A DNA stretch of 64,000 nucleotides, from NCBI GenBank assembly GCA_946187935.1, contig CAMHSJ010000006.1, positions 25,450-89,449 of the forward strand, given 5' to 3'. Numbering within the stretch: position 1 is the first letter of the stretch; each line of letters starts with the position of its first letter. Made by a program: the position numbers and the translations under genes. The notes beneath the pieces are model-generated. The model did not search any database and was not told the DNA's origin. It saw only the letters and a program-made list of their open reading frames with translations. Below, piece by piece: positions 1 to 64,000 of this stretch. The stretch comes from an uncultured Clostridia bacterium. Its GTDB lineage: Bacteria > Bacillota > Clostridia > Saccharofermentanales > Saccharofermentanaceae.

Positions 1-321
1 GGCAACGAGAACATCATCCTCTGCGAAAGAGGCATCAGAACTTACGAGACATATACCAGAAATACATTTGATCTTTCAGCCATCCCCGTCCTTCACGAGC
101 TCTCACACCTCCCTGTCGTAGCTGACCCTTCACACGCCACAGGCAAGAGGTCGCTCATCGAGCCCATGTCGATGGCAGCAGTCGCTGCAGGCGCCGACGC
201 TCTTGAGATCGAAGTCCACCCCAACCCTTCAAAGGCTTTGTCTGACGGCGCACAGAGCCTTACGCCCGACATGTTCGTTGACGTAATGAAGAAGATAAAC
301 GCAGTGCGTTCGATCATCTGA
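1..321 (+). CDS. aroF: DAHP synthase (class I beta), 3' part only, truncated by window start
   Basis: Frame 1 (absent from ORF track) reads [16 protein letters not shown]...[11 protein letters not shown]...[17 protein letters not shown], stop TGA 319-321. Confidence 0.93.
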
Positions 322-322
322 T

Positions 323-1180
323 ATGGATAAGTTTACTGTAGGCATAGTCGGGCTCGGACTCATCGGAGCATCCTTTGCAAAGGGTTTTAAGAGCAGCGGC
401 AAAGACATCAAGGTCATTGCATATAACCGCACCCAAACGACTCTTGATAAGGCAATAAGTGACGGAAATGCTGACGGCATTTTAGATGGAAGCAGTATAG
501 CGGAGTGCGATCTTATAGTCCTCGCGCTCTACCCTGAGGCAAGCGTCTCCTTCCTTAAGGAGAACGCGCCTCACATTAAGAAAGATGCCATAGTTACCGA
601 TGTCTGCGGCCTTAAAAGATACATCTGCAATGAAGGCTTTGCCCTCGCAGCAGAATACGGCTTCACGTTCATTGGCGGTCACCCGATGGCAGGCACGCAG
701 TTCTCGGGATACGACAACTCCAAAAGCGACATGTTCAATGGAGCTTCCATGATCCTCGTCCCTGATGCGGCCACTCCTGATGAGAAGATCGAAAAGCTCA
801 AGGCCATGCTCTCTAATCTTTCCTTCGGCAGGTTCGTCATTACGGATCCCGGATACCATGATAAGATGATAGCAATGACATCGCAGATGGCTCACTTAGT
901 CTCAAGCTGCTATGTTAAGAGCCCCGGAGCAGAAGAAGCGGAAGGCTTTACGGGAGGCTCCTTCCAGGACCTTACCAGGGTGGCATACCTTAATGCAGGC
1001 ATGTGGACGGAGCTGTTCCTTGAGAACAAAGACTATCTTCTGGAAGAGATAGAAGCTGTTCAGAAAGAACTGGAGCTGTACAGAAGAGCAATAGCAGCTT
1101 CCGACGACAAAGAACTCTACAGGCTCCTTGATGAGGGAAGCAGGATAAAAGAGAGGATACTGGGTAATGCAAAGGATTAA
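323..1180 (+). CDS. tyrA: Prephenate dehydrogenase
   Basis: Rossmann GIVGLGLIG, FIGGHPMAG, HD..IAMTSQMAH, GGSFQDLTRVA motifs; lies in aro operon. Confidence 0.92.
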   Translation: MDKFTVGIVGLGLIGASFAKGFKSSGKDIKVIAYNRTQTTLDKAISDGNADGILDGSSIAECDLIVLALYPEASVSFLKENAPHIKKDAIVTDVCGLKRYICNEGFALAAEYGFTFIGGHPMAGTQFSGYDNSKSDMFNGASMILVPDAATPDEKIEKLKAMLSNLSFGRFVITDPGYHDKMIAMTSQMAHLVSSCYVKSPGAEEAEGFTGGSFQDLTRVAYLNAGMWTELFLENKDYLLEEIEAVQKELELYRRAIAASDDKELYRLLDEGSRIKERILGNAKD

Positions 1181-2249
1181 TGTCAAGGCTTCAACAGATT
1201 ACGAGGTCGTCATTGGCGCAGGACTTCTGGATAAGTCAGGCTCTCTTATAAGGGAGGTTTGTCCCAAAGCGACCAAGGCGCTTATCGTAAGCGACACTAA
1301 TGTTGCGCCTCTTTATATGGACAGAGTTAAGTCTTCGCTTCTTAGCGAAGGCTTTGCTGTTTATGAGAGCGTCTTTGAAGCAGGTGAAGAGCGCAAGAAC
1401 ATAGATTCCATTATAGCCATGTGGGCTAAGATGGCAGAAGAAGGCTTTACCAGGACTGACATGGTAGTTGCCTTAGGCGGAGGCGTTACGGGCGACATGG
1501 CAGGCTTTGCGGCCGCTTCGTTTCTCAGGGGAATAAGAGTTGCCCAGCTGCCTACGTCTCTTCTTGCGATGGTCGATGCCTCCATTGGCGGCAAGACAGG
1601 CATAGATCTTCCCCAGGGCAAGAACCAGGTCGGTGCATTCCACCAGCCGTCCATCGTGATCGTGGACACGGACTGCCTTAAGACTCTCCCTGAAGAGACT
1701 TTCACCGAGGGCATGGGAGAGGTCATCAAGTACGCATACATAATGGACACTGATCTTTACGGGATCTTAAAGAATGTGTCTGACAAGAAGAATATAAGAG
1801 ATGACAGCATGATAATAGAAGTTATCATTGCAAAATGCGCTTCTGATAAGGCTTATGTCATTGAAATAGACGAGAACGACAACGGACTTAGGCAGACACT
1901 CAACTTCGGCCACACCGTAGGTCATGTCATCGAAAGAGACAATAACTTTACTCTTGCTCACGGCATGTGCGTTGCCAAGGGCATGGGCATCATGATCCGC
2001 GCGAGCGAAAAGGCCGGCAGGCTCGGCTGCAGCGAAGCCAAAGAGATGTTAGATCTCATTGAAGCTTATGGCCTTCCGTCAGATGATCCCATCACTCCCG
2101 AAGAGGCGACAAAGGGCGTCTTAAACGATAAAAAGAAGCGCGGCGACATCATATCGGTTATACTTGTTACATCTATCGGCAAGTCTGAGATCGTCAAGAT
2201 GACGCCTGATGAATTCAAGACATTTCTTAAGGAAGGCAAAGATCAGTGA
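1167..2249 (+). CDS. aroB: 3-dehydroquinate synthase
   Basis: ALGGGVTGDMAGF, PTSLLAMVDASIGGKTG, GEVIKY, LNFGHTVGH motifs. Confidence 0.96.
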   Translation: MQRINVKASTDYEVVIGAGLLDKSGSLIREVCPKATKALIVSDTNVAPLYMDRVKSSLLSEGFAVYESVFEAGEERKNIDSIIAMWAKMAEEGFTRTDMVVALGGGVTGDMAGFAAASFLRGIRVAQLPTSLLAMVDASIGGKTGIDLPQGKNQVGAFHQPSIVIVDTDCLKTLPEETFTEGMGEVIKYAYIMDTDLYGILKNVSDKKNIRDDSMIIEVIIAKCASDKAYVIEIDENDNGLRQTLNFGHTVGHVIERDNNFTLAHGMCVAKGMGIMIRASEKAGRLGCSEAKEMLDLIEAYGLPSDDPITPEEATKGVLNDKKKRGDIISVILVTSIGKSEIVKMTPDEFKTFLKEGKDQ

Positions 2250-3457
2250 TCGTATCCTTAAAGGGCAAAACATTTGATTTCACAGTGGAAGCTCCGCCTT
2301 CCAAGTCGATATACCACAGAGAGCTTATCGTGAGGTTCCTTCTGGGCGATACCGGGAACCTTGAAGATAAAGAAGGTGACAACGACGACTGCCTTGCGAC
2401 AAAAGCGTGCTTAAGAGCTCTTCTGCTAAGCAAGCCGGGCGAAGATGTTTTGCTTCCCTGCAAGGAAAGCGGATCGACTTTAAGGTTCATGATCCCCGTT
2501 GCGTCTGCATTCCTCTTAAGAGAGGGCAAAGCCGGCGGCAACAGGCTTATCTTCAGTACCGAAGGCCGTCTTTTTGACAGGCCTTTGGCGGAACTTGAAG
2601 ATGCCTTGAGGCCTCACGGGATAACTATTACCAAAGATGAAGATACCAGGACCATCATTGCATCGGGCATAATGACTCCCGGCAGATTTGTTATAGACGG
2701 CAGTGTCTCTTCGCAGTACATCTCAGGCCTTCTCATGGCGGCCGTACTGTTTGATGAAGACTTTAGCATCACGGTGACGGGCGGGATGAAATCCGTTCAC
2801 TATATCGAGCTTACACAGGATGTACTTGCCAAATACGGCATAGCATCAGAGTTAAAGGCTAATACTTATACAGTTGACAAAACGAATGTCATTAAGCCTG
2901 AAGGCGGTCTTAAAGTTGAAGGAGACTGGAGCAACGGAGCATTCCTGCTCTGTCTTAAGGCTCTTATCAGAAGGGGAGATATCAATGTGACCGGCCTTAA
3001 CATGGATTCGAGGCAGGGCGATACCGCAATATTGAGTTTTCTTGATGAAGCAAAGAAGACTGCAGGCAAAAAAGAAGTCTTCAGCTGCAGAGATATACCT
3101 GATATCGTTCCTTATATGGCAGTAACCTCGGCATTCTTCTTTGACAAGGCTGTATTCGAAGGGATCTCAAGGCTGCGCATCAAGGAGTGTGACAGGGTCA
3201 TGGCCGTAAGGGATCAGCTTGAAAGAGTCGGTGTAAAGACAGAAGAAACAGAAGACAGTCTCACGGTCTATGGTATAGGTAACAGGGAGATAGATGAGGT
3301 TATCTTTCTCCCGTCATATCACGATCACAGGATGGCGATGACAGCGGTCCTTCTTGCCGCGGCACTTGATGCAGATGTAGATATAGATGACATTGAATGC
3401 GTGAACAAATCCTTCCCGCAGCTTCAGGATTTGATCAGAAGGGAAATGATGCCATGA
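2246..3457 (+). CDS. aroA: EPSP synthase
   Basis: PPSKS..HR, ESGSTLRF, SSQYISGLL, KECDR, DHRMAM, KSFP motifs. Confidence 0.93.
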   Translation: MIVSLKGKTFDFTVEAPPSKSIYHRELIVRFLLGDTGNLEDKEGDNDDCLATKACLRALLLSKPGEDVLLPCKESGSTLRFMIPVASAFLLREGKAGGNRLIFSTEGRLFDRPLAELEDALRPHGITITKDEDTRTIIASGIMTPGRFVIDGSVSSQYISGLLMAAVLFDEDFSITVTGGMKSVHYIELTQDVLAKYGIASELKANTYTVDKTNVIKPEGGLKVEGDWSNGAFLLCLKALIRRGDINVTGLNMDSRQGDTAILSFLDEAKKTAGKKEVFSCRDIPDIVPYMAVTSAFFFDKAVFEGISRLRIKECDRVMAVRDQLERVGVKTEETEDSLTVYGIGNREIDEVIFLPSYHDHRMAMTAVLLAAALDADVDIDDIECVNKSFPQLQDLIRREMMP

Positions 3458-4548
3458 ACATGGAGAGCATTTTTAGAGGCGACAGATTAAAGCTTAAGAT
3501 CTACGGTGAGTCTCACAGCGAGACGATAGGTGTTTATATTGACGGGCTTCCGGAAGGAGTCACCCCTGACGAAGAGTTTGCGCAGAAGTTCATGCAGCGC
3601 AGGGCTCCCGGAAGGAATGCATGGTCCACTCCGAGGAAAGAGCCTGATACCCCTGTTTTCGAGAAGGAGGGGAGCACGCTTCATGCATATATCGTAAATA
3701 CCAACACCAAGCCCAAGGACTACGCGTCCATCATGAACAAGCCCCGTCCTTCGCATGCTGATTATACTGCCCCCATGATCTACGGCGGTCAGGCAGCGGT
3801 ATCAGGCGGAGGGATCTTTTCGGGCCGCATGACAGCGCCGCTTTGCATGGCAGGCGCCATCGCCTTGAACGAACTGTCCAAGATGGGCGTTAAGATCTAT
3901 GCGCACCTTAAGAGCATAGGTGATATCAGCGACGATAACTACTTTGACAACGGCGTAAACGATGAAAGCTATAAGAATGCTCTATCCAAGGTTCAGGTCA
4001 AGGATTTCCCCTGCGTTGACGATAAGAAAGCTGAGCAGATGAAAGATCTTATCGCCAAGGCAAGAGAGGACTTAGACTCGGTGGGAGGCGTTATAGAGTG
4101 CGTTGTCTACGGCCTTCCGGAAGGCTTAGGAGGCCCTCTGTTCGGAGGGATCGAGGGCAAGATCTCATCTTTGGTATTTGCCGTTCCCGCGGTTAAGGGC
4201 ATTGAGTTCGGCAACGGCTTTGAAGGCTCGAGATTAAGAGGCTCTGAGAATAACGATCCGTTCATGTTTGATGAGAGCGGCAGGATAAGGCTTAAGACAA
4301 ATCACAGCGGAGGGATATTAGGCGGCATAAGCGTAGGTGAAGCGGCGCCGGTTGTATTCAGCTGCGCCATGAAGCCCACGCCTTCCATCGGCAGGGAGCA
4401 GGAGACTGTAGACATCAAAGAGAAGGTCAATACGACACTCAAGATAGAAGGCCGTCACGATCCGTGCATCGCGCCCAGAGCAGTTCCTGTCATAGAAGCA
4501 GCCTGCGCCCTGGCGATCTATGATATGATCCTTACAAGGGAGGAATAG
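3454..4548 (+). CDS. aroC: Chorismate synthase
   Basis: GESHS, RPSHADY, SGRMTA, PAVKGIEFG, KPTPSI, GRHDPCI motifs; start moved to ATG 3454 (ATGA overlap with aroA stop). Confidence 0.96.
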   Translation: MNMESIFRGDRLKLKIYGESHSETIGVYIDGLPEGVTPDEEFAQKFMQRRAPGRNAWSTPRKEPDTPVFEKEGSTLHAYIVNTNTKPKDYASIMNKPRPSHADYTAPMIYGGQAAVSGGGIFSGRMTAPLCMAGAIALNELSKMGVKIYAHLKSIGDISDDNYFDNGVNDESYKNALSKVQVKDFPCVDDKKAEQMKDLIAKAREDLDSVGGVIECVVYGLPEGLGGPLFGGIEGKISSLVFAVPAVKGIEFGNGFEGSRLRGSENNDPFMFDESGRIRLKTNHSGGILGGISVGEAAPVVFSCAMKPTPSIGREQETVDIKEKVNTTLKIEGRHDPCIAPRAVPVIEAACALAIYDMILTREE

Positions 4549-4552
4549 AAAT

Positions 4553-6085
4553 ATGCCTGATCTGAATGAATTAAGAGAGCAGATAGATAACGTTGACGGT
4601 CAGATCATAGAACTCTTCGACAAGAGGATCGCGATAAGCCGCAAGATAGGAAACATCAAGCGCCTGACAGGCAAGGATGTTTACGATCCCGCAAGAGAAA
4701 AAGAGAAGATCGACAAGCTTTATGCCAGAGCCGGCTATGAGAGCAGGGCTTATGTCGAAGATCTCTACCGTGAGATGATGGCTTTATCCAAGAAGCACCA
4801 GTCCAAGCCCGCATTCGGCGTCCTGGGCAGGAGTCTGCCGCATACATATTCACCTGAGATCCATAACATACTGTGTCCTGATTACTCTTACGATGTCATC
4901 GAGATGGAGCCTGAGCAGCTGGATAATCTTTTCTCCTGCGGAGTCTTCAAGGGTTTTAACGTAACGATCCCCTATAAGAAAGAGGCAGCTTCGAGAAGTG
5001 ATGTCCTCGATGATGCAGCTGAGGCTACGGGCAGCGTCAACACGGTGGTCTTCGGAGATGACGGCAAGACATACGGCTATAACACCGACTGCTACGGCTT
5101 CATGTATATGGTATCCGGAAGCGGCATCGATATCAGCGGCGAGAAGGTCCTTGTGCTCGGCACCGGCGGCGCTTCTTCGTCCATTAAGTTCGCTCTTAAG
5201 GAGCTCGGCGCCGGCGAGATAATAGAATGCGGCAGAAAAAGTGAAGTTAATTACGGCAATGTTTATGAGATGGCAGGAGACTGCGGCGTCATAGTCAACT
5301 GCACTCCCGTGGGGACATTCCCCGATGTGGATAACAGCCTCCTTGAATTAGAGAAGTTCGGAAGGCTTAAGGCATGTTTTGATCTTGTCTATAACCCTTC
5401 GAGGACCAAGTTCATCCAGCAGGCACAAAAGCTCGGCATCAAGACAACGGGCGGCCTGCCGATGCTCGTCGCTCAGGCTTACAAGGCATCACTCCTCTTC
5501 AGGGGCGATAAGGACAGCGCCGCTAAGATCCCCGAAGGCAGGATAAAGGATATCGAGGACACAATAAGAGTGCTCGAAAAGCGTATGAGGAACATCACTC
5601 TCATAGGCATGCCGGGCTCGGGCAAGACAACGCTTGCCAAGAAGATCGCGAAGATCACGGGAAGGACCATGGTGGATCTGGACTGGGCATATAAGGACAG
5701 GTTCGGCATGACATCTGCCGATGCCATAGAAGGCCTGGGCGTTGATACATTCAGGGACAATGAGACGCTTGTAGCAGCCGAGATGCTGCCTAAGAGCGGA
5801 CTAGTCATCTCCTGCGGAGGCGGCATCGTCACAAGGCCTGAGAACGAGCTCTATGTAAGATGCAATTCCAATGTCTTCTATATCGAAAGACCTTTGTCGG
5901 GACTCTCGGATCACAACCGTCCCGAGACTATAATGCACGGAGTCGAAGCTTTGTACGAACAGCGCAAGGACAAGTACGAAACCTGGTGCGATCACAAGCT
6001 CTTCTTCGACAGATTTGAGAACTATGACGATTACACGAGTGCAGCCGTGTCCGAGATACTCGCCATATTAGACAGAGAGGAATGA
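4553..6085 (+). CDS. Fusion: chorismate mutase + shikimate dehydrogenase + shikimate kinase
   Basis: N-term LNELREQIDNVD..R..IS.KIG..K..DPARE (AroQ-type mutase); middle NVTIPYK, NTD, GTGGAS, DLVYNP (AroE); from aa ~345 IGMPGSGKTT, DLD, FR..E, SCGGG (AroK). Confidence 0.9.
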   Translation: MPDLNELREQIDNVDGQIIELFDKRIAISRKIGNIKRLTGKDVYDPAREKEKIDKLYARAGYESRAYVEDLYREMMALSKKHQSKPAFGVLGRSLPHTYSPEIHNILCPDYSYDVIEMEPEQLDNLFSCGVFKGFNVTIPYKKEAASRSDVLDDAAEATGSVNTVVFGDDGKTYGYNTDCYGFMYMVSGSGIDISGEKVLVLGTGGASSSIKFALKELGAGEIIECGRKSEVNYGNVYEMAGDCGVIVNCTPVGTFPDVDNSLLELEKFGRLKACFDLVYNPSRTKFIQQAQKLGIKTTGGLPMLVAQAYKASLLFRGDKDSAAKIPEGRIKDIEDTIRVLEKRMRNITLIGMPGSGKTTLAKKIAKITGRTMVDLDWAYKDRFGMTSADAIEGLGVDTFRDNETLVAAEMLPKSGLVISCGGGIVTRPENELYVRCNSNVFYIERPLSGLSDHNRPETIMHGVEALYEQRKDKYETWCDHKLFFDRFENYDDYTSAAVSEILAILDREE

Positions 6086-6086
6086 C

Positions 6087-6518
6087 ATGAAGATACTGGT
6101 GCTTAACGGACCCAACCTCAACATGCTCGGGATAAGAGAACCCGGCATCTACGGACATGAGACCTATGAAGATCTTATATCAATGATCGAAGAACACTGC
6201 AATGACAAGGGAATTGACGTAAAATGCCTTCAGAGCAACCACGAAGGTGACCTTGTGGACTATATACAGCAGGCATACTTTGATAAGGTCGATGGCATAG
6301 TGATCAACCCGGGGGCATATACACATACCTCTGTAGCGCTCCTGGACGCACTTAAGGCAGTATCGATCCCTGCAGTTGAAGTGCACATCTCCAAGGTGAA
6401 TGAGAGGGAGAGCTTCAGGCAGATATCCTACGTGTCTTATTACTGTGAGAAGACCATTACAGGCAAGGGTTTGCGCGGCTATATCGAAGCCATAGATCAC
6501 TTGGCAGACGGTAAGTAA
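6087..6518 (+). CDS. aroQ: Type II 3-dehydroquinate dehydratase
   Basis: LNGPNLNMLGIREP..YG, QSNHEG, INPGAYTHTS, EVHIS motifs. Confidence 0.97.
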   Translation: MKILVLNGPNLNMLGIREPGIYGHETYEDLISMIEEHCNDKGIDVKCLQSNHEGDLVDYIQQAYFDKVDGIVINPGAYTHTSVALLDALKAVSIPAVEVHISKVNERESFRQISYVSYYCEKTITGKGLRGYIEAIDHLADGK

Positions 6519-6595
6519 AGAAATGTAAATTTTTGATACACGGAGTTTGAACTGTAAAAGCCTGATACATAGATACGAGTCTATATAAATATCGC

Positions 6596-6624
6596 AGAGC
6601 CCGCAAATTGCGGACTCTTATTTT
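6596..6624 (+). terminator. Rho-independent terminator of aro operon
   Basis: AGAGCCCGCAA-A-TTGCGGACTCT stem followed by TATTTT. Confidence 0.7.
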
Positions 6625-6767
6625 GATTCCGACAAATTTGTAAAAGAAATTTATCATGTGTTTGATGGGACTGCTATATAGAAAACCATCTATATATTGC
6701 CGTTATGGAGCAATGCGCTTTGACTTTGCTCTCCACACTTAATATTATATTAGCGGAGGGCATTACT

Positions 6768-8486
6768 ATGCAGGACATTTGGACATCTTTAGTTGGTCTT
6801 TGCGCCGGTATGGCGATCTTCTTATACAGTATCAAGATGACGAGCTCGAGCCTCGAGTCTATCGCAGGAAACAAGATGAAGGACATCCTGGCTAAGCTCA
6901 CTGGCAACCGTTTTGTCGGGGTCGGAGTCGGAGCGGGAGTTACAGCTCTTATCCAGTCATCCACGGCGACCACAGTCATGGTCATAGGCTTCGTTAACGC
7001 GGGAATGATGAACCTTCATTCAGCACTCTGGATCATCATGGGTGCCAACATAGGTACCAACATCACTTCACAGCTTATCGCATTCGATGTCGGAGCCTTC
7101 GCTCCTATAGTAGCTCTCGTCGGTGCATTCTTCTGCATCCTCTCCAAGAACAAGAAACTCAAGATCTTAGGTGAGATCGTTACAGGCATCGGCTTCATCT
7201 TCCTCAGCATGAGCATGATGACCTCTTCCATGGAACCTTTATCCCAGCTCCCCAAGATCAAGGAGATCTTCGCGAGCATCAACAACCCCATCCTGGGAAT
7301 ACTTACGGGAATCCTGTTCGTATTCGTTATCCAGAGCTCTGCCGGCGGTCTCGGCGTTCTGCAGGCCATGGCAATGTCTTCTGCAGGCGCAAGCCTCATC
7401 TCGCTTGAACAGGCTATGTTCATTATCTTTGGTCTTAACATCGGCACATGCTTCCACGCAGTCCTCGCTGCCATAGGCGGTTCGAGAAATGCCATGAGGG
7501 CAGCACTGATGCACCTTATATTCAACGTATTCGGCACAGTCCTGTTCTCAGTCCTTGCTCTCATACTTCCTGTTGCCAAGATGGTCGCATGGCTGTCGCC
7601 TGACGATCTTGCAAGACAGTTTGCGAACATGCACCTTGTATTCAACGTAGTGGCAACAATTCTCCTCCTGCCTGTAGGCGGCATCATCGTTAAGGTGGTA
7701 AACCTCATACTTCCCGAGAAGAGCAGCGAGCAGGACGGCGTCCTCTACCTCAAGTATCTTAACCCGAACATGCTTACCAAGGACCTGCACCTCAGCACTC
7801 CGATCCTCATCCAGGCTCTGTCCAATGAGATCGGCAGGATGCTCATAATGGCAGGCAAGAACGTCAAGAAGAGCATTGAATCCGTCATAGACAACAGCGA
7901 AGAGATCCAGAAGGAGATCAATGCCACTGAGGAATATATCGATTATCTCAACAAGGAGATCTCTTATTACATCTCGCACACCATGGTCTTCGATCTCGAA
8001 GAAGATGACGCCGTAACGATGAGTGCCATGTTCAAGATCACGGGCAACATCGAGAGGATGGGCGACCATGCCGTAAACATCGCAGGCTATGCCAACAAGC
8101 TCGAAGACAAGGGCCTTAAGCTTTCAGACAAGGCGCAGGCTGAAGTCAGGAACATGGTCGAAGTTGCAGATGAGGGATATAAGACCCTTGTCATGGCAAA
8201 GCCTAATTCCGTACACATAAGGATGGCCAAGATCGAGCAGAAGATAGACGACATGACAGATGACTACAGAGAGCATCAGTTGGAGCGTCTCAAGAGCGGA
8301 TGCTGCTCGGGTGATGCTTGCGTCATCTATTCGGAGATGCTTACGGATTTCGAGCGTCTGGGCGACCATATGCTCAACGTTGCCGAGGCCGCTGCAGAAG
8401 CAGGACTTAAGTCATTGGGACCTGAAGAGCTCAAGAACGCGGAAGAAGAGATCAAGCGCGCGGCTCAGATGGCTGCGGTCTCCTGA
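6768..8486 (+). CDS. Na+/phosphate cotransporter family protein with C-terminal PhoU-like domains
   Basis: QSSTATT, IMGANIGT, QSSAGG, GLNIGT repeats, ERMGDHAVNIA and FERLGDHMLNVA; start set at ATG 6768 after GGAGGG. Confidence 0.9.
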   Translation: MQDIWTSLVGLCAGMAIFLYSIKMTSSSLESIAGNKMKDILAKLTGNRFVGVGVGAGVTALIQSSTATTVMVIGFVNAGMMNLHSALWIIMGANIGTNITSQLIAFDVGAFAPIVALVGAFFCILSKNKKLKILGEIVTGIGFIFLSMSMMTSSMEPLSQLPKIKEIFASINNPILGILTGILFVFVIQSSAGGLGVLQAMAMSSAGASLISLEQAMFIIFGLNIGTCFHAVLAAIGGSRNAMRAALMHLIFNVFGTVLFSVLALILPVAKMVAWLSPDDLARQFANMHLVFNVVATILLLPVGGIIVKVVNLILPEKSSEQDGVLYLKYLNPNMLTKDLHLSTPILIQALSNEIGRMLIMAGKNVKKSIESVIDNSEEIQKEINATEEYIDYLNKEISYYISHTMVFDLEEDDAVTMSAMFKITGNIERMGDHAVNIAGYANKLEDKGLKLSDKAQAEVRNMVEVADEGYKTLVMAKPNSVHIRMAKIEQKIDDMTDDYREHQLERLKSGCCSGDACVIYSEMLTDFERLGDHMLNVAEAAAEAGLKSLGPEELKNAEEEIKRAAQMAAVS

Positions 8487-8487
8487 T

Positions 8488-9045
8488 ATGAACGAACGCG
8501 TAAACGTCGTTCTTTATGAGCCTGAGATACCCCAGAATACCGGCAATATAATGCGCACCTGCGTTGCAGCAGGCGTGGGGCTTCACATAATAGGGCCATG
8601 CGGCTTTGACCTTGAGGACAAGAGGTTCAAGAGGGCCACGACAAACCACATTACCTGGGCTGATTACGAATTCTATAAAGACTTTGGCGATTTTAAGTCA
8701 AGGCAGACGGAAGGCGAGTTCTTCTTCATGACAAGATACGGCAGGAAGGCTCCGTCTGATATTGATTTTGCGGGCATCCCCGGTGATAAGAAGATCTATC
8801 TGTTCTTCGGCAAGGAGAGCACAGGCATCCCCGAAGAGATATTAAGAGCCAACCTTGAAAGGTGCTTCAGGATACCCATGACAAAAGACTGCAGGTGTCT
8901 TAACCTGAGCAACGCCGCCGCCATCGTCATCTACGAGGCGATGCGCCAGTTAGGCTACCCCGGCCTTGCAACGGAAGAGGTCCAGAAGGGCGCGGATCAT
9001 CTGGAAGAATACTCCTATGATGCCACGCTCAGATTAAAGCCTTAG
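8488..9045 (+). CDS. trmL: tRNA (cytidine/uridine-34 2'-O)-methyltransferase, SPOUT
   Basis: [38 protein letters not shown]; true start ATG 8488 rather than ORF-track 8260. Confidence 0.92.
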
Positions 9046-9791
9046 AGAACTTTGTTGAGGAATGCCTTGAGCCTGTCGTTCTGAGGATTCGTGAAGATCT
9101 GCTCAGGCGTGTTCTCCTCTAATATCTTGCCCTGGTCCATGAAGATGACCCTGGTGCCGACTTCTCTGGCAAATCCCATCTCGTGCGTAACGCAGACCAT
9201 GGTCATGCCGCCGTCAGCAAGCTGCTTCATAACTTCGAGAACTTCTCCTACCATCTCAGGATCGAGTGCCGATGTCGGCTCATCGAAAAGCATGACCTCG
9301 GGCTCCATCATGAGCGCTCTTACAATGGCGATACGCTGCTTCTGTCCGCCTGAGAGCTGCGAAGGATATGAATCTATACGGTCCGCCAGATTTACTCTGG
9401 CCAGAAGGTCTTTGCAGCGCTTCTCCGCATCCTCAGCGGAAAGTCCCAGGATCTTCATCGGAGCAAGCGTCATGTTGCGCTTGATCGTGAGATGAGGGAA
9501 GAGGTTAAAATGCTGGAAGACCATACCCATCTTCTGTCTGAGCTTGTTTATGTCTGTCTTGGCCGAGAGCAGGTCCTCGCCTTTGAAGATGATGGATCCT
9601 GATGTCGGACGTTCGAGAAGGTTAAGGGATCTTAAAAAAGTCGATTTGCCTGAACCTGAAGGTCCTATTACAACTACCACTTCGCCCTTGCGGATGTCGG
9701 TGGAGATGCCGTCTAACGCCTTGATGGCGCCGCCGTTATAGTGCTTGCACAGATCCTTAACGGAGATCAATACATCATTATCAGCGCTCAC
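9042..9791 (-). CDS. Polar amino-acid ABC transporter ATP-binding protein (GlnQ family)
   Basis: [44 protein letters not shown]. Confidence 0.95.
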
Positions 9792-10581
9792 TGTTTCTCA
9801 GCCTCCTCTCGAGTAAGGATACGAGCTTGGTAAAGAACATTACGATGACAAGATAGATCAGGGCTACTGCGATAAGAGGCATGTAAGCCGAGTAAGACAG
9901 GGATCTTATGATGTCTCCGCCCTTGGACAGGTCCTCGAGACCGACGTAACCTGAGATGGACGTTTCCTTGATAAGAACTATGAACTCGTTGGCCAGTGCG
10001 GGCAGAACGGTCTTTAATGCCTGAGGGATGATGATGTAAGCCATGGTCTGGATGTAGTTAAGTCCCAGAGATCTGCCGGCTTCGAACTGGCCCGGGTCGA
10101 TGCTCATGATGCCGCTTCTTATTATCTCGGCGACATAGGCTCCTGAATTGATCCCGAATGCGAGAGTCGCGATGAGGATCTTGTTGTTGGAACTCTTCCA
10201 GATGATGAAGTATGCGATCATGAGCTGTACGACGGTAGGGGTGCCCCTTATTACCGTGAGATAGACCCTGCTGATATTGTCCAGGATGCCGAGAACGGTC
10301 TTTCCCAGTCCGGGATGGAGCTCGTCGTCGAGCTTGTCGTGTGAAGATCTGATTATCGCTACTATTACGCCTAAGGCAATGCCTATGAGCGTCGCAAAGA
10401 AAGTAACGGTAAAGGTAACGCCGAGACCCTTGAGGATATACTTGTACCTGTTGCCCGTTACGAAGTTATTTATAAAATCGAGCTTAAGGCTGGTCCAGGT
10501 CTTAAGAAGCCAAGCCCAAACAGTGGCAAAAAAGCCCGATGGCTCAGCAGTCTCTAAAACGATGCGCGTTAACGCGTCCAT
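9781..10581 (-). CDS. Polar amino-acid ABC transporter permease
   Basis: [34 protein letters not shown] motifs. Confidence 0.94.
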
Positions 10582-10623
10582 GTGTTACCTCCGTTTTTCA
10601 AACAAGGCTTATATTTTATAAAG

Positions 10624-10660
10624 AAAACAGGCGGAAATAAAGACCTATTTCCACCTGTTT
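10624..10660 (-). terminator. Intergenic stem-loop after substrate-binding gene (terminator or mRNA stabiliser)
   Basis: AAACAGGCGGAAATA ... TATTTCCACCTGTTT inverted repeat. Confidence 0.55.
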
Positions 10661-10690
10661 ATGCATTTTTAAACCTTAAGTCTGAACGAA

Positions 10691-11485
10691 TTATGATTCA
10701 GCAGGGATGTACTTTGAGATGATGGCCTGAAGTGTGCCGTCAGCCTCGAGCTCAGCAAGAGCGCCGTTTACTGCTTCAAGAAGCTCTTCGTTGTTCTTGT
10801 TGATAGCCATTGCGTACTCTTCTTCAGCATAAGCTGTGTCGAGGATAGCAAGACCTTCGTTAGCTGCAACGAATGCCTTGGCAGGCTCGTTGTCGATAAC
10901 GACTGCATCAACCTTGCCGGAGATAAGAGCAACAACTGCGTCGTTGCCTCTTGCATAACGGTCAACTCTGTCTTCGCCTACGCCGCCGTTCTCAGGTGTG
11001 TCGGACATGTAGATGTCGCCTGTTGTACCGGACTGAACACCAACGATGTAATCACCCTCTAAGAGAGTGTCAACGTCTGTGATCTCAGAACCCTCAAGAA
11101 CGATTACTGACTGGATGCCTGTAGCATAAGTTGTCGTGAAGTTAACAGACTGAAGTCTTGACTCCGTAACTGTCATGCCTGCGCAGCCGATGTCGTACTT
11201 GCCTGACTGAACGCCGGCGAGGATGGAATCGAATGAAACGTCCTCGATAACGAGCTCAAGTCCGAGCTTGTCAGCAACTGCCTGTGCGATCTCAACGTCG
11301 ATGCCCTCGATGTTCTCGCCCTCATAGTACTCATAAGGCGGGAAGAATGCGTTTGTAGCCATGATGAGCTTGCCTTCTTCGACAGTCATGCCGCCCTCTG
11401 TTGTCTTGGAAGAGCATGCAGCCATTCCGAATGCCATAGTAGCTGTAAGAACTGTGGCAATGATCTTCTTTGTGAAAGATTTCAT
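10691..11485 (-). CDS. Polar amino-acid ABC transporter substrate-binding lipoprotein
   Basis: Lipobox MAAC, ATNAFFPPYEY, GIDVEIA, GVQSGTTG; start ATG 11485 after AAGGAG. Confidence 0.93.
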   Translation of the reverse strand: MKSFTKKIIATVLTATMAFGMAACSSKTTEGGMTVEEGKLIMATNAFFPPYEYYEGENIEGIDVEIAQAVADKLGLELVIEDVSFDSILAGVQSGKYDIGCAGMTVTESRLQSVNFTTTYATGIQSVIVLEGSEITDVDTLLEGDYIVGVQSGTTGDIYMSDTPENGGVGEDRVDRYARGNDAVVALISGKVDAVVIDNEPAKAFVAANEGLAILDTAYAEEEYAMAINKNNEELLEAVNGALAELEADGTLQAIISKYIPAES

Positions 11486-11681
11486 AACATTAGTCTCCTT
11501 GTCTAAAAATTGACACAATCATAATACCTTGTCGAAAACAATGTGTGAATTGTCATACAATCAGAAAAAAATTATAAATTCTCACACTGCTTTATGCATT
11601 TACCAAAAAAGGAAGTTTTAGATTGCCGTTTTGCTTCCGTATTAGTAAAATAAATAAAGAAATTTGAAAGGCGATGACCCC

Positions 11682-12935
11682 ATGAAACGTATCCTTATCT
11701 TAGGATGTAACGATATAGCAAAACGACTTCTTCTTGCGCTCATAGACGATCCTATCTACCATTCAGGCATATGCATAGCATCCCGCAACAAAGAGGACTG
11801 CGATGAACTTAAGGACCTGGCAATGAGCAAAGGTGAGAGGATCACAACAGCCGGCATAGACGTAAACAATGTAAGCGGCGCCATGATGATGATCCGCATA
11901 ACGGCTCCTGAACTGGTCGTTAACCTCCTCCCGCCCGAGATGAGCCCCAATGCATTGGAGCTTGCTCTTCAGGCAGGTGCATCATATCTTGACGGAGCAC
12001 TGTTCAATGTACCCGCTGAACCTACGGAGGCTTCACTCCTGTCAGAGCAGTTCAAGTCCTTCGGAGACTTCAGGAGCAAGGGCAAGACAGCCATAGTCGG
12101 CTGCGGACTTAATCCCGCAGGCATCACAGCGATAATTGGACGCATTGCCAAGAGGGATTTCGACGCTATCAGCGGTGTTGATATAGTCGAGATAAAGAGC
12201 GGAGCAGCACCCAAAGCTGCAAAGAAGAAGGGTGATGAGGGCATACTCTATTCAGAGGACATCAAGATGCCTTCTTCAAATACTGATGGCAAGACGCACC
12301 CCGTATTTACAGTCAGGGACGGAGCATTAAAGACTGAAGAGGCATTCACCATATCTGCCAAGAGCAAAGAAGGCAATACGGTATATGTTTCAGACAACGA
12401 GATCATCACAGACATCTTAAAGGAGCTTCCTTCGGTCAAGAATGCAAGATACTTTACTACAGGCGTAAAACCTGAAGAGCGCATCCCACCCCAGGATCTC
12501 ATAGACACATTAAAAGACTTGGGACTCCTGTCCGAGGAGAAGATCAAGGTCGGTGATGTAATGGTTGCCCCCATAGATGTAGTCGCCAAGGTCCTTCCCA
12601 AGATGAGCGGGGCAGCAGAAGAAGGTGATGAAACGCCTCTTACAGGCTTATACAGCCTTGAGCTCTACATCACAGGAACAAAGGGCGGCAAGGAGATCAC
12701 AAAACTCTACCGCATAACAGGCGATAATGATAAGAGCAAGGCAGAAAACGGCTGTGACGCACTTAGATACCTGAACGGCACGGTACTTATTGAGTCTTGC
12801 AAATTAATGTGCAATGATAAATGGAACAGGCCCGGAGTGTACACACCTGCAGAATTCGAAGCCGAGCTCCTGTACAATGCGATGAGCAAGGCAGGTATCA
12901 AGATAGAAGAATCAGACAGCAACCCCATTATCTGA
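11682..12935 (+). CDS. Saccharopine-dehydrogenase-like / carboxyspermidine dehydrogenase homologue, degenerate active site
   Basis: Colinear with family motifs (ICIASR, ITTA..D, GCG.NP, AKVLP, KW.RPGVY..EF) but GxGxxG reads GCNDIA. Confidence 0.75.
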   Translation: MKRILILGCNDIAKRLLLALIDDPIYHSGICIASRNKEDCDELKDLAMSKGERITTAGIDVNNVSGAMMMIRITAPELVVNLLPPEMSPNALELALQAGASYLDGALFNVPAEPTEASLLSEQFKSFGDFRSKGKTAIVGCGLNPAGITAIIGRIAKRDFDAISGVDIVEIKSGAAPKAAKKKGDEGILYSEDIKMPSSNTDGKTHPVFTVRDGALKTEEAFTISAKSKEGNTVYVSDNEIITDILKELPSVKNARYFTTGVKPEERIPPQDLIDTLKDLGLLSEEKIKVGDVMVAPIDVVAKVLPKMSGAAEEGDETPLTGLYSLELYITGTKGGKEITKLYRITGDNDKSKAENGCDALRYLNGTVLIESCKLMCNDKWNRPGVYTPAEFEAELLYNAMSKAGIKIEESDSNPII

Positions 12936-12954
12936 CGGAACGGAGGATGGACAT

Positions 12955-13893
12955 ATGGCAGATTATACCGACCCCGCATTTAAAGCACAGGTAGACAAGA
13001 TCGCGATCGATACGATCCGCAACAAGATGACCGACACGGTATATTTCAAGGACCGTGATTCCAAGTTCATCTGGAATAATGTAGGACATGCCATACAGCT
13101 CGGGGTAGCAAGCCCTGACGATCTTCTGGGCAAGAGCGACTTCGATTTCTTCCCCAAGGATTTCGCGCAGTCAGCAAGAGACACGGAGATCACCGTTATG
13201 GCCTCCGGTGAGCCTATCTGCAACATCATCGAGGAACTCGTATTAGACGATAACAACGTCAGATACTTCATGGCTTCCAAGTACCCTCTCTACGATGACA
13301 AGGGCGAGATCATCGGTACATGGGGCGTCAGCAAGGACGTAACGGATCAGAAGGTCCTGGAGCGCGAACTCCAGCGTTCTTACAGCAAGATGGAACTTCT
13401 TGCGCGTGTTGACGATCTGAGCGGACTTTACAACAGACGCTATTTCTATGAGAAGCTCGAGCAGATGACAAGCCTTTATAACAGCAGGGAAGACGGAAGC
13501 ACCTTCTCCATCATTGTTATCGACGTAGACGACCTCAAGATGATCAACGACCAGTTCGGTCAGATGAGCGGCGATATCGTCTTAAGGAGCATCGCAGATA
13601 CGCTCCTCAGCAACACCAAGAAGGCAGATACATGCTTCAGGATCGGCGGTGATGAATTCGCTGTCGCACTTATGGATTCAGATAAGATGAAGGCTCTGGG
13701 TATCGCAAAGCAGATAATCAATGCTATTGCATCCAAACCGGTAGAGATCGAAGGAAAGAAAGAGAAGATCACAGTCTCAGCAGGTCTCGTTACTTACGAT
13801 AAGGAGAATCCGAGCCTGTCAGAACTCTTGTCCGTCGCTGAGCGGAAAGTTAATAAATCCAAGAGAGAAGGAAAGAATCAGGTTTCTTTCTAA
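12955..13893 (+). CDS. PAS-domain diguanylate cyclase
   Basis: PAS (YFKDRDSKF..NN, GKSDFDFFP, KYPLYD..GEIIGT.G); D.LSGLYNRR, DVDDLK.IND.FG..GD, RIGGDEF. Confidence 0.93.
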   Translation: MADYTDPAFKAQVDKIAIDTIRNKMTDTVYFKDRDSKFIWNNVGHAIQLGVASPDDLLGKSDFDFFPKDFAQSARDTEITVMASGEPICNIIEELVLDDNNVRYFMASKYPLYDDKGEIIGTWGVSKDVTDQKVLERELQRSYSKMELLARVDDLSGLYNRRYFYEKLEQMTSLYNSREDGSTFSIIVIDVDDLKMINDQFGQMSGDIVLRSIADTLLSNTKKADTCFRIGGDEFAVALMDSDKMKALGIAKQIINAIASKPVEIEGKKEKITVSAGLVTYDKENPSLSELLSVAERKVNKSKREGKNQVSF

Positions 13894-14023
13894 TGGCCTT
13901 CCCGGGAACGGGAGGCTTCAGACGCAATGTGTAAGGTGAATAATTATGCGGAGGAACGTCTGAAGCTCCGATTCCGGCAGAAAGGAGTTAGAAACAATGG
14001 CGCAGCAGTCTGCTTGGTCGGGT

Positions 14024-14257
14024 TTATGCTGCGCGTCTTACTGTGGGCGTATTAGGGTGGACAGTAGTCTTAGCCCTGGAGCTGTTATGCATGGAAGCTC
14101 TGATGCAGGCGTTGACGTTAACATCCCTCTTGGCGCCGTGCCTGGGCTGACGCATAGCCTCTTCATCAAAATCCTTCCAGAATTCAACGCACTCGAGTGT
14201 GCACTTAACAGCGACAAGTATTATGCAAAAGAAAAACATCATATCAAAGGGCGACAT
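14024..14257 (-). CDS. Small 77-aa protein with N-terminal hydrophobic helix, unknown function
   Basis: AGGAGG 5-6 nt before ATG 14257; MSPFDMMFFFCIILVAVKCTL...VRRAA; extended -10 TGATATACT upstream. Confidence 0.6.
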   Translation of the reverse strand: MSPFDMMFFFCIILVAVKCTLECVEFWKDFDEEAMRQPRHGAKRDVNVNACIRASMHNSSRAKTTVHPNTPTVRRAA

Positions 14258-14407
14258 ACTTACCTCCTGTGAACGAAAATCGTTCATTTGTTCTTTATGC
14301 TGGTAGTATATCACAGATAGAGGGTGAATAATAGGACTAAATTGCAGAAAAGAACAAAACAAGAACGCAAAAACAGAACGAAGTGTTCTTTTCTGTAAAA
14401 ATGAGTT

Positions 14408-15796
14408 TTAACCGAACCTCTTCATCAGCAAGACATTGCTGATAACAAGGATCAGGGCAACGCCGGATGCAAGGATATTAAGTGCCTTTTCGCTGATAAG
14501 TTCCTTCTTGCGGAGCTTGCCCAGCAATACGACGATCACATAGATCATGGCAAAGTTGGTAAAAATGGATGTCCTTGCGCCTGATGCATAAACCGTAGGC
14601 GAGAAGCCCATGACGGCAGTTGTTGACAGACCGCCGAGAAGAACGATGCTCAAGGTAAAAGCGTCCTTGATACCGAATACATCAAACAGGGTAAACAGAA
14701 TAGCTCCGAAAGAGATCACCATGAAGGCAATGGGGATATAGATCCTGATATCGTGAAGATTAGGATCGGATATCTGCCCGAGATCGTAGATCGAGAAAAC
14801 ATGGTGAAGGACGAACAGTATGACAGAAGGCAGAGAGGCAACAAGATATGTCACTTTCTTCCTGGCATAAACAAAAGCAGCAAGGGCTGTAAGCAGCGCC
14901 AGTACGATATATACTGCGTTCATCTTGTAGATATACACATTGCATGTGTAATGAAGACCCTTGTATATCTTGTCGGGCAAGGTCAGATCTCCGAATACCG
15001 GATCCCAGTAATTTGTCTCGGCAGCGGATCTTGCCGAATTGCCGGGAGACAGCAGGATGAACGCCAGATTCAAAGCGTTAATGACAAGAGCTGATATGAG
15101 AAGTCCATGCACTTTTATCTTGCTTACAATGCAGTAGATGATACTGTAAGAGATGATCATGAACAGGAAAGCTGCCAGCAGTTCGTGATCGCACGCAAGG
15201 AGCAGGGCGATATAGAACAAGGGGTACTCGAACCATTTGATCTTACATTCAGAACTGCAGCACCTTCTTATCAGAAGACAGCAGCATACTCCGAAGAATG
15301 CCGGCCAGAAGTAAGTGATGGTGGTGCAGATCCAGCCTGCAGACCTAAGGTCCAGGATAGGGTAGATAAGAAATGCTGCGCAGCTGAACATGTAAGCCGT
15401 AAAGTCACCTTTGACAAGCCTTGTGATAACAAACGGGAATGCGATGTATATGACAGTGTTGATCATCTTCCAGACAAAGGGATGCCATATCAGGTAGAAT
15501 CCCATGCCTTCCTGAAGCACTCTTGCTGACCAGTTAAGATACCTGTACTTTACCCATTCGAACATGGTATAGCCTTCAGTGATCGCCTTGGATGCCGCAT
15601 CGTCAGACAGATCCATCTTCGCAAAGGCATTAACAAGTATGGCACCTGCTATGAAAGCAAGCACGAACGCTATCTGCCATATTTCTATCTTTTTGCCTTT
15701 GATACTGAACACTAAACAACCAGTCCTGAACACTAATGTCTGTAAAAACAGTAAGGTAATTATAACATGCGGCAAATCAAGAAAGTATAGATACAT
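14408..15796 (-). CDS. Polytopic membrane protein, DUF6056/GT-C-like putative glycosyltransferase
   Basis: About 10+ TM segments; DD...RYLNWSAR, AGWICTTITYFW, SPGNSAR pattern; true start possibly GTG 15712. Confidence 0.6.
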   Translation of the reverse strand: MYLYFLDLPHVIITLLFLQTLVFRTGCLVFSIKGKKIEIWQIAFVLAFIAGAILVNAFAKMDLSDDAASKAITEGYTMFEWVKYRYLNWSARVLQEGMGFYLIWHPFVWKMINTVIYIAFPFVITRLVKGDFTAYMFSCAAFLIYPILDLRSAGWICTTITYFWPAFFGVCCCLLIRRCCSSECKIKWFEYPLFYIALLLACDHELLAAFLFMIISYSIIYCIVSKIKVHGLLISALVINALNLAFILLSPGNSARSAAETNYWDPVFGDLTLPDKIYKGLHYTCNVYIYKMNAVYIVLALLTALAAFVYARKKVTYLVASLPSVILFVLHHVFSIYDLGQISDPNLHDIRIYIPIAFMVISFGAILFTLFDVFGIKDAFTLSIVLLGGLSTTAVMGFSPTVYASGARTSIFTNFAMIYVIVVLLGKLRKKELISEKALNILASGVALILVISNVLLMKRFG

Positions 15797-15902
15797 AGCC
15801 CTCTCTCATTGTCGGGAAAACTGCTGTGTCCTATCGGAACACCATACACAAAGAGGCACTTAATACCATTGAAACATGTAAGAATCATTAGGGGGACAGA
15901 TC

Positions 15903-16763
15903 ATGAAACACATAAGAACAATCTCAATGTTAGTCTTAAGCTCTATGCTCATAACGTCATTAGCAGGCTGTAGTTCAAATAAGCAGAGCATGGAAGAAAT
16001 AATAGCTACGGCAGAAAGCGCAATAGCCACGCCGACACCTGTACCCGGCAATCCGGAGCAGGCCATTATTACCAGTGGAGATTTAGTTTTTAAGAAGATC
16101 ACTGATGATTACTATCAAGTTAACGATGAAGTCAAAGCCTTTGTTTGGCTTAAATATAACTATCAGCCCAATGATGTAAACATAGCAGTAGAAGAGTGGT
16201 CTTCATCTGATGAGACCGTGGCCACTGTCAGTGATGACGGAAAGCTTACTCCGGTAGGTTTAGGTGAGTGTGAGATTACTCTTCATATATCTGATGGTCT
16301 AACTAATGGTACGACTACAAGTATAAGTGTTACTGTAGAAGACGGAATAATCGAACTGGAAGATCAGGATCTTCCGAGTTTCAGCGAACTCAAGCGCATT
16401 TGCAAGGATTCTTATGGAGATATCTTTAGTGAATATGATGACAGTATTGACAATGCATTGAGTTGGGATGAAGATACCCCGTTCATAAATCTTGGTAACA
16501 ATACAACTGATTTTTACAAGGATTACTCCACGGTTGAAAAACTGATCTTTAATAGTGGGAAATTCGTGATCTGCCATTGCGGAGATAGTGTAGTTTTTAT
16601 TACTGGCTCTTCATATGCTGTTCTTTGTGATGAATACCTGTTTTACTATTTTGGATGCGACACTCCCGGTATACCAATAGACTACGATGACTTAATAGAC
16701 ATCCACGATAAAACCGGCCTCCCCATACCTGATGAAGAGGCCGTCAGCGAATTGTTTGATTAA
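15903..16763 (+). CDS. Acidic lipoprotein with Ig-like (Big_2-type) domain
   Basis: Lipobox LAGC; WSSSDETVATVSDDGKLTPVGLGECEIT Big_2 signature. Confidence 0.75.
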   Translation: MKHIRTISMLVLSSMLITSLAGCSSNKQSMEEIIATAESAIATPTPVPGNPEQAIITSGDLVFKKITDDYYQVNDEVKAFVWLKYNYQPNDVNIAVEEWSSSDETVATVSDDGKLTPVGLGECEITLHISDGLTNGTTTSISVTVEDGIIELEDQDLPSFSELKRICKDSYGDIFSEYDDSIDNALSWDEDTPFINLGNNTTDFYKDYSTVEKLIFNSGKFVICHCGDSVVFITGSSYAVLCDEYLFYYFGCDTPGIPIDYDDLIDIHDKTGLPIPDEEAVSELFD

Positions 16764-16770
16764 CTGAAGT

Positions 16771-18597
16771 TTAAAGCGCAGATGAGCTGCCGATCCTCGA
16801 AGCGCCGGCGTCTATCATGGCCTGTGCAGCTTCGGGGGTCCTGATGCCGCCTGCGGCCTTGACCTTGACGCCCCGGGCAACGTTTTGGGCCATGAGCTTA
16901 ACGTCTTCTATGGCCGCGCCGTTCGTGCCGAAGCCCGTGCTGGTCTTGATAAAGTCCGCGCCTGCGCTGCTTACTGCTTTGCAGAGTTTTATCTTCTCTT
17001 CCTCCGTGAGGAAGCATGTCTCGATTATAACCTTGAGTATCGCGCCCTTGGCGTGGACCGCTTCCGCGATCAGGCGGATCTCATTTTCGACCTTATCAAG
17101 ATTGCCGTTCTTGACCTCGTTGATGTTTATTACCATGTCGATCTCAGAGGCTCCGTTGTCTGCCGCATCGATCGCTTCGAACACTTTGACTGCCGTTGTC
17201 TGATAGCCGTTGGGGAAGCCTATTACTGTGCAGATCTTAAGCCTTCCTTCTGCTATCCTAACGCCGTCCCTTACATAGCAGGGAGGTATGCATACGCTCG
17301 CGCAGCCTGAGGATATTGCCTTGTCGATAAGATCTTCGATGTCTTTTATGGTCGCCGTCTGCTTTAAGTTGGTCAGATCCACATAAGATGCGATATTGCC
17401 TTCTTTGGGCGTGTTGTCAATGTCAGGAAATACTCTGGGAAGAGGCCTTCTCATAAGGGCGTTAAAGACTATGCCAGAGATATTGCCAAAGCCTATGAGC
17501 TCGCCCATGTTGTGAGGGACCTCATATCCTTCGCCATAGATAAGGAGCGGGATGGTCTCTCTTGAATGGTCCGTCGAAACTGTGGACGGATCGCAGCCGT
17601 GGTCTGCTGTTATTATGAGAAGATCGTCTCTTCTCATGTTATCAAGGAACGTGCCAAGTGCATCGTCAAATTCATGCATGGCAGCTGCGTATCCCGCGAT
17701 GTCGTTTCTGTGTCCGTACTTCATGTCGAAGTCTACAAGGTTTACGAAGCAAAGGCCGTTAAAGTCCCTGTTTTGTATCTCAAGGAGCTTACTGATCCCG
17801 TCGGTGTTGCCCGATGTAGGGTTGGATTCCGATATCCCGTGCCCTGCGAAAAGGTCGTTGATCTTTCCTACGGATATCGTCTCAAAACCGTAGTTTCTTA
17901 AGATGTCCATCATGTTGGAAGACGGCGGTGCGGCTGAAAAATCGTGCCTGTTTGAAGTTCTCGTATAATTGCCGGCTGTGCCTGTAAAAGGCCTTGCTAT
18001 TATCCTTCCGACATTGTCTTTGCCTGTCATGAACTGCCTCATCTTTGAGCAGATCTTATAGAGTTCTTCCAAGGGAACCACATCTTCATGCGCTGCTATC
18101 TGCAGCACGCTGTCTGCTGAAGTGTAGACGATAAGATCTCCCGTCTTCACGTGCTCTTCGCCGTAGTCTTTTATGACTTCCGTACCGCTGTAGGGCTTGT
18201 TGCAGAGAACGCCTCTTCCCGAGACTTTCCTTATCTCATCTAAGACATATTCGGGGAATCCGTCAGGATATGTGGGCTGCGGAATGGCGGAAAGGATACC
18301 TGCGATCTCCCAGTGGCCTATGGTCGAATCCTTGCCCTGAGACACTTCGCGGACGATGCCGTAAGAACCGATGGGATCAGGCTTTTCGCTTACATTTGCA
18401 AGGTAGTTTCTTTCCCTCTCATCGAAAAGGCCGTCGATGTCAAAAAGCCCCATCCTTGACAGGTTGGGGAAGGGCTTATCTGAGTCTGACAAGACAGCAG
18501 CCAGAGTGTTGCTGCCTTCATCACCGAAGGATGCTGCATCAGGCGCAAGTCCGGTGCCGAAACTGTCTAATACAACAAGAAATACACGCTTTGCCAT
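16771..18597 (-). CDS. deoB: Fusion: phosphopentomutase (DeoB) + deoxyribose-phosphate aldolase (DeoC)
   Basis: VLDSFG, GKDSTIGHWE, IIARPF, DMKYGHR, TADHG in aa 1-385; CTVIGFPNG, EIDMV, KVIIET, FIKTSTGF, KAAGGIR, RIGSS in aa ~400-608. Confidence 0.93.
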   Translation of the reverse strand: MAKRVFLVVLDSFGTGLAPDAASFGDEGSNTLAAVLSDSDKPFPNLSRMGLFDIDGLFDERERNYLANVSEKPDPIGSYGIVREVSQGKDSTIGHWEIAGILSAIPQPTYPDGFPEYVLDEIRKVSGRGVLCNKPYSGTEVIKDYGEEHVKTGDLIVYTSADSVLQIAAHEDVVPLEELYKICSKMRQFMTGKDNVGRIIARPFTGTAGNYTRTSNRHDFSAAPPSSNMMDILRNYGFETISVGKINDLFAGHGISESNPTSGNTDGISKLLEIQNRDFNGLCFVNLVDFDMKYGHRNDIAGYAAAMHEFDDALGTFLDNMRRDDLLIITADHGCDPSTVSTDHSRETIPLLIYGEGYEVPHNMGELIGFGNISGIVFNALMRRPLPRVFPDIDNTPKEGNIASYVDLTNLKQTATIKDIEDLIDKAISSGCASVCIPPCYVRDGVRIAEGRLKICTVIGFPNGYQTTAVKVFEAIDAADNGASEIDMVININEVKNGNLDKVENEIRLIAEAVHAKGAILKVIIETCFLTEEEKIKLCKAVSSAGADFIKTSTGFGTNGAAIEDVKLMAQNVARGVKVKAAGGIRTPEAAQAMIDAGASRIGSSSAL

Positions 18598-18684
18598 GAG
18601 GATATCTCCCTTAGCTTTTTTACTTATTATAACAATCGTGGTATAGTCTTGCGGTAAACATAGATTTAATTTAAAGGAATAAGT

Positions 18685-19815
18685 ATGAGCGAGATAAAAA
18701 CATTTCAGGATCTGGATCTGTCACCGGAGGTCATGAATGCCCTTAAGAAGATGGGCTGCAAGAGACCTACGACTGTTCAGCGCGAGGCCATTCCGCTGAT
18801 GATGGACAATATGAGCATCATTGCCAAGGCTCCCACGGGAACAGGCAAGACTTTTGCTTTCGGCATCCCGATCCTCGAATACCTTAACCTGGATGTTAAG
18901 TTCGTCCAGGCCCTGATCCTGTGTCCTACAAGAGAACTCGCCCTTCAGATCAATTCCGAATTAAAGCTCCTGGGCAAATACATAGAAGGCTTCAAGTCTG
19001 TCGCCCTGATAGGCGGTCAGGGGATGCATATCCAGACCGAGAGGCTCAAGAAGAATCCCCAGGTCGTGGTAGCCACTCCCGGAAGGCTCCTTGATATGTG
19101 CAGAAGGGGTAATATCGATATATCAGAGATCTATACTCTTGTATTGGATGAAGCTGACGAGATGCTCAAGATGGGCTTTATCAAGGATATCAGGGCGATA
19201 ATGGCTCTGACTCCAAAGGATAAGCAGATAGCCCTGTTCTCGGCAACCATGCCCCGCGAAGTCCAGGATATCACATGGCAGTTCATGGACGGCGCAGCGG
19301 AGATCGACGTAATGCCCAAGGCGGAAGACCACCCTGATATCGAGCAGTTCATTGTGTCCTGCCCTGTCAAGGACAAGATAAGGAACATCGTGCTCATTAT
19401 GGGCAGGGAAGACATAAGAAAAGCTATCGTCTTCTGCAATACAAAGACAGAGGCATCCAAGGTCTGCGCAAGGCTTTCGCAGTCGGGAATATCATCTGAG
19501 GTCCTGCACGGAGATATATCGCAGGGCGCCAGGAACCGCGTTATGGAATCCTACAGGAAAGACAAGTTCGATGTTCTTGTTGCAACTGATGTAGTCGCAA
19601 GAGGCATCGATGTCGATGACATAGAAGCAGTGTTTAATTACGATATCCCCAATGAGAATGAACTGTATCTGCACAGGATCGGAAGGACCGCAAGGGCAGG
19701 CAAGAGGGGCAGATCCTTTTCGCTCGTATCCTTCATGGAGCAGGGCAGGATGGATGAGATCATTAGATATACGAAGGTCGATCCTTCGCCGTACGTTTTA
19801 CCTGACCAGCTTTGA
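18685..19815 (+). CDS. DEAD-box RNA helicase (core domains only)
   Basis: Q motif, APTGTGKT, PTRELA, TPGRL, DEAD, SAT, ARGID, HRIGRTARAG. Confidence 0.95.
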   Translation: MSEIKTFQDLDLSPEVMNALKKMGCKRPTTVQREAIPLMMDNMSIIAKAPTGTGKTFAFGIPILEYLNLDVKFVQALILCPTRELALQINSELKLLGKYIEGFKSVALIGGQGMHIQTERLKKNPQVVVATPGRLLDMCRRGNIDISEIYTLVLDEADEMLKMGFIKDIRAIMALTPKDKQIALFSATMPREVQDITWQFMDGAAEIDVMPKAEDHPDIEQFIVSCPVKDKIRNIVLIMGREDIRKAIVFCNTKTEASKVCARLSQSGISSEVLHGDISQGARNRVMESYRKDKFDVLVATDVVARGIDVDDIEAVFNYDIPNENELYLHRIGRTARAGKRGRSFSLVSFMEQGRMDEIIRYTKVDPSPYVLPDQL

Positions 19816-21270
19816 GATCTTGGATCTTAAGGACTTTTTGTACGTACCGGGATAAAGGAATATCAGCATCGGGAACAGTTCCAATCTTCCTGCGAGCATA
19901 TCGAAGATGAGCACCCACTTGGACAGCCCCGTCATGAACGAATAGTTTGCGGTAGGTCCTACAAGCGCAAGACCCGGGCCTATATTGTTTATGGTCGCAG
20001 CTACTGCGGTAAAGCTCGTAACAAGGTCATGTCCCTCGATGGACACTATGAGGAGCGATACCGTAAAGATCACGAGGAAGACAAAATAGTAGGCGCTGAC
20101 GGATCTTACCATGCCGTCATCTACAGGCTTGCCGTCCATCTTGATGGTCTTGATGTTGTTCGGGTGGATGTAGCTGTCGATCTCCTTGGCAAATGACTTG
20201 AGCTTTATGATAAGACGGCTTACCTTGATGCCGCCTCCCGTTGAACCTGCGCAGGCTCCGACGAACATGAGCATGACCAGGATGCACTTGGTAAGAGTTG
20301 GCCAGGTGTCAAAATCCGCCGATGAGAAACCCGTGGTCGTGATGACCGTTGCGACCTGGAAGGCAGAGTGCTTGAGGGCATCTTTGACATTGCCGTAAAG
20401 GCTGAAGATATTGACCGTGATGACGGCAACAGAGCCCAGGATTATCAGGATGTAAGCTCTTACTTCCTCCATCTTAAAGCCCTTTACTATCTGTTTTGTG
20501 ACGATAAGGTAGTAGAAGTTGAAGTTGACGCCGAACAGGATCATGAAGAATGTGACCACCCACTGTATCAGTGAAGAGTAAGACATGAAGCTGTCGTTCT
20601 TTATGCCGAATCCTCCAGTACCCGCTGTTCCGAAGGCTGAACAGAAGCTGTCGAAAACAGGCATTCCGCAGCAGATGAGAACTATTATCTCTATGACGGT
20701 GAGCGCGAGATAGATAAGATAAAGTGCTTTTGCGGTGGCCCTTACCTTGGGCACGAGCTTGCCGACAGAAGGCCCCGGGCTTTCCGCTTTCATGAGGTTC
20801 ATGTTCGTTCCGCCAGTCATGGGTACGACTGCCAGAAGAAATACGAGAACGCCCATGCCTCCGATCCAGTGCGTCAGAGACCTCCATATCAGTGATGTGT
20901 GCGACATGCTCTCGACTTCAGTAAGGATGGAAGCGCCCGTTGTGGTAAAGCCTGAAACAGTCTCGAAAAGAGCATTCGTAAAGTTCGGGATCTCGCCTGT
21001 GAGCATGAACGGAATGCAGCCGACAACTGACATTACCACCCAGGACAGGGCCGTTATTACGCATCCGTCCTTTAAGAAGATCTTGGAATTAACAGGGAGT
21101 TTGATCGACATCAGTATGCCCAGAAGGATAGTAACAAGGGCAGTCACGATGTAGATAAATACCTTGTCAGCCTCCTGATAGAACAGGCCGGTTACGATCG
21201 GGATAGCCATAAGACTTCCGAGGATTATCATAACCTTGCCGGTTACAAACAGGTGCATCTTGTAATTCAT
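19798..21270 (-). CDS. trkH: Trk potassium uptake membrane subunit
   Basis: FETVSGFTTTG, W.GGMG, AGTGGF, TTTGF, GSTGGGIK, NNIGPG, GRLE. Confidence 0.95.
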   Translation of the reverse strand: MNYKMHLFVTGKVMIILGSLMAIPIVTGLFYQEADKVFIYIVTALVTILLGILMSIKLPVNSKIFLKDGCVITALSWVVMSVVGCIPFMLTGEIPNFTNALFETVSGFTTTGASILTEVESMSHTSLIWRSLTHWIGGMGVLVFLLAVVPMTGGTNMNLMKAESPGPSVGKLVPKVRATAKALYLIYLALTVIEIIVLICCGMPVFDSFCSAFGTAGTGGFGIKNDSFMSYSSLIQWVVTFFMILFGVNFNFYYLIVTKQIVKGFKMEEVRAYILIILGSVAVITVNIFSLYGNVKDALKHSAFQVATVITTTGFSSADFDTWPTLTKCILVMLMFVGACAGSTGGGIKVSRLIIKLKSFAKEIDSYIHPNNIKTIKMDGKPVDDGMVRSVSAYYFVFLVIFTVSLLIVSIEGHDLVTSFTAVAATINNIGPGLALVGPTANYSFMTGLSKWVLIFDMLAGRLELFPMLIFLYPGTYKKSLRSKISKLVR

Positions 21271-22640
21271 CGCATTATATCCTGAAGTTCAGTAAAGCCT
21301 TTTTGAGTAGTGACGATCATGACATTATCACCGACGCTGATCACATCGTTTCCCGTGGGGATGATGAGCTTGCCGTTGTGGCTGATAAAGGAGATGATAA
21401 CGTTGTTCTTGATATTAAGATCCTTAAGAGGAACTCCCGTTACTGAGGATTCTTCTTTGACCTTGAACTCTATTGCTTCGGCATTGCCGTCCAAGAGCAG
21501 ATACATGACTTCGACGTTGGAACCTATCGAAGCCTGCCTTGCTCTTACATATGAGATGATGGTCTCTGCAGTTATGTATTTCGGATAGATGACAGAACCT
21601 AAGTTGAGGCTGTTTATTACCTGGGTAAACGTGATCCTGTTGATCTTGGTTACGACTTTGGCATTTGATACGTTCCTCGCATGAAGGGTGAGCATGATGT
21701 TCTCTTCATCGATACCCGTAAGCGCCACAAAGGAATCCGTATCTTCGATGCCTGCTTCTTCCAGGAAGTTGGAATCGATGCCGTCGCCGTTAAGGATAGT
21801 TGCCTTCGGGAGCATGGTGCTCAGATATTCGCAGCGCTTGGGATCCTTCTCTATTATCTTGACGGAGATGCCGGATTTGATGAGCTGGTCTGCAAGATAG
21901 AAAGCTGATTTACCGCCGCCAATGATAAGAGTGTCCCTTACCGACTTGGTGTTGTAGCCTATCGCCTTAAGGAATCCGAGACAGACCTTACGTGATGACA
22001 CGAATGATATTACGTCCCCGCCCTTGAGCACAAAGCTTCCGTTAGGGATGAAGACTTCCTCGCCTCGCTCGACTCCGACAAATACCATGTTGTTAGTGAT
22101 GTTCTTGCCGATGTAAGCTATGTCCTTGCCGTCTAACATATTGTCTTCAGGGAGCCTGATCCTTACGAGTTCGGCGCTTCCGTGAGCGAATGTGTTGATG
22201 GAGATCGCGGCAGGGAGGAACAGGAGACGTGCAGCGCACGCTGCAGCCTCGAATTCCGGATTGATGATCATGTCAATGGCAAGCCTGCTCCTCAGATACG
22301 GGATCTCGTTGCCGTAGTCAGGATCTCTTACTCTTGCTATTGTGGCGATATTGGAATTGAACTGCTTGGCAATGGTGCAGCACAAGAGGTTAAGTTCATC
22401 CGAATCAGTCACCGCGATGAACAGATCCGTATCGGCAATGCCCGCTTCTTCGAGCGTTTCATGGCTCGATCCGGAACCGTGAAGGATCATGCAGTCGGTG
22501 TTCTTCTGAAGATCGTTAAGACGGTCCTCGCTCTTGTCGATCATTATTATGTTGTGACCTTCGTCAGTAAGCCTGACGGCAAGAGTGCAGCCAACTTTGC
22601 CTGCGCCGACTATGATGATCGTTAGTCCTGATCTGTTCAT
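21267..22640 (-). CDS. trkA: Trk potassium uptake RCK subunit
   Basis: Two RCK_N/RCK_C units: IVGAGKVG and IIGGGKSA; adjacent to trkH. Confidence 0.95.
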   Translation of the reverse strand: MNRSGLTIIIVGAGKVGCTLAVRLTDEGHNIIMIDKSEDRLNDLQKNTDCMILHGSGSSHETLEEAGIADTDLFIAVTDSDELNLLCCTIAKQFNSNIATIARVRDPDYGNEIPYLRSRLAIDMIINPEFEAAACAARLLFLPAAISINTFAHGSAELVRIRLPEDNMLDGKDIAYIGKNITNNMVFVGVERGEEVFIPNGSFVLKGGDVISFVSSRKVCLGFLKAIGYNTKSVRDTLIIGGGKSAFYLADQLIKSGISVKIIEKDPKRCEYLSTMLPKATILNGDGIDSNFLEEAGIEDTDSFVALTGIDEENIMLTLHARNVSNAKVVTKINRITFTQVINSLNLGSVIYPKYITAETIISYVRARQASIGSNVEVMYLLLDGNAEAIEFKVKEESSVTGVPLKDLNIKNNVIISFISHNGKLIIPTGNDVISVGDNVMIVTTQKGFTELQDIMR

Positions 22641-22672
22641 TGGCAGTAGCTCCTTCGTTACCCTGGCTTATA

Positions 22673-23731
22673 TTATAAACCAAATAACGTCTTTATTGCT
22701 TCCTTATCGACTCCTGCGCCGATAACGCAGAGTTTGCCCGTAACATCAGCAGGTCCGAACCTTACATCGGACTCGCCCGGAACGAAGTCAAAGTGGATCC
22801 ACTCTGACTCGCCTGCGACGATGCCCTTGGCACGGAGGACCTGTCCGTACTCGCCGGAATCAAGAGCCTTAAGAGCCTTCTCTATGTCTTCCTTTGTGAA
22901 TGACTTTGTCGTCTCCAGACCAATGGAATCAAAGATCTCATCTGCATGATGGTGGTGATGTTCATGCTCATGATCATGCTCTTCTTCGTGATCATGGTCG
23001 TGGTGGTGTTCATGCTCATGTTCTTCTTCATGGTCATGATCGTGATGGTGTTCGTGCTCATGCTCGTGGTCATGATCGTGGTGATGATGCTCGTGCTCGT
23101 GCTTTTCTGCTTCGAGAAGAGCCTGCGCCATGTCTGCTGCAGTAAGAGGCTCCTCTATTGCCTTTAAGATCTGGCTTCCGGAGAGCTGATCCCAGGGTGT
23201 CGTGATGATCTGAGAGTGATCGTTGATCTCCTTGATAAGTGAGATGGCTGTCTCGAGCTTGGCAGGATCGATGTTGTCCGTACGGCTCAATATGATCGTG
23301 CCTGCGTACTTGATCTGGTTCTCATAGAACTCTTTAAAGTTCTTTAGATACATCTTGCACTTGGATGCATCGATAACGGTAACAGTGCCGCAGATATCCG
23401 TATCTTCAACGCGCTTTACCGCAGCTACCACGTCAGAGAGCTTGCCTACTCCTGAGGGTTCGATGAGGATCCTGTCAGGGTGATATGTGTCTATGACTTC
23501 CTTCAGGGCAACGCCGAAGTCTCCTACGAGGCTGCAGCAGATGCATCCTGAGTTCATCTCAGTGATCTCGATGCCTGACTCCTTAAGGAATCCGCCGTCG
23601 ATGCCGATCTGGCCGAATTCGTTCTCGATGAGAACGAGCTTTGCTCCGTTGTATCCGTCAGAGATGAGCTTCTTGATGAGTGTCGTCTTGCCTGCTCCTA
23701 AGAATCCGGAGAAAATGTCTACTTCTGTCAT
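22673..23731 (-). CDS. COG0523/CobW-family G3E metallochaperone GTPase with His-rich insert
   Basis: SGFLGAGKTT, ENEFG, GCICC, IEPSGVG, SRTD, RAKG. Confidence 0.92.
   Translation of the reverse strand: MTEVDIFSGFLGAGKTTLIKKLISDGYNGAKLVLIENEFGQIGIDGGFLKESGIEITEMNSGCICCSLVGDFGVALKEVIDTYHPDRILIEPSGVGKLSDVVAAVKRVEDTDICGTVTVIDASKCKMYLKNFKEFYENQIKYAGTIILSRTDNIDPAKLETAISLIKEINDHSQIITTPWDQLSGSQILKAIEEPLTAADMAQALLEAEKHEHEHHHHDHDHEHEHEHHHDHDHEEEHEHEHHHDHDHEEEHDHEHEHHHHHADEIFDSIGLETTKSFTKEDIEKALKALDSGEYGQVLRAKGIVAGESEWIHFDFVPGESDVRFGPADVTGKLCVIGAGVDKEAIKTLFGL
22946..23101 (-). repeat. His/Glu/Asp-rich coding repeat (52 codons, 30 His; unit EHEHHHDHDH x3)
   Basis: Counted directly from translation. Confidence 0.95.
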
Positions 23732-23789
23732 ATGTTATTCCTTCTTTCGTATTAATATCGTGTCTGCTATATATTATTATGGTAATTTC

Positions 23790-24740
23790 TTAATTAAAAT
23801 ATATTACGGGGTTCTCAGGGGCTGAAGTCACCGCATAGTCATCAACGTTTAAGCATGGGACTAAGAACTTGTTTCCTTCCTCATCCCTGTCTTCGAAATA
23901 ACCGACAGTACCTGTGACCTTGAGCCACTGTCCTGCGGGGAAATTGCTTCCGTATCTGTACATGCAGATTATGCCCATCGGAGTCACATCAGCAGCGCAG
24001 CAGGTGTATGCTTCACGCTGGAGTCCGAAAGCCCTGCCCTGCATCTCTCTTGAGGTAACGGCCTGCCCGATCAGTGATATGCGCTTGCCGTTATATCTTT
24101 CCACATTGTCAAAAGCGTCAGTATAAAAAAGACCGAAATCGTCCGCTGCGATGTTGCAGGGATTCTTCGAAAGGTCGTAGGGAAGGTGATCCTCGATACG
24201 GATTATCGTGTTGTCCTTGCTCAGAAAGTTTATGGATACGGAAGGGTTGACTGCCTTGACCGAACCTCTGAGCCTGGGGATATTGTCGGTCTGCGGATCG
24301 ACCCTGTTGAAGATGACCGTGTCGCAGTTTCTGTAGTAGTCAGCGAAGAATGTCTGCATGTTCCTGTAGTAGTCGCCGTATGTTGAGCAGTCTACGACAA
24401 CGATGGATGCGGCCAGCGCCCACCTCTGGGGAACATCGACCTTGTCGAAGAACTCGTTGGGCGATACGGAGCCGTTCCACTCAATGAAGATCAGCTCGGG
24501 CCTGTGCTTGTTCTCGATGTCGAACATGAGCTCCTTGGTGACTTCATCTGTCTCGCAGTTTATGACGACAGGATCAGAAGCAGGGTAGTTCTCCTTGATG
24601 TATTCCTCTTCGCCTTCCTCGGTATTGATAACGACACTCTTGTGGCCGCCGAAGTTCTCGCCGTCGAGCCATGAGCATATGACGGAGGTCTTGCCGCTCC
24701 CTAAGAAACCCGTGAAAAAATAAACCAAACAATCATCCAT
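23790..24740 (-). CDS. CobW-like P-loop protein with C-terminal DUF1980/TIGR03943-like TCCAAD domain
   Basis: TGFLGSGKTS, EEGEEEY, IEWNG, IFNR, AYTCCAAD; start ATG 24740 after GAGGTG. Confidence 0.8.
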   Translation of the reverse strand: MDDCLVYFFTGFLGSGKTSVICSWLDGENFGGHKSVVINTEEGEEEYIKENYPASDPVVINCETDEVTKELMFDIENKHRPELIFIEWNGSVSPNEFFDKVDVPQRWALAASIVVVDCSTYGDYYRNMQTFFADYYRNCDTVIFNRVDPQTDNIPRLRGSVKAVNPSVSINFLSKDNTIIRIEDHLPYDLSKNPCNIAADDFGLFYTDAFDNVERYNGKRISLIGQAVTSREMQGRAFGLQREAYTCCAADVTPMGIICMYRYGSNFPAGQWLKVTGTVGYFEDRDEEGNKFLVPCLNVDDYAVTSAPENPVIYFN

Positions 24741-24823
24741 AAAAGGCACCTCTCATATCGAATACTATTTTGTCCTCTAATAGTAATTATTTCAAGTAAA
24801 AAAAGGGTTACAATTTTCTTTAT

Positions 24824-25822
24824 ATGGATAAGGTCAGAATAGGTAATATCGACATAGACACTCCTCTGTGCCTCGCGCCGATGGCGGGCTTTTCGAGCGT
24901 GCCGTTCCGCATCATGTGCAGAAGGTACGGCTCGGCATATGCTCCGACCGAGCTTGCGAGCGCCAGGTCCGTCAGGTTCTCCGGCATCGAAAAGTCCTTC
25001 AGATACATGAGGATAGATCCCGGCAGAGAAGGCATATGCGCGATCCAGCTTTTCGGAAACGATCCTGAGGATTTCAGATGTGCCGTTCACGCTATAGTTG
25101 ATGATCCCCGCCTTGCTGGCGTTGCGATAATAGACATCAACATGGGATGCCCTGTTCCCAAGGTCGTAAAGACAGGGTCGGGTTCTTTTCTCATGACAGA
25201 TCCGTCTCTTGCGGGAAAGATAGTAAAGGCCTCTAAGGAGGCAGTCAGGGAGACCGGAAGGGACATACCCGTAACGGTCAAGACCAGGACCGGTTTTGAA
25301 GCAGGCGACAGGGGCGTGCCTGATCTTGCCAGGGCGGTTGCGGATAACGGATGCGACATGCTCTGTGTTCACGGCAGGACCCGCCCGCAGATGTATTCGG
25401 GTGAAGCGGACACGGAAGCCATCGCCGTCATGCGCGAGGCGGTAAGACCTTACGGCATTCCTTTCTTTGCCAACGGAGATGTTTCTGATGGCGAGAGTGC
25501 CGGGCGTATGCTTAAGATGACAGGAGCAGACGGCCTTATGGTCGGAAGAGCTGCCCGGGGCAACCCCATGGTCTTCCGGAAGATATTAAACGAGATGGAA
25601 GGGGTGCCTTTCGAAGCGCCTTCGGATGATGTCAGGAAAGAACTTCTCATGGAAGAACTCCTTGGCAGGGCAAGCTATCTGCCTGAAGAGGTTGCGGTAA
25701 GGGAGATGAGGAGCGTCATGCCGTTCTATGTAAAGGGCATGCATGAAGCAGCGAAGTTAAAAACTTCTCTTGTAAGATGTGTAACCATAGAAGAGGTAAA
25801 GGAGGTGCTCGGGATTGACTAA
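24824..25822 (+). CDS. dusB: tRNA-dihydrouridine synthase
   Basis: LAPMAG, IQLFG, DINMGCP, GSGS.LM, VHGRT, ANGDV, MVGRAA.GNP. Confidence 0.93.
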   Translation: MDKVRIGNIDIDTPLCLAPMAGFSSVPFRIMCRRYGSAYAPTELASARSVRFSGIEKSFRYMRIDPGREGICAIQLFGNDPEDFRCAVHAIVDDPRLAGVAIIDINMGCPVPKVVKTGSGSFLMTDPSLAGKIVKASKEAVRETGRDIPVTVKTRTGFEAGDRGVPDLARAVADNGCDMLCVHGRTRPQMYSGEADTEAIAVMREAVRPYGIPFFANGDVSDGESAGRMLKMTGADGLMVGRAARGNPMVFRKILNEMEGVPFEAPSDDVRKELLMEELLGRASYLPEEVAVREMRSVMPFYVKGMHEAAKLKTSLVRCVTIEEVKEVLGID

Positions 25823-26444
25823 CATCATTATAGCAGTACTGACCATTGCCTGCGGATGCTTTATCTGTTTTGCAGGCTATAACTTCTTCAGATTGTGTCT
25901 GGGACTGTTGGGCGGAGCTTTGGGTTATATCGCAGGTTCCATGTTATCAGTTAAGCTCGCGCCTTTGTTCGGTGAGAATGAAGGAACCGCCAAGATAGTC
26001 ATCATCTGCATATTTACTCTCCTGTTCGGAGCTCTGGCATTCTGGCTCTATCTTAAGGTCCTTATAATCGCTGCTTCACTCTATGTCGGCTGGTGGGTAT
26101 TTACGGACTACAGGGCTCTTTCTGCAGAGATCACCACGGGCAAGTCCGTGGCAGCGCTTCTTGTCGGCATAGCAGCAGGCGCTCTTATAGGTATTGCCGT
26201 TTACTATGCGCAGAAGTGGACCATCAGTCTGTTTACCGCATTGGTCGGTGCGAGGATAATCTCTTCCGTTATAACACCCGTGCTCTACGACAGGTTCCTT
26301 AGCAGCGGCACGGCAACTGATATCGAGGAGGCAGCTCTGGGGACATCTCTTACGGGGAGCATGGTCCAGGCAAGCGCCATAGTCGTACTTGTATTTACGG
26401 TAATAGGTTTTTCTTACCAGCTTAAAAACGGCAAGAAAAAATGA
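25815..26444 (+). CDS. Membrane protein, DUF4203-like
   Basis: Six to seven Gly-rich TM helices, CFAGYNFFR..LG..GG pattern; TTG start. Confidence 0.6.
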   Translation: MTNIIIAVLTIACGCFICFAGYNFFRLCLGLLGGALGYIAGSMLSVKLAPLFGENEGTAKIVIICIFTLLFGALAFWLYLKVLIIAASLYVGWWVFTDYRALSAEITTGKSVAALLVGIAAGALIGIAVYYAQKWTISLFTALVGARIISSVITPVLYDRFLSSGTATDIEEAALGTSLTGSMVQASAIVVLVFTVIGFSYQLKNGKKK

Positions 26445-26445
26445 T

Positions 26446-26474
26446 TTGACCAAACGCCTTCTCCTTGCTATTAT
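26446..26474 (+). promoter_or_regulatory. Sigma-A promoter
   Basis: TTGACC-N17-TATTAT with extended TG. Confidence 0.7.
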
Positions 26475-26480
26475 CTTGCT

Positions 26481-26577
26481 ATATGCCAAAAGCATATTAG
26501 ATTAGTCTATTTTCTTTATCTATCCCTTATTCCATGTCGAGGGCACTTCGGAAATTCCGAGGTGCCCTCGGTATTTT
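26481..26577 (+). ncRNA. Candidate ~95-nt small RNA or attenuated leader
   Basis: Promoter, 5' hairpin, C/U-rich linker, then 16-bp stem 26538-26570 and GTATTTT. Confidence 0.5.
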
Positions 26578-26613
26578 GGGCAAAGTATGTTATTGTGGTC
26601 TTATCAAATATAA

Positions 26614-27699
26614 GTGAGGCCAAAGAAAATGTATTTGCTCTGTTACGGAAGATCTGGCAAGGCCAGGGTTACCGGCAATAAACTCATAGACAAGCTGGGC
26701 GGCAGATGGATAAGCAGCTCTGACTTCTATTCCTCGGGAATAGATATCCCTGAGAGCAAGAGCGGCGCGGCCATCGTTCTCATCCTTCCTTTGGAAGCTG
26801 CACTCGAGATATTAACGGGAGCGATATCGAGCAGGATATCTGACCTGCCGGTCATCTGTTGCTCTCCTGACGGCGCATTTGTAGCTGTTATCAGGAACGG
26901 GGATCTTGGTCCTTCTGAGCTTGAGGCTCTTACGGGACATATAGCTTCCGTCTTCGGACCTTCATGCTTCACTTCTTTCGGAAGCAGGGCAGGGATCGTA
27001 ACTGATCTTGAATACTGCATCAGGAACTATTCGATGAAGGTGTCGGACCGGTCTTTGGCAGACAAGATCAATGAATACATAAGACAGGGCGGCAGGGTCA
27101 ATGTCTATTCCGACATTCCGCTCTCCTTGGCTGAACCCGTATTGGACAGTCTCGTATACCGCCTGAACATGTTCCCCGCTGAATCAAGGGGACAGCTCAC
27201 AAAGGCATTCATCGATAACGAAGAGAACACGGCATCAGAACCGGGCGTGTTCATCACCTGCCAAGCAATGCCCGAGGCAGCACAGGCCAAAAACCTCGTA
27301 CTCACTCCTGCTCTTATCTGCATAGGCGTTGAGCTCAAGGCCAAGGTCGATCCCCAGTATGCTGCTGACATCATCACCACATCATTAAAGAACCACGGAA
27401 TAGATCCTTCGTCGGTATCCACAGTCGCTGTTTCCCAGAGTGCCAGGGACAGCGAGGTCATCAAGACCATAGCCGACAGCTTTGGCGCATCAGTCACGGC
27501 ACTCAGCACAAAACAGATATCCGAGGTCAAGCTCCCTCTTGAGCCCACGTTCGCACCCGAGAAGATCAGCGACAGCGCGACCGCTGCGGCTTACCTGGCA
27601 GGAGGCGGGGGCAAGATCCTGGTAAGAAGGGGAGGCGGCTCTTCGGGAGTCGTGTTCTCCGCAGTAAGAAAGAACGGTCAATTGATAATCACTGAATAA
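26614..27699 (+). CDS. CbiG (cobalt-precorrin-5A hydrolase)-like protein, degenerate
   Basis: Three-part layout colinear with CbiG (DLPVICCSPDG, LICIGV, SATAAAYLA) but conserved motifs altered. Confidence 0.65.
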   Translation: MRPKKMYLLCYGRSGKARVTGNKLIDKLGGRWISSSDFYSSGIDIPESKSGAAIVLILPLEAALEILTGAISSRISDLPVICCSPDGAFVAVIRNGDLGPSELEALTGHIASVFGPSCFTSFGSRAGIVTDLEYCIRNYSMKVSDRSLADKINEYIRQGGRVNVYSDIPLSLAEPVLDSLVYRLNMFPAESRGQLTKAFIDNEENTASEPGVFITCQAMPEAAQAKNLVLTPALICIGVELKAKVDPQYAADIITTSLKNHGIDPSSVSTVAVSQSARDSEVIKTIADSFGASVTALSTKQISEVKLPLEPTFAPEKISDSATAAAYLAGGGGKILVRRGGGSSGVVFSAVRKNGQLIITE

Positions 27700-27715
27700 T
27701 TTAAGGGGGCAGCCT

Positions 27716-28753
27716 ATGAAACGCATGGTAAAGACGGGATTTTCGAGAAGCACGGCAGCTACAGTTGCTGTCATACTCATGTGCAGCATCGTGATCGGTG
27801 CATGTGCGGTCGACTATGACAAGTTAAGCGACGGCATCGACAGTGTATCTGACGGTATAAACCAGATAGCGGGCTATACCGAAGAAACGGAAGAGGACAT
27901 AGACGAACCGGAAGAGACAGCCGAGAAGGAAGCCATTCCCACGGTTACGCCTGAGCCTACACAGACTCCCACACCTACTCCTACGCCGACGCCTACCCCC
28001 ACTCCGACTCCCACTCCCACACCTGTGATCGAGAGAGTTGATTTCTCCGAGCTTACGACTGTGCCCATAACGGCTGACTTCTCGGTCGAGTACGAAGAGT
28101 TCAGTGAGACATATCTTACAGAAGACGGCGACGGACTTGTGACATTCTCCGGCACAAGAGCTCTTGTTACCGACAATGATAACGAGTCAGTCCAGAACGC
28201 GATCAACATGATAACCGACGGCGTTTATTCTGAAGCTGAGGGCATCTATAAGAGGATCTCAAGTGAGCTTCAGGCTGAATATGAACTCACGGGCGTTCTT
28301 CCCGAAGAACCTTATGCGGTTACTGTATCTTACGAGGATTCCGATAACGGCAGGCTCTACACGGTGATCATCTCATACGAGTATACCGTTGACGGTGAAG
28401 GCAATACTGAAGGTTATACCTACAGCGCGACATTTGACATGCTCACAGGCCAGTACATCAACATCAACACTATAGCGATAGAACCTGCTGCTCTTAATGA
28501 GGCATTTGCGCTCAAGCTCTCATCAGACCTTAACGCTCTGCCTGAGACAGAGGACGGTCCCGTATTTGATAAGAAGGTAAAGCCGGAAGAGGTCTCCAAC
28601 CTGTTCATCTGCGCGCAGCAGTCAGGCCGCGGAATAGCAGCTGCCGTTATCTACGGTGAGGTAAGAGGAGAGGTATATCACACAACGATCGACTTGAACG
28701 ATTATCAGGGTTACTTAAACAGATACGGAGCCCTGGTGTTCGGCGTTGAATGA
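27716..28753 (+). CDS. Acidic lipoprotein with Pro-Thr linker and possible DUF4163/DUF3298-like domain
   Basis: Lipobox IGAC, PT repeat, ATFDMLTGQYINI motif. Confidence 0.65.
   Translation: MKRMVKTGFSRSTAATVAVILMCSIVIGACAVDYDKLSDGIDSVSDGINQIAGYTEETEEDIDEPEETAEKEAIPTVTPEPTQTPTPTPTPTPTPTPTPTPTPVIERVDFSELTTVPITADFSVEYEEFSETYLTEDGDGLVTFSGTRALVTDNDNESVQNAINMITDGVYSEAEGIYKRISSELQAEYELTGVLPEEPYAVTVSYEDSDNGRLYTVIISYEYTVDGEGNTEGYTYSATFDMLTGQYININTIAIEPAALNEAFALKLSSDLNALPETEDGPVFDKKVKPEEVSNLFICAQQSGRGIAAAVIYGEVRGEVYHTTIDLNDYQGYLNRYGALVFGVE
27947..28024 (+). repeat. (Thr-Pro)n linker coding repeat
   Basis: TPEPTQTPTPTPTPTPTPTPTPTP encoded with varied codons. Confidence 0.9.
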
Positions 28754-28767
28754 GCGGTTTGCACAGA

Positions 28768-28844
28768 CATGCCGGGCATGAAAGTGTGGCATTGAACTGA
28801 TTGCATAAAAAATGATTGCATATCTGTGTAAATTGTTGTAATAT
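28768..28844 (+). promoter_or_regulatory. Promoter of sugar ABC operon with candidate operators
   Basis: TTGCAT(28816)-N17-TAATAT(28839); direct repeat TGATTGCATA at 28798 and 28813; palindrome CATGCC-G-GGCATG 28768-28780. Confidence 0.6.
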
Positions 28845-28980
28845 GCACTTGTAAGAATTCGCGTTTTAGACATTTTGTGTCTACGGCAGGCGGATCGCGG
28901 GAGAGGGAAAGCCTCAGCGCAAGCGGCTTTTGGTCCTAACGGACAGAAAATAAAACCTTATTAATGAGGAGGCAAAACAA

Positions 28981-30375
28981 ATGAAGACAAAGAAGATTAT
29001 TGCTTTGACATTGTCATTGGCAATGGTTCTTGGTGTTGTTGCAGCTTGTAATAAGACTGATGAGTCTGACGCATCTGCAGCTTCTGATGCTTCTGCTGCT
29101 ACTTCTGCAGCTGCATCCGGCGCTACAACAGCAGCACCTGAATCTCAGGCTCCCGAAGCTCAGGTTTCTGAGTACACAGAGCTGACTGTTGCTGATGTTT
29201 CTGATGAGGGCGATGGCGTACTCGTATACGGCTGGAACGATGAGTTCCCTGGTCTCGTAGCTAAGTATTCCAGTGTTGACATCGGAGATCCTGTTCTTAC
29301 AGAGTCCAACAGCTATCAGGCAAAGCTTGACCAGGTTCTTGATTCTGGTGAAGACGCTCCTGACCTCTTTGTATGCGATGCAGACTATGCTTCTAAGTAC
29401 ATGAACTCTGACAACACTCTCCCTATCAACGACCTCGGCATTGCTTACTCTGAGCTTTCTGAAATGTACAACTACACACTTCAGTTCGCTACAGACGATG
29501 ACAATGTAATCAAGGGTCTCGCTTGGCAGGCTTGCCCTTGCGGTGTTTTCTACAACAGAACACTCGCAGAGACATACCTCGGCACACAGGATCCTGACGA
29601 GCTCGCAGCTAAGTTCGCTACATGGGATGATTTCCTTGAATCCGCTCGTGAAGTAAATGAAGCTTCTAACGGCGAAGTTAAGATCGTTTCCGGTATGGAC
29701 GATATCTGGAGAGCTTATCTCAACACACGTTCACAGGGTTGGATCGTAGACGGTGAGCTCTACATCGATCCCGTAATGGAAGACTACTTCGATATGGCTA
29801 AGGCTCTCTACGATGAAGGTCTCACATTCGAGACATCACAGTGGGGCGAGGCTTGGAGCGCTAACATGGCTAACAAGTCTGTAGTTACATATTGGGGACC
29901 TATGTGGCTCTTAAACTTCTGCATGGGCTTCCAGGATGGTTCTAACCCTACACAGGGTGACTGGGGAATCACAACTGCTCCTGGTAACTTCTTCTGGGGC
30001 GGCACATGGATGATGGCTTCTCAGTACTGCGACATGAAGGCTTCTTGCGCTCAGATCATGAGAGACATCGCTATCGACGAAGCTAACCTCCAGGATATGG
30101 CTGAAGGCGGCGAGTTCGTTAACAACATCTCTATCATGACAGCTCTGGCTTCTGACGATTCTTTCGGCGTTGCTAACCTCGGCGGACAGAACCCTCTCGC
30201 AGCTCTCCTTGCAGCAGCTACAACAATCGACAACTCAACAGTTGGCGAGAACGACCAGGCAATCAACGATGCATTCAACACTGTCGTAAATTCTTACGTA
30301 CAGGGCGACATCGCTTCTGTTCCTGATGCTGAGACTCAGTTCGAGGCAGCTCTTGAGGAAGCTGGAATTATCTAA
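28981..30375 (+). CDS. Carbohydrate ABC transporter substrate-binding lipoprotein
   Basis: Lipobox VAAC, Ser/Ala/Thr linker, APDLF, FYNR.LA, YWGPMW, FWGGTW; followed by two CUT1 permeases. Confidence 0.92.
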   Translation: MKTKKIIALTLSLAMVLGVVAACNKTDESDASAASDASAATSAAASGATTAAPESQAPEAQVSEYTELTVADVSDEGDGVLVYGWNDEFPGLVAKYSSVDIGDPVLTESNSYQAKLDQVLDSGEDAPDLFVCDADYASKYMNSDNTLPINDLGIAYSELSEMYNYTLQFATDDDNVIKGLAWQACPCGVFYNRTLAETYLGTQDPDELAAKFATWDDFLESAREVNEASNGEVKIVSGMDDIWRAYLNTRSQGWIVDGELYIDPVMEDYFDMAKALYDEGLTFETSQWGEAWSANMANKSVVTYWGPMWLLNFCMGFQDGSNPTQGDWGITTAPGNFFWGGTWMMASQYCDMKASCAQIMRDIAIDEANLQDMAEGGEFVNNISIMTALASDDSFGVANLGGQNPLAALLAAATTIDNSTVGENDQAINDAFNTVVNSYVQGDIASVPDAETQFEAALEEAGII

Positions 30376-30410
30376 TTCTTAACCGGATTAAATAATTAAC
30401 TAGGTACTTG

Positions 30411-30449
30411 TGCGGGGCAGGGACAAAACCCTGTCCCGCATTTCCTTTT
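30411..30449 (+). terminator. Stem-loop between SBP and permease genes
   Basis: TGCGGGGCAGGG-ACAAAA-CCCTGTCCCGCA then TTTCCTTTT. Confidence 0.75.
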
Positions 30450-30510
30450 AACTGACAACAACAATTACAACAACTTATTCACTATTGGCAAAATTTGGAG
30501 AGTAACAAAG

Positions 30511-32961
30511 ATGGCAAATACGAACAGAAACCATAAGGGTATGAGCTATACCCGTTTTGGATATATTTTCGTCGCGCCGTTTGTAATTGCATACTGCATC
30601 TTCAGCCTCTATCCGCTCCTTACCACATTCTGGTATTCAACAGCGAACATGCAGGCTACAACTTCAGGTTTCTGGGGTTTCTCAAATAAAGAAGTTTATT
30701 ATGACCGTTATCTTGACTTAAACGAAGTTTACGACGATCTTTCCAAGGTAGACATCGATTCTGCCGGCTATAACAAGATCAAGAACTTCTTCTCAACTCA
30801 GGACTATGCGGACAGATATAAGCCTCTTGATGAAGATGGCATCAATGCAATTATAAGCATTGGAACTTCTGCAGGATTCTCATCGACAACAGTTTCTGAA
30901 CTTCAGGCTGCTCTCGATCAGAATGATGTAGGACAGATTTCACAGGCAAGTTACGAAGAACTCAAGAACTGGAGAAAAGGATTCTCTGACGTTACTATCA
31001 CACTGACAGATAAGCTCTCAAGCTACAGCAACGCGCTCGACAGCATCGTTAATGCCGAGACAGCTGAAGAAGGTGAAGAGGAAACAACTGTCACACCTGA
31101 AGTCATCATCGCAAGTGACAACTATGTCAAGTTTGTCGAGAGCTTAGAAACTCTTGATCTTAGCGCTGATCAGCAGATCCTTGTAGACTATCTCCTTTCC
31201 AAGACATCTTATACATCCCTCAAGGATTATTTTGATGCAATCACAGACGGTGAAGCTTCTATGGCTGACCCGGCTTTCTACTATCTGATCTCTAACCTCA
31301 ATTCACCTTCCGTTACAAACGAAGCAGGCGAGAAGATTGAGGCTATTTCTGTTTCTTTCATCGGTGATGTTGAGACATATCTCAAGTCCGAGGTCTGGAA
31401 GGACACGATCAACAATTCAAACTCTTACTCAGAGCTTGCAGATTACATTTCAGGTGACAAGGCACTCACTGAAAACATGGATCAGCTCTATGCTGATATC
31501 AAGGATTTCAATGATGCCGGAATCATCAGTGCTGAAGTTCTTACTATCAAGGACGGCGAAGTAGTTGTTTCAGACGATCAGTCAGGCGACAACTTCCTCG
31601 CAGTTTACGATAAGAACTATGTAAGCGCAGACACAGCTTATCAGTCAAATCCTGATGAGATCGCTGCAGCTATGCAGATCTCTAACCTCGGTTCTTACTA
31701 TGAACTCGGTGCAAGAACAAAGCTGGTAGCTATGGGCGTTGAAATCGATAAGTACATTTCTTACGGCAGCAAGTTCGACATCAGCAAGTATAAGGATTAC
31801 AAGGCTTCAGTAGGCATGGCTGACGTTCTCACAATGGCTAAGTACAACGAGATCGATGAACTGCGTAAGGCTGAGCGTGTTGAGAAGGCTAAGGCCAAGA
31901 TCGAAGAAGCTGAGGCTAAGCTCCCTGAAGTTCAGGCTGCTTACGATGCAGCTATCGCAGCTGATACAGCTGCAGGCATCGAGAATCCTGCTTCTGTTGT
32001 AAACACAGATTCTTACAAGGCATATGCTGCTTTAAGAGCAGTTGAGCTCACTATCCAGAAGAACGAGTCCATCGTTTCTGACCCTAAGGGCGTTCTCGAG
32101 GAAGTTAACGCTAAGAAGATGTTCATCTCCGTTGGTCTTGACAACTATAAGGAGATCTTCAGCAACAAGACGAGATTCAGCTATGTAGCAGGTGCATTTG
32201 TTACTACAGCAGTTATGTGGATCATCGGTTTCATCCCTCAGATCCTCCTCGCGCTCTTGCTCTCCGCATGGTTCACAGACGTTAAGCTCAGCCTTAAGGG
32301 TCTTAACGCGATGAAGGCTTTGATGTACCTGCCTAACGTTATCACGGCAGCTACTATCGCTATCTTCTTCAGAAGACTCTTCGCTTATTCATCAGGCGGC
32401 GCTCTTTCTGCATCACAGCTCGTACTCCGTGCGTTCGGTGATAAGGATGGTTACAACTTCTTTGCAAGCCCTTGGGCAACAAGATTCATCGTATGCTTCA
32501 TCAACTTCTGGATGTGGTATGGTAACACAATGATCGTTCTCATTGCAGGTATCACATCTATCAATGAGTCGATCTATGAATCTGCACAGCTCGACGGTGC
32601 AAGCTCATTCCAGACTTACACGAAGATAACGCTCCCGCTTCTGAGACCTATCATCCTCTACACATTGGTTACTTCCCTCATCGGTGGTCTCCAGATGTTC
32701 GATATCCCTCAGAACCTCAACATGAACCCTGCACTTGTTAACTTCAACGGCGTAATGATCCCTTCGATCAGAACAGTCCTTATGTACGTTAACAACGCAG
32801 CATTCGGTAAGCAGGACGTCAAGCTCGTAGGTATCGCTTCTGCGGTTTCCGTACTCCTGTTCATCGTAACATCACTCCTTTCCATCTTCATCTTCTACAT
32901 CATGAGAGATAAGGATGCTGCAAAGGCTAAGAAACTTATGAAGAGGGGAGGTACAAAGTAA
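30511..32961 (+). CDS. Carbohydrate ABC permease (MalF-like) with ~480-aa extracytoplasmic insertion
   Basis: TM1 GYIFVAPF...YPLL; VGLDNY at aa 541; EAA loop IYESAQLDGA; ITLPLLRP; FDIP. Confidence 0.92.
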   Translation: MANTNRNHKGMSYTRFGYIFVAPFVIAYCIFSLYPLLTTFWYSTANMQATTSGFWGFSNKEVYYDRYLDLNEVYDDLSKVDIDSAGYNKIKNFFSTQDYADRYKPLDEDGINAIISIGTSAGFSSTTVSELQAALDQNDVGQISQASYEELKNWRKGFSDVTITLTDKLSSYSNALDSIVNAETAEEGEEETTVTPEVIIASDNYVKFVESLETLDLSADQQILVDYLLSKTSYTSLKDYFDAITDGEASMADPAFYYLISNLNSPSVTNEAGEKIEAISVSFIGDVETYLKSEVWKDTINNSNSYSELADYISGDKALTENMDQLYADIKDFNDAGIISAEVLTIKDGEVVVSDDQSGDNFLAVYDKNYVSADTAYQSNPDEIAAAMQISNLGSYYELGARTKLVAMGVEIDKYISYGSKFDISKYKDYKASVGMADVLTMAKYNEIDELRKAERVEKAKAKIEEAEAKLPEVQAAYDAAIAADTAAGIENPASVVNTDSYKAYAALRAVELTIQKNESIVSDPKGVLEEVNAKKMFISVGLDNYKEIFSNKTRFSYVAGAFVTTAVMWIIGFIPQILLALLLSAWFTDVKLSLKGLNAMKALMYLPNVITAATIAIFFRRLFAYSSGGALSASQLVLRAFGDKDGYNFFASPWATRFIVCFINFWMWYGNTMIVLIAGITSINESIYESAQLDGASSFQTYTKITLPLLRPIILYTLVTSLIGGLQMFDIPQNLNMNPALVNFNGVMIPSIRTVLMYVNNAAFGKQDVKLVGIASAVSVLLFIVTSLLSIFIFYIMRDKDAAKAKKLMKRGGTK

Positions 32962-33839
32962 TGAGTAATAATGAAACCAAGCTCAAGAGTAAAGCAGCTT
33001 CGATCAAGGCTTACAGTACACTCGTTTACGTAGTAGTTATCTTCTTCGCGATCCTCGCAGTAATCCCTTTCTGGTTCATGTTCATGAACGCTACATGGGA
33101 TTCCTTCTCGATCCAGTCAGGCATCAAGCTCTGGCCTCAGATCCCCGGTGGTATCAAGCAGCTTATTACAAACTGGTCTAACCTCCAGGCAAGAGCGTCA
33201 TTCAGCTTCCCTGTCGGATTCCTGAACTCATTCATTATCTCTACATCAGCAACTGCTCTTACAGTTTACTTCTCAGCTATGACTGCATACGGTCTCTCCG
33301 TATACAGCTTCAAGGGACAGAAGACATTGTTCGCAGTTATCGTAGGCGTAATGATGGTTCCTACAGCAGTAAACATCACAGGTTTCTACCGCGAGATGAG
33401 TGCTATGCACCTCCTCGGAACAAAGTGGCCTTTGATCCTCCCCGCTATTGCAGCACCTTCAACTGTATTCTTTATTAAGCAGTATCTTGATACTTCACTT
33501 TCTAAGGAGATCATTGAGGCTTCGAGAATCGACGGCGCAGGCGAGTTCTTTACATTCAACAGGATCTGCCTCCCTATCATGGTTCCGGCTCTCGCTACAC
33601 AGGGTATCTTCAGCTTCCTCGGATCTTGGAACAACTTCTTCGCTCCTTCGATCCTCTTAAGCAAGAACGAAGATAAGACGATCCCTTTGATGGTAGCTCA
33701 GCTCTACGGTGACCGTTACGTAGACTACGGTATGATCTATACGGGTCTTTCAGCATCCGTATTCCCGATCATCGTTGTTTACATCTTCCTGCAGCGTTAC
33801 ATCATTTCCGGTGTATCCGCAGGCGGTGTCAAGGAGTAA
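32961..33839 (+). CDS. Carbohydrate ABC permease (MalG-like)
   Basis: NSFIIS, AYG, MMVP, EAA loop EIIEASRIDGA, WNNFF. Confidence 0.95.
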   Translation: MSNNETKLKSKAASIKAYSTLVYVVVIFFAILAVIPFWFMFMNATWDSFSIQSGIKLWPQIPGGIKQLITNWSNLQARASFSFPVGFLNSFIISTSATALTVYFSAMTAYGLSVYSFKGQKTLFAVIVGVMMVPTAVNITGFYREMSAMHLLGTKWPLILPAIAAPSTVFFIKQYLDTSLSKEIIEASRIDGAGEFFTFNRICLPIMVPALATQGIFSFLGSWNNFFAPSILLSKNEDKTIPLMVAQLYGDRYVDYGMIYTGLSASVFPIIVVYIFLQRYIISGVSAGGVKE

Positions 33840-33868
33840 TACTTCCGTCGGATCAACCCGAACAACTT

Positions 33869-33904
33869 ACAGCGCTTCTCTTAACAGGGAGGCGCTGTTT
33901 TTTG
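33869..33904 (+). terminator. Rho-independent terminator of ABC operon
   Basis: ACAGCGCTTCTCT-TAAC-AGGGAGGCGCTGT then T run. Confidence 0.85.
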
Positions 33905-33949
33905 TTTGCACGATAGAATAATCAGGCGTTATGTGAGATAATCCCCTCT

Positions 33950-36031
33950 ATGGGTTATAAGGTTAAACACAGACGCGGTAGACCCGGGGATAGGAAGAAG
34001 CGCGTCATAAGAAATGTTCTTATCACACTTGCGGTAATACTGGTGCTCCTGGGCGCCGGTCTTTTCGCGGGTTATAACTACTATAATTCCGCAATGAAGC
34101 TCAAGGGCGAGGCTAACATGCTCAAGAGCTCACTGGCTCTCTGCCTGTCATCTCTTAAGACAGGGGATACGGTTGCTGCAGATAATGCGATCGCAGTCAT
34201 TGATGAGACATCCCATACGATGAGGCAGGAACTTGAGAAGAGCAAGTGGAAGATCCCCTGCATGATACCTAAGATAGGACAGGATTTTGACACATGCATC
34301 ATGTGTCTGGATCTTGTTGATAAGGCATCAGAGACTCTGCTCAAACCCGCATCAGCAATGATAAAGCAGTCAGGCATGCCGACGGCTGACATTATAGATC
34401 TTGACAACATGGGTCCAGAACTTGGAGATAAGCTCTATCAGTATGCAGACATGATAGATGCCCTCTGTCCTGCGATAGACAGCCTTATGACGGATCTGGA
34501 AAGCATCCCTGCATTTAACACGCCTCAGCTTGAGGAAGTAATGACCAAGTACAGGTCGCTGCCTGCACAGACAAAAGAGACCATGCCTCTTATCGAGAGA
34601 ATGCCATCCGAGTTCTTAAGGCCTGCAGCCGACGTAATGTGCGCAAAGCCGTTCAGCTCCCTTAAGGCTGACGGCGGCATAGATACTACGGTAATACTGG
34701 CCTATATGGAGTTAGAAGATGAGATCAGGCCCTTTATTGGTGAGGTTCAGAATGAGCTGAGCGAAGGAACGCTTTTGAAGGATAATCCTGACCAGCAGGC
34801 CAAGCTCACTAACAAGCTCGATGAGATGGCAGAGCTCTTGGACAAGCTCGACCGCTACGAACCGCTCATGAAGGCATTCATAGGTGACGGCACGGACAAG
34901 ATGTATCTTATAGTTGCCCAGAACAGTGCTGAGCTTCGTGCCTGCGGCGGTTTCCCGGGGCAGGTGGGCACGGTAACGATAGAAGACGGCATCTTAAGAT
35001 TCGGAGATTTCACTTCAGTAGTAAACGTCATTCCTCAGGACTTCGATCCGTCGATAGAATTCGAACCCGCAGAATCAGATCTTTTCCTCGACAACTGGTA
35101 TATCGCAAAGGCGAGGAGCGCATCGGCAAATCCTCACTTCCCGAGAGTTGCTGAGATCTGGGCATCTTCATATGCTCTTGATTCAGGCATAACGCCTGAC
35201 GGAGTCATTTCATTGACACCACACATCATCCAGAGTCTGATGGCCATTACGGGTCCTGTGACGTTGTCAAACGGTGTTACGCTCGATCAGGATTACTGCG
35301 TTTGGTATCTCCAGCACGATGTGTATTTCGAATACTTTGGCGACCCTCAGTACAGGGGAGAAGCAAATGATATAACGGACGCGCTTTTCGCTGAGACTGC
35401 AAATGCCGTGGAAGACAAGCTCATGGAAGATCCGAGCATCAAGAATTCACTGGCTCTTCTTGAGATACTTGAAGCATCATCAGATGACCGCGTGTTCATG
35501 ATGTGGATGGCTGATGAAACTGAGCAGGAGACCGTAAGGCAGCTTGGGTATTCAGGAAGTCTTAACTATGATCCGGAAAACCCTGAGATCGGCGTGTTCT
35601 ACAGCATCAATGCAGCTAACCGCTTAGGACCTTATGTCAACCTGGATGTTCAGGTCGGAGAAGGCACCGAGACAGGATCAGGTGAAGTCACATATCCTGT
35701 AACGGTAACTCTTAAGAATACGATCGATGATGCAACGGTTGAGTTCGGAAGGGGCAACGGTTACCTGACAAGTTCAAGATATGCAGGCGACATGAAGTCC
35801 GTTATCTATTTCTTTGCACCTGCAGGCGGCTCGATCGATCCTGTTGAAAACGATGCTGATATCAAGATGAGCGAGAATGAATATATGGGTCTTGATGTCT
35901 TCTATAACACGAAGTTCTATGTTAAGCCCGGTGAGACAGTCGTTTTTACTTATAACGTAACATGCCAGGCAGGCACAGAGCCTGTAGTCAGAGTTACGCC
36001 TACTCTTACTGAATACAACACTGAAGGATGA
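33950..36031 (+). CDS. DUF4012-like membrane-anchored protein
   Basis: Basic N-term plus one TM, helical region, YLIVAQNSAELRACGGFPG, SANPHFP, DGVISL motifs. Confidence 0.75.
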   Translation: MGYKVKHRRGRPGDRKKRVIRNVLITLAVILVLLGAGLFAGYNYYNSAMKLKGEANMLKSSLALCLSSLKTGDTVAADNAIAVIDETSHTMRQELEKSKWKIPCMIPKIGQDFDTCIMCLDLVDKASETLLKPASAMIKQSGMPTADIIDLDNMGPELGDKLYQYADMIDALCPAIDSLMTDLESIPAFNTPQLEEVMTKYRSLPAQTKETMPLIERMPSEFLRPAADVMCAKPFSSLKADGGIDTTVILAYMELEDEIRPFIGEVQNELSEGTLLKDNPDQQAKLTNKLDEMAELLDKLDRYEPLMKAFIGDGTDKMYLIVAQNSAELRACGGFPGQVGTVTIEDGILRFGDFTSVVNVIPQDFDPSIEFEPAESDLFLDNWYIAKARSASANPHFPRVAEIWASSYALDSGITPDGVISLTPHIIQSLMAITGPVTLSNGVTLDQDYCVWYLQHDVYFEYFGDPQYRGEANDITDALFAETANAVEDKLMEDPSIKNSLALLEILEASSDDRVFMMWMADETEQETVRQLGYSGSLNYDPENPEIGVFYSINAANRLGPYVNLDVQVGEGTETGSGEVTYPVTVTLKNTIDDATVEFGRGNGYLTSSRYAGDMKSVIYFFAPAGGSIDPVENDADIKMSENEYMGLDVFYNTKFYVKPGETVVFTYNVTCQAGTEPVVRVTPTLTEYNTEG

Positions 36032-36041
36032 GTCTTTAATA

Positions 36042-36098
36042 TTGCTAATTCCCATAATCCGCTGTATTATTGCAACTAAATAATAGTTGCAGCGGAGG
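36042..36098 (+). promoter_or_regulatory. Promoter, palindromic operator and RBS of hicB
   Basis: TTGCTA-N17-TATTAT; TGCAACTA-N5-TAGTTGCA 36071-36091; GGAGG 36094-36098. Confidence 0.7.
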
Positions 36099-36103
36099 CT
36101 TTA

Positions 36104-36469
36104 ATGAGTAACATGGGAAATCTTTTAGAGTACAAAGGCTATCACGCCACAGTTGTATATGATGTTGAGAGTTCGATGCTTCACGGCAAGATATTGGGAA
36201 TAAACGATCTGGTTACTTTTGAAAGTGACAGTTCACGTGAGATCGTAAAAGAGTTCCATTCTGCGGTTGATGAATATCTCGATTTTTGTGTTGAGGTCGG
36301 CAAGGAGCCTGAGAAAGAGTATAAAGGCAGCTTCAATATCCGCATTGAACCTGAAATGCATAAGAATCTGTCTTTGATTGCTTCTTCAAATTCGGAATCG
36401 CTCAACAGCTGCGTGGAGCGTGCTTTGAAAATGTATCTTGAACTTGAAACAATGAAAGAAGCAGACTGA
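36104..36469 (+). CDS. hicB: HicB-family antitoxin (no adjacent hicA)
   Basis: LEYKGY...LHGKILGINDLVTFE...FHSAVDEYL..C...KEPEKEYKGSFNIRI.PEMH (HicB + RHH). Confidence 0.9.
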   Translation: MSNMGNLLEYKGYHATVVYDVESSMLHGKILGINDLVTFESDSSREIVKEFHSAVDEYLDFCVEVGKEPEKEYKGSFNIRIEPEMHKNLSLIASSNSESLNSCVERALKMYLELETMKEAD

Positions 36470-36527
36470 CAAAAGGAACGCTGCTTATTCCTTATTTTTA
36501 AATTTACAGATTTGATAAAAGTCTTTG

Positions 36528-36570
36528 TTCAATATTCACGACTCATAGTGTAAAATGTAAGAACATTTTA
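36528..36570 (+). promoter_or_regulatory. Promoter and palindromic operator upstream of cellobiose phosphorylase
   Basis: TTCAAT-N17-TAAAAT; TAAAATGT-AAGA-ACATTTTA 36551-36570. Confidence 0.55.
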
Positions 36571-36598
36571 TGAAAATTTACTGTACGGAGGCACAACT

Positions 36599-39088
36599 AT
36601 GAAATTTGGACATTTCGATGACGCCCGTAAAGAATACGTCATCAATACCCCAAGAACACCTTATCCATGGATCAACTATTTAGGCAATCAGGGCTTCTTC
36701 TCCCTGATCTCCAACACCGCAGGCGGATATAGTTTCTATATGGATGCAAGACTCCGCAGGATCACACGTTACCGCTATAACAATGTCCCTCTCGATATGG
36801 GCGGACGTTATTTCTACATCAACGACAACGGCACAGTCTGGAATCCGGGCTGGTCACCTGTCAAGACAGAGCTTGATGAGTATGAGTGCCGCCACGGTAT
36901 GGGCTACACGATCATCAACGGCAAGAAGAACGGACTTCGCGCTGAAGTTACATTCTTCGTTCCCCAGGATTACGATGGCGAAGTACAGCAGGTAGTCCTC
37001 ACCAACGAAGGCTCTGAAGCCAAGAGCTTCTCCATCTTCTCCATGGCAGAGTGGTGCCTCTGGGACGCTCAGGATGACTGCACGAACTTCCAGCGTAACT
37101 TCTCAACAGGCCGTGTTGAGATCTTGGGTTCCACCATCTATCACGTAACAGAGTACAGAGACAGACGTAACCACTACGCTTTCTATACTGTTAATGACGA
37201 TATCGACGGCTACGATACAGACCGTGATTCATTCTTAGGCGGCATCTACAACGGCTGGGACAACCCTGTTACCGTTTTCGAGGACAAGCCTTCCAACTCA
37301 TTTGCAGACGGCTGGTCTCCTATCGCTTCACACTACAAGAAGGTTACTCTTGCACCCGGTGAGACAAAGACTCTTATCTACATCCTGGGCTATGCTGAGA
37401 ATCCTCAGGACAAGAAGTTCTCTGATACAAAGCCTGAAGGTCTCATGACAAGAGAGGCTTGGGTCTTAAACAGGGAGAAGGCTGATGCCATGATCGAGAA
37501 GTTCAACACACCTGAGAAGGTTGCAGCCGGACTTGACGAGCTCCGTGCTACATGGGACAAGCTCCTCTCGATCTTCAAGGTCGACACGCCTGACGATAAG
37601 GTCAACCGTATGGTCAATATCTGGAACCAGTATCAGTGCATGGTTACATTCAACCTCTCACGTTCTGCTTCCTACTTCGAGTCCGGTATCGGCCGTGGTA
37701 TGGGCTTCAGAGATTCTAATCAGGATATCCTCGGATTCGTACATCAGATCCCTGAGCGTGCAAGAGAGAGAATCATCGACATCGCTTCCACACAGATGCC
37801 TGACGGCGGATGCTATCACCAGTATCAGCCTCTTACCAAGAAGGGTAACTCCGATATCGGCGGTGACTTCTCAGATGACCCGCTCTGGATGATCCTCTCC
37901 GTTGCGGCGTACATCAAGGAGACAGGCGACTGGTCCATCCTTGACGAGAAGGTTCCTTATGACAACGACGATTCGCTCGCTCAGCCGATGCTCGATCACC
38001 TCACGGTATCCTTCTATCACATCGTAAACAACCTCGGACCTCACGGACTGCCTCTTGCAATGAGAGCTGACTGGAACGACTGTATCAACCTCTCATGCTT
38101 CTCAGATACACCCGGTGAATCCTTCCAGACATACACCAACCCGAAGTTCAAGGCAGAGGGCGGCTACTCCAAGGTAGCTGAGTCTGTATTCGTAGCAGCT
38201 CTGTTCACATACACAGGTCCTGCTTATGTAGGCATCTTAGAGCACTTGGGCAAGGCTGACGAAGCTGCCAAGGCTCAGGCTGAGATCGACAAGATGAAGA
38301 AGGTCGTTATGGAATCCGCATTCGACGGCGAGTGGTTCCTCAGAGCTTACGATGCTAACGGCGAGAAGATGGGTTCAGCTGAGTGCGAAGAAGGTAAGAT
38401 CTTCATCGAACCCCAGGGCTTCGCTGTTATGTCTGAGATCGGTAAGGACGTCGGAGCTGACATCAAGACTCTCAACTCCATCGACAAGTACTTAAACTGC
38501 GAGTTTGGTCTCGTTCTCAACAACCCTGCATTCACAAAGTACTATATCCAGTACGGCGAGATCTCCACATATCCGGGCGGATACAAGGAGAACGCAGGTA
38601 TCTTCACACACAACAATGCATGGATCATCTGCGCAGAGGCTTATGCCGGCAGAGGTGAGAAGGCTTTCGAGTACTACTCCAAGATCGCTCCTGCATTTAC
38701 TGAAGAGACATCTGATATCCACAAGACAGAGCCTTACGTTTACGGTCAGATGATCGGCGGTAAGGATGCCAATAACTTCGGTCAGGGCAAGAACTCATGG
38801 CTCACAGGTACGGCTGCTTGGAACATGGTAGCTATCTCACAGTACATCTTAGGCGTTAAGCCTGAGTTCGACGGCCTCAGGGTAGATCCTTCCATCCCTG
38901 CAGCTTGGGACGGCTTCACAGCTACACGTCAGTTCAGAGGCGATACATATGAGATCACCATCAAGAACCCTGATCACGTTAACAAGGGCGTTAAGTCACT
39001 TACTGTTGACGGCGCAGCAGTTGAAGGCTGCATCGTACCTGTAGCAGGCGACGGTAAGACACACAAGGTTGAGGTAGTTCTCGGATAA
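36599..39088 (+). CDS. Cellobiose phosphorylase (GH94)
   Basis: [73 protein letters not shown]. Confidence 0.92.
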
Positions 39089-39138
39089 TCTTAAGGGGAA
39101 TTGTCAGAACTTTGTTTTATTAGTTAAATTCAGGTGAT

Positions 39139-39175
39139 TAACCCCGTTGCTCCTTTTTTGCGGCGGGGTTAATTG
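39139..39175 (+). terminator. Intergenic stem-loop between the two GH94 genes
   Basis: ATTAACCCCGTTGC-N9-GCGGCGGGGTTAAT; extended -10 TGTTATAAT immediately downstream. Confidence 0.55.
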
Positions 39176-39212
39176 TTATAATTTCGGTATAAAGCTTAGG
39201 AGGTACCTAATT

Positions 39213-42200
39213 ATGGGATTTAGAGCAGAAATGGCCAGGCAGGAACTTACTCCTGCAGCGGATCTTTTGACCGCGAAATTCGGCAGCAAGGTAACAGGCG
39301 GCAAGTCCGCACAGTATGTGAGATTCGGCAAGGATCCTGTAGTTATAGGTGTATGCGGCCTCAAGTTCGATTCCATAATAGCGAGCGTCATCTCAGGTTC
39401 TGATGCGGTATATGGCGCGCTCAGATCTATAGTCTCTGACGGCGTCAGTGTCCTTTTCGACGTATCTGGCGCTGATCTTGCAGTTTATAGCGAGAAGGGC
39501 GGCGCTGTCGAAGCAGCTGATATCGCAGCAGATGTTAAGCAGGCTGTCAAAGATCTCATCAATGAGTCTAATGAGTGGGGCGGCGTCCTTAAGGAGAACG
39601 GCGAACTCGAGTTCGACCCTGCATCTCCTGCTCCGGGACCTCACTACTATACCAATATGCTGATAGGCAACAGGATCTCATTTAAGCATCCTCTGCAGTC
39701 TACTCCTAAGAGCACCGTAGGCGCATTGGGCGGCGGTTCTTTCCGTTCGCACGCTGACTGTCAGGTCCTCGCAACAAGATGGGACTACCTGCCTGAAGAA
39801 AACGGCTTCCCCGCTAACCGCCAGTTCTACCTGGTAAAAGATGGCAAGAAGATCTTCTACTCCGGTGCAGCTATTGCTGAAGGCCTCAAGTCAGTAAGGA
39901 CCGTTCATTCACAGAACAGGACGGTAATAAGCTACGAGCTTACATGCGGCCTTAAGGTCACGAGAACGATCTTCATAGTTCCCCAGCACGAGAACATGCC
40001 TCTTGCATCTGAAGCCCAGATGATCGACATCGTTAACAACTCTTCCGAAGACATGGATCTTCGTATCGTTTACACAGGTATGTTCGGTACGAACGAGACA
40101 CACGCTCTTTCTGAGGACGTTATCTTTACGACGGTAGTTGCCCAGTCACAGGTATTCTTTAACGAGGACAACGAGATCAGGGCCGTATCGATCAACCCCA
40201 ACCCCAAGTGGACAAAGGGCAATATCAGATTCTCAGAGATGGTCGTACATACAGACGGCGGTGCCATCTTCCCTGACCAGTACTGCGTAAGGTATGCAGA
40301 CTTCGTCGGAAGCGGAAGCCTCGAGGATCCTGAGTTCATCGCTCCTTTGGCTTCCAGACCTTCCAGAAAGGGTCCGGGATTCTTTGCCATGTCCATTCCT
40401 TTCAGCGTAAAGGCAGGGGCAAGCGTAAGAGCAGACAATCTTACATGCCTCTCATCTGATGCCGTTAACGAGGACTTCATTCCTGACGTTACTCCCGCTG
40501 TCGAAGCTGAGGCTGTTGCTGACTATATCTCCGATCCTGCAAACCTTGCATCTGACCTTAAGTCAGTCATCGATTTTACCAGGAAGTATGCAGGCTACAT
40601 GCAGATCAGCCACGCTGACAAGGACTTCGAGGCCTATGTCAACAACAACCTCCCGTTCCAGGTCTTCTACCAGACATTCGTATCAAGGTCTTTGGACTGG
40701 ACGCAGAAGGGCTACAGAGAGATAGGTTTCCGTGAGATCCAGGATATCTTCGCATCCATGTACTACTTTGCAGGCATGGGCGAGACAGGCTTCGTAAAGA
40801 AGATGCTCGCAGGCTGGATCGAGAACGTTTACGAGGAAGGCTACACGAACCACAACTTCTACTGGATCGGCAAGGAGCCCGGCTGGTGGTCTGATGACGG
40901 ACTCTGGCTCCTGCAGGCTATAGACAGATACTTAGGCCTTACAGGCGATTACGACTTCCTCTCTGAAGAGTTCGTAATGGCAGGCACCAAGGAGAAGAAG
41001 ACTGATCCGGGCGTAAAGCGCAAGCTTTCTGAAACACTCAAGGCTATCCTCACATACAGTGGCAAGATCTCACTCGGCCGTCACGGCATCCCTCTTATCG
41101 ACAGGGCTGACTGGAACGACTGCTTAAGAGTCGATCCCGACTGTATCTCAGGCAAGGATAAGATCGCCGCTTATAAGGAGCAGCTCGCTGCATCCGGCAA
41201 GGCATACGGCGAAGTCCCTTACGATTCCGAGTATTCTGAGTCTGTCATGAACGGATTCCTGCTCAAGGTTGCGATAGACTGCGGCAAGTCCATGTTCGAA
41301 AAGACGGGCGATGCGGCATTTGCAGCTGAGCTTGCCGGGATGTCATCTGCGCTCGCAGCAAGGCTTCAGGAAAACTGCTGGAAGAACGACTTCTTTGCAA
41401 GAGTTCTCTTTAACCGCAGCAATAAGCCCGAGCTTAAGTATCTCGGCGCAGCAGGCGACGGCCTGAGCGTAGAAGAGGGTCACCCCGGTTCTTACTTCCT
41501 CAACGCTTTCTCATGGTCACTTTTGGCAGGCGTTGCAACAGAAGAGCAGATCTCCACGATGCTCGATTCCTTAGACAAGTACTTAAGATCACCTTACGGC
41601 TTCAGGCTCTGCTCTACGGTCGACTATCCGAAGATCGCGCCCAAGATCGACGTTGCCCTGTACTATCCGGGCGATCGTGAGAACGGCGGCGTATTCAAGC
41701 ATGCCAACATGATGGCCTGCTCAGCTATGCTCAAGGCAGCTAACACTGTTGAGGATAAAGCTCTGGCAGAAAGACTCACCGAGACAGCTTACTGGATCAT
41801 CGACAAGATCCTGCCGTTCAAGACCCTTAAGACTCCTTTCAAGAGCTGCGGCAACCCGAGATGGTGCACACAGTACAACAACAGCGAGTCAGGCGAGAAC
41901 ATCGGACCTACGCTTTCAGGTACATCCACATGGCTCCTCCTGTCACTGTTCCAGTGCTTCGGCGTAGAGTTCACATCAGACGGGCTTGTCTGTGAGCCTC
42001 TCCTCAGGAATGAAGAGACTTCACTCGAAGTAAGGGTAGAAGGCGCCAAGGCAGGATATGACATCAGGATCACCAAGCCCGAAGGCTTCAGAAGAAGCAA
42101 GGAAGGCATCAAGCTCGTCGTTGACGGCAGCCCTGCTGAAGGCACGAAGGTACCTGTATTCACTGACGGCAATACGCACAGCGTAGAGATCAGTCTCTGA
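39213..42200 (+). CDS. Cellodextrin phosphorylase (GH94)
   Basis: PAPGPH.Y.N.LIGNR, EENGFPANRQFYL, QKGYREIGFREIQD, DRADWNDCL, GDRENG.VFKHA, ENIGP.LSGT, matching the C. thermocellum CDP pattern as recalled; start ATG 39213 after AGGAGG. Confidence 0.9.
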   Translation: MGFRAEMARQELTPAADLLTAKFGSKVTGGKSAQYVRFGKDPVVIGVCGLKFDSIIASVISGSDAVYGALRSIVSDGVSVLFDVSGADLAVYSEKGGAVEAADIAADVKQAVKDLINESNEWGGVLKENGELEFDPASPAPGPHYYTNMLIGNRISFKHPLQSTPKSTVGALGGGSFRSHADCQVLATRWDYLPEENGFPANRQFYLVKDGKKIFYSGAAIAEGLKSVRTVHSQNRTVISYELTCGLKVTRTIFIVPQHENMPLASEAQMIDIVNNSSEDMDLRIVYTGMFGTNETHALSEDVIFTTVVAQSQVFFNEDNEIRAVSINPNPKWTKGNIRFSEMVVHTDGGAIFPDQYCVRYADFVGSGSLEDPEFIAPLASRPSRKGPGFFAMSIPFSVKAGASVRADNLTCLSSDAVNEDFIPDVTPAVEAEAVADYISDPANLASDLKSVIDFTRKYAGYMQISHADKDFEAYVNNNLPFQVFYQTFVSRSLDWTQKGYREIGFREIQDIFASMYYFAGMGETGFVKKMLAGWIENVYEEGYTNHNFYWIGKEPGWWSDDGLWLLQAIDRYLGLTGDYDFLSEEFVMAGTKEKKTDPGVKRKLSETLKAILTYSGKISLGRHGIPLIDRADWNDCLRVDPDCISGKDKIAAYKEQLAASGKAYGEVPYDSEYSESVMNGFLLKVAIDCGKSMFEKTGDAAFAAELAGMSSALAARLQENCWKNDFFARVLFNRSNKPELKYLGAAGDGLSVEEGHPGSYFLNAFSWSLLAGVATEEQISTMLDSLDKYLRSPYGFRLCSTVDYPKIAPKIDVALYYPGDRENGGVFKHANMMACSAMLKAANTVEDKALAERLTETAYWIIDKILPFKTLKTPFKSCGNPRWCTQYNNSESGENIGPTLSGTSTWLLLSLFQCFGVEFTSDGLVCEPLLRNEETSLEVRVEGAKAGYDIRITKPEGFRRSKEGIKLVVDGSPAEGTKVPVFTDGNTHSVEISL

Positions 42201-42213
42201 TCCGGGGGGATAT

Positions 42214-43143
42214 ATGCCTTTCTCAAGTGTCTTTCTTTCTGAAGTAGTCAAGGCGTTCAACTTAGAGGTCGTATACGATTCAGAGGATATAAACGAGCGA
42301 AGGCTCCTTGTTGCCGACTGTACAAGGCCGGGACTCCAGCTTGCAGGTTACTACGAGCACTTCGGTCCTGACCGTATACAGATCATAGGCAACATGGAGC
42401 ACGCATATCTGGATCACTTAGAGCCTGAGCAGCGTTATGAATCCGTCTCTGCGCTCTTCGCCAAGAAGATCCCCGCGGTGGTCATTACACGTGACCATAA
42501 GGTGCACAAGGAGATCCTTGATGCAGCCAAGGAGTACAAGACTCCGATCCTGCGCACTAACCAGGCAACTTCAGATTTTTCAGCTGAGCTCGTCAAGTAC
42601 CTTAAGATGGAGCTCGCTCCCAGGGTCTCGATGCACGGTGTTCTTGTAGAGGTCTATGGTGAAGGTATCCTCATCCTGGGTGAGTCAGGCGTAGGTAAGT
42701 CTGAGACCGCTCTCGAGATAGTTAAACGCGGCAACCGCCTCATAGCAGACGATCAGATCGAGATCAGAAAGGTTTCAGAGACGACTCTTGTAGGACGTGC
42801 ACCTGAGGTTATCCGCCATCTTATCGAGATAAGAGGCATCGGCATCCTGGACGTAAAAGAGCTCTACGGCGTATCTTCCGTCAAGCAGCAGGAAGCCATC
42901 GACTTCGTAATAAACCTGGAGCTCTGGGACGAGAAGAAGACATACGACAGATTAGGCTTAAGCGATGAGACGACAGAGATACTCGGCATCAAGGTCCCCT
43001 CAGTCACTATCCCTGTAGGACCCGGACGCAACCTCGCGATCATCGTCGAAGCGGCAGCAATTAACTACAGAGTCAAGAAGATGGGCTATAACGCAGCCCA
43101 GAACCTTGTCTCAAGAGTATTCCCGGGGTCACCTCTTGAATAA
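42214..43143 (+). CDS. hprK: HPr(Ser) kinase/phosphorylase
   Basis: RPGLQLAG, HGVLVEVYGEG, GESGVGKSE, LIADD, EIRGIGI, GRNLA. Confidence 0.97.
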   Translation: MPFSSVFLSEVVKAFNLEVVYDSEDINERRLLVADCTRPGLQLAGYYEHFGPDRIQIIGNMEHAYLDHLEPEQRYESVSALFAKKIPAVVITRDHKVHKEILDAAKEYKTPILRTNQATSDFSAELVKYLKMELAPRVSMHGVLVEVYGEGILILGESGVGKSETALEIVKRGNRLIADDQIEIRKVSETTLVGRAPEVIRHLIEIRGIGILDVKELYGVSSVKQQEAIDFVINLELWDEKKTYDRLGLSDETTEILGIKVPSVTIPVGPGRNLAIIVEAAAINYRVKKMGYNAAQNLVSRVFPGSPLE

Positions 43144-44035
43144 GCTTAATATAACTGAACATGTTTCACTGAAGAAATACACGACATTCCGCTGCGGAGG
43201 TGAGGCGAGATTCTTCGCTGAGCCTTCGAGCTTTGTCGAGGTCTCTGACCTTCTGGCATTTGCATCTTCAGAGTCAATGCCTGTTTTTGTAATGGGCATG
43301 GGTTCTAACATCCTGGTTTCCGATTCAGGCTTTGACGGACTGGTCATAAGGCTTGGCAGGAACATGGGCGAGATCTCGCTTATGGATACGGGAGATTCAT
43401 CTTTTGAGATAGACTGCGGAGCGGGAGCCCCTCTGGCGCTTCTGGGAAACCTCGCTGTCAAGGAAGGCCTTGAGGGCTGTGAGTTCTGCTGCGGTATCCC
43501 GGGTTCTGTCGGCGGCGGCGTATTCATGAATGCAGGCGCTTACGGCAGGGAGATCAAGGATATAGCAGTATCTGTTACTTATCTTGAGGCCGGCGAAGTT
43601 AAGACCGTGCCTGCTTCCTCATGTGAGTTTGGCTACAGAAAGAGCATATTTACCAAAGGCGATTCCGTTATCTTAGGTCTTAAGGTAAGGCTTGATAAGG
43701 GAGATGCTTCCGCAATAAGGGCTTATGCTGAAGAGCTCAGGGTCAAGAGAGCTAACAGTCAGCCCATAGATGTCCCTTCTGCAGGTTCCACGTTCAAGAG
43801 ACCTGAGGGTTATTTTGCAGGCAAGCTCATCCAGGACTGCGGCCTCAAGGGCTTTGCATTAGATGATTCCGGCGCGCAGGTCTCACCGAAGCATTCGGGC
43901 TTTATCGTAAATAACGACGGCAGGGCGAGCGCTAAGGACGTATACAGGCTTATAATGTACGTGTCTGATACTGTTTTCGGGAAGACAGGGGTCAGATTAG
44001 AGCCCGAAGTCAGGCTCATAGGCGATTTTTCTTAA
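43106..44035 (+). CDS. murB: UDP-N-acetylenolpyruvoylglucosamine reductase
   Basis: TFRCGG, G.GSNILVSD, GIPGSVGG..MNAGAYG, YRKS, SAGSTFKRP, KHSGFIVN, LEPEV; true start may be TTG 43136. Confidence 0.95.
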   Translation: MSQEYSRGHLLNKLNITEHVSLKKYTTFRCGGEARFFAEPSSFVEVSDLLAFASSESMPVFVMGMGSNILVSDSGFDGLVIRLGRNMGEISLMDTGDSSFEIDCGAGAPLALLGNLAVKEGLEGCEFCCGIPGSVGGGVFMNAGAYGREIKDIAVSVTYLEAGEVKTVPASSCEFGYRKSIFTKGDSVILGLKVRLDKGDASAIRAYAEELRVKRANSQPIDVPSAGSTFKRPEGYFAGKLIQDCGLKGFALDDSGAQVSPKHSGFIVNNDGRASAKDVYRLIMYVSDTVFGKTGVRLEPEVRLIGDFS

Positions 44036-44051
44036 AGATTAGAGGCATTAT

Positions 44052-44942
44052 ATGGAACTTATCTTCCTTACGGGCATGAGCGGTGCCGGCAAGACGCAGG
44101 CAGTCAATTTCCTCGAGGATTCGGGATTCTTTTGTATGGACAACTGTCCTCCTTACATCCTGCCTGACCTTGTAAACGGCTTTATCAAGGGTACGGGCGG
44201 CGAGAATTTCGGTATCAGCAAGCTTGCATTCGTGGTCGACTGCAGGTCCAGGGAATTCCTTGACGGATTCGAAGATGCGATGTCCGAGATCGACAGGATG
44301 GGTCTTGTATACAAGATCGTCTTTTTGGAAGCCTCAGACCCCGTGCTCATCGGAAGATACCAGCAGACAAGAAGAAAGCATCCTCTGGCAGGCAAGATGT
44401 CTCTTACCGACGCGATCCGCGAGGAGAGATCGATGCTCACCAACATCAGGGCGATGGCGGATAACGTAATAGACACAACGCTCCTTAACGATTACATGTT
44501 AAGAGAGCAGTTAAAGCGCCTGATCCTGGAAGACACGAGCTCGGGGCTGTCGGTCTTTATCGAATCCTTCGGCTTTAAGTACGGGCTTCCCGTCGACTGC
44601 GATTATGTGTTCGATGTCAGGTTCCTTCCCAACCCCTACTATGTGCCTGAACTTAAGAACCTTACGGGTGAGGACGAGGCGATCGGCGAATACCTTAAGG
44701 GCTTCCCTGAATCAGATGAGTTTATCTCCAAGACATCTGACATGCTCGAATACACCATCCCTTTCTTCATGCGCGAAGGCAAGGGCAGGGTACATGTCGG
44801 CATAGGCTGTACGGGCGGAAGGCACAGATCCGTCTACTGCGCCATCAACCTGAGCGAAAAGCTCAAGTCCCTGGGCTTTAATGTGGTATTGAACCACAGG
44901 GACATAGGCAAGGAAGAGAAAAGGTATTCCCAGGACACCTAA
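44052..44942 (+). CDS. rapZ: RNase adapter / P-loop protein RapZ (YvcJ)
   Basis: TGMSGAGKT, DNCP, RRKHPL, SFGFKYG.P, FDVRFLPNP, GCTGGRHRSV. Confidence 0.96.
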   Translation: MELIFLTGMSGAGKTQAVNFLEDSGFFCMDNCPPYILPDLVNGFIKGTGGENFGISKLAFVVDCRSREFLDGFEDAMSEIDRMGLVYKIVFLEASDPVLIGRYQQTRRKHPLAGKMSLTDAIREERSMLTNIRAMADNVIDTTLLNDYMLREQLKRLILEDTSSGLSVFIESFGFKYGLPVDCDYVFDVRFLPNPYYVPELKNLTGEDEAIGEYLKGFPESDEFISKTSDMLEYTIPFFMREGKGRVHVGIGCTGGRHRSVYCAINLSEKLKSLGFNVVLNHRDIGKEEKRYSQDT

Positions 44943-44943
44943 C

Positions 44944-45768
44944 ATGAAGGAAACAAGTTTCTCAGTCAGGATCAAGCAGGACATAACAAGGTCTGTGCCG
45001 TCTGATGGAAAGCTCAGGCAGGCCGAGATAACAGGGCTTACAGCAGCTTCGTCTTCTTTCGAGATAAAGTTCATATTAGAGATCAAGGACCATATAGTTG
45101 AGCTTCTTGCCAAAGAAGGGATAGAGTTCAGGGTTTCAGGCAACAAGATAGAGATCGCCCCGGCCGGAAGGAGCCTTCTCAGTCTTAATACCAATATGGA
45201 AGATCCTTCTTATGCCGAATACTTCGTAAGGGGACTGTTCCTGTCTTCAGGGTACTGCTCTGATCCCAATAAGGGCTACCGCATCGAATTCCACATTTCA
45301 AGAGATGAGACGGTCATGCTGCTTACGGGGATATTAGGTCTCTGGGACATTACGCCTGTGATAAAGCAGCGCGAAGGATTTACCGCACTCTATTTTAAGG
45401 CAGGCGACATGGTGTCCGATTTCCTGGGACACATAGGCGCGACGGGAGCGATGCTGGATTTCGAGAACATAAGGGTCTCCAAGGATATCAACAACTCCGT
45501 TGTACGCCGTGTCAACTGTGATGCCGGAAACTTCAAGAGGCAGTCTGATGCAGGCGCTGCTAGAAATGCCCTTATCAAGAAGCTCCTTGATTCAGATCTC
45601 AGGTATAAGCTTACTCCTGACCTTCTGGAGGCTGCCAAAGCGCACATGGATAACCCGGGTGCATCCATTGCGGAATTAGGACAGATGATGGATCCTCCCA
45701 TAGGCAAATCCGGGATGAGCCACAGACTTAAAAAGCTTGTGGAACTCGCTGAGAGCCTTCAGGACTGA
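44944..45768 (+). CDS. whiA: DNA-binding protein WhiA
   Basis: RGLFLSSG..SDP...Y.IEF, LYFK, R.VNCDAGN, HTH SIAELG.MMDPPIGKSG..HRL. Confidence 0.92.
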   Translation: MKETSFSVRIKQDITRSVPSDGKLRQAEITGLTAASSSFEIKFILEIKDHIVELLAKEGIEFRVSGNKIEIAPAGRSLLSLNTNMEDPSYAEYFVRGLFLSSGYCSDPNKGYRIEFHISRDETVMLLTGILGLWDITPVIKQREGFTALYFKAGDMVSDFLGHIGATGAMLDFENIRVSKDINNSVVRRVNCDAGNFKRQSDAGAARNALIKKLLDSDLRYKLTPDLLEAAKAHMDNPGASIAELGQMMDPPIGKSGMSHRLKKLVELAESLQD

Positions 45769-45773
45769 GCTCG

Positions 45774-45863
45774 TTCTTGTTTTGGTGACAGACTGGCAAA
45801 AACGTCACCAAATTGTGTAAAAAGGCTCTAAGATTCACGGATCTGTTCCTGAAATACGGATCT
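45774..45863 (-). repeat. Dispersed ~90-bp intergenic repeat, copy A
   Basis: Reverse complement is colinear with 56011-56101 in three conserved blocks. Confidence 0.65.
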
Positions 45864-45934
45864 TAGCAGCACCTGTATAGCACCGTAAGCCCCCTCTGCA
45901 TTGAGATAATGTGTCAGCCGTGTTACAATAAACT

Positions 45935-47848
45935 TTGCTTTTTGCGATTTTTATGGGAGGTTTAACGGGAAGTATGGGCCGCGGGGCACAATTCATAGAA
46001 CCTGATGACAGCTATTACAGGCCGCAGCGTGATCCTAACGAAGGCACGATGACGCTTGTGGTAGTGATCACCTTGTTGTTCGTGATCCTTACGGGCGTTC
46101 TTGCAGTTGTCTATTTCCGCAAGCAGAATGTCCGCGAGACGATATCTACGGACCAGTCAGGCGTGCCCAGTGCATATATATCAGTCGCAACGCCGACGCC
46201 GTCTCCTATTCCTCCCATCACCTCATATCAGAACCCTATCCTTTATCCCGAGAGCGCTACGATAAATACCAATACGGATGAGAGCGTTGTATCAGATGCT
46301 CTGCCTTCCGCCAGGGGCATCGCGCAGCAGGTATCCGTCGCAGGCGCTATCCAGACGGAGTATTCGAGGGAGAATCCCATCTGGTTCGGAGACCCTGTTT
46401 ATTACGGATCCTTATCAGGCATATTTACATACAGAGGCAATAATTTCCGCAACTGCGCTTCATACGGCTACACGCCTATCACCAACGGAAGGCTCACGCA
46501 GAGATGGGAATATAACAATATAGGCAGCCTGCTTGCATCCACAATGAACTTCGAGTGGACGGGAATGCGCTGGACAGGCCAGCCTCTTGCAGTTGAATGG
46601 CCGGATTCCATGCGTACTGTAATGAACATGTACGATTCCGCAAGGCAGCAGATGAACCTCGTCGAGGTGATCTGTGCCGCCCTGGACGGCAAGATCTATT
46701 TCTTCAATCTCCAGACAGGCGAGATGACAAGAGATCCGATAGATGTCGGGTGCTCCATTAAGGGTACGCCCGCACTCGATCCGAGAGGCTATCCTCTCCT
46801 TTATGTCGGTCAGACCGACAACAACGGCGGCAACACTTTCGGCATGTATATCTATTCGCTCATCGACGGTTCCCTGGTCTATTCATACGACGGCTCGGAG
46901 GACGGCGCCTACAGGAGCGCCTGGGGTGCATTCGACTCGTCGCCTATAATCGACGGCGACAGGGATACTCTTATCTGGCCCTGCGAGAACGGCATCATCT
47001 ACACATTCGCGCTTAACACCGCTTACGACGGTGCGGGTTCTATCGCTGTAAGCCCCGTGGTCACAGGTTACAAGTATATCTTTAATGACAACACCTCCTC
47101 CCACATGGGTGTTGAGAGTTCCATCGCCACCTACGGCGGCTACGGTTATTTTGTGGACAACACCATGAACCTGTGCTGTCTTGACTTAAATTCCATGGAG
47201 ATGGTCTGGACGAGAGTATTGGGCGATGACTCGGATGTTACTCCCGTCATCGATGAAGAGGACGGCATACCGTATGTCTATATCGGCACCGAGGTCGACA
47301 ACCAGGGCGGTACGGGCCAGTATTCGGGAGCTGCTTATATCTACAAGATAAACGGACTTACGGGAGATGTCGTATGGCAGAGCTCAGAGCCTTGCTACAC
47401 TTATAACGGCGAGACTTCAGAGTCAGACCAGAGCGGCGGATGCTTCGGCAACCCAATAATCGGCAAGCTCAATATCTCCAATCTCGTTATTTTCTCATTT
47501 AGTATGACAAACGGGCTCATGAGCGGCAATAAAGTTGTTGCATATGACAAGGACTTGGGTACCGTTGTTTGGGAATATAATATGAACATCTATTCATACT
47601 CTTCACCCGTTGATTTCTACGATGAGGGCGGCAATGCATATATCGTTATCTGCGACAGCTTCGGCCAGGTCCATCTGATCAACGGCAAGACAGGCGAGAG
47701 GATCACATACATCCAGACCCAGGTCGGAGCGGGAACGGAAAACGCAAGCTCTTCGGGTCTTTCGATAGAGGCTTCTCCCATAGTCTACGAAGGCATGATG
47801 GTCGTCGGCACGACAACAGGCAGTGTGTTCGGCATTGCGATAGATTAA
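45935..47848 (+). CDS. Membrane-anchored PQQ-like/WD beta-propeller protein
   Basis: One TM, P/T-rich linker, FTYRGNN.R, repeated D..TG...W, SSP and TP blade motifs; start may be ATG 45974. Confidence 0.75.
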   Translation: MLFAIFMGGLTGSMGRGAQFIEPDDSYYRPQRDPNEGTMTLVVVITLLFVILTGVLAVVYFRKQNVRETISTDQSGVPSAYISVATPTPSPIPPITSYQNPILYPESATINTNTDESVVSDALPSARGIAQQVSVAGAIQTEYSRENPIWFGDPVYYGSLSGIFTYRGNNFRNCASYGYTPITNGRLTQRWEYNNIGSLLASTMNFEWTGMRWTGQPLAVEWPDSMRTVMNMYDSARQQMNLVEVICAALDGKIYFFNLQTGEMTRDPIDVGCSIKGTPALDPRGYPLLYVGQTDNNGGNTFGMYIYSLIDGSLVYSYDGSEDGAYRSAWGAFDSSPIIDGDRDTLIWPCENGIIYTFALNTAYDGAGSIAVSPVVTGYKYIFNDNTSSHMGVESSIATYGGYGYFVDNTMNLCCLDLNSMEMVWTRVLGDDSDVTPVIDEEDGIPYVYIGTEVDNQGGTGQYSGAAYIYKINGLTGDVVWQSSEPCYTYNGETSESDQSGGCFGNPIIGKLNISNLVIFSFSMTNGLMSGNKVVAYDKDLGTVVWEYNMNIYSYSSPVDFYDEGGNAYIVICDSFGQVHLINGKTGERITYIQTQVGAGTENASSSGLSIEASPIVYEGMMVVGTTTGSVFGIAID

Positions 47849-47857
47849 GGAGATCAG

Positions 47858-48271
47858 ATGGGATCAAGTGACATGTCAAAGCCTATAGCCATTATGGAAG
47901 TCAGCATCATGACTTTTGCAGGCGAGGGCTATACTGTCAAGTACGATCTCACCAAGAACGTAGTCTCCTGGCGCGACAACTTCATGTGGAACAACAATTT
48001 CACCCGTGCAATGAACGAAGAGACTGCCAAGCTCATAAGAGATTCCATCCCCGAATTAGGCGTTCTCGACTGGATGAAGGCATATAACGACGGCAAGAAC
48101 ATCGATAAGCACGGCGATAAGAGCGTTTTGCCCGGCGAGTGGAAGATCAGCATAAAATTTGAAGATAAGAGCAAGCTTGCAAGCGGCGCATCACAGCATT
48201 TTCCCAAGAAGTGGAACAGCCTCAGATCTCTCATCGAAAAGACCACGGGCTGCCGTTTTTCTTTAAGATAA
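47858..48271 (+). CDS. Hypothetical protein
   Basis: 137 aa, AAGGAG RBS, 9 bp after previous stop, host-like codon use. Confidence 0.7.
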   Translation: MGSSDMSKPIAIMEVSIMTFAGEGYTVKYDLTKNVVSWRDNFMWNNNFTRAMNEETAKLIRDSIPELGVLDWMKAYNDGKNIDKHGDKSVLPGEWKISIKFEDKSKLASGASQHFPKKWNSLRSLIEKTTGCRFSLR

Positions 48272-48350
48272 GCAACCTCGTAATAAATCCCCTTATGTGA
48301 TAAAATTACTTAGATTATCCCGTTTTATCAGGGTTTAATTTAAGGAGTAT

Positions 48351-48965
48351 TTGGAATTGGATTACCTTGAAGGTCTTCTGCTTGGCAAACTGTGGTCCGA
48401 TACGGACTTTGAGAACAGAAAGCATCTTGGTCTGTTCGTTCTCTACGGACTCCTTACGGAGGCCATAGTCCTCCTGTCCTATGTCACGGGCAAACGCTAT
48501 ATCGGCATTGGCAGTTTCGGAACTTTCCAGCTGGTACTTCTTATATTGCTTATGGCTGCAAGCCCTTTTATCTGTTACCGCTACTATCGAATGCCCTTGT
48601 GGGGCAAAATATTGATACTGTTAGAGAAACTCTTTAATTCTTATCTTGTCTTAAGTTTTACGGTAAGCAAGATCCTTCCGAGGATAACAGTGGATTCAGG
48701 CAATGTGCAGTCGAGCGTTATAGATTATCTGAATTCCACATTAGAGACTTACACCGCTAAATATGCAGGATCGTCAGGTTCGTTCTCGACCGTAATAGGC
48801 GTTCTGGCAGGAGGACTCCATGTAGTTCTCATGGTAATGCTCTGGGCAGTCATCCTGCTGGCGCTGCCGGGTCTCATCTATCTTGCATACAGGCTTATCC
48901 AGTACTGCTGGGACTGGCTTATCAACAATCTTATCATCAAGAGATTTTTTCCGGCGAGAAGATAA
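48351..48965 (+). CDS. Hypothetical membrane protein
   Basis: AAGGAG before TTG; four to five hydrophobic segments. Confidence 0.7.
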   Translation: MELDYLEGLLLGKLWSDTDFENRKHLGLFVLYGLLTEAIVLLSYVTGKRYIGIGSFGTFQLVLLILLMAASPFICYRYYRMPLWGKILILLEKLFNSYLVLSFTVSKILPRITVDSGNVQSSVIDYLNSTLETYTAKYAGSSGSFSTVIGVLAGGLHVVLMVMLWAVILLALPGLIYLAYRLIQYCWDWLINNLIIKRFFPARR

Positions 48966-48997
48966 TCATCGCTACTTTTTCTTAGGAGGAAACACAT

Positions 48998-50008
48998 ATG
49001 GCAGAGCTTAGAGACAAACTGGATATTACGGTTGAAGAGCTCGAGGAACAGCTTGGCGCTGTCAAGCTGCCTGCGTTTATAAGAGAATCGGAGAAGCTAT
49101 TTATCAGCAGGATAGACACTATCTGTAATGACATCTGCTCTGATCCTGACAAGCATGCGATATTTGTTTCAGGTCCCACGTCTTCCGGCAAGACCACTTT
49201 TACCAACAGGCTCTCGAAGGCTTTAACGGAGCATGGCCGCAAGGGATACCAGTTATCCTTGGACGATTACTACAATATCACCGAACCGACTTTTGACAGG
49301 GACGGCAGGCCTGACTTTGAGACCATTGACACATTAGATGTTGCAAGGGCCGCAGATGACATCAAGCGCATCCTGGCAGGAGAGGAAGTAGTTCCTCCTT
49401 TCTTTGATTTCCACACAAGGACACAGTCAGAAGGAGATCCTGCTAATGCGATCAAGATGGAAGATGGCGGGATCCTTGTCGTAGAGGGTCTTCACGGCCT
49501 GAACAAGAGGATATCAGGAGACATTAAAGACGAGAGCTGCGCTAAGGTCTTCATCATGCCTTACGGCAATGTCTACTGCGATACCAAGCTCATGGACAGC
49601 AACGAGATCAGACTCTTAAGAAGGATAGTGAGGGACAGGCGTCACAGGGAGGCTCATGCACTTGCGACCATAGACTACTGGCCTATGATCGAGAAGAGCG
49701 AGGAGGAATACTACACCGAGTATCTGACAAGAGCAGACTACCACATCAATTCCTTCCTGGCATATGAGAGCCTCATCATAGCGCCTCTCGCACTTAAGGA
49801 CTTAAAGGAGGCTATGGAAGCCGCTATAAACGGCACCATAAAGCCTAATGTCTTTATGGAGAAATCCATAACAGGCAAACCCTTCGCGAATCTGTCACAG
49901 GCTATGGCAAGAGCTTCCAAGCTCATAGGCCACTTAGAGAAGATCCCCGTGGTCAATCCCGAGCAGGTTCCCGAAGAATCCATCTTAAATGAATTCATAG
50001 GAGGCTAG
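48998..50008 (+). CDS. Uridine/nucleoside kinase family protein
   Basis: [47 protein letters not shown]. Confidence 0.85.
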
Positions 50009-50010
50009 TT

Positions 50011-50982
50011 ATGCCTATCAGAATAGCAGACAATCTTCCTGCCAGGCATGTATTAGAGCAGGAGAGGATCTTCGTTATGGAAGAGAACAGGGCTCTGACC
50101 CAGGATATAAGACCCATAAGGATCGTTATCCTCAACCTGATGCCCGATAAGATAACAACAGAGACACAGCTCTTAAGAGCACTCTCGAATTCCCCGATCC
50201 AGGTGGACATAGAGCTTCTTTGCATGGCATCCCACATTTCCAAGAACACCAGCAGGGAGCACCTCATTAAGTACTACAGGACCTTCGATGAGATAGAGAA
50301 GGAATACTTCGACGGCATGATAATAACAGGAGCCCCCATAGAGAAGCTCCCCTTTGAGGAAGTCGACTACTGGCCCGAGCTTACCAGGATAATGGAGTGG
50401 TCCAAGACGCATGTCTATTCAACGCTTCATCTTTGCTGGGGCGCTTTTGCGGGACTGTACTACCACTATGGCGTTCCCAAGTATGTACTGCCCGAGAAGG
50501 TATTCGGAGTCTTCGAGCACTCCATGACATATGTGCGCCCCGTTAAGCTCTTCAGGGGCTTTGACGACTTTTTCTATGTGCCTCACTCAAGATACACTGA
50601 GATCAGAAGAGAGGACATCGAGCCCATAAAGCAGCTCAGGATCTTATCCGAGTCTGATGAGTGCGGCATCTACGCCGTATCCGATCTTCACGGAAGACAG
50701 ATCTTTATAACGGGTCACTCGGAATACGATGCGGATACATTAGACCGCGAGTACAAGCGTGACCACGCCGCAGGCTTGGACACGGCTCTGCCGCTTAATT
50801 ACTACAAGGACGATGACCCGGCCAAGGGCCCGATCCTCAAGTGGAGGTCCTCTGCGACCCTGATGTACACCAACTGGCTCAACTACTACGTCTATCAGGA
50901 GACACCTTTTGATATCAGCTCCATAGAGAAGATAAGGAACGAGGATCTTGTGCCTAACAAGGACGAGGAGAAAAATGGCTGA
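50011..50982 (+). CDS. metA: Homoserine O-acyltransferase (MetA family, probably acetyltransferase)
   Basis: LNLMP.K..TETQ, ITGAPIE, LCWGA, PHSR, TGHSEY. Confidence 0.96.
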
Positions 50983-51838
50983 TCATATAGAGATAACCAC
51001 TGAGCTTACCGCCTCCATGGCCCCCTCGAGATTTGAAGAGGGCCATAAGGGCACGTTCGGCACTGCTCTTATCTGCGCAGGCTCTGATTACATGTCCGGT
51101 GCGCTCGATATCTCTGCGGGCGCGGCTTTAAGATCAGGCTGCGGCATGGTGATCGCTTATTCGACTGATAAGGCCCTTGACGCCGTCAGGGTAAATCATC
51201 CCTGCGCCATACTCAGCAGAAGGGAAGATAAGATCTCCCCGGCATTAAGACAGGCCGGATCTCTTCTTAAGAGGTCCACGGCAGTGCTCATAGGTCCGGG
51301 GCTTGAGACTGACGATCCGGTATCCAAGGCTCTTCTGGGTTTCTTTATCGAAAAGGCTGACAGCCTTGTGATCGATGCCTCAGCCCTCGCGATGCTCGCA
51401 AAGGAAAAGGAAGTATTCTATCCGATGCTTCAAGAAAGAAGCACCCCCGCGGTCCTGACCCCTCACATAGGCGAATTTAAAAGGCTTGCGGCAAGCGGAG
51501 AAGACTTGGAAGATCTGAGTGTACAGTTTGCACTACAGAATAAGTGCATCACGGTATTAAAAAACCATAAAACAATAATTGCCGATACTGAGGGCAAAAC
51601 GTATATTAATAACAGTGTAAACAGCGGCCTTGCAAAGGGTGGGAGCGGAGATTTCTTAGCAGGTCTCATGACAGGTCTTCTCTCCCAGGGCATATCGCCC
51701 TTAAAGGCTGCCTGTTGTGCGGTCAAGATCCACTCTTTGGCGGGAATGACCGCAGCAGAAGAATGTGGCAAGAGAGCGATGCTGCCGACAGATCTTGAGA
51801 TGTATCTGCCGGAGGCATTTGATGAGGCAGGCTGGTAA
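50975..51838 (+). CDS. nnrD: ADP-dependent NAD(P)H-hydrate dehydratase (YjeF C-terminal domain only)
   Basis: [44 protein letters not shown]; start ATG 50975. Confidence 0.88.
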
Positions 51839-53004
51839 TGGACTTGGCTATCAAGAGTAACATGTACGACAGATCCTGTGTTGAGATAGATCTCAGCGCT
51901 CTTGAGCATAATTTCAGGGAGATCAGGCGGGTCACAAAAGAAGGCGCGGACATAATGGCAGTCGTCAAGGCTGACGCATATGGCCACGGCGCCCTTGAGA
52001 TAGCTGAAGTGCTTCTTAAGTCAGGAGCTTCAGGACTCTGTCTTGCCACTATAGACGAAGCAGTGGAACTCAGGCAAAGAGGCATCACTGCTCCCATGAT
52101 GACATTAGGATATACGGATATAAGCCGCGTAGAAGACGCTGTCAGATTTGACGTCGACCAGGCGGTCTATTCATATGAGACGGCCAGGGCCATTTCAGAT
52201 GAAGCGGTCAGGCAGGGCAAGAGCGCGAGGGTGCATGTCAAGCTCGACACGGGAATGGGAAGGATAGGTTTTCCCGCAGACGGATCTTCAACAGACGAGA
52301 TCCTTAAGGCGGTAAGCCTGCCCGGCATAATCCCCTATGGCGTTTTCTCGCATTTCGCAGTGGCTGACACTGATGACGATGAGTATACCCGCAGGCAGTT
52401 TGACATGTTCATGAAGCAGGTAAATGAGCTCGAAGACAAGGGCATAAAGTTTACCAAAAAGCACATCTGCAACAGCGCAGGGATAATGAGATTCCCCGAG
52501 ATGCACCTTGATATGGTCAGGGCGGGCATAATCCTTTATGGCCTCATGCCGCCCGGATGCCCCGAGCCGAAAGAGAAGATAGACCTCATACCCGTAATGA
52601 CATGGTATGCCAAGGTCATCCACGTCAAGAACGTGCCCGAGAACACTTCCGTAAGCTACGGCAGGCACTTTGTATCCAACAGGCCGAGCGAGATAACGAC
52701 AGTTGGCATAGGTTATGCAGACGGCCTCTCAAGAAGGCTCTCTGACGGTTTTGAGCTCATAATAGGAGGAGAGAGATGTCCTATTGCAGGCAATGTCTGC
52801 ATGGACATGTGCATGGTCGATACGACTGACCTTAAGGTCAGGCCCAAGGTCGGCGACGAGGTGATCGTCTTCGGCAAGGAAAGATCTGCAGATGAATTAG
52901 CAGACAGGATAGGCACCATTAATTACGAGATAACTTGCGATGTCGGCAAGAGGGTCAAGAGGCTCTATATTAAAGACGGCGAAATACAAAATTACGGAAG
53001 GTAG
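51838..53004 (+). CDS. alr: Alanine racemase
   Basis: MAVVKADAYGHG, HVKLDTGMGRIG, FSHFA, NSAG, VRAGIILYG, GYADG, CMD, TINYEI. Confidence 0.97.
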   Translation: MDLAIKSNMYDRSCVEIDLSALEHNFREIRRVTKEGADIMAVVKADAYGHGALEIAEVLLKSGASGLCLATIDEAVELRQRGITAPMMTLGYTDISRVEDAVRFDVDQAVYSYETARAISDEAVRQGKSARVHVKLDTGMGRIGFPADGSSTDEILKAVSLPGIIPYGVFSHFAVADTDDDEYTRRQFDMFMKQVNELEDKGIKFTKKHICNSAGIMRFPEMHLDMVRAGIILYGLMPPGCPEPKEKIDLIPVMTWYAKVIHVKNVPENTSVSYGRHFVSNRPSEITTVGIGYADGLSRRLSDGFELIIGGERCPIAGNVCMDMCMVDTTDLKVRPKVGDEVIVFGKERSADELADRIGTINYEITCDVGKRVKRLYIKDGEIQNYGR

Positions 53005-53008
53005 GCTT

Positions 53009-53860
53009 ATGACACAGGAAAGAAAAAAGCAGCTGCAGCTATTTGCTGCCAAAGTCCGCAGATGGGTAATAGAGGGCGTTTACAGCGCCAAGAGCGGACA
53101 TCCGGGCGGATCTTTGTCATGCACGGATATATTGACGTACATCTATAACGAGAGATTGGGCGTTACTCCCGAGACGGCAGATGAGGCTTCAAGAAACAGG
53201 TTCGTGCTCTCTAAGGGACACTGCGCTCCTGCGCTCTATGCGACTTTGGGCCTTCTCGGATTCTTTGATATAGAAGAGATGAAGAGATTAAGGAACATCG
53301 ATTCTTTCCTTCAGGGCCATCCCTGCAAGCAGTACACACCCGGCATTGACATGTCCACAGGTTCTCTTGGCCAGGGCATCTCAACTGCATCGGGCATGGC
53401 GATAAATGCCAAGTATCTCGACAAGACAAACTACAAGGTCTATACGATCTTAGGCGACGGCGAGATGCAGGAAGGCGAGGTATGGGAAGCTCTCATGAGC
53501 TCGGCTCACTATAAGCTCGACAACTTCTGCGTTATCTTAGACAACAACGGTCTTCAGATCGACGGCAAGGTCGACGATGTCATGAGCCTCGGCGACATAG
53601 AAGCGAAGGCCAGGGCCTTTGGTTTTGAGACAAGAGTCATTGACGGTCACGACTTCGATTCCATAGAAAAGGCAATGAACGATTTTGATGCCAACATGGG
53701 ATCAGGCAAGCCTTTCTTCATCGTATCAAAGAGTCACAAGGGCCAGGGCGTGTCATTCATGACAGACAATCCCGGCTGGCACGGCAAGGCTCCGAGCGAT
53801 GAGGAGTATAAAACGGCAGTTTCCGAATTAGATGCTGCGATCAAGGCTTTGGAGGGTTAA
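53009..53860 (+). CDS. Transketolase, N-terminal (ThDP-binding) subunit
   Basis: SGHPGGSLS, FVLSKGH, LQGHP, GSLGQG, GDGEMQEG..WE; start ATG 53009. Confidence 0.94.
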   Translation: MTQERKKQLQLFAAKVRRWVIEGVYSAKSGHPGGSLSCTDILTYIYNERLGVTPETADEASRNRFVLSKGHCAPALYATLGLLGFFDIEEMKRLRNIDSFLQGHPCKQYTPGIDMSTGSLGQGISTASGMAINAKYLDKTNYKVYTILGDGEMQEGEVWEALMSSAHYKLDNFCVILDNNGLQIDGKVDDVMSLGDIEAKARAFGFETRVIDGHDFDSIEKAMNDFDANMGSGKPFFIVSKSHKGQGVSFMTDNPGWHGKAPSDEEYKTAVSELDAAIKALEG

Positions 53861-53864
53861 TGAT

Positions 53865-54812
53865 ATGAGCGATATGGCAACAAGAGATGCATACGGCAAG
53901 GCCCTCGTTGAGTTCGGAGGCGATGAGAAGATCGTTGTAATGGACGCCGATCTTTCAGGCTCGACCAAGACGGGTGATTTTAAGAAGGTCTATCCTGACA
54001 GATTCTTTAACATGGGAATAGCAGAAGGCAACATGATGGCTACCGCTGCAGGTATCGCCACCTGCGGCAAGACGGTCTTCTGTTCCACCTTCGCGACTTT
54101 CGCATCAGAAAGACCGTTAGAGCAGATCAGGAACTCCATCTGCTACCCTAACTTAAATGTAAAAGTCTGCGCTACTCATGCGGGACTTACGGTCGGTGAG
54201 GACGGAGCTTCGCACCAGTGCTTGGAGGACATGGCTGTGATGAGAGCTATCCCCAACATAAGAGTCATCTGTCCTTCAGACGGCGCTTCCACGAGAATGG
54301 CGATAAAGGCTGCGATAGAAGAGGACGGCCCGTTCTACATAAGGCTCGGCAGAGCCAAGGTGCCTTCAGTTTACGGCGAGTTCGGTGAAGACATCCCGTT
54401 TACCGTCGGCAAGGCAAACACTCTTAAGGACGGCCTTGATCTTACCATCATCGCATGCGGCATCATGGTAAAGACCGCTCTTGAGGCTTATGCCATCTTA
54501 AAAGAAGAGGGCATAAATGCCAGGGTCATAGACATGCATACTATAAAGCCCATCGATAAGGATGCGGTAGTAAAGGCATCTAAAGATACGGGGCTCATCG
54601 TCACGGCAGAAGAGCATACCATTAACGGCGGGCTCGGCAGCGCAGTCTGCGAAGTCGTCTGTGAGGCTGCTCCCTGTCCCGTCAAGAGATTCGGCATCAA
54701 GGACAAGTTCGGCAAGTCAGGAACGCCCAAGGCTCTGCTTGAAGCTTACCACCTCACATCAGAAGATCTCGCCAATGAATGCAGGAAGGCATTAAGAGAA
54801 TCAAAGGGCTGA
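53865..54812 (+). CDS. Transketolase, C-terminal subunit
   Basis: DADL.GST, GIAE.NM, GEDGASHQ, YIRLGR, DMHTIKPID, EEH..GGLG; start ATG 53865. Confidence 0.94.
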   Translation: MSDMATRDAYGKALVEFGGDEKIVVMDADLSGSTKTGDFKKVYPDRFFNMGIAEGNMMATAAGIATCGKTVFCSTFATFASERPLEQIRNSICYPNLNVKVCATHAGLTVGEDGASHQCLEDMAVMRAIPNIRVICPSDGASTRMAIKAAIEEDGPFYIRLGRAKVPSVYGEFGEDIPFTVGKANTLKDGLDLTIIACGIMVKTALEAYAILKEEGINARVIDMHTIKPIDKDAVVKASKDTGLIVTAEEHTINGGLGSAVCEVVCEAAPCPVKRFGIKDKFGKSGTPKALLEAYHLTSEDLANECRKALRESKG

Positions 54813-54815
54813 TAT

Positions 54816-55976
54816 ATGGCTACCATATTGGATTACATGGACTGGCGCGGCGATCTCACCTTAAAATGCCAGGAGTTCAATGCTATAGACGGACTCATTC
54901 TGTCGAACCTTTCTTATGTTGATCTTGAAGGTGTCGTCCCGGGGATTGGCGGGGGCGATATCTCGTTAGAGGATGCTTCGACCCTGTTTTTCGAAAAGCA
55001 TACTCCAGAGGAACTCAGTCAAGACAAGTCTTTTATAAGATTTGCCCCCACGCTCTTGCAGAAGATGGCAAAGACCGAGCGTTTTAAGAACGCCAGGCTC
55101 AGGAACTATGTAAGCAAGATAGACCTTGCTATCGAACTGCAGTTCGCGGCACTGGAGATAGTAACTGATGACGGCGTCTCCTTCATATCTTTCAGGGGGA
55201 CCGACGATACGATAGTAGGCTGGAAGGAAGATTTCAACTTAAGCTTCAGGACAGTACCGTCAGAAGATGAGGCGACAGAGTATCTTGAGGATGTCTGCTC
55301 TTCAACGTTTAATTCCATAAGGCTCGGAGGCCACTCCAAGGGAGGTCACCTTGCGATCTATGCGGCAAGCGGCGTGTCATCGGGCATTGCATCGAGGATA
55401 GTAAAGATCTACGACTGCGACGGCCCTGGATTTAATATCGAGTCATTTGAGTCTGAACAGTTCAAGTCCATAGCAGGCAAGATCGAGAAATACGTGCCTG
55501 AGAGCTCCATTATAGGCAGGCTGTTATACAGCAGCGAGAAGCCTGTGGTAGTCAAGAGCTCCGAGTTCGGCATCATGCAGCACGACCCTATGTCATGGCA
55601 GATCATGGGCAAAGAATTCGTCACATGCGAGAAGAACGACAAGATGAGCGATCTTTTCGACGAGACGATGACAGGCTGGATCGAGAGCATGACCAATGTG
55701 GAAAGAAGGCTCTTTGTCGATGATATCTTCGCGGTATTCGAGGCTTCAGGCTGCGGATACTTAAGCCAGATGGGCAAGATCGGCATCAAAGGCAAAAAGC
55801 AGATGATAGAGCGCATGAACTTAATGAGCGCCGAGTCTCAGGAGAAGATGCGCACTTTAGGCAGGATATTCTTTGCCAACTGGGGCGATATGATACAGGC
55901 CAAGACAAAGAGCGGTATAGAAGGCAGGAAGATCAAGCTTCGTATCGGCAAGTCAAGAAGCGATGAGGCAGATTGA
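54816..55976 (+). CDS. DUF2974-like alpha/beta hydrolase
   Basis: QFAA, ISFRGTDDT.VGWKEDF, GGHSKGG nucleophile elbow, DGPGF, QHD..SWQ. Confidence 0.85.
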   Translation: MATILDYMDWRGDLTLKCQEFNAIDGLILSNLSYVDLEGVVPGIGGGDISLEDASTLFFEKHTPEELSQDKSFIRFAPTLLQKMAKTERFKNARLRNYVSKIDLAIELQFAALEIVTDDGVSFISFRGTDDTIVGWKEDFNLSFRTVPSEDEATEYLEDVCSSTFNSIRLGGHSKGGHLAIYAASGVSSGIASRIVKIYDCDGPGFNIESFESEQFKSIAGKIEKYVPESSIIGRLLYSSEKPVVVKSSEFGIMQHDPMSWQIMGKEFVTCEKNDKMSDLFDETMTGWIESMTNVERRLFVDDIFAVFEASGCGYLSQMGKIGIKGKKQMIERMNLMSAESQEKMRTLGRIFFANWGDMIQAKTKSGIEGRKIKLRIGKSRSDEAD

Positions 55977-55991
55977 GTTCTGAAAACAGAG

Positions 55992-56101
55992 AGATCCTGT
56001 TTTGGTGACGAGATCCTTATTTCAGCAACAAAAACAGCACTCCGGGCATTTCTTTACATGATTTGTTGCGAAACGCTTCGGATCTGGCAACAAAACAGGA
56101 A
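55992..56101 (+). repeat. Dispersed intergenic repeat, copy B, imperfect palindrome
   Basis: Arms TCCTGTTTTGGTGACGAGATC and GATCTGGCAACAAAACAGGA; colinear with 45774-45863 reverse. Confidence 0.65.
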
Positions 56102-56256
56102 TAACAGGGTCGTGATCCGTGAAGGACCTCAAAAAGTCGTGGCCACCTTGGGAGAGGCGGCCACAAATATGGGGATAATAGGAATAGAAAAATGTCTTTA
56201 TCAATGGCATCATTGTAGAGGACTTTTACGAATTAATCAACTAAATTCTTTTGTTA

Positions 56257-56268
56257 TTTTTTTTTTTT
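56257..56268 (+). repeat. T12 homopolymer upstream of glycan-locus promoter
   Basis: Counted directly; TATAAT at 56310 and 56339 downstream. Confidence 0.8.
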
Positions 56269-56375
56269 CATTTTCGTAACTGGCCTTTTTGCCCCCTGAA
56301 CGCCCATATTATAATTAGGAAAAGGCCAAGACCTGCGGTATAATCAGTGTGCCTATACATACAACGGAGGGATCA

Positions 56376-59099
56376 ATGCCGGGCCGCTCAAAACTCGATA
56401 AAAAGAGAGGATATCTTCTTTATACCGCGATATTCGCGATTCTCTTCGCTCTATGTTTCTTCATAAGGCTCGTTTTGCTGATGCACAGATCCCCAATAAG
56501 AAGATCCGACGGACTTGAGCAGCACTTTATATGCTTCGTGCTCGTCGGAAGATGGATAAGGTCATTGTTTACGGGCTCCTTTGGGATGTGGAGCGATTCA
56601 ATGGGACTTGGCGGCGATATGTTCACATCGATGTTCGGCGCTTTTACCGATCCCATGTACTGGCTGTCGGCACTTGTTCCCGAGCGCTATGCCGAGTATG
56701 TTTTCGACTTGATGATCGTTCTCAAGGTGTACCTGTCGGGACTGAGCTTCATGGCATTCTGCTTCTTCCGCAAGAATAAGGTCTGGCCGTCTCTTGCAGG
56801 CGCCATAGTCTACACTTTCAGCGCATCGATGTACCTGGCGTTCTTCGAGTCCGTCTGTATCAGCTGGATGTACGTTCTTCCGATCCTCATGATAGGCACG
56901 ATAAGGCTCTGGGAGAAGAATAAGCCCGGACTGTTCATAGGAGCCCTCACATTTACCTTCATAAGCCAGTTCTACTTCGGCTACATGTGCGCGATGGTGG
57001 TCCTGGGCTACTGCATAGTAAGGGCGGTAATCGAACTTCTCGAAAAGAAGGAGACCTTCAAGGCGATACTCATGAAGGCCTTGAGGTTCATGCTGTTTGC
57101 GGGCCTTTCGGTAGGCATGGCAACGGTAAGCTTTTTGCCCGTGATAAAGCTTCTTATTGCTTCAGACAGGAGAGGCGTCGAATACTACATGCCTGTCCTT
57201 TACGACGCAAGATACTACTGCGCCTTCCTGGCAGGCTTTTCGAGCTATTTCAACATGCTCGGAAGGGACTGCTATCTGGGATTCTCCGTTGCCGCGCTGG
57301 TATGTGTTATCGCTTTATTCCTGCTGGGTAAGGGCAGGGGAGTCTTAAAGGCGGGATTCGTTCTTCTTACAGTGGGGCTCTGCGTGCCGTTCATAGGGCA
57401 TGTCATGAACGTCATGAGCTATCCTTCCAACAGATGGGTATGGGCATATGTTATGTGCGTATCCTACATAGTTACCGTAACGCTGCCGGGACTTGGCGAT
57501 CTGTCATGGGCCAAAAGAGGGATCCTTCTTGCCATATGCGCCGTATATGGTTATTTCTCCTGGACTCTTAACGACGGCTTTGCGCCGGGCGCTGAATATA
57601 CATACATGAGGCCTGAGTTCTACAAGCTTGCGGGCATAGGCGTATTTGCCATAGCTTTATTGCTGCTGCTCACATCCTGCTTCTTTAAGAAAGCGTACCC
57701 TTATACCGCGGTCACGCTGATCGGCATTTCAGTCATTATCCCTGCTTACATAACATTCCATCCCGAGAAGAGAAACCTGTTCGGAGATGAGATCCACGCC
57801 ACTACCGCATATGAGAAAGTAATAGACGGCGGCCTTACGGATGCTGCCAAGACGGCTGATCCTTCTGACGGCGAGAGGATGGAGGCATTTGGCATCTATA
57901 ACGTAAGAAATGCCACCTGGGTGACAGGCGTAAACAGCACGGACTTCTACATGAATGTCTGCAACAACTACGTTGAGAGCTTCATGAGGGAAGTGGGACT
58001 TGCCAAGAGCCCCTGGGCAGGCGGATACACGAGCTTCGATTCCAGGGCTGAGCTTGAAGCACTGATGGGTATAAACTACGTCGTAACTCCTGCCGATAAC
58101 TTTAACTCCGTGTCTTTTGGATATGATCAGGCGGGCACTGACGTTTATATCCATGATGCGGATGCCGTTATCCATCCTTCAGTCCTGGGTACGCATTCCA
58201 TCGCAAGCTTTATGGATAAGTCGATCTCATATGAGGATTACCTCACACTTGATATGCAGCAGAGACAGCAGGCTCTCATGCAGGCAGTGGTAGTGGATGG
58301 CGGATATGCCGATTCTTCCGTTAAAGATCTTGATATCTCTGATGACACAGTTGAGTGGACCATTGAAAGCCTGGATGGTTTAAGGAAGTTAGATGACGGA
58401 TTTGTCGCTGATATCGGTCAGGCATCGATGGTAATAAGCATGGATACGGTAAGGAACGCTAATCTCTATGTCGCAATAGAAGGATTAGACTTTGACAATG
58501 GTCACGATCTTGATGCCGAGCTGTTCTTTACGGCCGTATCAGATGAAGGCGAAGACATCTATACCAGAAACCGCTGGTTCATCAATAACAGGAACCACAT
58601 GTACGGCGGCATCACCGACTGGATAGTAAATCTCGGAAGTGTAACTGAGGACTGCTCTAAGATCCGCGTCGTATTCTCAAGACCCGGCACATACAAGATC
58701 ACATCGATAAAGATCTATGCAAGGGATATCGACCTTGGCGCTTCAGATATTTCAGCCCTTGATATGGCTGCGTCCCCATCTGATATCTCTTTTGATCAGC
58801 GCAGGAATACATACTCCATGCACATAGACAGCGATAAGGATCAGTATCTGTTCCTTGCCATTCCTTACTCAGAAGGCTGGACTATGACTGTCAATGGAGA
58901 GAAGACGGACATCTTAAGAGCCGATACCGGATTTATGGCAGTATACCTTAAGCCGGGCTCTTATGATATATTATTAAAATATAAGACTCCCGGTCTTACA
59001 GCCGGTCTTGGCATCAGTCTCTTAAGCGCCATTTTGTGTGCCGGTGTGATCTTTTGGGAGAAAAAAACTGTTAAACAGGGGAAGGTAGCTGACAAATGA
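56376..59099 (+). CDS. YfhO-family polytopic membrane glycosyltransferase (GT-C)
   Basis: DGLEQH first-loop motif, KVYLSG, GAIVYTFS, SQFYFGYM, C-terminal IPYSEGW..TVNG...I.RADTGFMAV.L..G; start ATG 56376 after GGAGG. Confidence 0.88.
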   Translation: MPGRSKLDKKRGYLLYTAIFAILFALCFFIRLVLLMHRSPIRRSDGLEQHFICFVLVGRWIRSLFTGSFGMWSDSMGLGGDMFTSMFGAFTDPMYWLSALVPERYAEYVFDLMIVLKVYLSGLSFMAFCFFRKNKVWPSLAGAIVYTFSASMYLAFFESVCISWMYVLPILMIGTIRLWEKNKPGLFIGALTFTFISQFYFGYMCAMVVLGYCIVRAVIELLEKKETFKAILMKALRFMLFAGLSVGMATVSFLPVIKLLIASDRRGVEYYMPVLYDARYYCAFLAGFSSYFNMLGRDCYLGFSVAALVCVIALFLLGKGRGVLKAGFVLLTVGLCVPFIGHVMNVMSYPSNRWVWAYVMCVSYIVTVTLPGLGDLSWAKRGILLAICAVYGYFSWTLNDGFAPGAEYTYMRPEFYKLAGIGVFAIALLLLLTSCFFKKAYPYTAVTLIGISVIIPAYITFHPEKRNLFGDEIHATTAYEKVIDGGLTDAAKTADPSDGERMEAFGIYNVRNATWVTGVNSTDFYMNVCNNYVESFMREVGLAKSPWAGGYTSFDSRAELEALMGINYVVTPADNFNSVSFGYDQAGTDVYIHDADAVIHPSVLGTHSIASFMDKSISYEDYLTLDMQQRQQALMQAVVVDGGYADSSVKDLDISDDTVEWTIESLDGLRKLDDGFVADIGQASMVISMDTVRNANLYVAIEGLDFDNGHDLDAELFFTAVSDEGEDIYTRNRWFINNRNHMYGGITDWIVNLGSVTEDCSKIRVVFSRPGTYKITSIKIYARDIDLGASDISALDMAASPSDISFDQRRNTYSMHIDSDKDQYLFLAIPYSEGWTMTVNGEKTDILRADTGFMAVYLKPGSYDILLKYKTPGLTAGLGISLLSAILCAGVIFWEKKTVKQGKVADK

Positions 59100-59872
59100 A
59101 GGTAGTACTTCTTGCAGGCGGTTTCGGCACGAGGTTTGCCGAGCAATCCGAATACAGACCCAAGCCTATGATCGAGATCGGAGGCATGCCGATCCTCTGG
59201 CACATAATGAAGGAATACTCCTACTACGGATTTAATGATTTCATAATCTGCGCAGGCTATAAGCAGCACATCATCAAGGAGTGGTTTGCCGATTATTTCC
59301 TCTACACGTCAGATGTTACTTTTGATTTCACGCAGGACAACAAGATGATCGTCCACAACAAGCGTGCCGAGCCCTGGAAGGTAACGGTCGTTGATACAGG
59401 TCTTCACACCATGACGGGCGGACGTATCAAGAGGATCGCTCCTTATGTCGGTAACGAGACCTTCATGATGACTTACGGCGACGGCGTCTGCGACGTTGAT
59501 ATTGCAGAACTTGCGAAGTTCCATAAAGAGCACGGCAAGATAGCTACCCTTACTGCAGTCAAGACGAAGCAGGATAAGGGCGTTCTCGATATCGTAGGCA
59601 ATACCGTACAGTCCTTCAGAGAGAAGAACGCGGCAGACGGCTTCCCGATCAATGCGGGTTATATGGTCTTCGAGCCCGGCATCTTCGATTACATCGAAGG
59701 CGATGATACTGTCCTTGAGAGGGCTCCTCTCGAGAAGCTCGCGAATGACGGTGAGCTCATGAGCTATATCCACGAAGGATTCTGGCAGTGCATGGATACA
59801 CAGCGCGAGCAGACCCTCCTTAACAAGTATCTTGAAACAGGCCACGCTCCGTGGAAGAAGTGGGAAGACTGA
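59096..59872 (+). CDS. rfbF: Glucose-1-phosphate cytidylyltransferase
   Basis: LAGGFGTR, KPMIEIG, DTG..TMTGGRIKR, TYGDGV, FWQCMDT. Confidence 0.96.
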   Translation: MKVVLLAGGFGTRFAEQSEYRPKPMIEIGGMPILWHIMKEYSYYGFNDFIICAGYKQHIIKEWFADYFLYTSDVTFDFTQDNKMIVHNKRAEPWKVTVVDTGLHTMTGGRIKRIAPYVGNETFMMTYGDGVCDVDIAELAKFHKEHGKIATLTAVKTKQDKGVLDIVGNTVQSFREKNAADGFPINAGYMVFEPGIFDYIEGDDTVLERAPLEKLANDGELMSYIHEGFWQCMDTQREQTLLNKYLETGHAPWKKWED

Positions 59873-59875
59873 CAT

Positions 59876-60961
59876 ATGGTTGATCTTAGCTGGTATAAAG
59901 GCAGGAAGGTCCTCATAACGGGACACACGGGATTTAAGGGAACGTGGCTTACAAGGATGCTCTTAAACGCAGGAGCCATCGTTACGGGCTACAGCTTAAC
60001 GCCTCCTACGGATCCTTCTCTTTTCGAGATGAGCGGAGTGGAAGACAAGATAACTCACGTAACAGGTGATGTCAGGGACATTGATCACATGCAGAAGGTG
60101 TTTTCTGAGACAGAGCCTGAGATCGTTCTGCACCTGGCTGCCCAGCCTATCGTAAGGGATTCATATAAGGATCCCAGATACACATACGAGACCAATGTCA
60201 TGGGTACGGTTAACCTCCTTGAGTGTGTAAGGAATACCCCTTCAGTTAAGAGCGTAGTAAATGTTACGACAGACAAGGTCTACCTCAATGAGGAAAGACA
60301 GGAAGGCTACAGGGAAGATGAGAAATTAGACGGCTTTGATCCCTATTCCAACTCCAAGAGCTGCAGTGAGCTCGTTACGCATTCCTACAAGAGGAGCTTC
60401 TTTACACCCGATATGGAGAAAGGCATAAGGACAGTTGCGGTATCTACAGCAAGAGCGGGCAACGTCATCGGCGGCGGCGATTTTGCGAACGACCGCATAG
60501 TTCCCGACTGCGTCAGGGCCGTATCAGCAGGAAAGAAACTCGAGGTCAGGAACCCTTATTCCGTAAGACCTTATCAGCATGTATTAGAGCCGCTCCTGGT
60601 TTATCTTACGATAGCAATGAAGCAGGAGATCGATCCTTCTTACCAGGACTACTATAACGTCGGACCTAATGACGAAGACACCGTTACCACGGGCGAGTTG
60701 GCAGACCTGTTCAAGTCATGCTGGGGCGAAGGCTTTGACTGGGAGGACAAGTCCGAAGCCGATGCACCTCACGAAGCAGGCCTTCTGAGGCTCAACTGCG
60801 GCAAGATCAAGAAGGTCTTCTCCTGGAAGGCAACATGGAATATCGAAGAGGCGATAAGAAAGACCGTAGAATTCTCAAGGGTCTATCTTGACGGAGGAGA
60901 CATCCCCTGTGAGATGGACAGGCAGATAAATGAATTTTTGAAGGAGGCCACATATGGCTGA
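59876..60961 (+). CDS. rfbG: CDP-glucose 4,6-dehydratase
   Basis: TGHTGFKGTWL, HLAAQPIVR, TTDKVY, DPYSNSK, ARAGNVIGGGD, RPYQHVLEPL, PHEA. Confidence 0.97.
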   Translation: MVDLSWYKGRKVLITGHTGFKGTWLTRMLLNAGAIVTGYSLTPPTDPSLFEMSGVEDKITHVTGDVRDIDHMQKVFSETEPEIVLHLAAQPIVRDSYKDPRYTYETNVMGTVNLLECVRNTPSVKSVVNVTTDKVYLNEERQEGYREDEKLDGFDPYSNSKSCSELVTHSYKRSFFTPDMEKGIRTVAVSTARAGNVIGGGDFANDRIVPDCVRAVSAGKKLEVRNPYSVRPYQHVLEPLLVYLTIAMKQEIDPSYQDYYNVGPNDEDTVTTGELADLFKSCWGEGFDWEDKSEADAPHEAGLLRLNCGKIKKVFSWKATWNIEEAIRKTVEFSRVYLDGGDIPCEMDRQINEFLKEATYG

Positions 60962-62294
60962 ATGGACAAGCGAAGAGCAGGCAAGAGAACAGATCAAGGC
61001 GCTGGTAGCTGATTACTACCACGACTTTAAGGAGAATAAGAAAGAGTTTAAACCGGGCGACCGCGTTAACTACGCATCCCGCGTTTTTGACGAGAAGGAG
61101 ATGATGAGCCTTACTGATGCGATGCTGGATTTCTGGCTTACGACAGGCAGGTTCTCTGATAAGTTTGAAAAGGATTTTGCGTCTTGGATCGGCGTTAAGT
61201 TCGCACACCTCGTAAACTCGGGTTCTTCTGCAAACCTTCTTGCATTCATGGCGCTTACGGCTCCTGAATTAGGAGATAGGCAGATCCTCCCCGGTGATGA
61301 GGTCATCACTGTTGCGGCAGGTTTCCCTACGACAGTTACACCTGTTCTGCAGTACGGAGCAGTTCCTGTCTTCGTTGACGTTACTATCCCTCAGTACAAC
61401 ATAGATGTAACTCAGCTTGAGTCTGCGCTTTCTCCCAAGACAAAGGCCGTCATGATCGCCCATACTCTGGGCAATCCGTTCGACCTCAAGGCTGTAAGAG
61501 AGTTCTGCACAAAGAATAACCTCTGGCTCGTTGAGGATAACTGCGATGCATTAGGATCAAGATACACTATAGACGGCGAGACCAGGTTCACCGGTACATG
61601 GGGCGATATCGGAACTTCATCTTTCTATCCTCCGCACCACATGACGATGGGCGAGGGCGGCTGCGTTTACACAAATAACCCGCTGCTCAATAAGATGATC
61701 CTCTCCTACAGGGACTGGGGAAGAGACTGCATCTGCCCTTCAGGAAAAGATAATTTCTGCGGCCACAGATTTGACGGTGACTACGGACAGCTCCCTCACG
61801 GATACGACCACAAGTATGTTTACAGCCACTTCGGCTACAACCTCAAGGTTACTGACATGCAGGCAGCAGTAGGATTAGAGCAGCTCGTTAAGTTTCCTTC
61901 GTTCATCGAGAGAAGAAAGCACAACTGGGCAAGGCTCAAGGCGGCGCTCGCGCCCGTATCAGACAAGATCATCCTCCCCGAGCCTGCTGAAGGCAGCGAT
62001 CCTTCATGGTTCGGCTTCCTCATCACAGTACCTGAAACTTCAGGCAAGACAAGAAATGAAGTCACGAGATATATCGAGGATCACAACATCCAGACAAGAC
62101 TCCTGTTCTCAGGCAATCTTACGAGGCACCCATGCTTTGATCAGATAAGAGGCACGGATAAGTACAGGGTCATAGGTGATCTTAAGAATACCGACTACAT
62201 CATGAACAACACATTCTGGGTCGGCGTATATCCCGGAATGACAGATGAGATCATCGACTACATGGCTAAGATCATCATAGAGGCAGTTGGCTGA
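60954..62294 (+). CDS. rfbH: CDP-4-keto-6-deoxyglucose 3-dehydrase (E1, DdhC)
   Basis: VNSGSSANL, EDNCDALG, SFYPPHH (His in place of the PLP Lys), WGRDC.C..G.DN.C Fe-S motif, HKYVYSH.GYNLK. Confidence 0.95.
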   Translation: MAEWTSEEQAREQIKALVADYYHDFKENKKEFKPGDRVNYASRVFDEKEMMSLTDAMLDFWLTTGRFSDKFEKDFASWIGVKFAHLVNSGSSANLLAFMALTAPELGDRQILPGDEVITVAAGFPTTVTPVLQYGAVPVFVDVTIPQYNIDVTQLESALSPKTKAVMIAHTLGNPFDLKAVREFCTKNNLWLVEDNCDALGSRYTIDGETRFTGTWGDIGTSSFYPPHHMTMGEGGCVYTNNPLLNKMILSYRDWGRDCICPSGKDNFCGHRFDGDYGQLPHGYDHKYVYSHFGYNLKVTDMQAAVGLEQLVKFPSFIERRKHNWARLKAALAPVSDKIILPEPAEGSDPSWFGFLITVPETSGKTRNEVTRYIEDHNIQTRLLFSGNLTRHPCFDQIRGTDKYRVIGDLKNTDYIMNNTFWVGVYPGMTDEIIDYMAKIIIEAVG

Positions 62295-62297
62295 TAG

Positions 62298-63239
62298 ATG
62301 AAGGCTATTGTTACCGGCGCAACAGGAATGCTCGCGATAGCGACGATAAACTGCCTGACAGATTCAGGCTATGAAGTCATCGCCATTGTAAGACCGGATT
62401 CAGCCAGGATCGATAACGTTCCGGTAAGTGACAAGGTAACTGTGATAAGCCTTGACATGGCAAATATCAATGAACTTCCGGACATCCTTAAGTCAGAAGG
62501 GTTGGATTCTGACATCAAGCTGTTCTTCCACTTTGCCTGGGACGGCACGCATGGCGATTCCAGGAACAACATGGATATCCAGACAGAGAATATCAAGACT
62601 TCCATAGAGGCTGTAAGAGCTGCGGGAAGACTTGGATGCGAGGCTTTCCTGGGAGCAGGCTCCCAGGCTGAGTACGGCAGGGTCAAAGATGGAACAAAGC
62701 TTGCGCCTGATACCCCCGCATTCCCTGAGAACGGTTACGGCATCGGCAAGCTCACGGCAGGCCTCATGACAAGGATAGAAGCTAAGAAGTATAACATGCG
62801 CCACATCTGGGTGCGCATCTTAAGTGTCTACGGGCCTTTTGACGGGATGCACACCATGGTCATGAGCGGCATCGGAAATATGCTCGAAGGCAAAAAAGCA
62901 AGTTATACCAAGGGCGAACAGCTTTGGGATTATATCTATGCCAAGGATGCGGCAAGAGCATTTGTCCTGGCAGCCGAAAAGGGCAGGGACGGAGCAGTCT
63001 ATCCCATCGGTTCAGGCAATGTAAGACCTTTAAGAGACTACATAACTGACATAAGGGATGCTGTAAATCCCGGCGTGCCCATTGGATTTGGCGAAGTAGA
63101 ATATTACCCCGGACAGGTTATGTATCTTTGTGCAGATATATCTTCGCTTACCAAGGACACGGGTTTTGTTCCGGAGTATACTTTTGAGCGCGGCATCAGG
63201 GAAACAGTTGAATGGTACAAGGAGCACTATTTAAAATGA
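62298..63239 (+). CDS. NAD-dependent epimerase/reductase (candidate CDP-3,6-dideoxyhexose 4-reductase)
   Basis: TGATG, GSQAEYG, YGIGK (YxxxK), SVYGP, WDYIY..D.A. Confidence 0.85.
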   Translation: MKAIVTGATGMLAIATINCLTDSGYEVIAIVRPDSARIDNVPVSDKVTVISLDMANINELPDILKSEGLDSDIKLFFHFAWDGTHGDSRNNMDIQTENIKTSIEAVRAAGRLGCEAFLGAGSQAEYGRVKDGTKLAPDTPAFPENGYGIGKLTAGLMTRIEAKKYNMRHIWVRILSVYGPFDGMHTMVMSGIGNMLEGKKASYTKGEQLWDYIYAKDAARAFVLAAEKGRDGAVYPIGSGNVRPLRDYITDIRDAVNPGVPIGFGEVEYYPGQVMYLCADISSLTKDTGFVPEYTFERGIRETVEWYKEHYLK

Positions 63240-64000
63240 AGAAGATAAGCGTACTCATACCATGCTTTAATGAGCAGGAAAATGTAGAGCCGATGGCAGA
63301 AGCCGTTAAGAATATTTTCGAGACCGAGCTTCCCGAATACGATTATGAACTGCTGTTCATAGACAATGACTCGACTGACCTGACAAGACCCAAGCTCAGG
63401 AAGATCTGCGAGGAGAACCCCAAGGTCAAGGCTATCTTCAATGCCAAGAACTTCGGTCAGTTCAACTCGCCTTACTATGGCCTTTATCAGACAACGGGTG
63501 AGTGCACCGTCTCCATGTGCTGCGACTTTCAGGACCCGGTTGAGATGATCCCCAAGTTCGTAAAAGAATGGGAGAACGGCTATAAGATAGTCTGCGGCAT
63601 CAAGGCGACATCCAAGGAAAACCCCATAATGAGGGCTCTTAGGACCATGTACTACAAGCTCATCAAGAAGATGAGCTCGGTAGAGCAGATAGAGCATTTT
63701 ACGGGCTTCGGCCTTTACGATAAGTCCTTCATCAAGGTCTTAAAGGACCTCAAGGACCCCACTCCGTTCCTTAGAGGCATCGTTGCGGAGTTAGGATACC
63801 GCCGCAAGGATCTTACTTACGAGCAGCAGAAGAGAAGGGCCGGCAAGACCCATAACAACTGGTATTCCTTATACGATGCGGCAATGCTGAGCTTCACTTC
63901 ATACACCAAGGTGGGTTTAAGGATCGCGACCATCGGAGGCTTCATCCTCTCGGCATTGTCCATGCTCGTTGCAGTCATCTATACGATCTTAAAGCTCTGC
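63236..64000 (+). CDS. GtrB-like GT2 polyprenyl-phosphate glycosyltransferase, truncated by window end
   Basis: Not in ORF track; ATG 63236 (ATGA overlap) reads MKKISVLIPCFNEQENV...FIDNDSTD...NFGQ...CDFQDP...TGFGLYD...PFLRG...GKT, entering a TM helix at window end. Confidence 0.88.
   Translation, partial: MKKISVLIPCFNEQENVEPMAEAVKNIFETELPEYDYELLFIDNDSTDLTRPKLRKICEENPKVKAIFNAKNFGQFNSPYYGLYQTTGECTVSMCCDFQDPVEMIPKFVKEWENGYKIVCGIKATSKENPIMRALRTMYYKLIKKMSSVEQIEHFTGFGLYDKSFIKVLKDLKDPTPFLRGIVAELGYRRKDLTYEQQKRRAGKTHNNWYSLYDAAMLSFTSYTKVGLRIATIGGFILSALSMLVAVIYTILKLC

Follow-up and report, generated by a model that had tools for sequence, protein, structure and literature searches.

The locus at positions 11682–13893 of the window (the whole 64,000-nt stretch of DNA analysed here) raises the question of whether an enzyme that has lost its active site can become a component of c-di-GMP signalling. 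Two genes are read there in the same direction, the upstream one resembling a dehydrogenase of polyamine metabolism and the downstream one encoding a PAS-GGDEF diguanylate cyclase. The original prediction was of a cytoplasmic counterpart to the Vibrio NspS-MbaA system, with the upstream protein controlling the cyclase in response to polyamines, aspartate semialdehyde or basic amino acids.

The sequence predicts that the region is a bicistronic operon, comprising a promoter at about 11623–11651, a gene for a pseudo-enzyme related to carboxyspermidine dehydrogenase (CASDH), a 19-nt spacer, and the gene for the PAS-GGDEF cyclase. In particular, a promoter scan revealed a promoter-like site, TTGCCG-17-TAAAAT (11623–11651, plus strand), within the divergent intergenic region (11486–11681) that separates an ABC binding-protein gene from the operon, and a GAAAGG ribosome-binding site is positioned 9 nt ahead of the ATG at 11682. 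The −35/−10-like stretch and a block, AAGTAAAAT..AAAGAAATTTGAAAGGCGA, upstream of the pseudo-enzyme gene are conserved in the related loci L001–L003. The stop codon of the pseudo-enzyme gene, TGA (12933–12935), is followed by the spacer CGGAACGGAGGATGGACAT (12936–12954, plus strand), in which GGAGG (12942–12946) lies 8 nt ahead of the ATG at 12955, confirming the 19-bp, GGAGG-containing gap that had been described. The spacer is too short to hold a promoter or terminator, and the scan detected no promoter-like or terminator-like site at the junction. The spacers of 42 other species-level genomes are 10–48 nt long and carry the Shine-Dalgarno sequence GGAGG or GAGG. The window gave no Rfam match at the gathering threshold, and hence no riboswitch or leader was found in the operon region. 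Metatranscriptome contigs (12864–13034 and 12934–13084) cross the junction at low depth and are weak evidence of a shared transcript; DNA carry-over may contribute to the signal, since coverage from one run extends over the divergent promoter region as well.

The upstream gene (11682–12935, plus strand) encodes a cytoplasmic protein of 417 amino acids with the three-domain CASDH fold; we refer to the family that it represents as SDHL. Translation starts at ATG 11682, and an upstream TTG at 11664 is dispensable as a start, because every homologue opens with MK[RK]. SDHL scores 46 bits against Pfam Sacchrp_dh_NADP, 30.7 bits against Sacchrp_dh_C, slightly below the cutoff of 31, and 79.2 bits against the NCBIfam carboxynorspermidine synthase equivalog NF043000, for which the cutoff is 800; identity to CASDH is 23–27% over the full length. 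In the AF2 model (pLDDT 85, pTM 0.78) the three-domain saccharopine-dehydrogenase-like fold is kept, and a Foldseek search with this model returned CASDH structures as its top matches (TM 0.68–0.73), the best being 8deb (TM 0.70–0.73). Neither SDHL nor the cyclase has a transmembrane-like segment (peak 19-residue hydropathy 1.19 and 1.45, respectively). Within the family, conservation is highest in the Rossmann-like domain (0.72, versus 0.57–0.65 elsewhere) next highest in the dimerisation-like helix-strand unit, and lowest in the catalytic-like domain. A K/E-rich insertion of low model confidence occupies residues 175–204 and contains a family-specific motif, L189-Y-S-E-D-x-K195, which, on the conservation map, stands where the CASDH active-site loop has FATNFN. 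The dN/dS of SDHL is 0.02–0.11, comparable to that of neighbouring genes, indicating that the gene is under strong purifying selection and is not decaying. The family is small and limited to Saccharofermentans-like Clostridia of the rumen and gut.

To define what has been lost, we compared 43 canonical CASDH sequences with 59 SDHL sequences (43 close and 16 basal members), taking residue roles from the Bacteroides fragilis enzyme, BfCASDH, in which T36 and K39 bind the NADPH 2′-phosphate, H228-E229-E230 form the catalytic triad, and E188, E229, and H228 position aspartate semialdehyde and putrescine (PMC10413350). G10, G11, T36, K39, T103, D140, E188, H228, E229, and E230 are invariant in all 43 canonical sequences. 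SDHL lacks the GxGxxG/A dinucleotide loop (BfCASDH residues 8–13): the canonical I-G-[AC]-G-G-V-[AG] reads L-G-C-N-D-I-A in the window (G8-C-N-D-I-A13), with G10 replaced by Asn in 43/43 close members and G11 by Glu or Asp. The 2′-phosphate lysine, K39, has undergone charge reversal to Asp or Glu in the same 43/43 members, and T36 has become Asn, Gln, Arg, Lys, or Asp in nearly all members of the family; T36, T103, and D140 are all replaced in close members, with more variation among the 16 basal ones. Histidine is absent at the H228 position in 59/59 members, the residue at E229 is mostly Pro, and that at E230 is hydrophobic; apart from E229 in 2/43 members, E188, E229, and H228 are replaced across all 59. 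In the window, N239-E240-I241 stand at the position of the triad and T201 at that of Glu188. Most positions corresponding to E188, E229, H228, E230, and S144, all replaced, are not conserved even inside the SDHL family. The nucleotide-site residues S34, D60, and N81 are still present, as is R35 in 39/59 members, and R53 is the sole near-invariant Arg. One member, P0134, is intermediate in form, retaining G-C-G-K-L-A and H-E-V. Taken with the Pfam, PDB, and Foldseek matches, the census bears out the predicted descent of the upstream gene from a polyamine-pathway enzyme, and indicates that SDHL is a structurally intact, catalytically dead paralogue of CASDH under purifying selection.

The downstream gene (12955–13893, plus strand) encodes a cytoplasmic protein of 312 amino acids, which, judged by its motifs, is a soluble and apparently active diguanylate cyclase with its own PAS sensor. 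Pfam and NCBIfam place a PAS_4 domain at residues 25–133 (nt 13027–13353; 49 bits) and a GGDEF domain at residues 151–309 (nt 13405–13881; Pfam 124.4 bits, cutoff 23.8; TIGR00254 134.8 bits, cutoff 37.4), with no EAL domain in the Pfam search and no transmembrane segment by hydropathy, as anticipated for a soluble cyclase with an intact GGDEF motif. The motif itself (residues 231–235, nt 13645–13659) is kept in 53/54 orthologues. Alignment to the solved cyclase 4urs/4urg reveals that the blocks D-x-LTGL-NRR, D-x-D..K-x-IND-x-G..GD, R-x-GGDEF, and K-x-K-R-x-G-K-N are all retained; specifically, D190-x-D192, K195, N198-D199, G206-D207, R229, and K-x-K-R-x-G-K-N match the metal- and GTP-binding residues of 4urs, and the metal- and GTP-binding residues are invariant across the 54 orthologues compared. 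An RxxD inhibitory site is optional for assignment to the diguanylate cyclases, and the window protein has K222-K-A-D225 (nt 13618–13629) in its place, five residues ahead of GGDEF. KxxD, to which the original prediction had drawn attention, is thus present in the window, but it is not a feature of the system: 47 of the 54 orthologues have RxxD, six have KxxD (the window, L001–L003, L054, and L057), and in the last the active site is degenerate. Given the prevalence of RxxD among orthologues, we regard KxxD as a recent, conservative, lineage-specific change and rejected it as meaningful.

The arrangement of the two genes recurs among relatives. The cyclase gene directly follows the SDHL gene, at a gap of 10–48 nt, in 42 other species-level genomes, indicating that their pairing did not arise by chance in a single genome. 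The two genes are separated in 11 more basal genomes by an ABC-2 exporter, alone or accompanied by a two-component system (a response regulator and a histidine kinase), and in these genomes and contigs L067–L069 SDHL is the first and the cyclase the last gene of one co-directional cluster; the gene within 1–19 nt downstream of the basal SDHL gene is one for a response regulator or ABC-2 ATPase, not the cyclase. In a neighbour-joining tree, constructed without bootstrap, the clusters with intervening genes lie at the base, and the adjacency of SDHL and the cyclase is accordingly a derived state of a pairing that is itself old. Co-transcription of an accessory gene with its c-di-GMP enzyme, of the type seen for NspS-MbaA, is predicted for the window and does not extend to the basal lineages. 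In three lineages (L049, L051, and L071/L072) no cyclase gene was found within the flank of SDHL, indicating that SDHL can persist without a linked cyclase.

The surroundings of the pair limit what its conservation can say. Across the clade the flanking block is collinear, comprising an Na/Pi transporter, a TrmL-like methylase, the SDHL-cyclase pair, a small membrane protein, phosphopentomutase-DeoC, and a DEAD helicase, and conserved linkage is only weak evidence of partnership because, in a wholly collinear block, linkage is the null expectation. The gene-neighbourhood conservation that had been proposed as a check thus holds in 42 genomes, but its weight is reduced by the collinear block, by the basal lineages, and by those that lack the cyclase. 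SDHL and the cyclase still form a tight operon across 43 species-level genomes, with the proteins diverged down to 45–60% identity; elsewhere in the block genes have been gained and lost, as in the variable spacing between TrmL and the importer described below and an insertion of DUF6056 and lipoprotein genes in the window. The evolutionary rates of SDHL and the cyclase covary more strongly than those of any other of the 28 gene pairs in the block (residual r 0.78, reached in 0/2000 permutations). The background is high, with unrelated pairs rising to 0.5–0.6, and SDHL and the cyclase are the fastest-evolving proteins in the block; given both, we rejected the covariation as proof of interaction and regard it as suggestive only of partnership. 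TrmL was rejected as a proxy for species distance, since it saturates at ~70% identity and is unusable over the deep split. When 1.84 billion representative proteins were searched exhaustively with a profile, none was found to join the dead family to a signalling domain. The search yielded 32 clusters at E < 1e-30, none of which offers "Rosetta stone" support for the pair, and the long matches were canonical enzymes joined to unrelated fragments (Orn/Lys decarboxylase, MMPL, SMC, binding protein, and spermidine synthase).

Divergent from the operon, the minus-strand genes at 9042–11485 encode the polar-amino-acid ABC importer that the original prediction had placed there. Pfam and NCBIfam identify a binding lipoprotein (10691–11485/11518), a permease (9781–10581), and an ATPase (9042–9791). 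The importer is of Lys/Arg/Orn type, and its binding protein falls under every specific NCBIfam cutoff. It is present in 42/42 other loci in which SDHL and the cyclase are adjacent and absent from basal loci; its linkage to the operon is found only in the clade with the adjacent arrangement.

The region 3′ of the operon is also conserved. A structured stretch (13894–14023, plus strand; RNAfold z = −2.8) contains a long imperfect hairpin at about 13905–13975 with a conserved loop, and an invariant 9-mer, TTGGTCGGG (14014–14022), that abuts the stop codon of a convergent small gene and is exact in 25 loci. An nhmmer profile places the stretch at the same position in more than 20 loci, and in 25/25 distinct sequences, the window included, folds of the plus strand are more stable than folds of the minus strand. 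In most relatives the stretch opens with a terminator-like hairpin, GGCCGGGA-N4-TCCCGGCC, followed by TTGCTTTTT, about 27 nt past the cyclase stop codon. Alignments of the stretch contain a few compensatory changes, a 10-sequence MAFFT alignment misaligned stems between subclades, and 13850–14450, directly downstream of the operon, gave no Rfam match at E ≤ 5. The convergent gene (14024–14257, minus strand) encodes a single-pass membrane protein of 77 amino acids (MSPFDMMFFFCIILVAVK...EFWKDFDEEA..., hydropathy 2.24 at residues 6–24). By tblastn it was located beside the cyclase gene in some 45 loci, among them basal loci and L049/L051, from which the cyclase is missing.

What SDHL does for the cyclase, if anything, has several possible answers. 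We tentatively favour, at somewhat below even confidence, the reading that SDHL is an accessory protein without catalytic activity, expressed alongside the cyclase and belonging to the same c-di-GMP pathway. A serious competing possibility, to which we would still not give even odds, is that the two genes share a transcript and no function, SDHL having a role of its own, perhaps inherited from the ancestral two-component/ABC-2 cluster, and having come to lie beside the cyclase by deletion of the intervening genes in the lineage of the window. The placement of a response regulator or ABC-2 ATPase 1–19 nt downstream of basal SDHL, the clusters of L049, L051, and L071/L072 that have no cyclase, the collinearity of the block across the clade, and the derived position of the adjacent form in the tree are all consistent with this explanation. 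It accounts less readily for a tight operon that has endured in 43 species-level genomes after loss of the exporter, while its proteins diverged to 45–60% identity and genes came and went elsewhere in the block, or for a rate covariation that is the highest in the block. Receptors for c-di-GMP have repeatedly arisen from degenerate enzymes, and pairs of cyclase and effector genes are common, which makes it conceivable, if unlikely, that SDHL is an output of the pathway, a receptor for c-di-GMP (or GTP) that uses the remodelled nucleotide-binding domain. Best conservation of the Rossmann-like domain (0.72 versus 0.57–0.65) and retention of S34, D60, N81, and, in 39/59 members, R35 fit such a receptor, but a known c-di-GMP-binding motif was not recognised in SDHL, R53 is its one near-invariant Arg, and the protein persists where no cyclase is linked.

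The remaining readings retain more of the chemistry of the parent enzyme. That SDHL is still an enzyme, with a non-canonical cofactor site or chemistry free of NAD(P)H, so that "pseudo-enzyme" would be a misreading of divergence, we consider quite unlikely: strong purifying selection, a conserved LYSEDxK at the former active-site loop, and the intermediate P0134 with G-C-G-K-L-A and H-E-V could each be so understood, but the second glycine of GxGxxG is Asn, followed by an acidic residue, in 43/43 close members, the charge of the 2′-phosphate lysine is reversed, the general base His is lost in 59/59 members, and conservation is lowest in the catalytic-like domain. About as unlikely, and by a narrow margin the least probable in our judgement, is the model first put forward, in which SDHL still recognises polyamines, carboxyspermidine, aspartate semialdehyde, or basic amino acids as ligands and signals to the cyclase in the manner of a cytoplasmic NspS-MbaA. 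Descent from CASDH, the operon with the cyclase, and the divergent Lys/Arg/Orn-type importer in the 43 genomes with the adjacent arrangement all speak for this model. Sensing of polyamines or aspartate semialdehyde is nonetheless unsupported, because the substrate-contacting residues have been lost along with the catalytic ones: E188, E229, H228, E230, and S144 are replaced and mostly unconserved within the family, the NADPH site is likewise replaced, and FATNFN has given way to LYSEDxK inside a low-confidence insertion. Basal members, moreover, lack the importer, whose binding protein scores below specific NCBIfam cutoffs, and no carboxyspermidine decarboxylase or other polyamine gene is present among the annotated genes of the window (1–33 kb) or within the flanking 6 kb of related loci. 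None of the retained sites indicates polyamines, aspartate semialdehyde, or basic amino acids as a ligand. SDHL has no recognisable ligand-binding site of the kind that would mark an accessory sensor, the cofactor and substrate residues of its parent having been replaced.

For the accessory-protein reading, we propose that SDHL would be made together with the cyclase and would act in its c-di-GMP pathway as a dimer that binds the cyclase, thereby promoting or blocking productive GGDEF dimerisation; it might additionally bind a ligand at the remodelled cleft. We favour this dimeric-partner mechanism for a first test, because the Rossmann-like and dimerisation-like units are the best conserved and LYSEDxK replaces the active-site loop. 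The cyclase needs no partner for its regulation, since it has a PAS input of its own and, in most orthologues, a normal RxxD I-site. A stronger proposal, which we regard as possible but doubtful, is that the SDHL family is the trans-acting regulatory subunit of the PAS-GGDEF cyclase, either sensing a small molecule at the LYSEDxK cleft or templating dimerisation, and would be the first dead metabolic enzyme to serve as an input to c-di-GMP synthesis in Firmicutes. A search of a literature library found no paper that joins saccharopine-dehydrogenase-like proteins to diguanylate cyclases in this sense and none that mentions Saccharofermentans along with c-di-GMP, in agreement with the earlier statement that no such described system was known.

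Little is understood of c-di-GMP signalling in the anaerobic Firmicutes of the gut, the inputs to the majority of cyclases still have to be found, and well-defined cases of regulators evolved from bacterial pseudo-enzymes are still rare. If SDHL controls the cyclase, it would represent a new class of cytoplasmic input protein and a tractable two-protein system, as both proteins are predicted to be soluble and relatives are available in culture (Ruminococcaceae bacterium YAD3003 and AB4001). Without such control, the family still defines a conserved pseudo-enzyme. Current pipelines label its members "saccharopine dehydrogenase, NADP-binding", and polyamine-pathway reconstructions in rumen metagenomes could be misled, because the label wrongly implies metabolic activity.

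SDHL can be compared with several known systems. With CASDH (Bacteroides fragilis 8DEB, Helicobacter pylori 8H4Z, and the "saccharopine dehydrogenases" 4RL6 and 4INA) it has in common the three-domain fold, the scaffold residues G8, S34, P76, N81, Y102, D104, P145, W381, and G385, and the dimerisation-like segment. It differs from CASDH in the replacement of the glycine loop, the 2′-phosphate binders, the H-E-E triad, and E188, in the K/E-rich insertion in the active-site capping loop, and in its genetic context, since its operon partner is a GGDEF protein and it adjoins no carboxyspermidine decarboxylase. The GGDEF domain of the partner can be aligned end to end with stand-alone PAS-GGDEF cyclases (Thermotoga TM1788, 4URS/4URG; PleD, 1W25), with all catalytic motifs intact, and differs in having KxxD at the I-site in the window where most orthologues have RxxD. 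The likeness to NspS-MbaA of Vibrio cholerae and Sinorhizobium meliloti lies in a protein of polyamine-family derivation that is encoded beside a c-di-GMP enzyme as its proposed controller; NspS, a periplasmic homologue of binding proteins, retains polyamine binding, and MbaA is a membrane GGDEF-EAL enzyme (PMC8079147, PMC9993111). In contrast, SDHL and its cyclase are predicted to be cytoplasmic, the cyclase has no EAL domain, and SDHL is catalytically dead and has lost its substrate site. Closer in operon layout are H-NOX and NosP, which are stand-alone cytoplasmic sensors encoded in operons with GGDEF/EAL enzymes that they regulate in trans; these have a defined haem ligand site, whereas for SDHL we can point to no site for a cofactor or ligand. 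Closer in protein history are NmrA, Gal80, and HSCARG, eukaryotic Rossmann-fold pseudo-dehydrogenases that regulate through protein–protein contact and keep dinucleotide binding. SDHL would likewise be a dehydrogenase fold put to a second use, but one in which the dinucleotide loop has been destroyed.

The pseudo-enzyme gene (window 11682-12935, + strand, 417 aa) and the gene for the PAS-GGDEF diguanylate cyclase (12955-13893, + strand, 312 aa) form a bicistronic arrangement. The two genes are co-directional and are separated by a 19-nt spacer, CGGAACGGAGGATGGACAT, which carries GGAGG 8 nt ahead of the cyclase ATG and leaves no room for a promoter. A polar-amino-acid ABC importer, comprising a binding lipoprotein, a permease, and an ATPase, runs divergently from 11485/11518. 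The layout described in the original prediction (open reading frames, GGAGG spacer, GGDEF cyclase, and divergent importer) is borne out in full. Low-depth metatranscriptome contigs, possibly including DNA carry-over, span the junction of the two genes. A hydropathy check of both proteins found a membrane-spanning segment in neither.

By descent and fold, the pseudo-enzyme belongs to the carboxyspermidine dehydrogenase (CASDH) branch of the saccharopine dehydrogenase superfamily. It matches Pfam Sacchrp_dh_NADP (46 bits), narrowly misses the Sacchrp_dh_C cutoff (30.7 vs 31), and scores 79 bits against a cutoff of 800 for the NCBIfam carboxynorspermidine synthase equivalog; the nearest solved structures are CASDHs (4rl6, 8deb, 4ina, and 8h4z; ~25% identity over the full length). 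The CASDH fold is kept in the predicted structure: an AlphaFold2 model from a 22-sequence alignment (mean pLDDT 85, pTM 0.78) has CASDH structures as its best PDB matches (TM 0.68-0.73). In B. fragilis CASDH, whose residue numbering is used here, the pyrophosphate site is the GxGxxG loop (residues 8-13), the NADPH 2′-phosphate site comprises S34, T36, and K39, and the nicotinamide site comprises T103, F139, D140, and P141; E188 and E229 hold the substrates in position; H228 serves as general base; and E230 and S144 form the proton relay (PMC10413350). In an alignment of 43 canonical CASDH sequences and 59 members of the pseudo-enzyme family, G10, G11, T36, T103, D140, E188, H228, E229, and E230 are invariant among the canonical enzymes, while 41 of them have K and two have R at position 39. 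In all 43 close family members, G10 is replaced by Asn, G11 by Glu or Asp, and K39 by Asp or Glu. Across the 59 members, the H228 position holds Ser, Asn, or Asp, with one Arg and never His, the E229 position holds mostly Pro, the E230 position is hydrophobic, and the E188 position shows no conservation. A family-specific motif, LYSEDxK, stands in place of the CASDH active-site loop FATNFN and sits within a K/E-rich insertion that has low confidence in the predicted model. The pseudo-enzyme lacks every functional feature of CASDH that could be checked.

Within the family, mean conservation is 0.72 in the Rossmann-like domain, 0.65 in the dimerisation-like segment, and 0.57-0.60 in the former catalytic domain. 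The gene is not decaying and is still under selection, with a dN/dS of 0.02-0.09 in genome pairs having unsaturated dS (0.3-0.6), a range like that of the neighbouring transporter and tRNA-methylase genes. With cofactor, catalytic, and substrate residues replaced, the fold kept, and dN/dS low, the earlier designation as a pseudo-dehydrogenase is well supported, and the sequences argue strongly for a CASDH paralogue that is folded and under selection yet catalytically dead.

A word-indexed search returned ~72 clusters sharing 45-99% identity, then a further group at 34-35%, and, at 24-28%, the canonical enzymes, while a profile search run exhaustively against 1.84 billion representative proteins returned just 32 clusters at E < 1e-30 and no fusion of any family member to a signalling domain. 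Members with a named source come from Saccharofermentans, 'Mageeibacillus', and MAGs of Ruminococcaceae and Clostridiales recovered from rumen, horse, and other gut samples, together with two isolates, YAD3003 and AB4001; the window's own pseudo-enzyme sequence was detected in bovine and sheep gut metagenomes. Degeneration is graded among distant members: P0134 (L070 6001-7233), the most enzyme-like relative, retains G-C-G-K-L-A and H-E-V. Another protein, P0152 (L075), keeps G-C-G-G-V-A and has lost the H-E-E triad. Both are intermediate or independently degenerated CASDH paralogues and may represent steps in the conversion of the enzyme to the pseudo-enzyme.

The domains of the cyclase are PAS_4 (residues 25-133) and GGDEF (residues 151-309, 124 bits). 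Its GTP- and metal-binding motifs all align with those of the Thermotoga cyclase of known structure and do not vary among 54 orthologues, so that the cyclase is, as judged from its motifs, intact. The KxxD I-site previously remarked upon is present in the window (KKAD, as in the three closest relatives; KKQD in L054 and L057) but is a recent conservative Lys change rather than a feature of the system, 47 of the 54 orthologues having RxxD. The PAS domain provides the cyclase with its own input domain; no recognisable cofactor motif was found in it, though it has conserved residues. The most divergent orthologue (L047 ~11691-12605, 46% identity) is probably inactive, since N-G-D-D-E-F replaces GGDEF.

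A scan with one genome per species yielded 64 loci, onto which the window's proteins were mapped. In 42 loci the pseudo-enzyme is at least 41% identical and is directly followed, on the same strand, by a cyclase orthologue (58-89% identical) across a gap of 10-48 nt with GGAGG or GAGG; all 42 also have the divergent amino-acid importer. In 11 further loci the pseudo-enzyme is 31-36% identical and the cyclase orthologue, again downstream and on the same strand, lies farther off, either 1.9 kb away behind an ABC-2 ATPase and a permease (L050, L054, and L057) or 4.4-4.9 kb away (L045 and seven others) behind an OmpR-type regulator, an ABC-2 ATPase, two permeases, and a histidine kinase. Metagenome contigs of additional family members (L066 and L067-L069) show both separated layouts again. 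Three lineages (L049, L051, and L071/L072) have the regulator-exporter-kinase cluster and no cyclase in the flank, and at the P0134 locus a PAS-GGDEF gene with only 30% identity lies on the opposite strand, 2 kb upstream. A neighbour-joining tree, computed without bootstrap and with the canonical enzymes as root, places the separated loci at the base and the adjacent loci in a derived clade; most likely, the tight two-gene operon of the window arose through loss of exporter genes.

In basal relatives the ABC-2 exporter begins 1-19 nt after the pseudo-enzyme gene (L045 7168-11486; L050 7330-9185; L068 7355-9194; L071 8214-12753), and many of these clusters add an OmpR-type regulator and a small histidine kinase. 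The cluster resembles a module for peptide or envelope-stress detoxification; the exporter module probably belonged to the ancestral cluster and disappeared from the window's lineage.

The gene pair is real and reproducible in >40 genomes. The idea had been staked on linkage in relatives and survives this check, which is weak here because the entire block is collinear throughout the clade, from an Na/Pi cotransporter through a TrmL-like methylase, the pair, a small convergent membrane-protein gene, and a phosphopentomutase-DeoC fusion to a DEAD-box helicase, even on contigs with a pseudo-enzyme only 30% identical, so that inherited gene order alone predicts linkage. Co-direction without promoter room together with a T-tailed, terminator-like hairpin behind the cyclase gene in close relatives, the junction contigs, persistence of the pair while genes came and went elsewhere in the block, and rate correlation go beyond inherited order. 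Specifically, the pseudo-enzyme and cyclase distance matrices have the highest correlation of 28 gene pairs in the block, with a residual r of 0.78 after subtraction of the mean of the other six genes (0 of 2000 permutations as high). As a sign of partnership this correlation is only suggestive, because values of 0.5-0.6 also occur between unrelated pairs and no other genes in the block evolve as fast as these two.

Immediately 3′ of the cyclase stop codon is a conserved structured stretch (13894-14023, + strand) with a long imperfect hairpin, a conserved GAGGTGTGTGGAGAA-like loop, a 9-mer, TTGGTCGGG, that recurs unchanged in 25 loci, and plus-strand folds that are always more stable; Rfam holds no match for it. 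The stretch occupies the same place in L001-L009, L014-L017, L021, L024-L028, L033-L040, L063, and L068/L069. In most relatives it opens with a terminator-like hairpin, GGCCGGGA-N4-TCCCGGCC, followed by TTGCTTTTT; the 3′ half of the hairpin could alternatively pair with downstream AGCAAGGCCGG. Convergent with the cyclase gene is an unannotated gene (14024-14257, - strand) for a 77-aa single-pass membrane protein (MSPFDMM FFFCIILVAVK ... EFWKDFDEEA, basic tail), preceded by a conserved promoter-like TGTGATATACT and AGGAGG at 14258-14300. Its position is conserved in ~45 loci, basal and cyclase-less ones included, and its counterparts in L068 and L071 have no Pfam match on record. Inserted at 14408-16763, between it and the phosphopentomutase-DeoC gene, are a DUF6056 membrane-protein gene (14408-15796, - strand), absent from relatives, and a lipoprotein-like gene (15903-16763, + strand, 286 aa, no Pfam match), shared with L002 only. 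The fusion gene (16771-18597, - strand, 608 aa), joining a phosphopentomutase-like metalloenzyme domain to a DeoC aldolase domain, is kept at this place throughout the clade (44 loci). Upstream of the Na/Pi transporter, window 323-6085 holds a shikimate/chorismate pathway cluster (prephenate dehydrogenase, dehydroquinate synthase, EPSP synthase, chorismate synthase, and a chorismate mutase-shikimate dehydrogenase-shikimate kinase fusion), in the same order in L071.

A functional link from the pseudo-enzyme to the cyclase is plausible, and we tentatively infer that the pseudo-enzyme is an accessory protein in the cyclase's signalling pathway. Because GGDEF enzymes act only as dimers, we put first a mechanism in which a dimeric pseudo-enzyme partner would promote or block productive cyclase dimerisation. 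The main rival, somewhat more doubtful, is that the genes merely share a transcript and that the pseudo-enzyme's own function stems from the ancestral two-component/ABC-2 association, as would fit its persistence without a linked cyclase in three lineages. The pseudo-enzyme is unlikely to be a c-di-GMP receptor, a shade less likely still to be an enzyme with unusual cofactor binding, and least likely to be the sensor of polyamines, aspartate semialdehyde, or basic amino acids originally proposed. The substrate-holding residues of CASDH are gone along with the catalytic ones, which removes the sole sequence-based ground for polyamine or aspartate semialdehyde binding and leaves polyamine sensing unsupported.

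No description of the pseudo-enzyme family, or of its pairing with a cyclase, was found in the literature searched. The logic proposed for the accessory protein and its cyclase is similar to that of NspS-MbaA (PMC8079147, PMC9993111). The window pair differs in that both proteins are cytoplasmic, a dead enzyme with no retained ligand site takes the place of the binding protein, and the cyclase has no EAL domain. H-NOX-cyclase operons show a similar logic. The Rossmann-fold pseudo-dehydrogenase regulators NmrA and Gal80 are a conceptual parallel, yet they have kept dinucleotide binding. The coupling of an accessory protein to a c-di-GMP enzyme and the conversion of an enzyme to a pseudo-enzyme are both kinds already known, and we rate the window pair as a variant of both.

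Follow-up and report, generated by a model that had tools for sequence, protein, structure and literature searches.

An undescribed, conserved helical domain at the MalF-P2 site in the permease of a predicted cellodextrin ABC importer from a narrow clade of Clostridia

The window analysed here, a 64-kb stretch of DNA (64,000 nt), carries a transporter locus whose features all lie on the forward (+) strand. An 816-aa MalF/UgpA-type permease, assigned to the TMD subunits of CUT1 (carbohydrate uptake transporter 1) type I ABC importers, is encoded at 30511..32961; the open reading frame had been called there in the initial annotation and was confirmed, with an RBS-like GGAGAG located 9 nt 5′ of its ATG. 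The gene that immediately precedes the large permease gene in all related loci, here at 28981..30375, encodes a 464-aa, CebE-like SBP lipoprotein (lipobox VVAAC, low-complexity linker of ~45 aa) of the cellobiose/cellodextrin-binding fold family (SBP_bac_1, 29.6 bits). Its best PDB sequence match was 8bfy, described as ‘cellobiose-binding’ (E 3.5e-13), and its gene was covered by metatranscriptome contigs at a depth of 15-100. An intrinsic-terminator-like hairpin (30410..30441), consisting of a 13-pair stem with nine G-C pairs and a T-rich tail, occupies the SBP-permease intergenic region, and RNA contig depth drops ~10-fold over it. The hairpin is probably an attenuator that sets the excess of SBP over permease; an internal terminator between SBP and TMD genes has precedent in operons of cellulolytic Clostridia (PMC9045158).

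The start of the gene for a 292-aa MalG/UgpE-like partner permease (32961..33839) overlaps the stop codon of the large permease gene, and the partner is 71-98% identical across related loci. The large permease is thereby adjoined by both a second, MalG-like TMD and a cognate cluster-B/family-1 SBP, the setting that characterises CUT1 systems, and this arrangement was kept in all related loci. Downstream lie two GH94 genes. The cellobiose phosphorylase gene (36599..39088; Pfam GH94 domains; full-length match to 3qde, 1298 bits) was kept downstream of the transporter wherever the contig reaches far enough, and the cellodextrin phosphorylase gene (39147..42200; full-length matches to 8h6h and 5nz7, ~930 bits), whose true start is probably the ATG at 39213, was also conserved in related loci. 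A gene for a conserved 345-aa lipoprotein (27716..28753; lipobox VIGAC, a linker with acidic and (TP)n sequence, a ~235-aa C-terminal domain) sits immediately upstream of the SBP gene in every locus that bears the insert described below, while genes farther upstream may differ. This lipoprotein gave no Pfam or PDB match, and it is possibly an accessory protein. No MsmK-type ATPase gene was found in the 64-kb window, and the sole ABC_tran ORF in it (9042-9791, 249 aa) accompanies an SBP_bac_3 amino-acid system. In Firmicutes, MsmK ATPases are usually shared and unlinked. Because a CebE-like SBP and cellobiose and cellodextrin phosphorylases occur in conserved order, the locus can be assigned on sequence grounds to the cellobiose/cellodextrin importers, a known kind of system, and this context gives strong backing to the cellodextrin substrate that had been guessed in the initial annotation. 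Relatives of the permease that have no insert are linked to LacI and GH94 genes too, which counts toward a cellobiose/cellodextrin substrate.

The large permease begins with a K/R-rich cytoplasmic N-terminus, TM1 (aa ~17-45), and a conserved FWGF (aa 54-57), together encoded by 30511..30681. The hydropathy peak of TM1 falls at aa 23-33, and this segment is collinear with TM1 of 6-TM relatives; the alignment of aa 16-70 with the TM3 region of MalF was weak and non-significant. An acidic, all-helical extracytoplasmic insert follows (aa 58-540; 30682..32130), and then the permease core, TM2-TM6 (32131..32961), in which the EAA coupling motif occupies aa 690-709 (nt 32578-32637). The Pfam domain BPD_transp_1 was detected at aa 568-795 only (38.4 bits vs. 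a cut-off of 26.4), and the part aligned by NCBIfam MalF and by the PDB MalF chains was aa 537-794 only, with the core matching MalF 255-504 in the PDB chains. Core alignments were obtained with MalF, UgpA, AlgM1, and SugA, and the best partial NCBIfam matches were MalF, UgpA, and GlcT. The EAA motif reads E690-S-A692-Q-L-D-G696 ... I706-T-L-P709, and was compared with the consensus EAA-x3-G-x9-I-x-LP of the cytoplasmic loop that touches the ATPase. Residues E690, A692, G696, I706, and P709 are invariant in the 19-member family alignment, as are G542 and N545 of VGLDNY, and all of the EAA residues except I706 remain invariant when insert-less relatives are compared. The protein differs from MalF proper: the NF008232 profile scored 66 bits against a cut-off of 392 and matched at profile positions 261-511 only, and one hydrophobic segment precedes the insert, where MalF proper has an 8-TM layout with two extra N-terminal TMs. 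Its sequence places the 816-aa protein among the MalF-type membrane subunits of CUT1 type I ABC importers.

The insert had initially been placed at 30688-32120 (aa 60-537), flanked by FWGFSN (aa 54-59) and VGLDNY (aa 541-546). Both flanking motifs were read in the translation and the insert itself stood, with its borders refined to 30682-32130 (aa 58-540). Residues ~58-540 stand in place of a ~20-residue loop of the nearest insert-less relatives, in what appears as a clean insertion. Its position is the TM1-TM2 outer loop, where E. coli MalF has its P2 loop, and its end coincides with the restart of the alignment at MalF residue ~255-261. The K/R-rich N-terminus, the single TM, and the alignment place the insert outside the cell at the P2 site, as predicted from the sequence. 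The insert is acidic and Tyr-rich, as first described (pI 4.2, net charge -46, Tyr 6.6%), and was found to contain no hydrophobic segment. Its expected helical nature was reproduced by AlphaFold2, which gave ~24 helices and one small beta hairpin, with a mean pLDDT of 90.1 and a pTM of 0.68 from 19 sequences only. The stretch that had been called coiled-coil-like corresponds to a 46-residue helix, one arm of a predicted long helical hairpin (aa 442-523; 31834..32079), whose two arms (aa 442-487 and 500-523) lead back to TM2. The hairpin tip (aa ~487-500) is variable and rich in indels in the family alignment, and one related-strain contig lacks 132 nt at the hairpin. An acidic loop (aa 184-191, the AEEGEEET region; 31060..31083), predicted with pLDDT < 50, also differs in length among homologues and falls in indel-rich columns.

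Searches for relatives of the insert extended over sequence families and solved structures. Pfam searches with the permease and all 19 inserts (E up to 1) returned nothing for the insert beyond sporadic noise in single members, NCBIfam matched the permease core and nothing in the insert, and sequence searches of the PDB, with a single query and with a profile, gave no insert match. Foldseek was run on the PDB with the full-length and insert-only models and on BFVD with the insert model. The best E values for the insert were 0.36 in the PDB and 0.31 in BFVD, with TM-scores <= 0.15, and the matches, all of them long helical proteins with rmsd values of 25-45 Å, were rejected as meaningless. When 1.84 billion representative proteins were searched exhaustively with a profile, 19 hits emerged, comprising the permeases, their fragments, and a single weak match. 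This last hit was a 3068-aa Bacteroidota T9SS protein that matched profile positions 336-403 six times, at 2-12 bits each; it was judged probably spurious because the six matches fall in its Ig-like repeat units. Comparisons by hhalign detected no internal repeats among four insert segments (probabilities <= 1%), and no likeness of the insert to the DUF4012 neighbour protein or to the 345-aa lipoprotein (probabilities < 1%).

Known module types were sought as well. Pfam gave no hit to CBM, cohesin, dockerin, or SLH modules at E up to 1 in the 19 members, and the insert model, being helical save for one beta hairpin, does not have the make-up of a beta-sandwich or EF-hand-like module. No SBP Pfam family was found in the 19 inserts and no SBP structure among the Foldseek hits; the insert does not have the periplasmic-binding-protein fold that defines the SBD-fused TMD class (GlnP/OpuABC type). 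A P2-like Ig fold was not matched by sequence or by Foldseek, and the MalF chain 4jbw_F matched over only ~250 columns, in keeping with the size of the TM core. The initial annotation had described the fold as unknown, and this description holds for the known sequence families and solved structures in Pfam, NCBIfam, the PDB, and BFVD. Literature searches turned up no description of a large extracytoplasmic domain in sugar ABC permeases.

The insert was recovered from independent data. In an independent rumen metagenome (X4), a contig of 2208 nt runs gap-free over 30400-32244, both insert borders are spanned by independent rumen metagenome contigs, and the insert is covered by metatranscriptome contigs from rumen samples; no reads mapped from the ~6% sampled of each of two 2026 rumen runs. 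The insert-bearing architecture was found in ~16 species-level genomes, and ~20 protein clusters keep a single open frame of ~800-840 aa. The gap-free contig and the shared architecture of the 16 genomes settle the question of misassembly that accompanied the initial annotation. Protein length is 796-839 aa in most members (912 aa in one), with insert identity down to 32%. Carrier genomes belong to Saccharofermentans, Mageeibacillus, and other Clostridia, and come from rumen, horse faeces, and other sources; the insert is confined to a narrow clade, with 19 hits among the 1.84 billion representative proteins.

The insert is under purifying selection, with a dN/dS of 0.11-0.20, about twice that of the core. 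The effective number of codons (ENC) is 36.6 for the insert, 32.0 for the SBP gene, 35.5 for the permease core, and 47-50 for neighbouring housekeeping genes. The codon style was claimed early on to be common to the insert and the SBP gene, and this was borne out by a codon-preference correlation of 0.93 and similarly low ENC values. The strong codon bias of the insert suggests high expression of the insert-bearing permease. Purifying selection and strong codon bias also support the view that the insert is long-resident, and it is transcribed in rumen samples. Judged by its pLDDT, dN/dS, kept length, and largely aromatic set of invariant residues, the insert is predicted to be a folded, functional extracytoplasmic module.

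The best-characterised large domain at this site is P2 of E. coli MalF (MalFGK2-MalE; PDB 2r6g, 3fh6, 4jbw), an Ig-like domain of ~185 residues (MalF 91-276) between TM3 and TM4 with a reach of ~3 nm, which binds MalE throughout the cycle (Kd 7-22 µM) and has been regarded as a ‘unique’ extended periplasmic domain of the maltose system (PMC6906923). The two systems belong to the same class (CUT1, type I importer), each with a MalG-like partner and an SBP, and both have a large folded outer domain at the same topological site, with MalF TM3-TM4 equivalent to TM1-TM2 of 6-TM permeases. They differ in that the insert has 483 residues and is predicted to be all-helical with a long hairpin, whereas P2 is Ig-like and ~185 residues long; in that the window permease has 6 TMs vs. 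8 for MalF; in the substrate, a beta-1,4-gluco-oligosaccharide by prediction vs. maltodextrin; and in the SBP, which, unlike that of the E. coli maltose system, is a lipoprotein in a monoderm.

The insert-less, GH94-linked CUT1 permeases of Clostridia (Kineothrix, [Clostridium] polysaccharolyticum, Anaeromicropila, and Caproiciproducens), which span 336-345 aa in the alignment, are collinear with the window permease and 47-52% identical to it in the core. Their SBPs are homologous and their gene order, SBP-permease-permease, is the same. In these permeases, ~20 residues lead from TM1 to F[VN]GLxNY, and their loci are without the upstream 345-aa lipoprotein gene; in three of the five, a GH94 phosphorylase gene adjoins one for a LacI regulator, and the window cluster has no such regulator. 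Among cellulolytic Firmicutes, the same physiological role is filled by the C. thermocellum CbpB system, R. cellulolyticum CuaABC, and the A. bescii cello-oligosaccharide transporter, and SBP-dependent cellobiose/cellodextrin uptake that feeds GH94 phosphorylases is described in PMC9601137, PMC5663094, and PMC12838199. No large extracytoplasmic domain has been reported for these permeases in the literature consulted (including PMC13543919), a distinction that is drawn from descriptions rather than sequences. An outer domain is also attached covalently to the importer TMD in SBD-fused TMDs, such as the GlnPQ/OpuA type and the Bdellovibrio MalE-MalF fusion (PMC6906923). In those fusions the extra domain has the SBP fold, whereas in the window it is an internal loop insertion and the SBP has a gene of its own.

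In an Oscillospiraceae clade that comprises Saccharofermentans, Mageeibacillus, and relatives and is found in rumen, hindgut, and other anaerobic settings, a short TM1-TM2 loop has been replaced by a 480-residue domain. The reading that we favour, tentatively and by analogy, is that this domain is a non-homologous counterpart of MalF-P2, which would serve as a docking and retention platform for the SBP at the pump. The importer would consist of the lipid-anchored CebE-like SBP, the large permease, the MalG-like permease, and an ATPase encoded elsewhere, and imported sugars would pass to the cytoplasmic cellobiose and cellodextrin phosphorylases. The insert would project from the membrane beside the docking site, bind the tethered SBP, and hold it positioned on the transporter throughout the transport cycle. 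Such retention might raise the efficiency of capture-to-transport for scarce cellodextrins in a competitive fibre-degrading community, with coupling to ATP hydrolysis proceeding via the ordinary EAA motif, as in MalFGK2. The SBPs paired with insert-bearing permeases have an extra conserved N-terminal segment, E[FY]TELxVADVxDEGD, which is absent from the five insert-less SBPs examined; this segment could be a mere divergence of two clades. A mirror-tree comparison of insert and SBP distances, controlled for MalG and the TM core, gave no support for docking (partial r -0.23, p 0.94). The P2 analogy rests on position, and the fold of the insert is unrelated to that of the Ig-like P2. An extra tether is not obviously needed because the SBP is already lipid-tethered through a ~45-residue linker; linker length was also tried as a correlate of the insert and rejected, the linkers of insert-less systems being equally long. 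At 2.6 times the size of P2, the 480 residues also seem to exceed the apparent need of docking alone.

It appears unlikely that the helical domain itself binds cello-oligosaccharides or beta-glucan by exposed aromatics, concentrating sugars at the transporter and handing them to the SBP somewhat as helical SusD does at SusC. The predicted import of cellodextrins would suit such a role, and aromatic residues (Tyr, Phe, or Trp) account for 14 of the 24 invariant positions of the insert, with Tyr making up 6.6% of the whole insert; all-helical glycan binders, such as SusD, do exist. However, the simplest reading of conserved aromatics in such a domain is that they belong to its core, CBMs do not typically have so strongly acidic a surface, and neither Pfam nor Foldseek revealed likeness in sequence or fold to CBMs, SusD, or other sugar-binding proteins.

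The predicted hairpin, with its 46-residue helix and its variable, indel-rich tip, raises the thought that the domain and hairpin form a strut, which places the transporter in the wall zone or S-layer of the monoderm or shields it, with surface variation driven by phage or predator pressure and no direct part in substrate delivery. The insert evolves as fast as the neighbouring surface lipoprotein (mean distance 0.58 vs. 0.59), and its dN/dS relative to the core points the same way. This spacer or anchor role is nevertheless rather improbable. No SLH, LysM, PG-binding, or other wall-binding signature was found by Pfam, there is no evident reason for a strut on this transporter in this clade alone, and the codon bias and strict retention in ~16 species fit a role in the performance of the transporter itself. 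Similarly doubtful is the proposal that the insert is a new fold acting as a hood or antenna at the transporter mouth, where it would recognise cellodextrins or cage the liganded SBP. If true, type I importers would have a third architecture for delivering substrate, in addition to free or lipid-anchored SBPs and to SBD-TMD fusions, and it would have arisen in cross-feeding rumen bacteria, which vie for cellodextrins freed by cellulolytic neighbours.

Docking of a different extracytoplasmic protein, for example the 345-aa lipoprotein (27716-28753), a surface glycoside hydrolase, or a sensor, in a multi-protein uptake complex, is very unlikely. The adjoining position of the lipoprotein gene in every insert-bearing locus and the equally narrow range of its family speak for it, as does a partial Mantel r of 0.29 (p about 0.02) between insert and lipoprotein; this correlation is weak, however, and may stem from the fast evolution of both proteins. 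Moreover, the lipoprotein gene has ordinary codon usage (ENC 49 vs. 32-37 for the transporter genes), and because it has almost no metatranscriptome coverage, the lipoprotein does not appear to be expressed in matching amounts. The conserved cluster also contains no glycoside hydrolase with a secretion signal. An artefact, whether misassembly, a fused gene, or decaying non-functional sequence, can be regarded as refuted by the species genomes and open frames, the gap-free contigs across both borders, a dN/dS far below 1, and the confidently predicted structure.

What is new here is an undescribed, conserved helical domain on the permease of a predicted cellodextrin importer, in a narrow clade; the kind of transporter is already known, and the ‘undescribed system’ of the initial annotation is narrowed to this domain. 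The locus provides a second, independent, and much larger domain at the MalF-P2 site of the textbook type I importers, its fold being without a relative among the solved and viral structures of the PDB and BFVD. Its carriers are common in rumen fibre communities, where the cellodextrin importer appears to be highly expressed. A natural comparison is at hand because insert-bearing and insert-less relatives can be paired, and experiments are feasible because a cultured carrier, Ruminococcaceae bacterium YRB3002, exists. If the insert binds the SBP, as in the docking model that we favour, it would represent the convergent evolution of an SBP-retention device; if it proves to bind glycan, it would define a new class of carbohydrate-binding module. 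Either way, the insert may help to determine how well its carriers compete for rumen cellodextrins.

The open reading frame at 30511-32961 (+) translates into an 816-aa permease, in which, judging by similarity to known families, only the two ends are permease-like. The Pfam BPD_transp_1 match is confined to aa 568-795 (38.4 bits, compared to a cut-off of 26.4), the NCBIfam models MalF, UgpA, and GlcT match at aa ~537-796, and the PDB chains of MalF, AlgM1, and SugA align to the same C-terminal part (aa ~537-796). The motifs between which the initial annotation had placed an insert, FWGFSN at aa 54-59 and VGLDNY at aa 541-546, were found at precisely those positions in the translation. Alignment with the nearest insert-less relatives (336-345 aa in the alignment, core identity 47-52%) revealed that aa ~58-540 are a clean insertion, taking the place of the ~20 residues by which TM1 is otherwise separated from the F[VN]GLxNY motif. 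The insert has a pI of 4.2, a net charge of -46, and a Tyr content of 6.6%, and no hydrophobic segment was detected within it. Since the K/R-rich N-terminus of the permease is followed by a single TM, the insert is placed outside the cell. Its end is the exact point at which alignment to E. coli MalF restarts (residue ~255-261), and as the extracytoplasmic P2 loop of MalF spans residues 91-276, between TM3 and TM4 (PMC6906923), the insertion site is the positional equivalent of P2.

AlphaFold2 modeling of the insert alone, from a 19-sequence alignment, gave a mean pLDDT of 90.1 and a pTM of 0.68. The predicted domain consists of ~24 helices and one beta hairpin (protein aa 344-353), with a low-confidence acidic loop at aa 184-191, and a long helical hairpin (aa 442-487 and 500-523) is predicted to return towards TM2; the tip of this hairpin is the most variable and indel-richest part of the insert in the alignment. 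No internal repeat was detectable, no consistent Pfam family was found across the 19 inserts, and the insert profile had no match among PDB sequences. Foldseek searches of the PDB (to April 2026) and BFVD with the insert model returned best E values of 0.3-0.4 and TM-scores of ≤0.15, with the whole domain as the query, which may hide sub-domain matches. The full-length model recovered MalF alone, over ~250 columns, a length fitting the TM core. Searching 1.84 billion representative proteins with an HMM profile and without filters yielded 19 hits, comprising permeases, their fragments, and one T9SS giant protein, the last of which was judged spurious, its match being weak and repetitive. Direct comparison ruled out homology to the neighboring DUF4012 protein and lipoprotein. 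Within the reach of these tools, and of the folds in the PDB and BFVD, the insert is a clade-restricted domain of an undescribed family and fold. Two family members from the profile search differ in architecture: P0027 (912 aa) carries a still larger insert (aa 61-635), and P0033 (525 aa), which may be a fragment, begins inside the insert and seems to carry part of the helical hairpin twice.

When the insert alone was compared by word index with 5.8 billion proteins, it matched 20 clusters, whose full-length members (805-839 aa, insert identity 32-81%) are labeled as ABC transporter permeases of Saccharofermentans MAGs, and nothing else. Scanning of 185,579 species genomes with one peptide pattern, which sets a lower bound, located at least 16 loci, all in Saccharofermentans, Mageeibacillus, or unnamed Clostridia; their named sources include rumen, sheep duodenum, and horse faeces, and one belongs to a cultured isolate (Ruminococcaceae bacterium YRB3002). 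Across six close pairs, dN/dS (Nei-Gojobori) lay at 0.11-0.20 in the insert, compared to 0.06-0.10 in the TM core; purifying selection thus acts on the insert, about twofold more relaxed than on the core. In this comparison (30511-32961 vs L004-L008, L004 being the closest relative and L008 the isolate), the dS of the TM core was itself roughly half the insert value in five pairs (e.g., 0.35 vs 0.72), and about one-third in the sixth; codon selection may be stronger in the core, or lineages may have recombined. The biased codon style that had been noted for the insert and the substrate-binding protein (SBP) gene is borne out by ENC values (insert 36.6, core 35.5, SBP 32.0, cellobiose phosphorylase 36.9, compared to 47-50 for neighboring housekeeping genes) and by a codon-preference correlation of 0.93 between the two, which speaks against recent acquisition of the insert. 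Four rumen metatranscriptomes yielded contigs over the SBP gene, at a depth of 15-100, over the insert, at ~1-6, and over the MalG-like gene, contig depth being a rough guide to expression only.

The SBP (28981-30375, +), a lipoprotein with a ~45-aa low-complexity linker, has as its closest solved relative 8bfy, described as 'cellobiose-binding' (E 3.5e-13). A MalG-like partner permease (+, Pfam/NCBIfam) lies directly after the large permease, its start overlapping the stop codon of the latter. Downstream are GH94 genes for a cellobiose phosphorylase (CBP; 36599-39088, +; full-length match to 3qde, 1298 bits) and a cellodextrin phosphorylase (CDP; +; full-length matches to 8h6h and 5nz7, ~930 bits). 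The mechanical reading frame of CDP opens at TTG 39147, and the shorter form from ATG 39213 is probably the real one, because the solved-enzyme alignment starts near its residue 10. Upstream of the SBP gene lies that of a 345-aa lipoprotein (27716-28753, +), in which a VIGAC lipobox and an acidic and (TP)n linker are followed by a C-terminal domain of ~235 aa. Neither Pfam nor the PDB holds a match to it, it belongs to a very narrow family, and in insert-bearing loci its gene always directly precedes that of the SBP. Wherever contigs are long enough, related loci repeat the order lipoprotein, SBP, large permease, MalG-like, CBP, CDP. The SBP relative, the MalG-like partner, the two phosphorylases, and the conserved order identify the transporter as a cellobiose/cellodextrin CUT1 importer, a known kind of system. 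Clusters of insert-less relatives read LacI, SBP, permease, permease, with a GH94 gene as well in three of five. No MsmK-type ATPase gene was found within the window; in Firmicutes CUT1 systems the ATPase gene usually lies apart from the transporter cluster. A strong terminator-like hairpin (30410-30441, +; 13 stem pairs, T-rich tail) separates the SBP and permease genes, and metatranscriptome contig depth drops ~10-fold across it. Both fit control of the SBP:TMD ratio by internal terminators, as PMC9045158 describes for such operons.

CBP shares 93-94% amino acid identity with its counterparts at six related loci (L006, L007, L008, L011, L014, and L015), though its neighbors are far more diverged (SBP 45-68%, large permease 39-59%, CDP 66-67%), which could be due to extreme constraint, or to recent exchange or gene conversion of CBP alone. 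The very high RNA depth on CBP is unreliable, because this near-identity lets reads of other species map there. A DUF4012 membrane protein (693 aa; 33950-36031, +) and a HicB-family antitoxin-like gene (36104-36469, +) lie between the MalG-like gene and CBP; among the fetched loci, the former has a homologue only in the closest relative and the latter in none. In run X26, which is labeled a metatranscriptome but whose contigs may include DNA, one contig has 36036 joined to 36501, leaving the HicB gene out and pointing to a strain polymorphism. At two related loci (L001 and L007, ~16100-18000), a protein with periplasmic-binding-protein-like sugar-sensor and GGDEF diguanylate cyclase domains is encoded between the two GH94 genes; it is absent from the cluster in the window, and its domains hint at c-di-GMP signaling tied to cellodextrin use in some relatives.

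The evidence establishes topology, position, folding confidence, selection, expression, and substrate context; as to the function of the insert, which is inferred, we tentatively favor a larger, non-homologous counterpart of MalF-P2, in which the insert would serve as a platform to bind the lipid-tethered SBP and position it at the transporter. P2, to our knowledge the only characterized large domain at the TM1-TM2 equivalent site, does exactly this. Its Kd for MalE is 7-22 uM, and it does not detach at any stage of the cycle (PMC6906923). The platform is also favored because the co-expression and codon bias of the insert go with the transporter genes and not with the neighbors, and because a conserved segment, E[FY]TELxVADVxDEGD (aa ~62-80, after the linker and ahead of the first beta strand), is common to the SBPs of insert-bearing systems and absent from all five insert-less SBPs aligned; it may make contacts or simply mark the clade. 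Against it count the lack of excess insert-SBP co-variation (r -0.23, p 0.94; partial Mantel test, 15 loci), SBP linkers that are equally long in insert-less systems, and a size of 480 residues, far beyond what P2 needs. It is unlikely, though credible, that the insert is instead a helical module for glycan capture; the 14 aromatic residues among its 24 invariant positions suggest this, but it resembles no sugar binder. An envelope strut or shield seems a more distant prospect. That the insert docks some other protein, for instance the conserved lipoprotein of 345 aa, is improbable: the two co-vary weakly (partial r 0.29, p ~0.02), whereas the lipoprotein gene has low codon bias (ENC 49) and a low RNA signal. 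That the insert is an artefact has a negligible chance and is already refuted, 30400-32244 being spanned gap-free by a 2208-nt contig of X4, a bovine gut metagenome run unrelated to the window, and 30460-31977 being covered by a 1518-nt contig from a second run (X1). In X1, a contig skips 132 nt at the helical hairpin tip (31791-31924) and its flanks do not match the window; it comes from a related strain or species whose tip is shorter, in keeping with the indels among homologues.

The permease belongs to the CUT1 TMDs, having BPD_transp_1, the EAA motif, a MalG partner, and an SBP. It is not MalF proper (66 bits, compared to a cut-off of 392), which has eight TMs, whereas the permease has six and lacks the Ig-like P2, nor is it an SBD-TMD fusion, because the insert does not have an SBP fold. 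No cellulosome or CBM modules were detected in the insert. Literature searches turned up no account of a comparable domain. The P2 loop of the maltose transporter is described as 'unique' in a 2019 review (PMC6906923), and domains of this kind go unmentioned in one from 2026 on glycoside transporters (PMC13543919). The system is thus of a known transporter class, with an undescribed domain in a narrow clade. To the specialist it is notable and experimentally attractive, though by itself it opens no long-standing question.

Follow-up and report, generated by a model that had tools for sequence, protein, structure and literature searches.

Does a Clostridium of the rumen make a CDP-linked 3,6-dideoxy sugar and carry it to the cell surface on a lipid carrier? 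The question is raised by the distal part of a 64-kb stretch of DNA (the window), where a first-pass annotation had described a run yfhO-rfbF-rfbG-rfbH-reductase-gtrB-like and had proposed that a CDP-derived dideoxyhexose enters a GtrB/GtrA/GT-C lipid-carrier route. All six genes were found in place at 56376-64000 of the + strand, with matching profiles and translationally coupled (Table 1). Read from the sequence, the junctions comprise ATGA overlaps of yfhO with rfbF (59096-59099) and of the SDR gene with the GT2 gene (63236-63239), as well as 3-nucleotide gaps between rfbF and rfbG and between rfbH and the SDR gene. The overlaps and gaps of at most 3 bp given in the annotation were thus borne out except at the rfbG/rfbH junction, where 8 nucleotides overlap (60954-60961), a coupling nonetheless.

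Table 1. The operon and its leader; positions refer to the window.
Feature	Position	Strand	Description
Non-coding leader	55977..56375	+	5' of yfhO; hairpin, T-run, ribosome-binding site
yfhO	56376..59099	+	GT-C-type membrane glycosyltransferase, 907 aa; PF09586
rfbF (ddhA)	59096..59872	+	Glucose-1-phosphate cytidylyltransferase; TIGR02623 equivalog
rfbG (ddhB)	59876..60961	+	CDP-glucose 4,6-dehydratase; TIGR02622 equivalog
rfbH (ddhC, E1)	60954..62294	+	PMP-/[2Fe-2S]-dependent CDP-6-deoxy-4-hexulose 3-dehydrase; NF011936
Extended SDR	62298..63239	+	NAD(P)-dependent oxidoreductase, 313 aa; PF01370, PF16363
GtrB-type polyprenyl-phosphate GT2	63236..64000	+	First 255 of 314 codons; PF00535

The window, which derives from a Saccharofermentans/Mageeibacillus-like Clostridium, ends within a nine-gene operon, yfhO-rfbF-rfbG-rfbH-SDR-GT2-wzx-like-licD-gtrA. 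Contigs that match the window end at about 98.5% identity continue beyond the GT2 gene with a gene for a Wzx-like protein of 417 aa, licD, gtrA (PF04138) and finally rpmH-rnpA. A flippase had been suspected beyond the window, and a search there for gtrA and rfbE had been suggested; gtrA lies 2.5 kb past the end, and rfbE was found neither in the window nor in the near-identical downstream contigs. The gene order is no assembly artefact, as both the rfbH/SDR junction and the remaining stretch of the gene run are covered by contigs from separate bovine and sheep gut sequencing runs. Contigs of the locus are also contained in a single RNA-labelled sequencing run, in which DNA carry-over is possible.

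The leader carries a hairpin with a 12-bp stem (56137-56166), a T-run at about 56253-56266 and, ahead of the ATG start codon of yfhO, the ribosome-binding site GGAGGG (56366-56371). A comparison of the leader with Rfam gave no match, and a convincing sigma-70 consensus was looked for on its + strand and not found. The contigs of co-occurring strains part from the window sequence near 56198.

RfbF, RfbG and RfbH exceed the cut-offs of their models (360 bits, cut-off 300; 420 bits, cut-off 278; and 712 bits, cut-off 423, respectively), and are clear equivalogs of the enzymes encoded by the Salmonella rfb and Yersinia ddh clusters for abequose, paratose, tyvelose and ascarylose. Unlike these clusters, the operon comprises neither E3 (RfbI/DdhD) nor an equivalog of RfbJ, RfbS or RfbE. 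RfbH aligns over residues 6-439 with the Yersinia E1 enzyme (3BCX; E 1.8e-156, about 60% identity). It shows His-His where aminotransferases have Lys, the catalytic His being kept, and retains the Fe-S cysteines Cys197, Cys259, Cys261 and Cys269, which yield a C-X-C-X7-C pattern. By a crude motif test, an E3 reductase (RfbI/DdhD/AscD) is absent everywhere examined, namely from the operon, the 64-kb window and about 100 related loci. The classical Salmonella and Yersinia dideoxyhexose pathway requires E3, and RfbH might accordingly leave the 3-deoxygenation unfinished, the product being a 6-deoxy or 4-keto-6-deoxy hexose derivative. We regard this as very unlikely, since the conserved cysteines and His of RfbH would be pointless without electron transfer. 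Moreover, SpnQ, an E1 homologue, is active with general ferredoxin or flavodoxin reductases, and in the relatives of the operon RfbH occurs together with YerE-like enzymes, which are known to act on a 3,6-dideoxy-4-keto sugar. As no dedicated E3 is encoded, we presume that a housekeeping ferredoxin/flavodoxin system supplies RfbH with electrons for a completed 3-deoxygenation.

The SDR, whose translation shows GxxGxxA and YxxxK motifs, matched no equivalog model of NCBIfam; among solved proteins it is closest to dTDP-glucose dehydratases and a GDP-6-deoxy-4-hexulose reductase. We propose that it is the ketoreductase finishing the CDP-sugar, with either the ring C-4 or a side-chain carbonyl as its target. 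The annotated reductase has no assigned specificity and belongs to a clade in which nearly all other members follow the gene for a YerE-like ThDP enzyme. Most relatives, including the closest ones, encode this enzyme, with or without an aldolase of the 4-hydroxy-2-oxovalerate type, so that their usual product is probably a C4-branched (yersiniose- or erwiniose-like) dideoxy sugar. YerE/YerF and ErwE/ErwF/ErwI belong to the acyl-branched sugar pathways of yersiniose and erwiniose (PMC9306805). As in the ErwI/ErwE/ErwF pathway, an acetolactate-synthase-like ThDP enzyme directly precedes the SDR in Murimonas intestini and in loci L004, L005 and L006, and the aldolase is often present among the relatives. 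For sugars branched in this manner, the occurrences named in the literature consulted are Gram-negative O-antigens and mycobacterial glycolipids, and transit on Und-P is not known.

Unlike these pathways, the window operon has neither gene: rfbH is directly followed by the SDR gene, whereas L004-L006 have an HMGL-type aldolase and the ThDP enzyme in between, and no homologue of either was detected within the 64-kb window. Because its clade normally follows the ThDP enzyme, the SDR may have lost its usual substrate, and such an incomplete pathway might stop at the 4-keto-3,6-dideoxy intermediate, yield some other sugar or have no useful product. We consider this explanation unlikely. The open reading frames are all intact and tightly coupled, and all genes of the operon are under purifying selection when compared with a relative possessing the ThDP gene (dN/dS 0.04-0.12; 0.04-0.08 for rfbH, SDR and GT2, with 0.08 for the SDR). 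Several independent samples from cattle and sheep share this gene order. In addition, loci that retain SDR and GT2 without the ThDP enzyme arose several times (the window; L008 with L020; L030; L049), a recurrence that speaks for a functional short version. The window species is a natural branch-less variant.

The GT2 is completed in contig L001 (1503-2447) to a protein of 314 aa with two C-terminal hydrophobic, transmembrane helices. Its best NCBIfam models are PgfS (156 bits, full length, far below the equivalog cut-off) and ArnC, and it aligns over its full length with Synechocystis GtrB (5EKE, E 8e-39) and with ArnC (9HWJ, E 8e-25). In ArnC, D48 hydrogen-bonds UDP; the aligned residue is Asn in 81/81 orthologues of the GT2, in which the motifs D-N-x-S and M-C-C-D-F-Q-D-P are invariant, and in 125 of the 133 nearest 50%-cluster representatives. 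Plasmid-borne homologues with 25-38% identity likewise possess this Asn in Methylovirgula, Roseibium, Legionella adelaidensis, Ensifer, Novosphingobium humi and Palleronia. All six have rfbF and rfbG at a distance of no more than 10 kb, and the four annotated loci have GtrA, a GT39-family GT-C enzyme, or both nearby. In contrast, none of 13 homologues that keep the canonical Asp, Listeria GtlA among them, is found beside rfbF and rfbG (exact test over the 19 homologues, p about 4e-5, the plasmid data points being not fully independent because related Alphaproteobacterial clusters are involved). Across phyla, the Asp-to-Asn change at the donor site thus goes together with CDP-glucose pathway genes nearby. 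We propose that the GT2 is a CDP-sugar:undecaprenyl-phosphate transferase. The first Asp of the DADLQ motif, the proposed catalytic base in GtrB and ArnC, is Cys in this GT2; catalysis must therefore differ, or activity could be impaired.

The gene neighbourhood was followed in 47 loci of GT2 orthologues with full 10-kb flanks and a GT2 identity of 67-96%. In these Clostridia the GT2 is almost always linked to rfbF/G/H and the SDR (rfbH and SDR in 43/47 each, rfbG in 40/47, rfbF in at least 37/47), often together with GtrA (28/47) and a GT-C enzyme, and a minimal module rfbF-G-H-SDR-GT2-gtrA exists in locus L030. Murimonas intestini and Eubacterium album are cultured bacteria that carry the system. 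UDP- or GDP-sugars are the donors of all characterised GtrB-type enzymes. The GT2, GtrA and YfhO might hence handle an ordinary UDP-sugar, the CDP-dideoxy sugar being used by LicD, which could transfer sugar-1-phosphate, or by an unlinked cytoplasmic glycosyltransferase, for instance one acting on flagellin; the LicD family uses CDP-linked donors and has one member in the operon, and in Clostridium butyricum a flagellar route is predicted for CDP-paratose. This appears quite improbable given the near universal linkage of GT2 and rfb genes, the correlation of the Asn with rfbF and rfbG neighbours and its absence from UDP-type members, and the distribution of LicD, which occurs in only 4/47 loci and elsewhere is accompanied by activating enzymes of its own (choline kinase and a cytidylyltransferase, or TarI/TarJ).

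Instead of following a single-sugar Und-P route, the sugar might become part of an Und-PP-linked repeat unit that depends on Wzx, as in O-antigens or teichoic acids. In Enterobacteria, a cytoplasmic Leloir transferase puts the CDP-sugar on the Und-PP-linked O unit, not on Und-P. The annotation had pointed to downstream Wzx/Wzy genes as another possible destination of the sugar, and a Wzx-fold protein is indeed encoded directly after the GT2 (AF2 model, pLDDT 88.7; TM 0.71-0.73 to WzxE), followed by LicD. However, the locus comprises no initiating phosphoglycosyltransferase, Wzy polymerase, ligase or further Leloir glycosyltransferase. Moreover, the Wzx-like gene and licD form a separate recurrent pair that also occurs away from rfb genes (Butyrivibrio fibrisolvens, L084), and the former is present in just 2/47 loci. 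A repeat-unit route is therefore highly unlikely, and the single-sugar Und-P route is retained.

For the last step of this route, YfhO matches PF09586 over its full length (E 4e-82, residues 21-881 against 6-835 of 835 profile positions), with 11 hydrophobic segments in a crude hydropathy count and 66-67% identity to YfhO of L004 and L005 (dN/dS 0.12). Its NCBIfam matches are PgfM1/M2 only, far under the equivalog cut-offs, and a sequence-level search for a solved homologue found none. We propose YfhO as the extracytoplasmic transferase from lipid carrier to acceptor. A GT-C partner is frequent among the orthologous loci and is interchangeable (YfhO, GtrII, PMT_2 or GT87) across Lachnospiraceae, Ruminococcaceae, Acutalibacteraceae and others.

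Bacillus subtilis CsbB/GtcA/YfhO and Listeria monocytogenes GtlA/GtcA/GtlB or Lmo1079 glycosylate teichoic acids (PMC5836110, PMC7389260). Like the operon, they combine a GtrB-type GT2 that has two C-terminal TM helices with a flippase of the GtrA family and a GT-C enzyme of the YfhO type, a C55-P-sugar being built inside, flipped and transferred outside. However, the sugars they transfer are GlcNAc or Gal, taken from UDP-linked donors, and no sugar-nucleotide pathway is encoded in their operons (PMC5836110, PMC7389260); the motifs of GtlA are the canonical N-D-G-S and D-A-D, as opposed to D-N-D-S and C-C-D in the window GT2. The Pgf operon of Streptococcus mutans (PgfS, PgfE, PgfM1, PgfM2) likewise couples a nucleotide-sugar-modifying enzyme with GT2 and YfhO-type enzymes, but this system and S. 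pyogenes GtrB/PgtC2, which serve protein O-glycosylation, employ UDP-HexNAc or UDP-Glc and Ser/Thr-rich protein acceptors (PMC11092751). GtrB, known from O-antigen glucosylation by the Shigella/Salmonella phage GtrA-GtrB-GtrC(II) system and from Synechocystis structures (5EKP; PMC12698845), is by sequence the closest solved structure, and a GtrII-type GT-C enzyme (PF14264) replaces YfhO in many orthologous Clostridial loci. GtrB differs in its UDP-glucose donor and intact DADLQD motif, its D94 and D157 being Cys and Gly, respectively, in the window GT2 family. ArnC/ArnT (Und-P-L-Ara4FN) also leads from a dedicated modified-nucleotide-sugar pathway over a polyprenyl-phosphate GT2 to a GT-C enzyme, yet with a UDP-linked donor contacted by D48 (Asn in the window family) and lipid A as acceptor.

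In the mechanism we propose, RfbF would make CDP-glucose, RfbG would convert it to CDP-4-keto-6-deoxyglucose, and RfbH would remove the 3-OH with electrons from the housekeeping ferredoxin or flavodoxin system. Reduction of the last keto group by the SDR may then yield a CDP-3,6-dideoxyhexose of presumptive stereochemistry, which the GT2 would move onto undecaprenyl phosphate. Flipping of the lipid-linked sugar would fall to GtrA, with the Wzx-like protein as a possible helper or substitute, and on the outside of the membrane YfhO would attach the sugar to a polymer of the wall or to a protein of the cell surface.

Taken together, synteny, GT2 homology and the Asn signature support the route suggested by the first-pass annotation, and we think it fairly likely that this rumen Clostridium operon makes a rare CDP-3,6-dideoxy sugar, loads it onto a lipid carrier and attaches it to the surface from outside. 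No description of such a system was found in the literature searched, and, judged by its sequence, the GT2 family appears to be specialised for CDP- rather than UDP-sugars, as a hitherto undescribed branch of the GtrB-type enzymes.

At the end of the window, yfhO, rfbF, rfbG, rfbH, a gene for an extended SDR (NAD(P)-dependent oxidoreductase) and a gene for a GtrB-type transferase (GT2) form a single run on the plus strand, with names backed by Pfam and NCBIfam models. Reading frames overlap by ATGA at the yfhO/rfbF and SDR/GT2 junctions and by 8 nt at rfbG/rfbH, and 3-nt gaps separate rfbF from rfbG and rfbH from the SDR gene. These results bear out the first-pass annotation, which had described a coupled run of these six genes and had taken RfbF, RfbG and RfbH as enzymes of a CDP-3,6-dideoxyhexose pathway, as all three score above the curated cut-offs. 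RfbH is ~60% identical to the 3-dehydrase E1 of Yersinia (3BCX, E 1.8e-156) and retains the His-His as well as the C-X-C-X7-C motif with an upstream Cys, the latter being the Cys pattern of the unusual [2Fe-2S] site. YfhO, a large polytopic membrane protein with ~11 hydrophobic segments, matches PF09586 as a whole protein (E 4e-82, profile positions 6-835 of 835); a solved structure, sought by sequence, was not found. The scores of GT2 with the PgfS and ArnC models are far under their NCBIfam cut-offs.

Coordinates of the operon genes, of other window features and of selected features in related loci
Feature	Sequence	Position	Strand	Description
GH94-family gene pair	window	36599-42200		829-aa cellobiose/cellodextrin-phosphorylase-like protein and divergent 1017-aa protein
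DUF4012 gene	window	33950-36031		693 aa, N-terminal membrane anchor
ABC permease	window	30511-32961		816 aa
hprK-murB-rapZ-whiA block (putative)	window	42214-45768		names by eye from translations
split transketolase	window	52940-54812		1.5 kb 5′ of yfhO
leader hairpin	window	56137-56166		GC-rich, 12-bp stem
yfhO	window	56376-59099	+	ORF listing and translation; PF09586
rfbF	window	59096-59872	+	above NCBIfam equivalog cut-off
rfbG	window	59876-60961	+	above NCBIfam equivalog cut-off
rfbH	window	60954-62294	+	above NCBIfam equivalog cut-off
extended SDR	window	62298-63239	+	ORF listing and translation
GT2	window	from 63236	+	cut by window end; best models PgfS, ArnC; PF00535
gtrA	L001	4511-5071		186 aa; PF04138, E 4e-17; 4 hydrophobic segments
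HMGL-type and ThDP genes	L004 (also L005, L006)	5602-9063		543 aa and 606 aa; between rfbH and SDR
split transketolase	L018	7212-9013		in place of single-chain ThDP enzyme
split transketolase	L090, Methylovirgula pHY1	9973-11726		in place of single-chain ThDP enzyme
Murimonas intestini locus	L086/L087	392-14469		one run of genes, no GtrA

The yfhO gene is preceded by a 400-nt leader, and the upstream genes, alr and those for the split transketolase and an Mbeg1-like protein, appear to be housekeeping genes unrelated to the operon. An Rfam scan of the whole window yielded no matches, and thus no known riboswitch or leader element 5′ of yfhO; likewise, consensus scans for promoters and terminators on the plus strand of the locus did not rise above shuffled expectation. 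The leader contains a GC-rich hairpin, and contigs of three runs part from the window at ~56198, just 3′ of it; therefore, the boundary of the locus may vary between strains. Elsewhere in the window, the two adjoining GH94-family genes lie 3′ of a sugar ABC transporter, with the DUF4012 gene between. In the ABC permease, BPD_transp_1 is confined to the last ~230 residues, and the N-terminal extension of ~550 aa is mostly hydrophilic and without family match.

An exact look-up of the SDR protein returned three metagenome contigs that are ~98.5% identical across the last kilobase of the window. Downstream, they encode the complete GT2 of 314 aa, a polytopic Wzx-like protein of 417 aa, LicD (PF04991) and GtrA (PF04138); rpmH-rnpA comes next, and the promoter 5′ of rpmH matches the sigma-70 consensus perfectly. 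Given this gene order, the operon comprises nine genes and ends beside the chromosomal origin region. A candidate for the flippase gene suspected beyond the window is present in the form of gtrA; rfbE, for which an inspection of the downstream sequence had likewise been suggested, is absent from the locus. The nearest genomes are rumen MAGs labelled Mageeibacillus or Saccharofermentans. Contigs of the locus also occur in one run labelled RNA, a weak sign of operon expression.

The 417-aa protein has no Pfam match of its own. Its homologues carry annotations as O-antigen or teichoic-acid exporters, and its AlphaFold model (pLDDT 88.7) superimposes on the lipid III flippase WzxE with a TM score of 0.71-0.73. 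We weighed whether downstream Wzx/Wzy genes account for the sugar. This route was rejected, since the assembly partners (initiating phosphoglycosyltransferase, polymerase and further glycosyltransferases) are absent at the locus, leaving the Wzx-fold protein as the sole component. The locus closes with gtrA, followed by rpmH under its own promoter.

The licD and wzx-like genes constitute a travelling pair, which stands alone in Butyrivibrio fibrisolvens and occurs in Murimonas intestini together with TarI/TarJ-type CDP-ribitol genes in a full rfbFGH-ThDP-SDR-GT2-GT87 locus without GtrA. In other loci, LicD adjoins a choline kinase and a cytidylyltransferase, and both genes of the pair are rare among the GT2 orthologue loci. 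LicD as the main consumer of the CDP-sugar was rejected on account of this rarity and of its association elsewhere with activating genes of its own, of the CDP-choline or CDP-ribitol type. The pair can be read as an added phospho-substituent module; that the Wzx-like protein flips a LicD-modified lipid-linked sugar is speculation. In Murimonas intestini, a cultured member of the Lachnospiraceae, rfbF-G-H and the genes for the ThDP enzyme, SDR, GT2, GT87 (763 aa), Wzx-like protein, TarI, TarJ, LicD and a ribulose-phosphate epimerase all lie in one run. This locus suggests that ribitol phosphate may be added in connection with the same lipid-linked sugar, and the species looks like a good experimental model.

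GT2 aligns over residues 3-304 with GtrB of Synechocystis (5EKE, E 8e-39) and over residues 1-305 with ArnC (9HWJ, E 8e-25). The full-length protein, encoded on the near-identical contig L001, has two hydrophobic stretches within its final 90 residues, and these align with the GtrB transmembrane helices. By this homology, GT2 is predicted to be a polyprenyl-phosphate glycosyltransferase that transfers a sugar from a nucleotide sugar to Und-P. It differs from characterized relatives at the donor site, where it reads D-N-D-S in contrast to (N/D)-D-G-S in GtrB, ArnC, Listeria GtlA and a Lactococcus plasmid enzyme. Asn44 of this motif is invariant in 81/81 orthologues, and the residue aligned to it in ArnC, D48, forms a hydrogen bond with UDP in a cryo-EM structure. 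In addition, the DADLQ motif reads C-C-D-F-Q. In DADLQ(D/N/H) the metal is bound by the second Asp and the Gln, and these ligands are retained in GT2 (D97 and Q99). The first Asp, proposed as the catalytic base in recent papers and said to be universally conserved, is replaced by Cys95 in 77 of the 81 orthologues, by Ala in three and by Val in one, and the equivalent of GtrB D157 is Gly. Because both positions are replaced, the GT2 family appears to be a divergent branch of the polyprenyl-phosphate GT2 enzymes. Moreover, of the 150 closest representatives of clusters at 50% identity (drawn from 1.8 billion proteins), 133 could be aligned and 125 of these carry the Asn; the Asn-type GT2 enzymes therefore form a large subfamily.

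The GT2 scan, performed with one genome per species, yielded 400 relatives, the best 80 of which are 67-96% identical. ORFs were called in the loci and compared with the window proteins, and the remaining ORFs were clustered. The labels of the best 80 are mostly Lachnospiraceae, Ruminococcaceae, Acutalibacteraceae or other Clostridia, and several of these records are labelled Bacteroidales/Bacteroidaceae, Treponema, Coriobacteriaceae or Anaerovoracaceae. In the 47 loci whose 10-kb flanks are complete, rfbH and the SDR gene are neighbours in 43 each, rfbG in 40, rfbF in at least 37, GtrA in 28 and a large polytopic protein in 34. Where identified, the polytopic neighbours are GT-C enzymes of varied families, namely YfhO, GtrII (PF14264), PMT_2 and GT87. 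A minimal module, rfbF-G-H-SDR-GT2-gtrA, was found in the related locus L030. A sugar-nucleotide pathway, GT2 and flippase that stay constant beside a varying GT-C enzyme are what one would expect to see in a three-component system whose last enzyme sets the acceptor. For the operon itself, we infer donor, product, flippase role and acceptor from sequence, synteny and homology.

GT2 was also searched against 72,556 plasmids, and 20 loci of 25-38% identity were inspected, with the motif taken from the alignment and rfbF/rfbG from tblastn and annotation. Both genes lie within 10 kb in all six loci with D-N-x-S, i.e., in Methylovirgula pHY1 (GtrA-GT2 beside split transketolase, rfbH, SDR, rfbG and rfbF), Roseibium (L091; GtrA-GT39-rfbF-rfbG-aminotransferase-methyltransferase-SDR-GT2), Legionella adelaidensis (L092), Ensifer adhaerens (L093), Novosphingobium humi and Palleronia (L098). 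Neither gene was found in the other 13 scored loci, whose motif has the canonical Asp (Listeria GtlA, Lactococcus, Cupriavidus, Rahnella gtrAB, Photobacterium, Pseudobutyrivibrio, Phyllobacterium, Priestia with GT2-GtrA-YfhO, Shinella, L. plantarum, Monoglobus, Novosphingobium MBES04 and Solidesulfovibrio); a Variovorax locus was not scorable and stands outside both counts. An exact test of Asn against rfbF/rfbG gives p ~4e-5, a value that overstates independence, some of the Alphaproteobacterial clusters being related.

The Clostridial family and Methylovirgula, both with RfbH, have lost the first DXD aspartate, as has N. humi. It is kept in Roseibium, Legionella, Ensifer and Palleronia, where the RfbH match is weak (28-34% identity); in Roseibium and Palleronia, the RfbH-like position carries an aminotransferase annotation. 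Since these four CDP-linked Proteobacterial homologues keep the Asp, its loss was rejected as a marker of CDP use; it may track 3-deoxygenation or 3-deoxy donors. In the annotated loci of this group (n=3), rfbF, rfbG and the Asn-type GT2 gene occur with methyltransferase, oxidoreductase and GtrA genes, to which an aminotransferase (Roseibium, Palleronia) and a GT39 enzyme (Roseibium) are added. These four Proteobacterial plasmid clusters resemble three-component systems dedicated to a CDP-derived amino or methyl 6-deoxy sugar. The exchange of Asp for Asn at the position that contacts the nucleotide (ArnC D48/Asn44) could define a large, hitherto undescribed cross-phylum subfamily of GtrB-type enzymes using CDP-sugars in place of UDP-sugars. 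In gut and rumen Clostridia, this subfamily would load 3,6-dideoxyhexoses and C4-acyl-branched sugars resembling yersiniose or erwiniose onto Und-P, for decoration of the Gram-positive surface outside the cytoplasm; we consider the chances of this proposal to be evenly balanced.

With regard to the sugar itself, the steps as far as CDP-4-keto-3,6-dideoxyglucose are well founded, with the exception of E3, the RfbI/DdhD/AscD reductase. A crude motif test for ORFs with a plant-type 2Fe-2S motif and RxYS turned up no candidate in the window or the related loci, nor did Pfam scans of the cluster genes. The E1 homologue SpnQ reportedly works with general ferredoxin or flavodoxin reductases, and as no E3 is encoded in these loci, RfbH would likewise receive its electrons from such reductases. 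The SDR is a catalytically plausible extended SDR without equivalog model or informative name; homologue names were limited to the generic 'NAD(P)-dependent oxidoreductase', and solved structures to dehydratase or reductase folds. Its assignment to the final step of sugar synthesis, as a candidate C-4 ketoreductase, is uncertain.

A ThDP enzyme resembling acetolactate synthase is encoded in the cluster at 42 of the 47 full-flank loci, mostly directly 5′ of the SDR gene. An HMGL-type enzyme, with 4-hydroxy-2-oxovalerate aldolase as its best model, is also present in 16 of these 42 loci, and a HAD phosphatase in some full-flank loci. The same 4-keto intermediate is the starting point from which YerE/YerF and ErwI/ErwE/ErwF make yersiniose and erwiniose (PMC9306805), and by analogy the clusters of the relatives, with the ThDP enzyme and with or without the aldolase, follow this pattern. 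The occurrences of yersiniose and erwiniose named in the literature are Gram-negative O-antigens and mycobacterial glycolipids. In L004, L005 and L006, the loci of the closest relatives, an HMGL-type protein and a ThDP enzyme are encoded between rfbH and the SDR gene. This insert matches the ErwI/ErwE pattern for C4-acyl-branched 3,6-dideoxy sugars, of which no report in Clostridia was seen in the literature.

In contrast to the two extra genes in L004-L006, the same interval in the window consists of only three bases, and no ThDP or aldolase homologue is present elsewhere in the 64 kb. The window species is thus predicted to make an unbranched 3,6-dideoxyhexose. The main rival explanation is that the pathway is partly disabled in this species. 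The window SDR nests within a ThDP-associated clade, and ThDP-less loci are scattered over the SDR tree. All cluster genes show a dN/dS of 0.04-0.12 against L005, and independent cattle and sheep gut runs share the operon sequence, including the direct rfbH/SDR junction.

In L018 and Methylovirgula pHY1, which belong to different phyla, a split transketolase replaces the single-chain ThDP enzyme; embedded in the cluster, it may be an alternative branch-installing enzyme. The split transketolase of the window was provisionally rejected as a substitute branching enzyme. It probably has a housekeeping function, because it is only 34-38% identical to those of L018 and Methylovirgula and fits the transketolase model better, its halves together exceeding the cut-off and the cluster-embedded ones staying below.

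Three-component glycosylation is seen as drawing on UDP-sugars to transfer hexoses and HexNAc, with GtrB-type enzymes described as UDP-sugar users in 2024 and a pentofuranose extension that has another charging enzyme (PMC11127046). In line with the first-pass annotation, which knew of no characterized example, the searched literature gave no prior description, and none of CDP-glucose together with GtrA. For dideoxyhexoses with teichoic acids or Clostridia, the sole match was a prediction from 2026 that a flagellar glycosylation island of Clostridium butyricum carries CDP-paratose genes, a cytoplasmic route. Given the lack of a prior CDP-glucose/GtrA description and the UDP-sugar use ascribed to GtrB-type enzymes, the operon represents a known mechanism in a new variant rather than a new mechanism.

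If true, a CDP-sugar-specific GtrB-type branch would add a new donor class to three-component glycosylation, and D-N-x-S would serve as a simple marker of the donor nucleotide that is read from sequence. The missing first DXD aspartate in the RfbH-linked members would provide a natural test of the catalytic-base proposal for GtrB/ArnC. As cultured carriers exist (Murimonas intestini, Eubacterium album and Maccoyibacter intestinihominis), the idea is directly testable. In Salmonella and Yersinia, 3,6-dideoxy and branched dideoxy sugars are strongly immunogenic epitopes, and many abundant gut and rumen Clostridia would be predicted to display such sugars.
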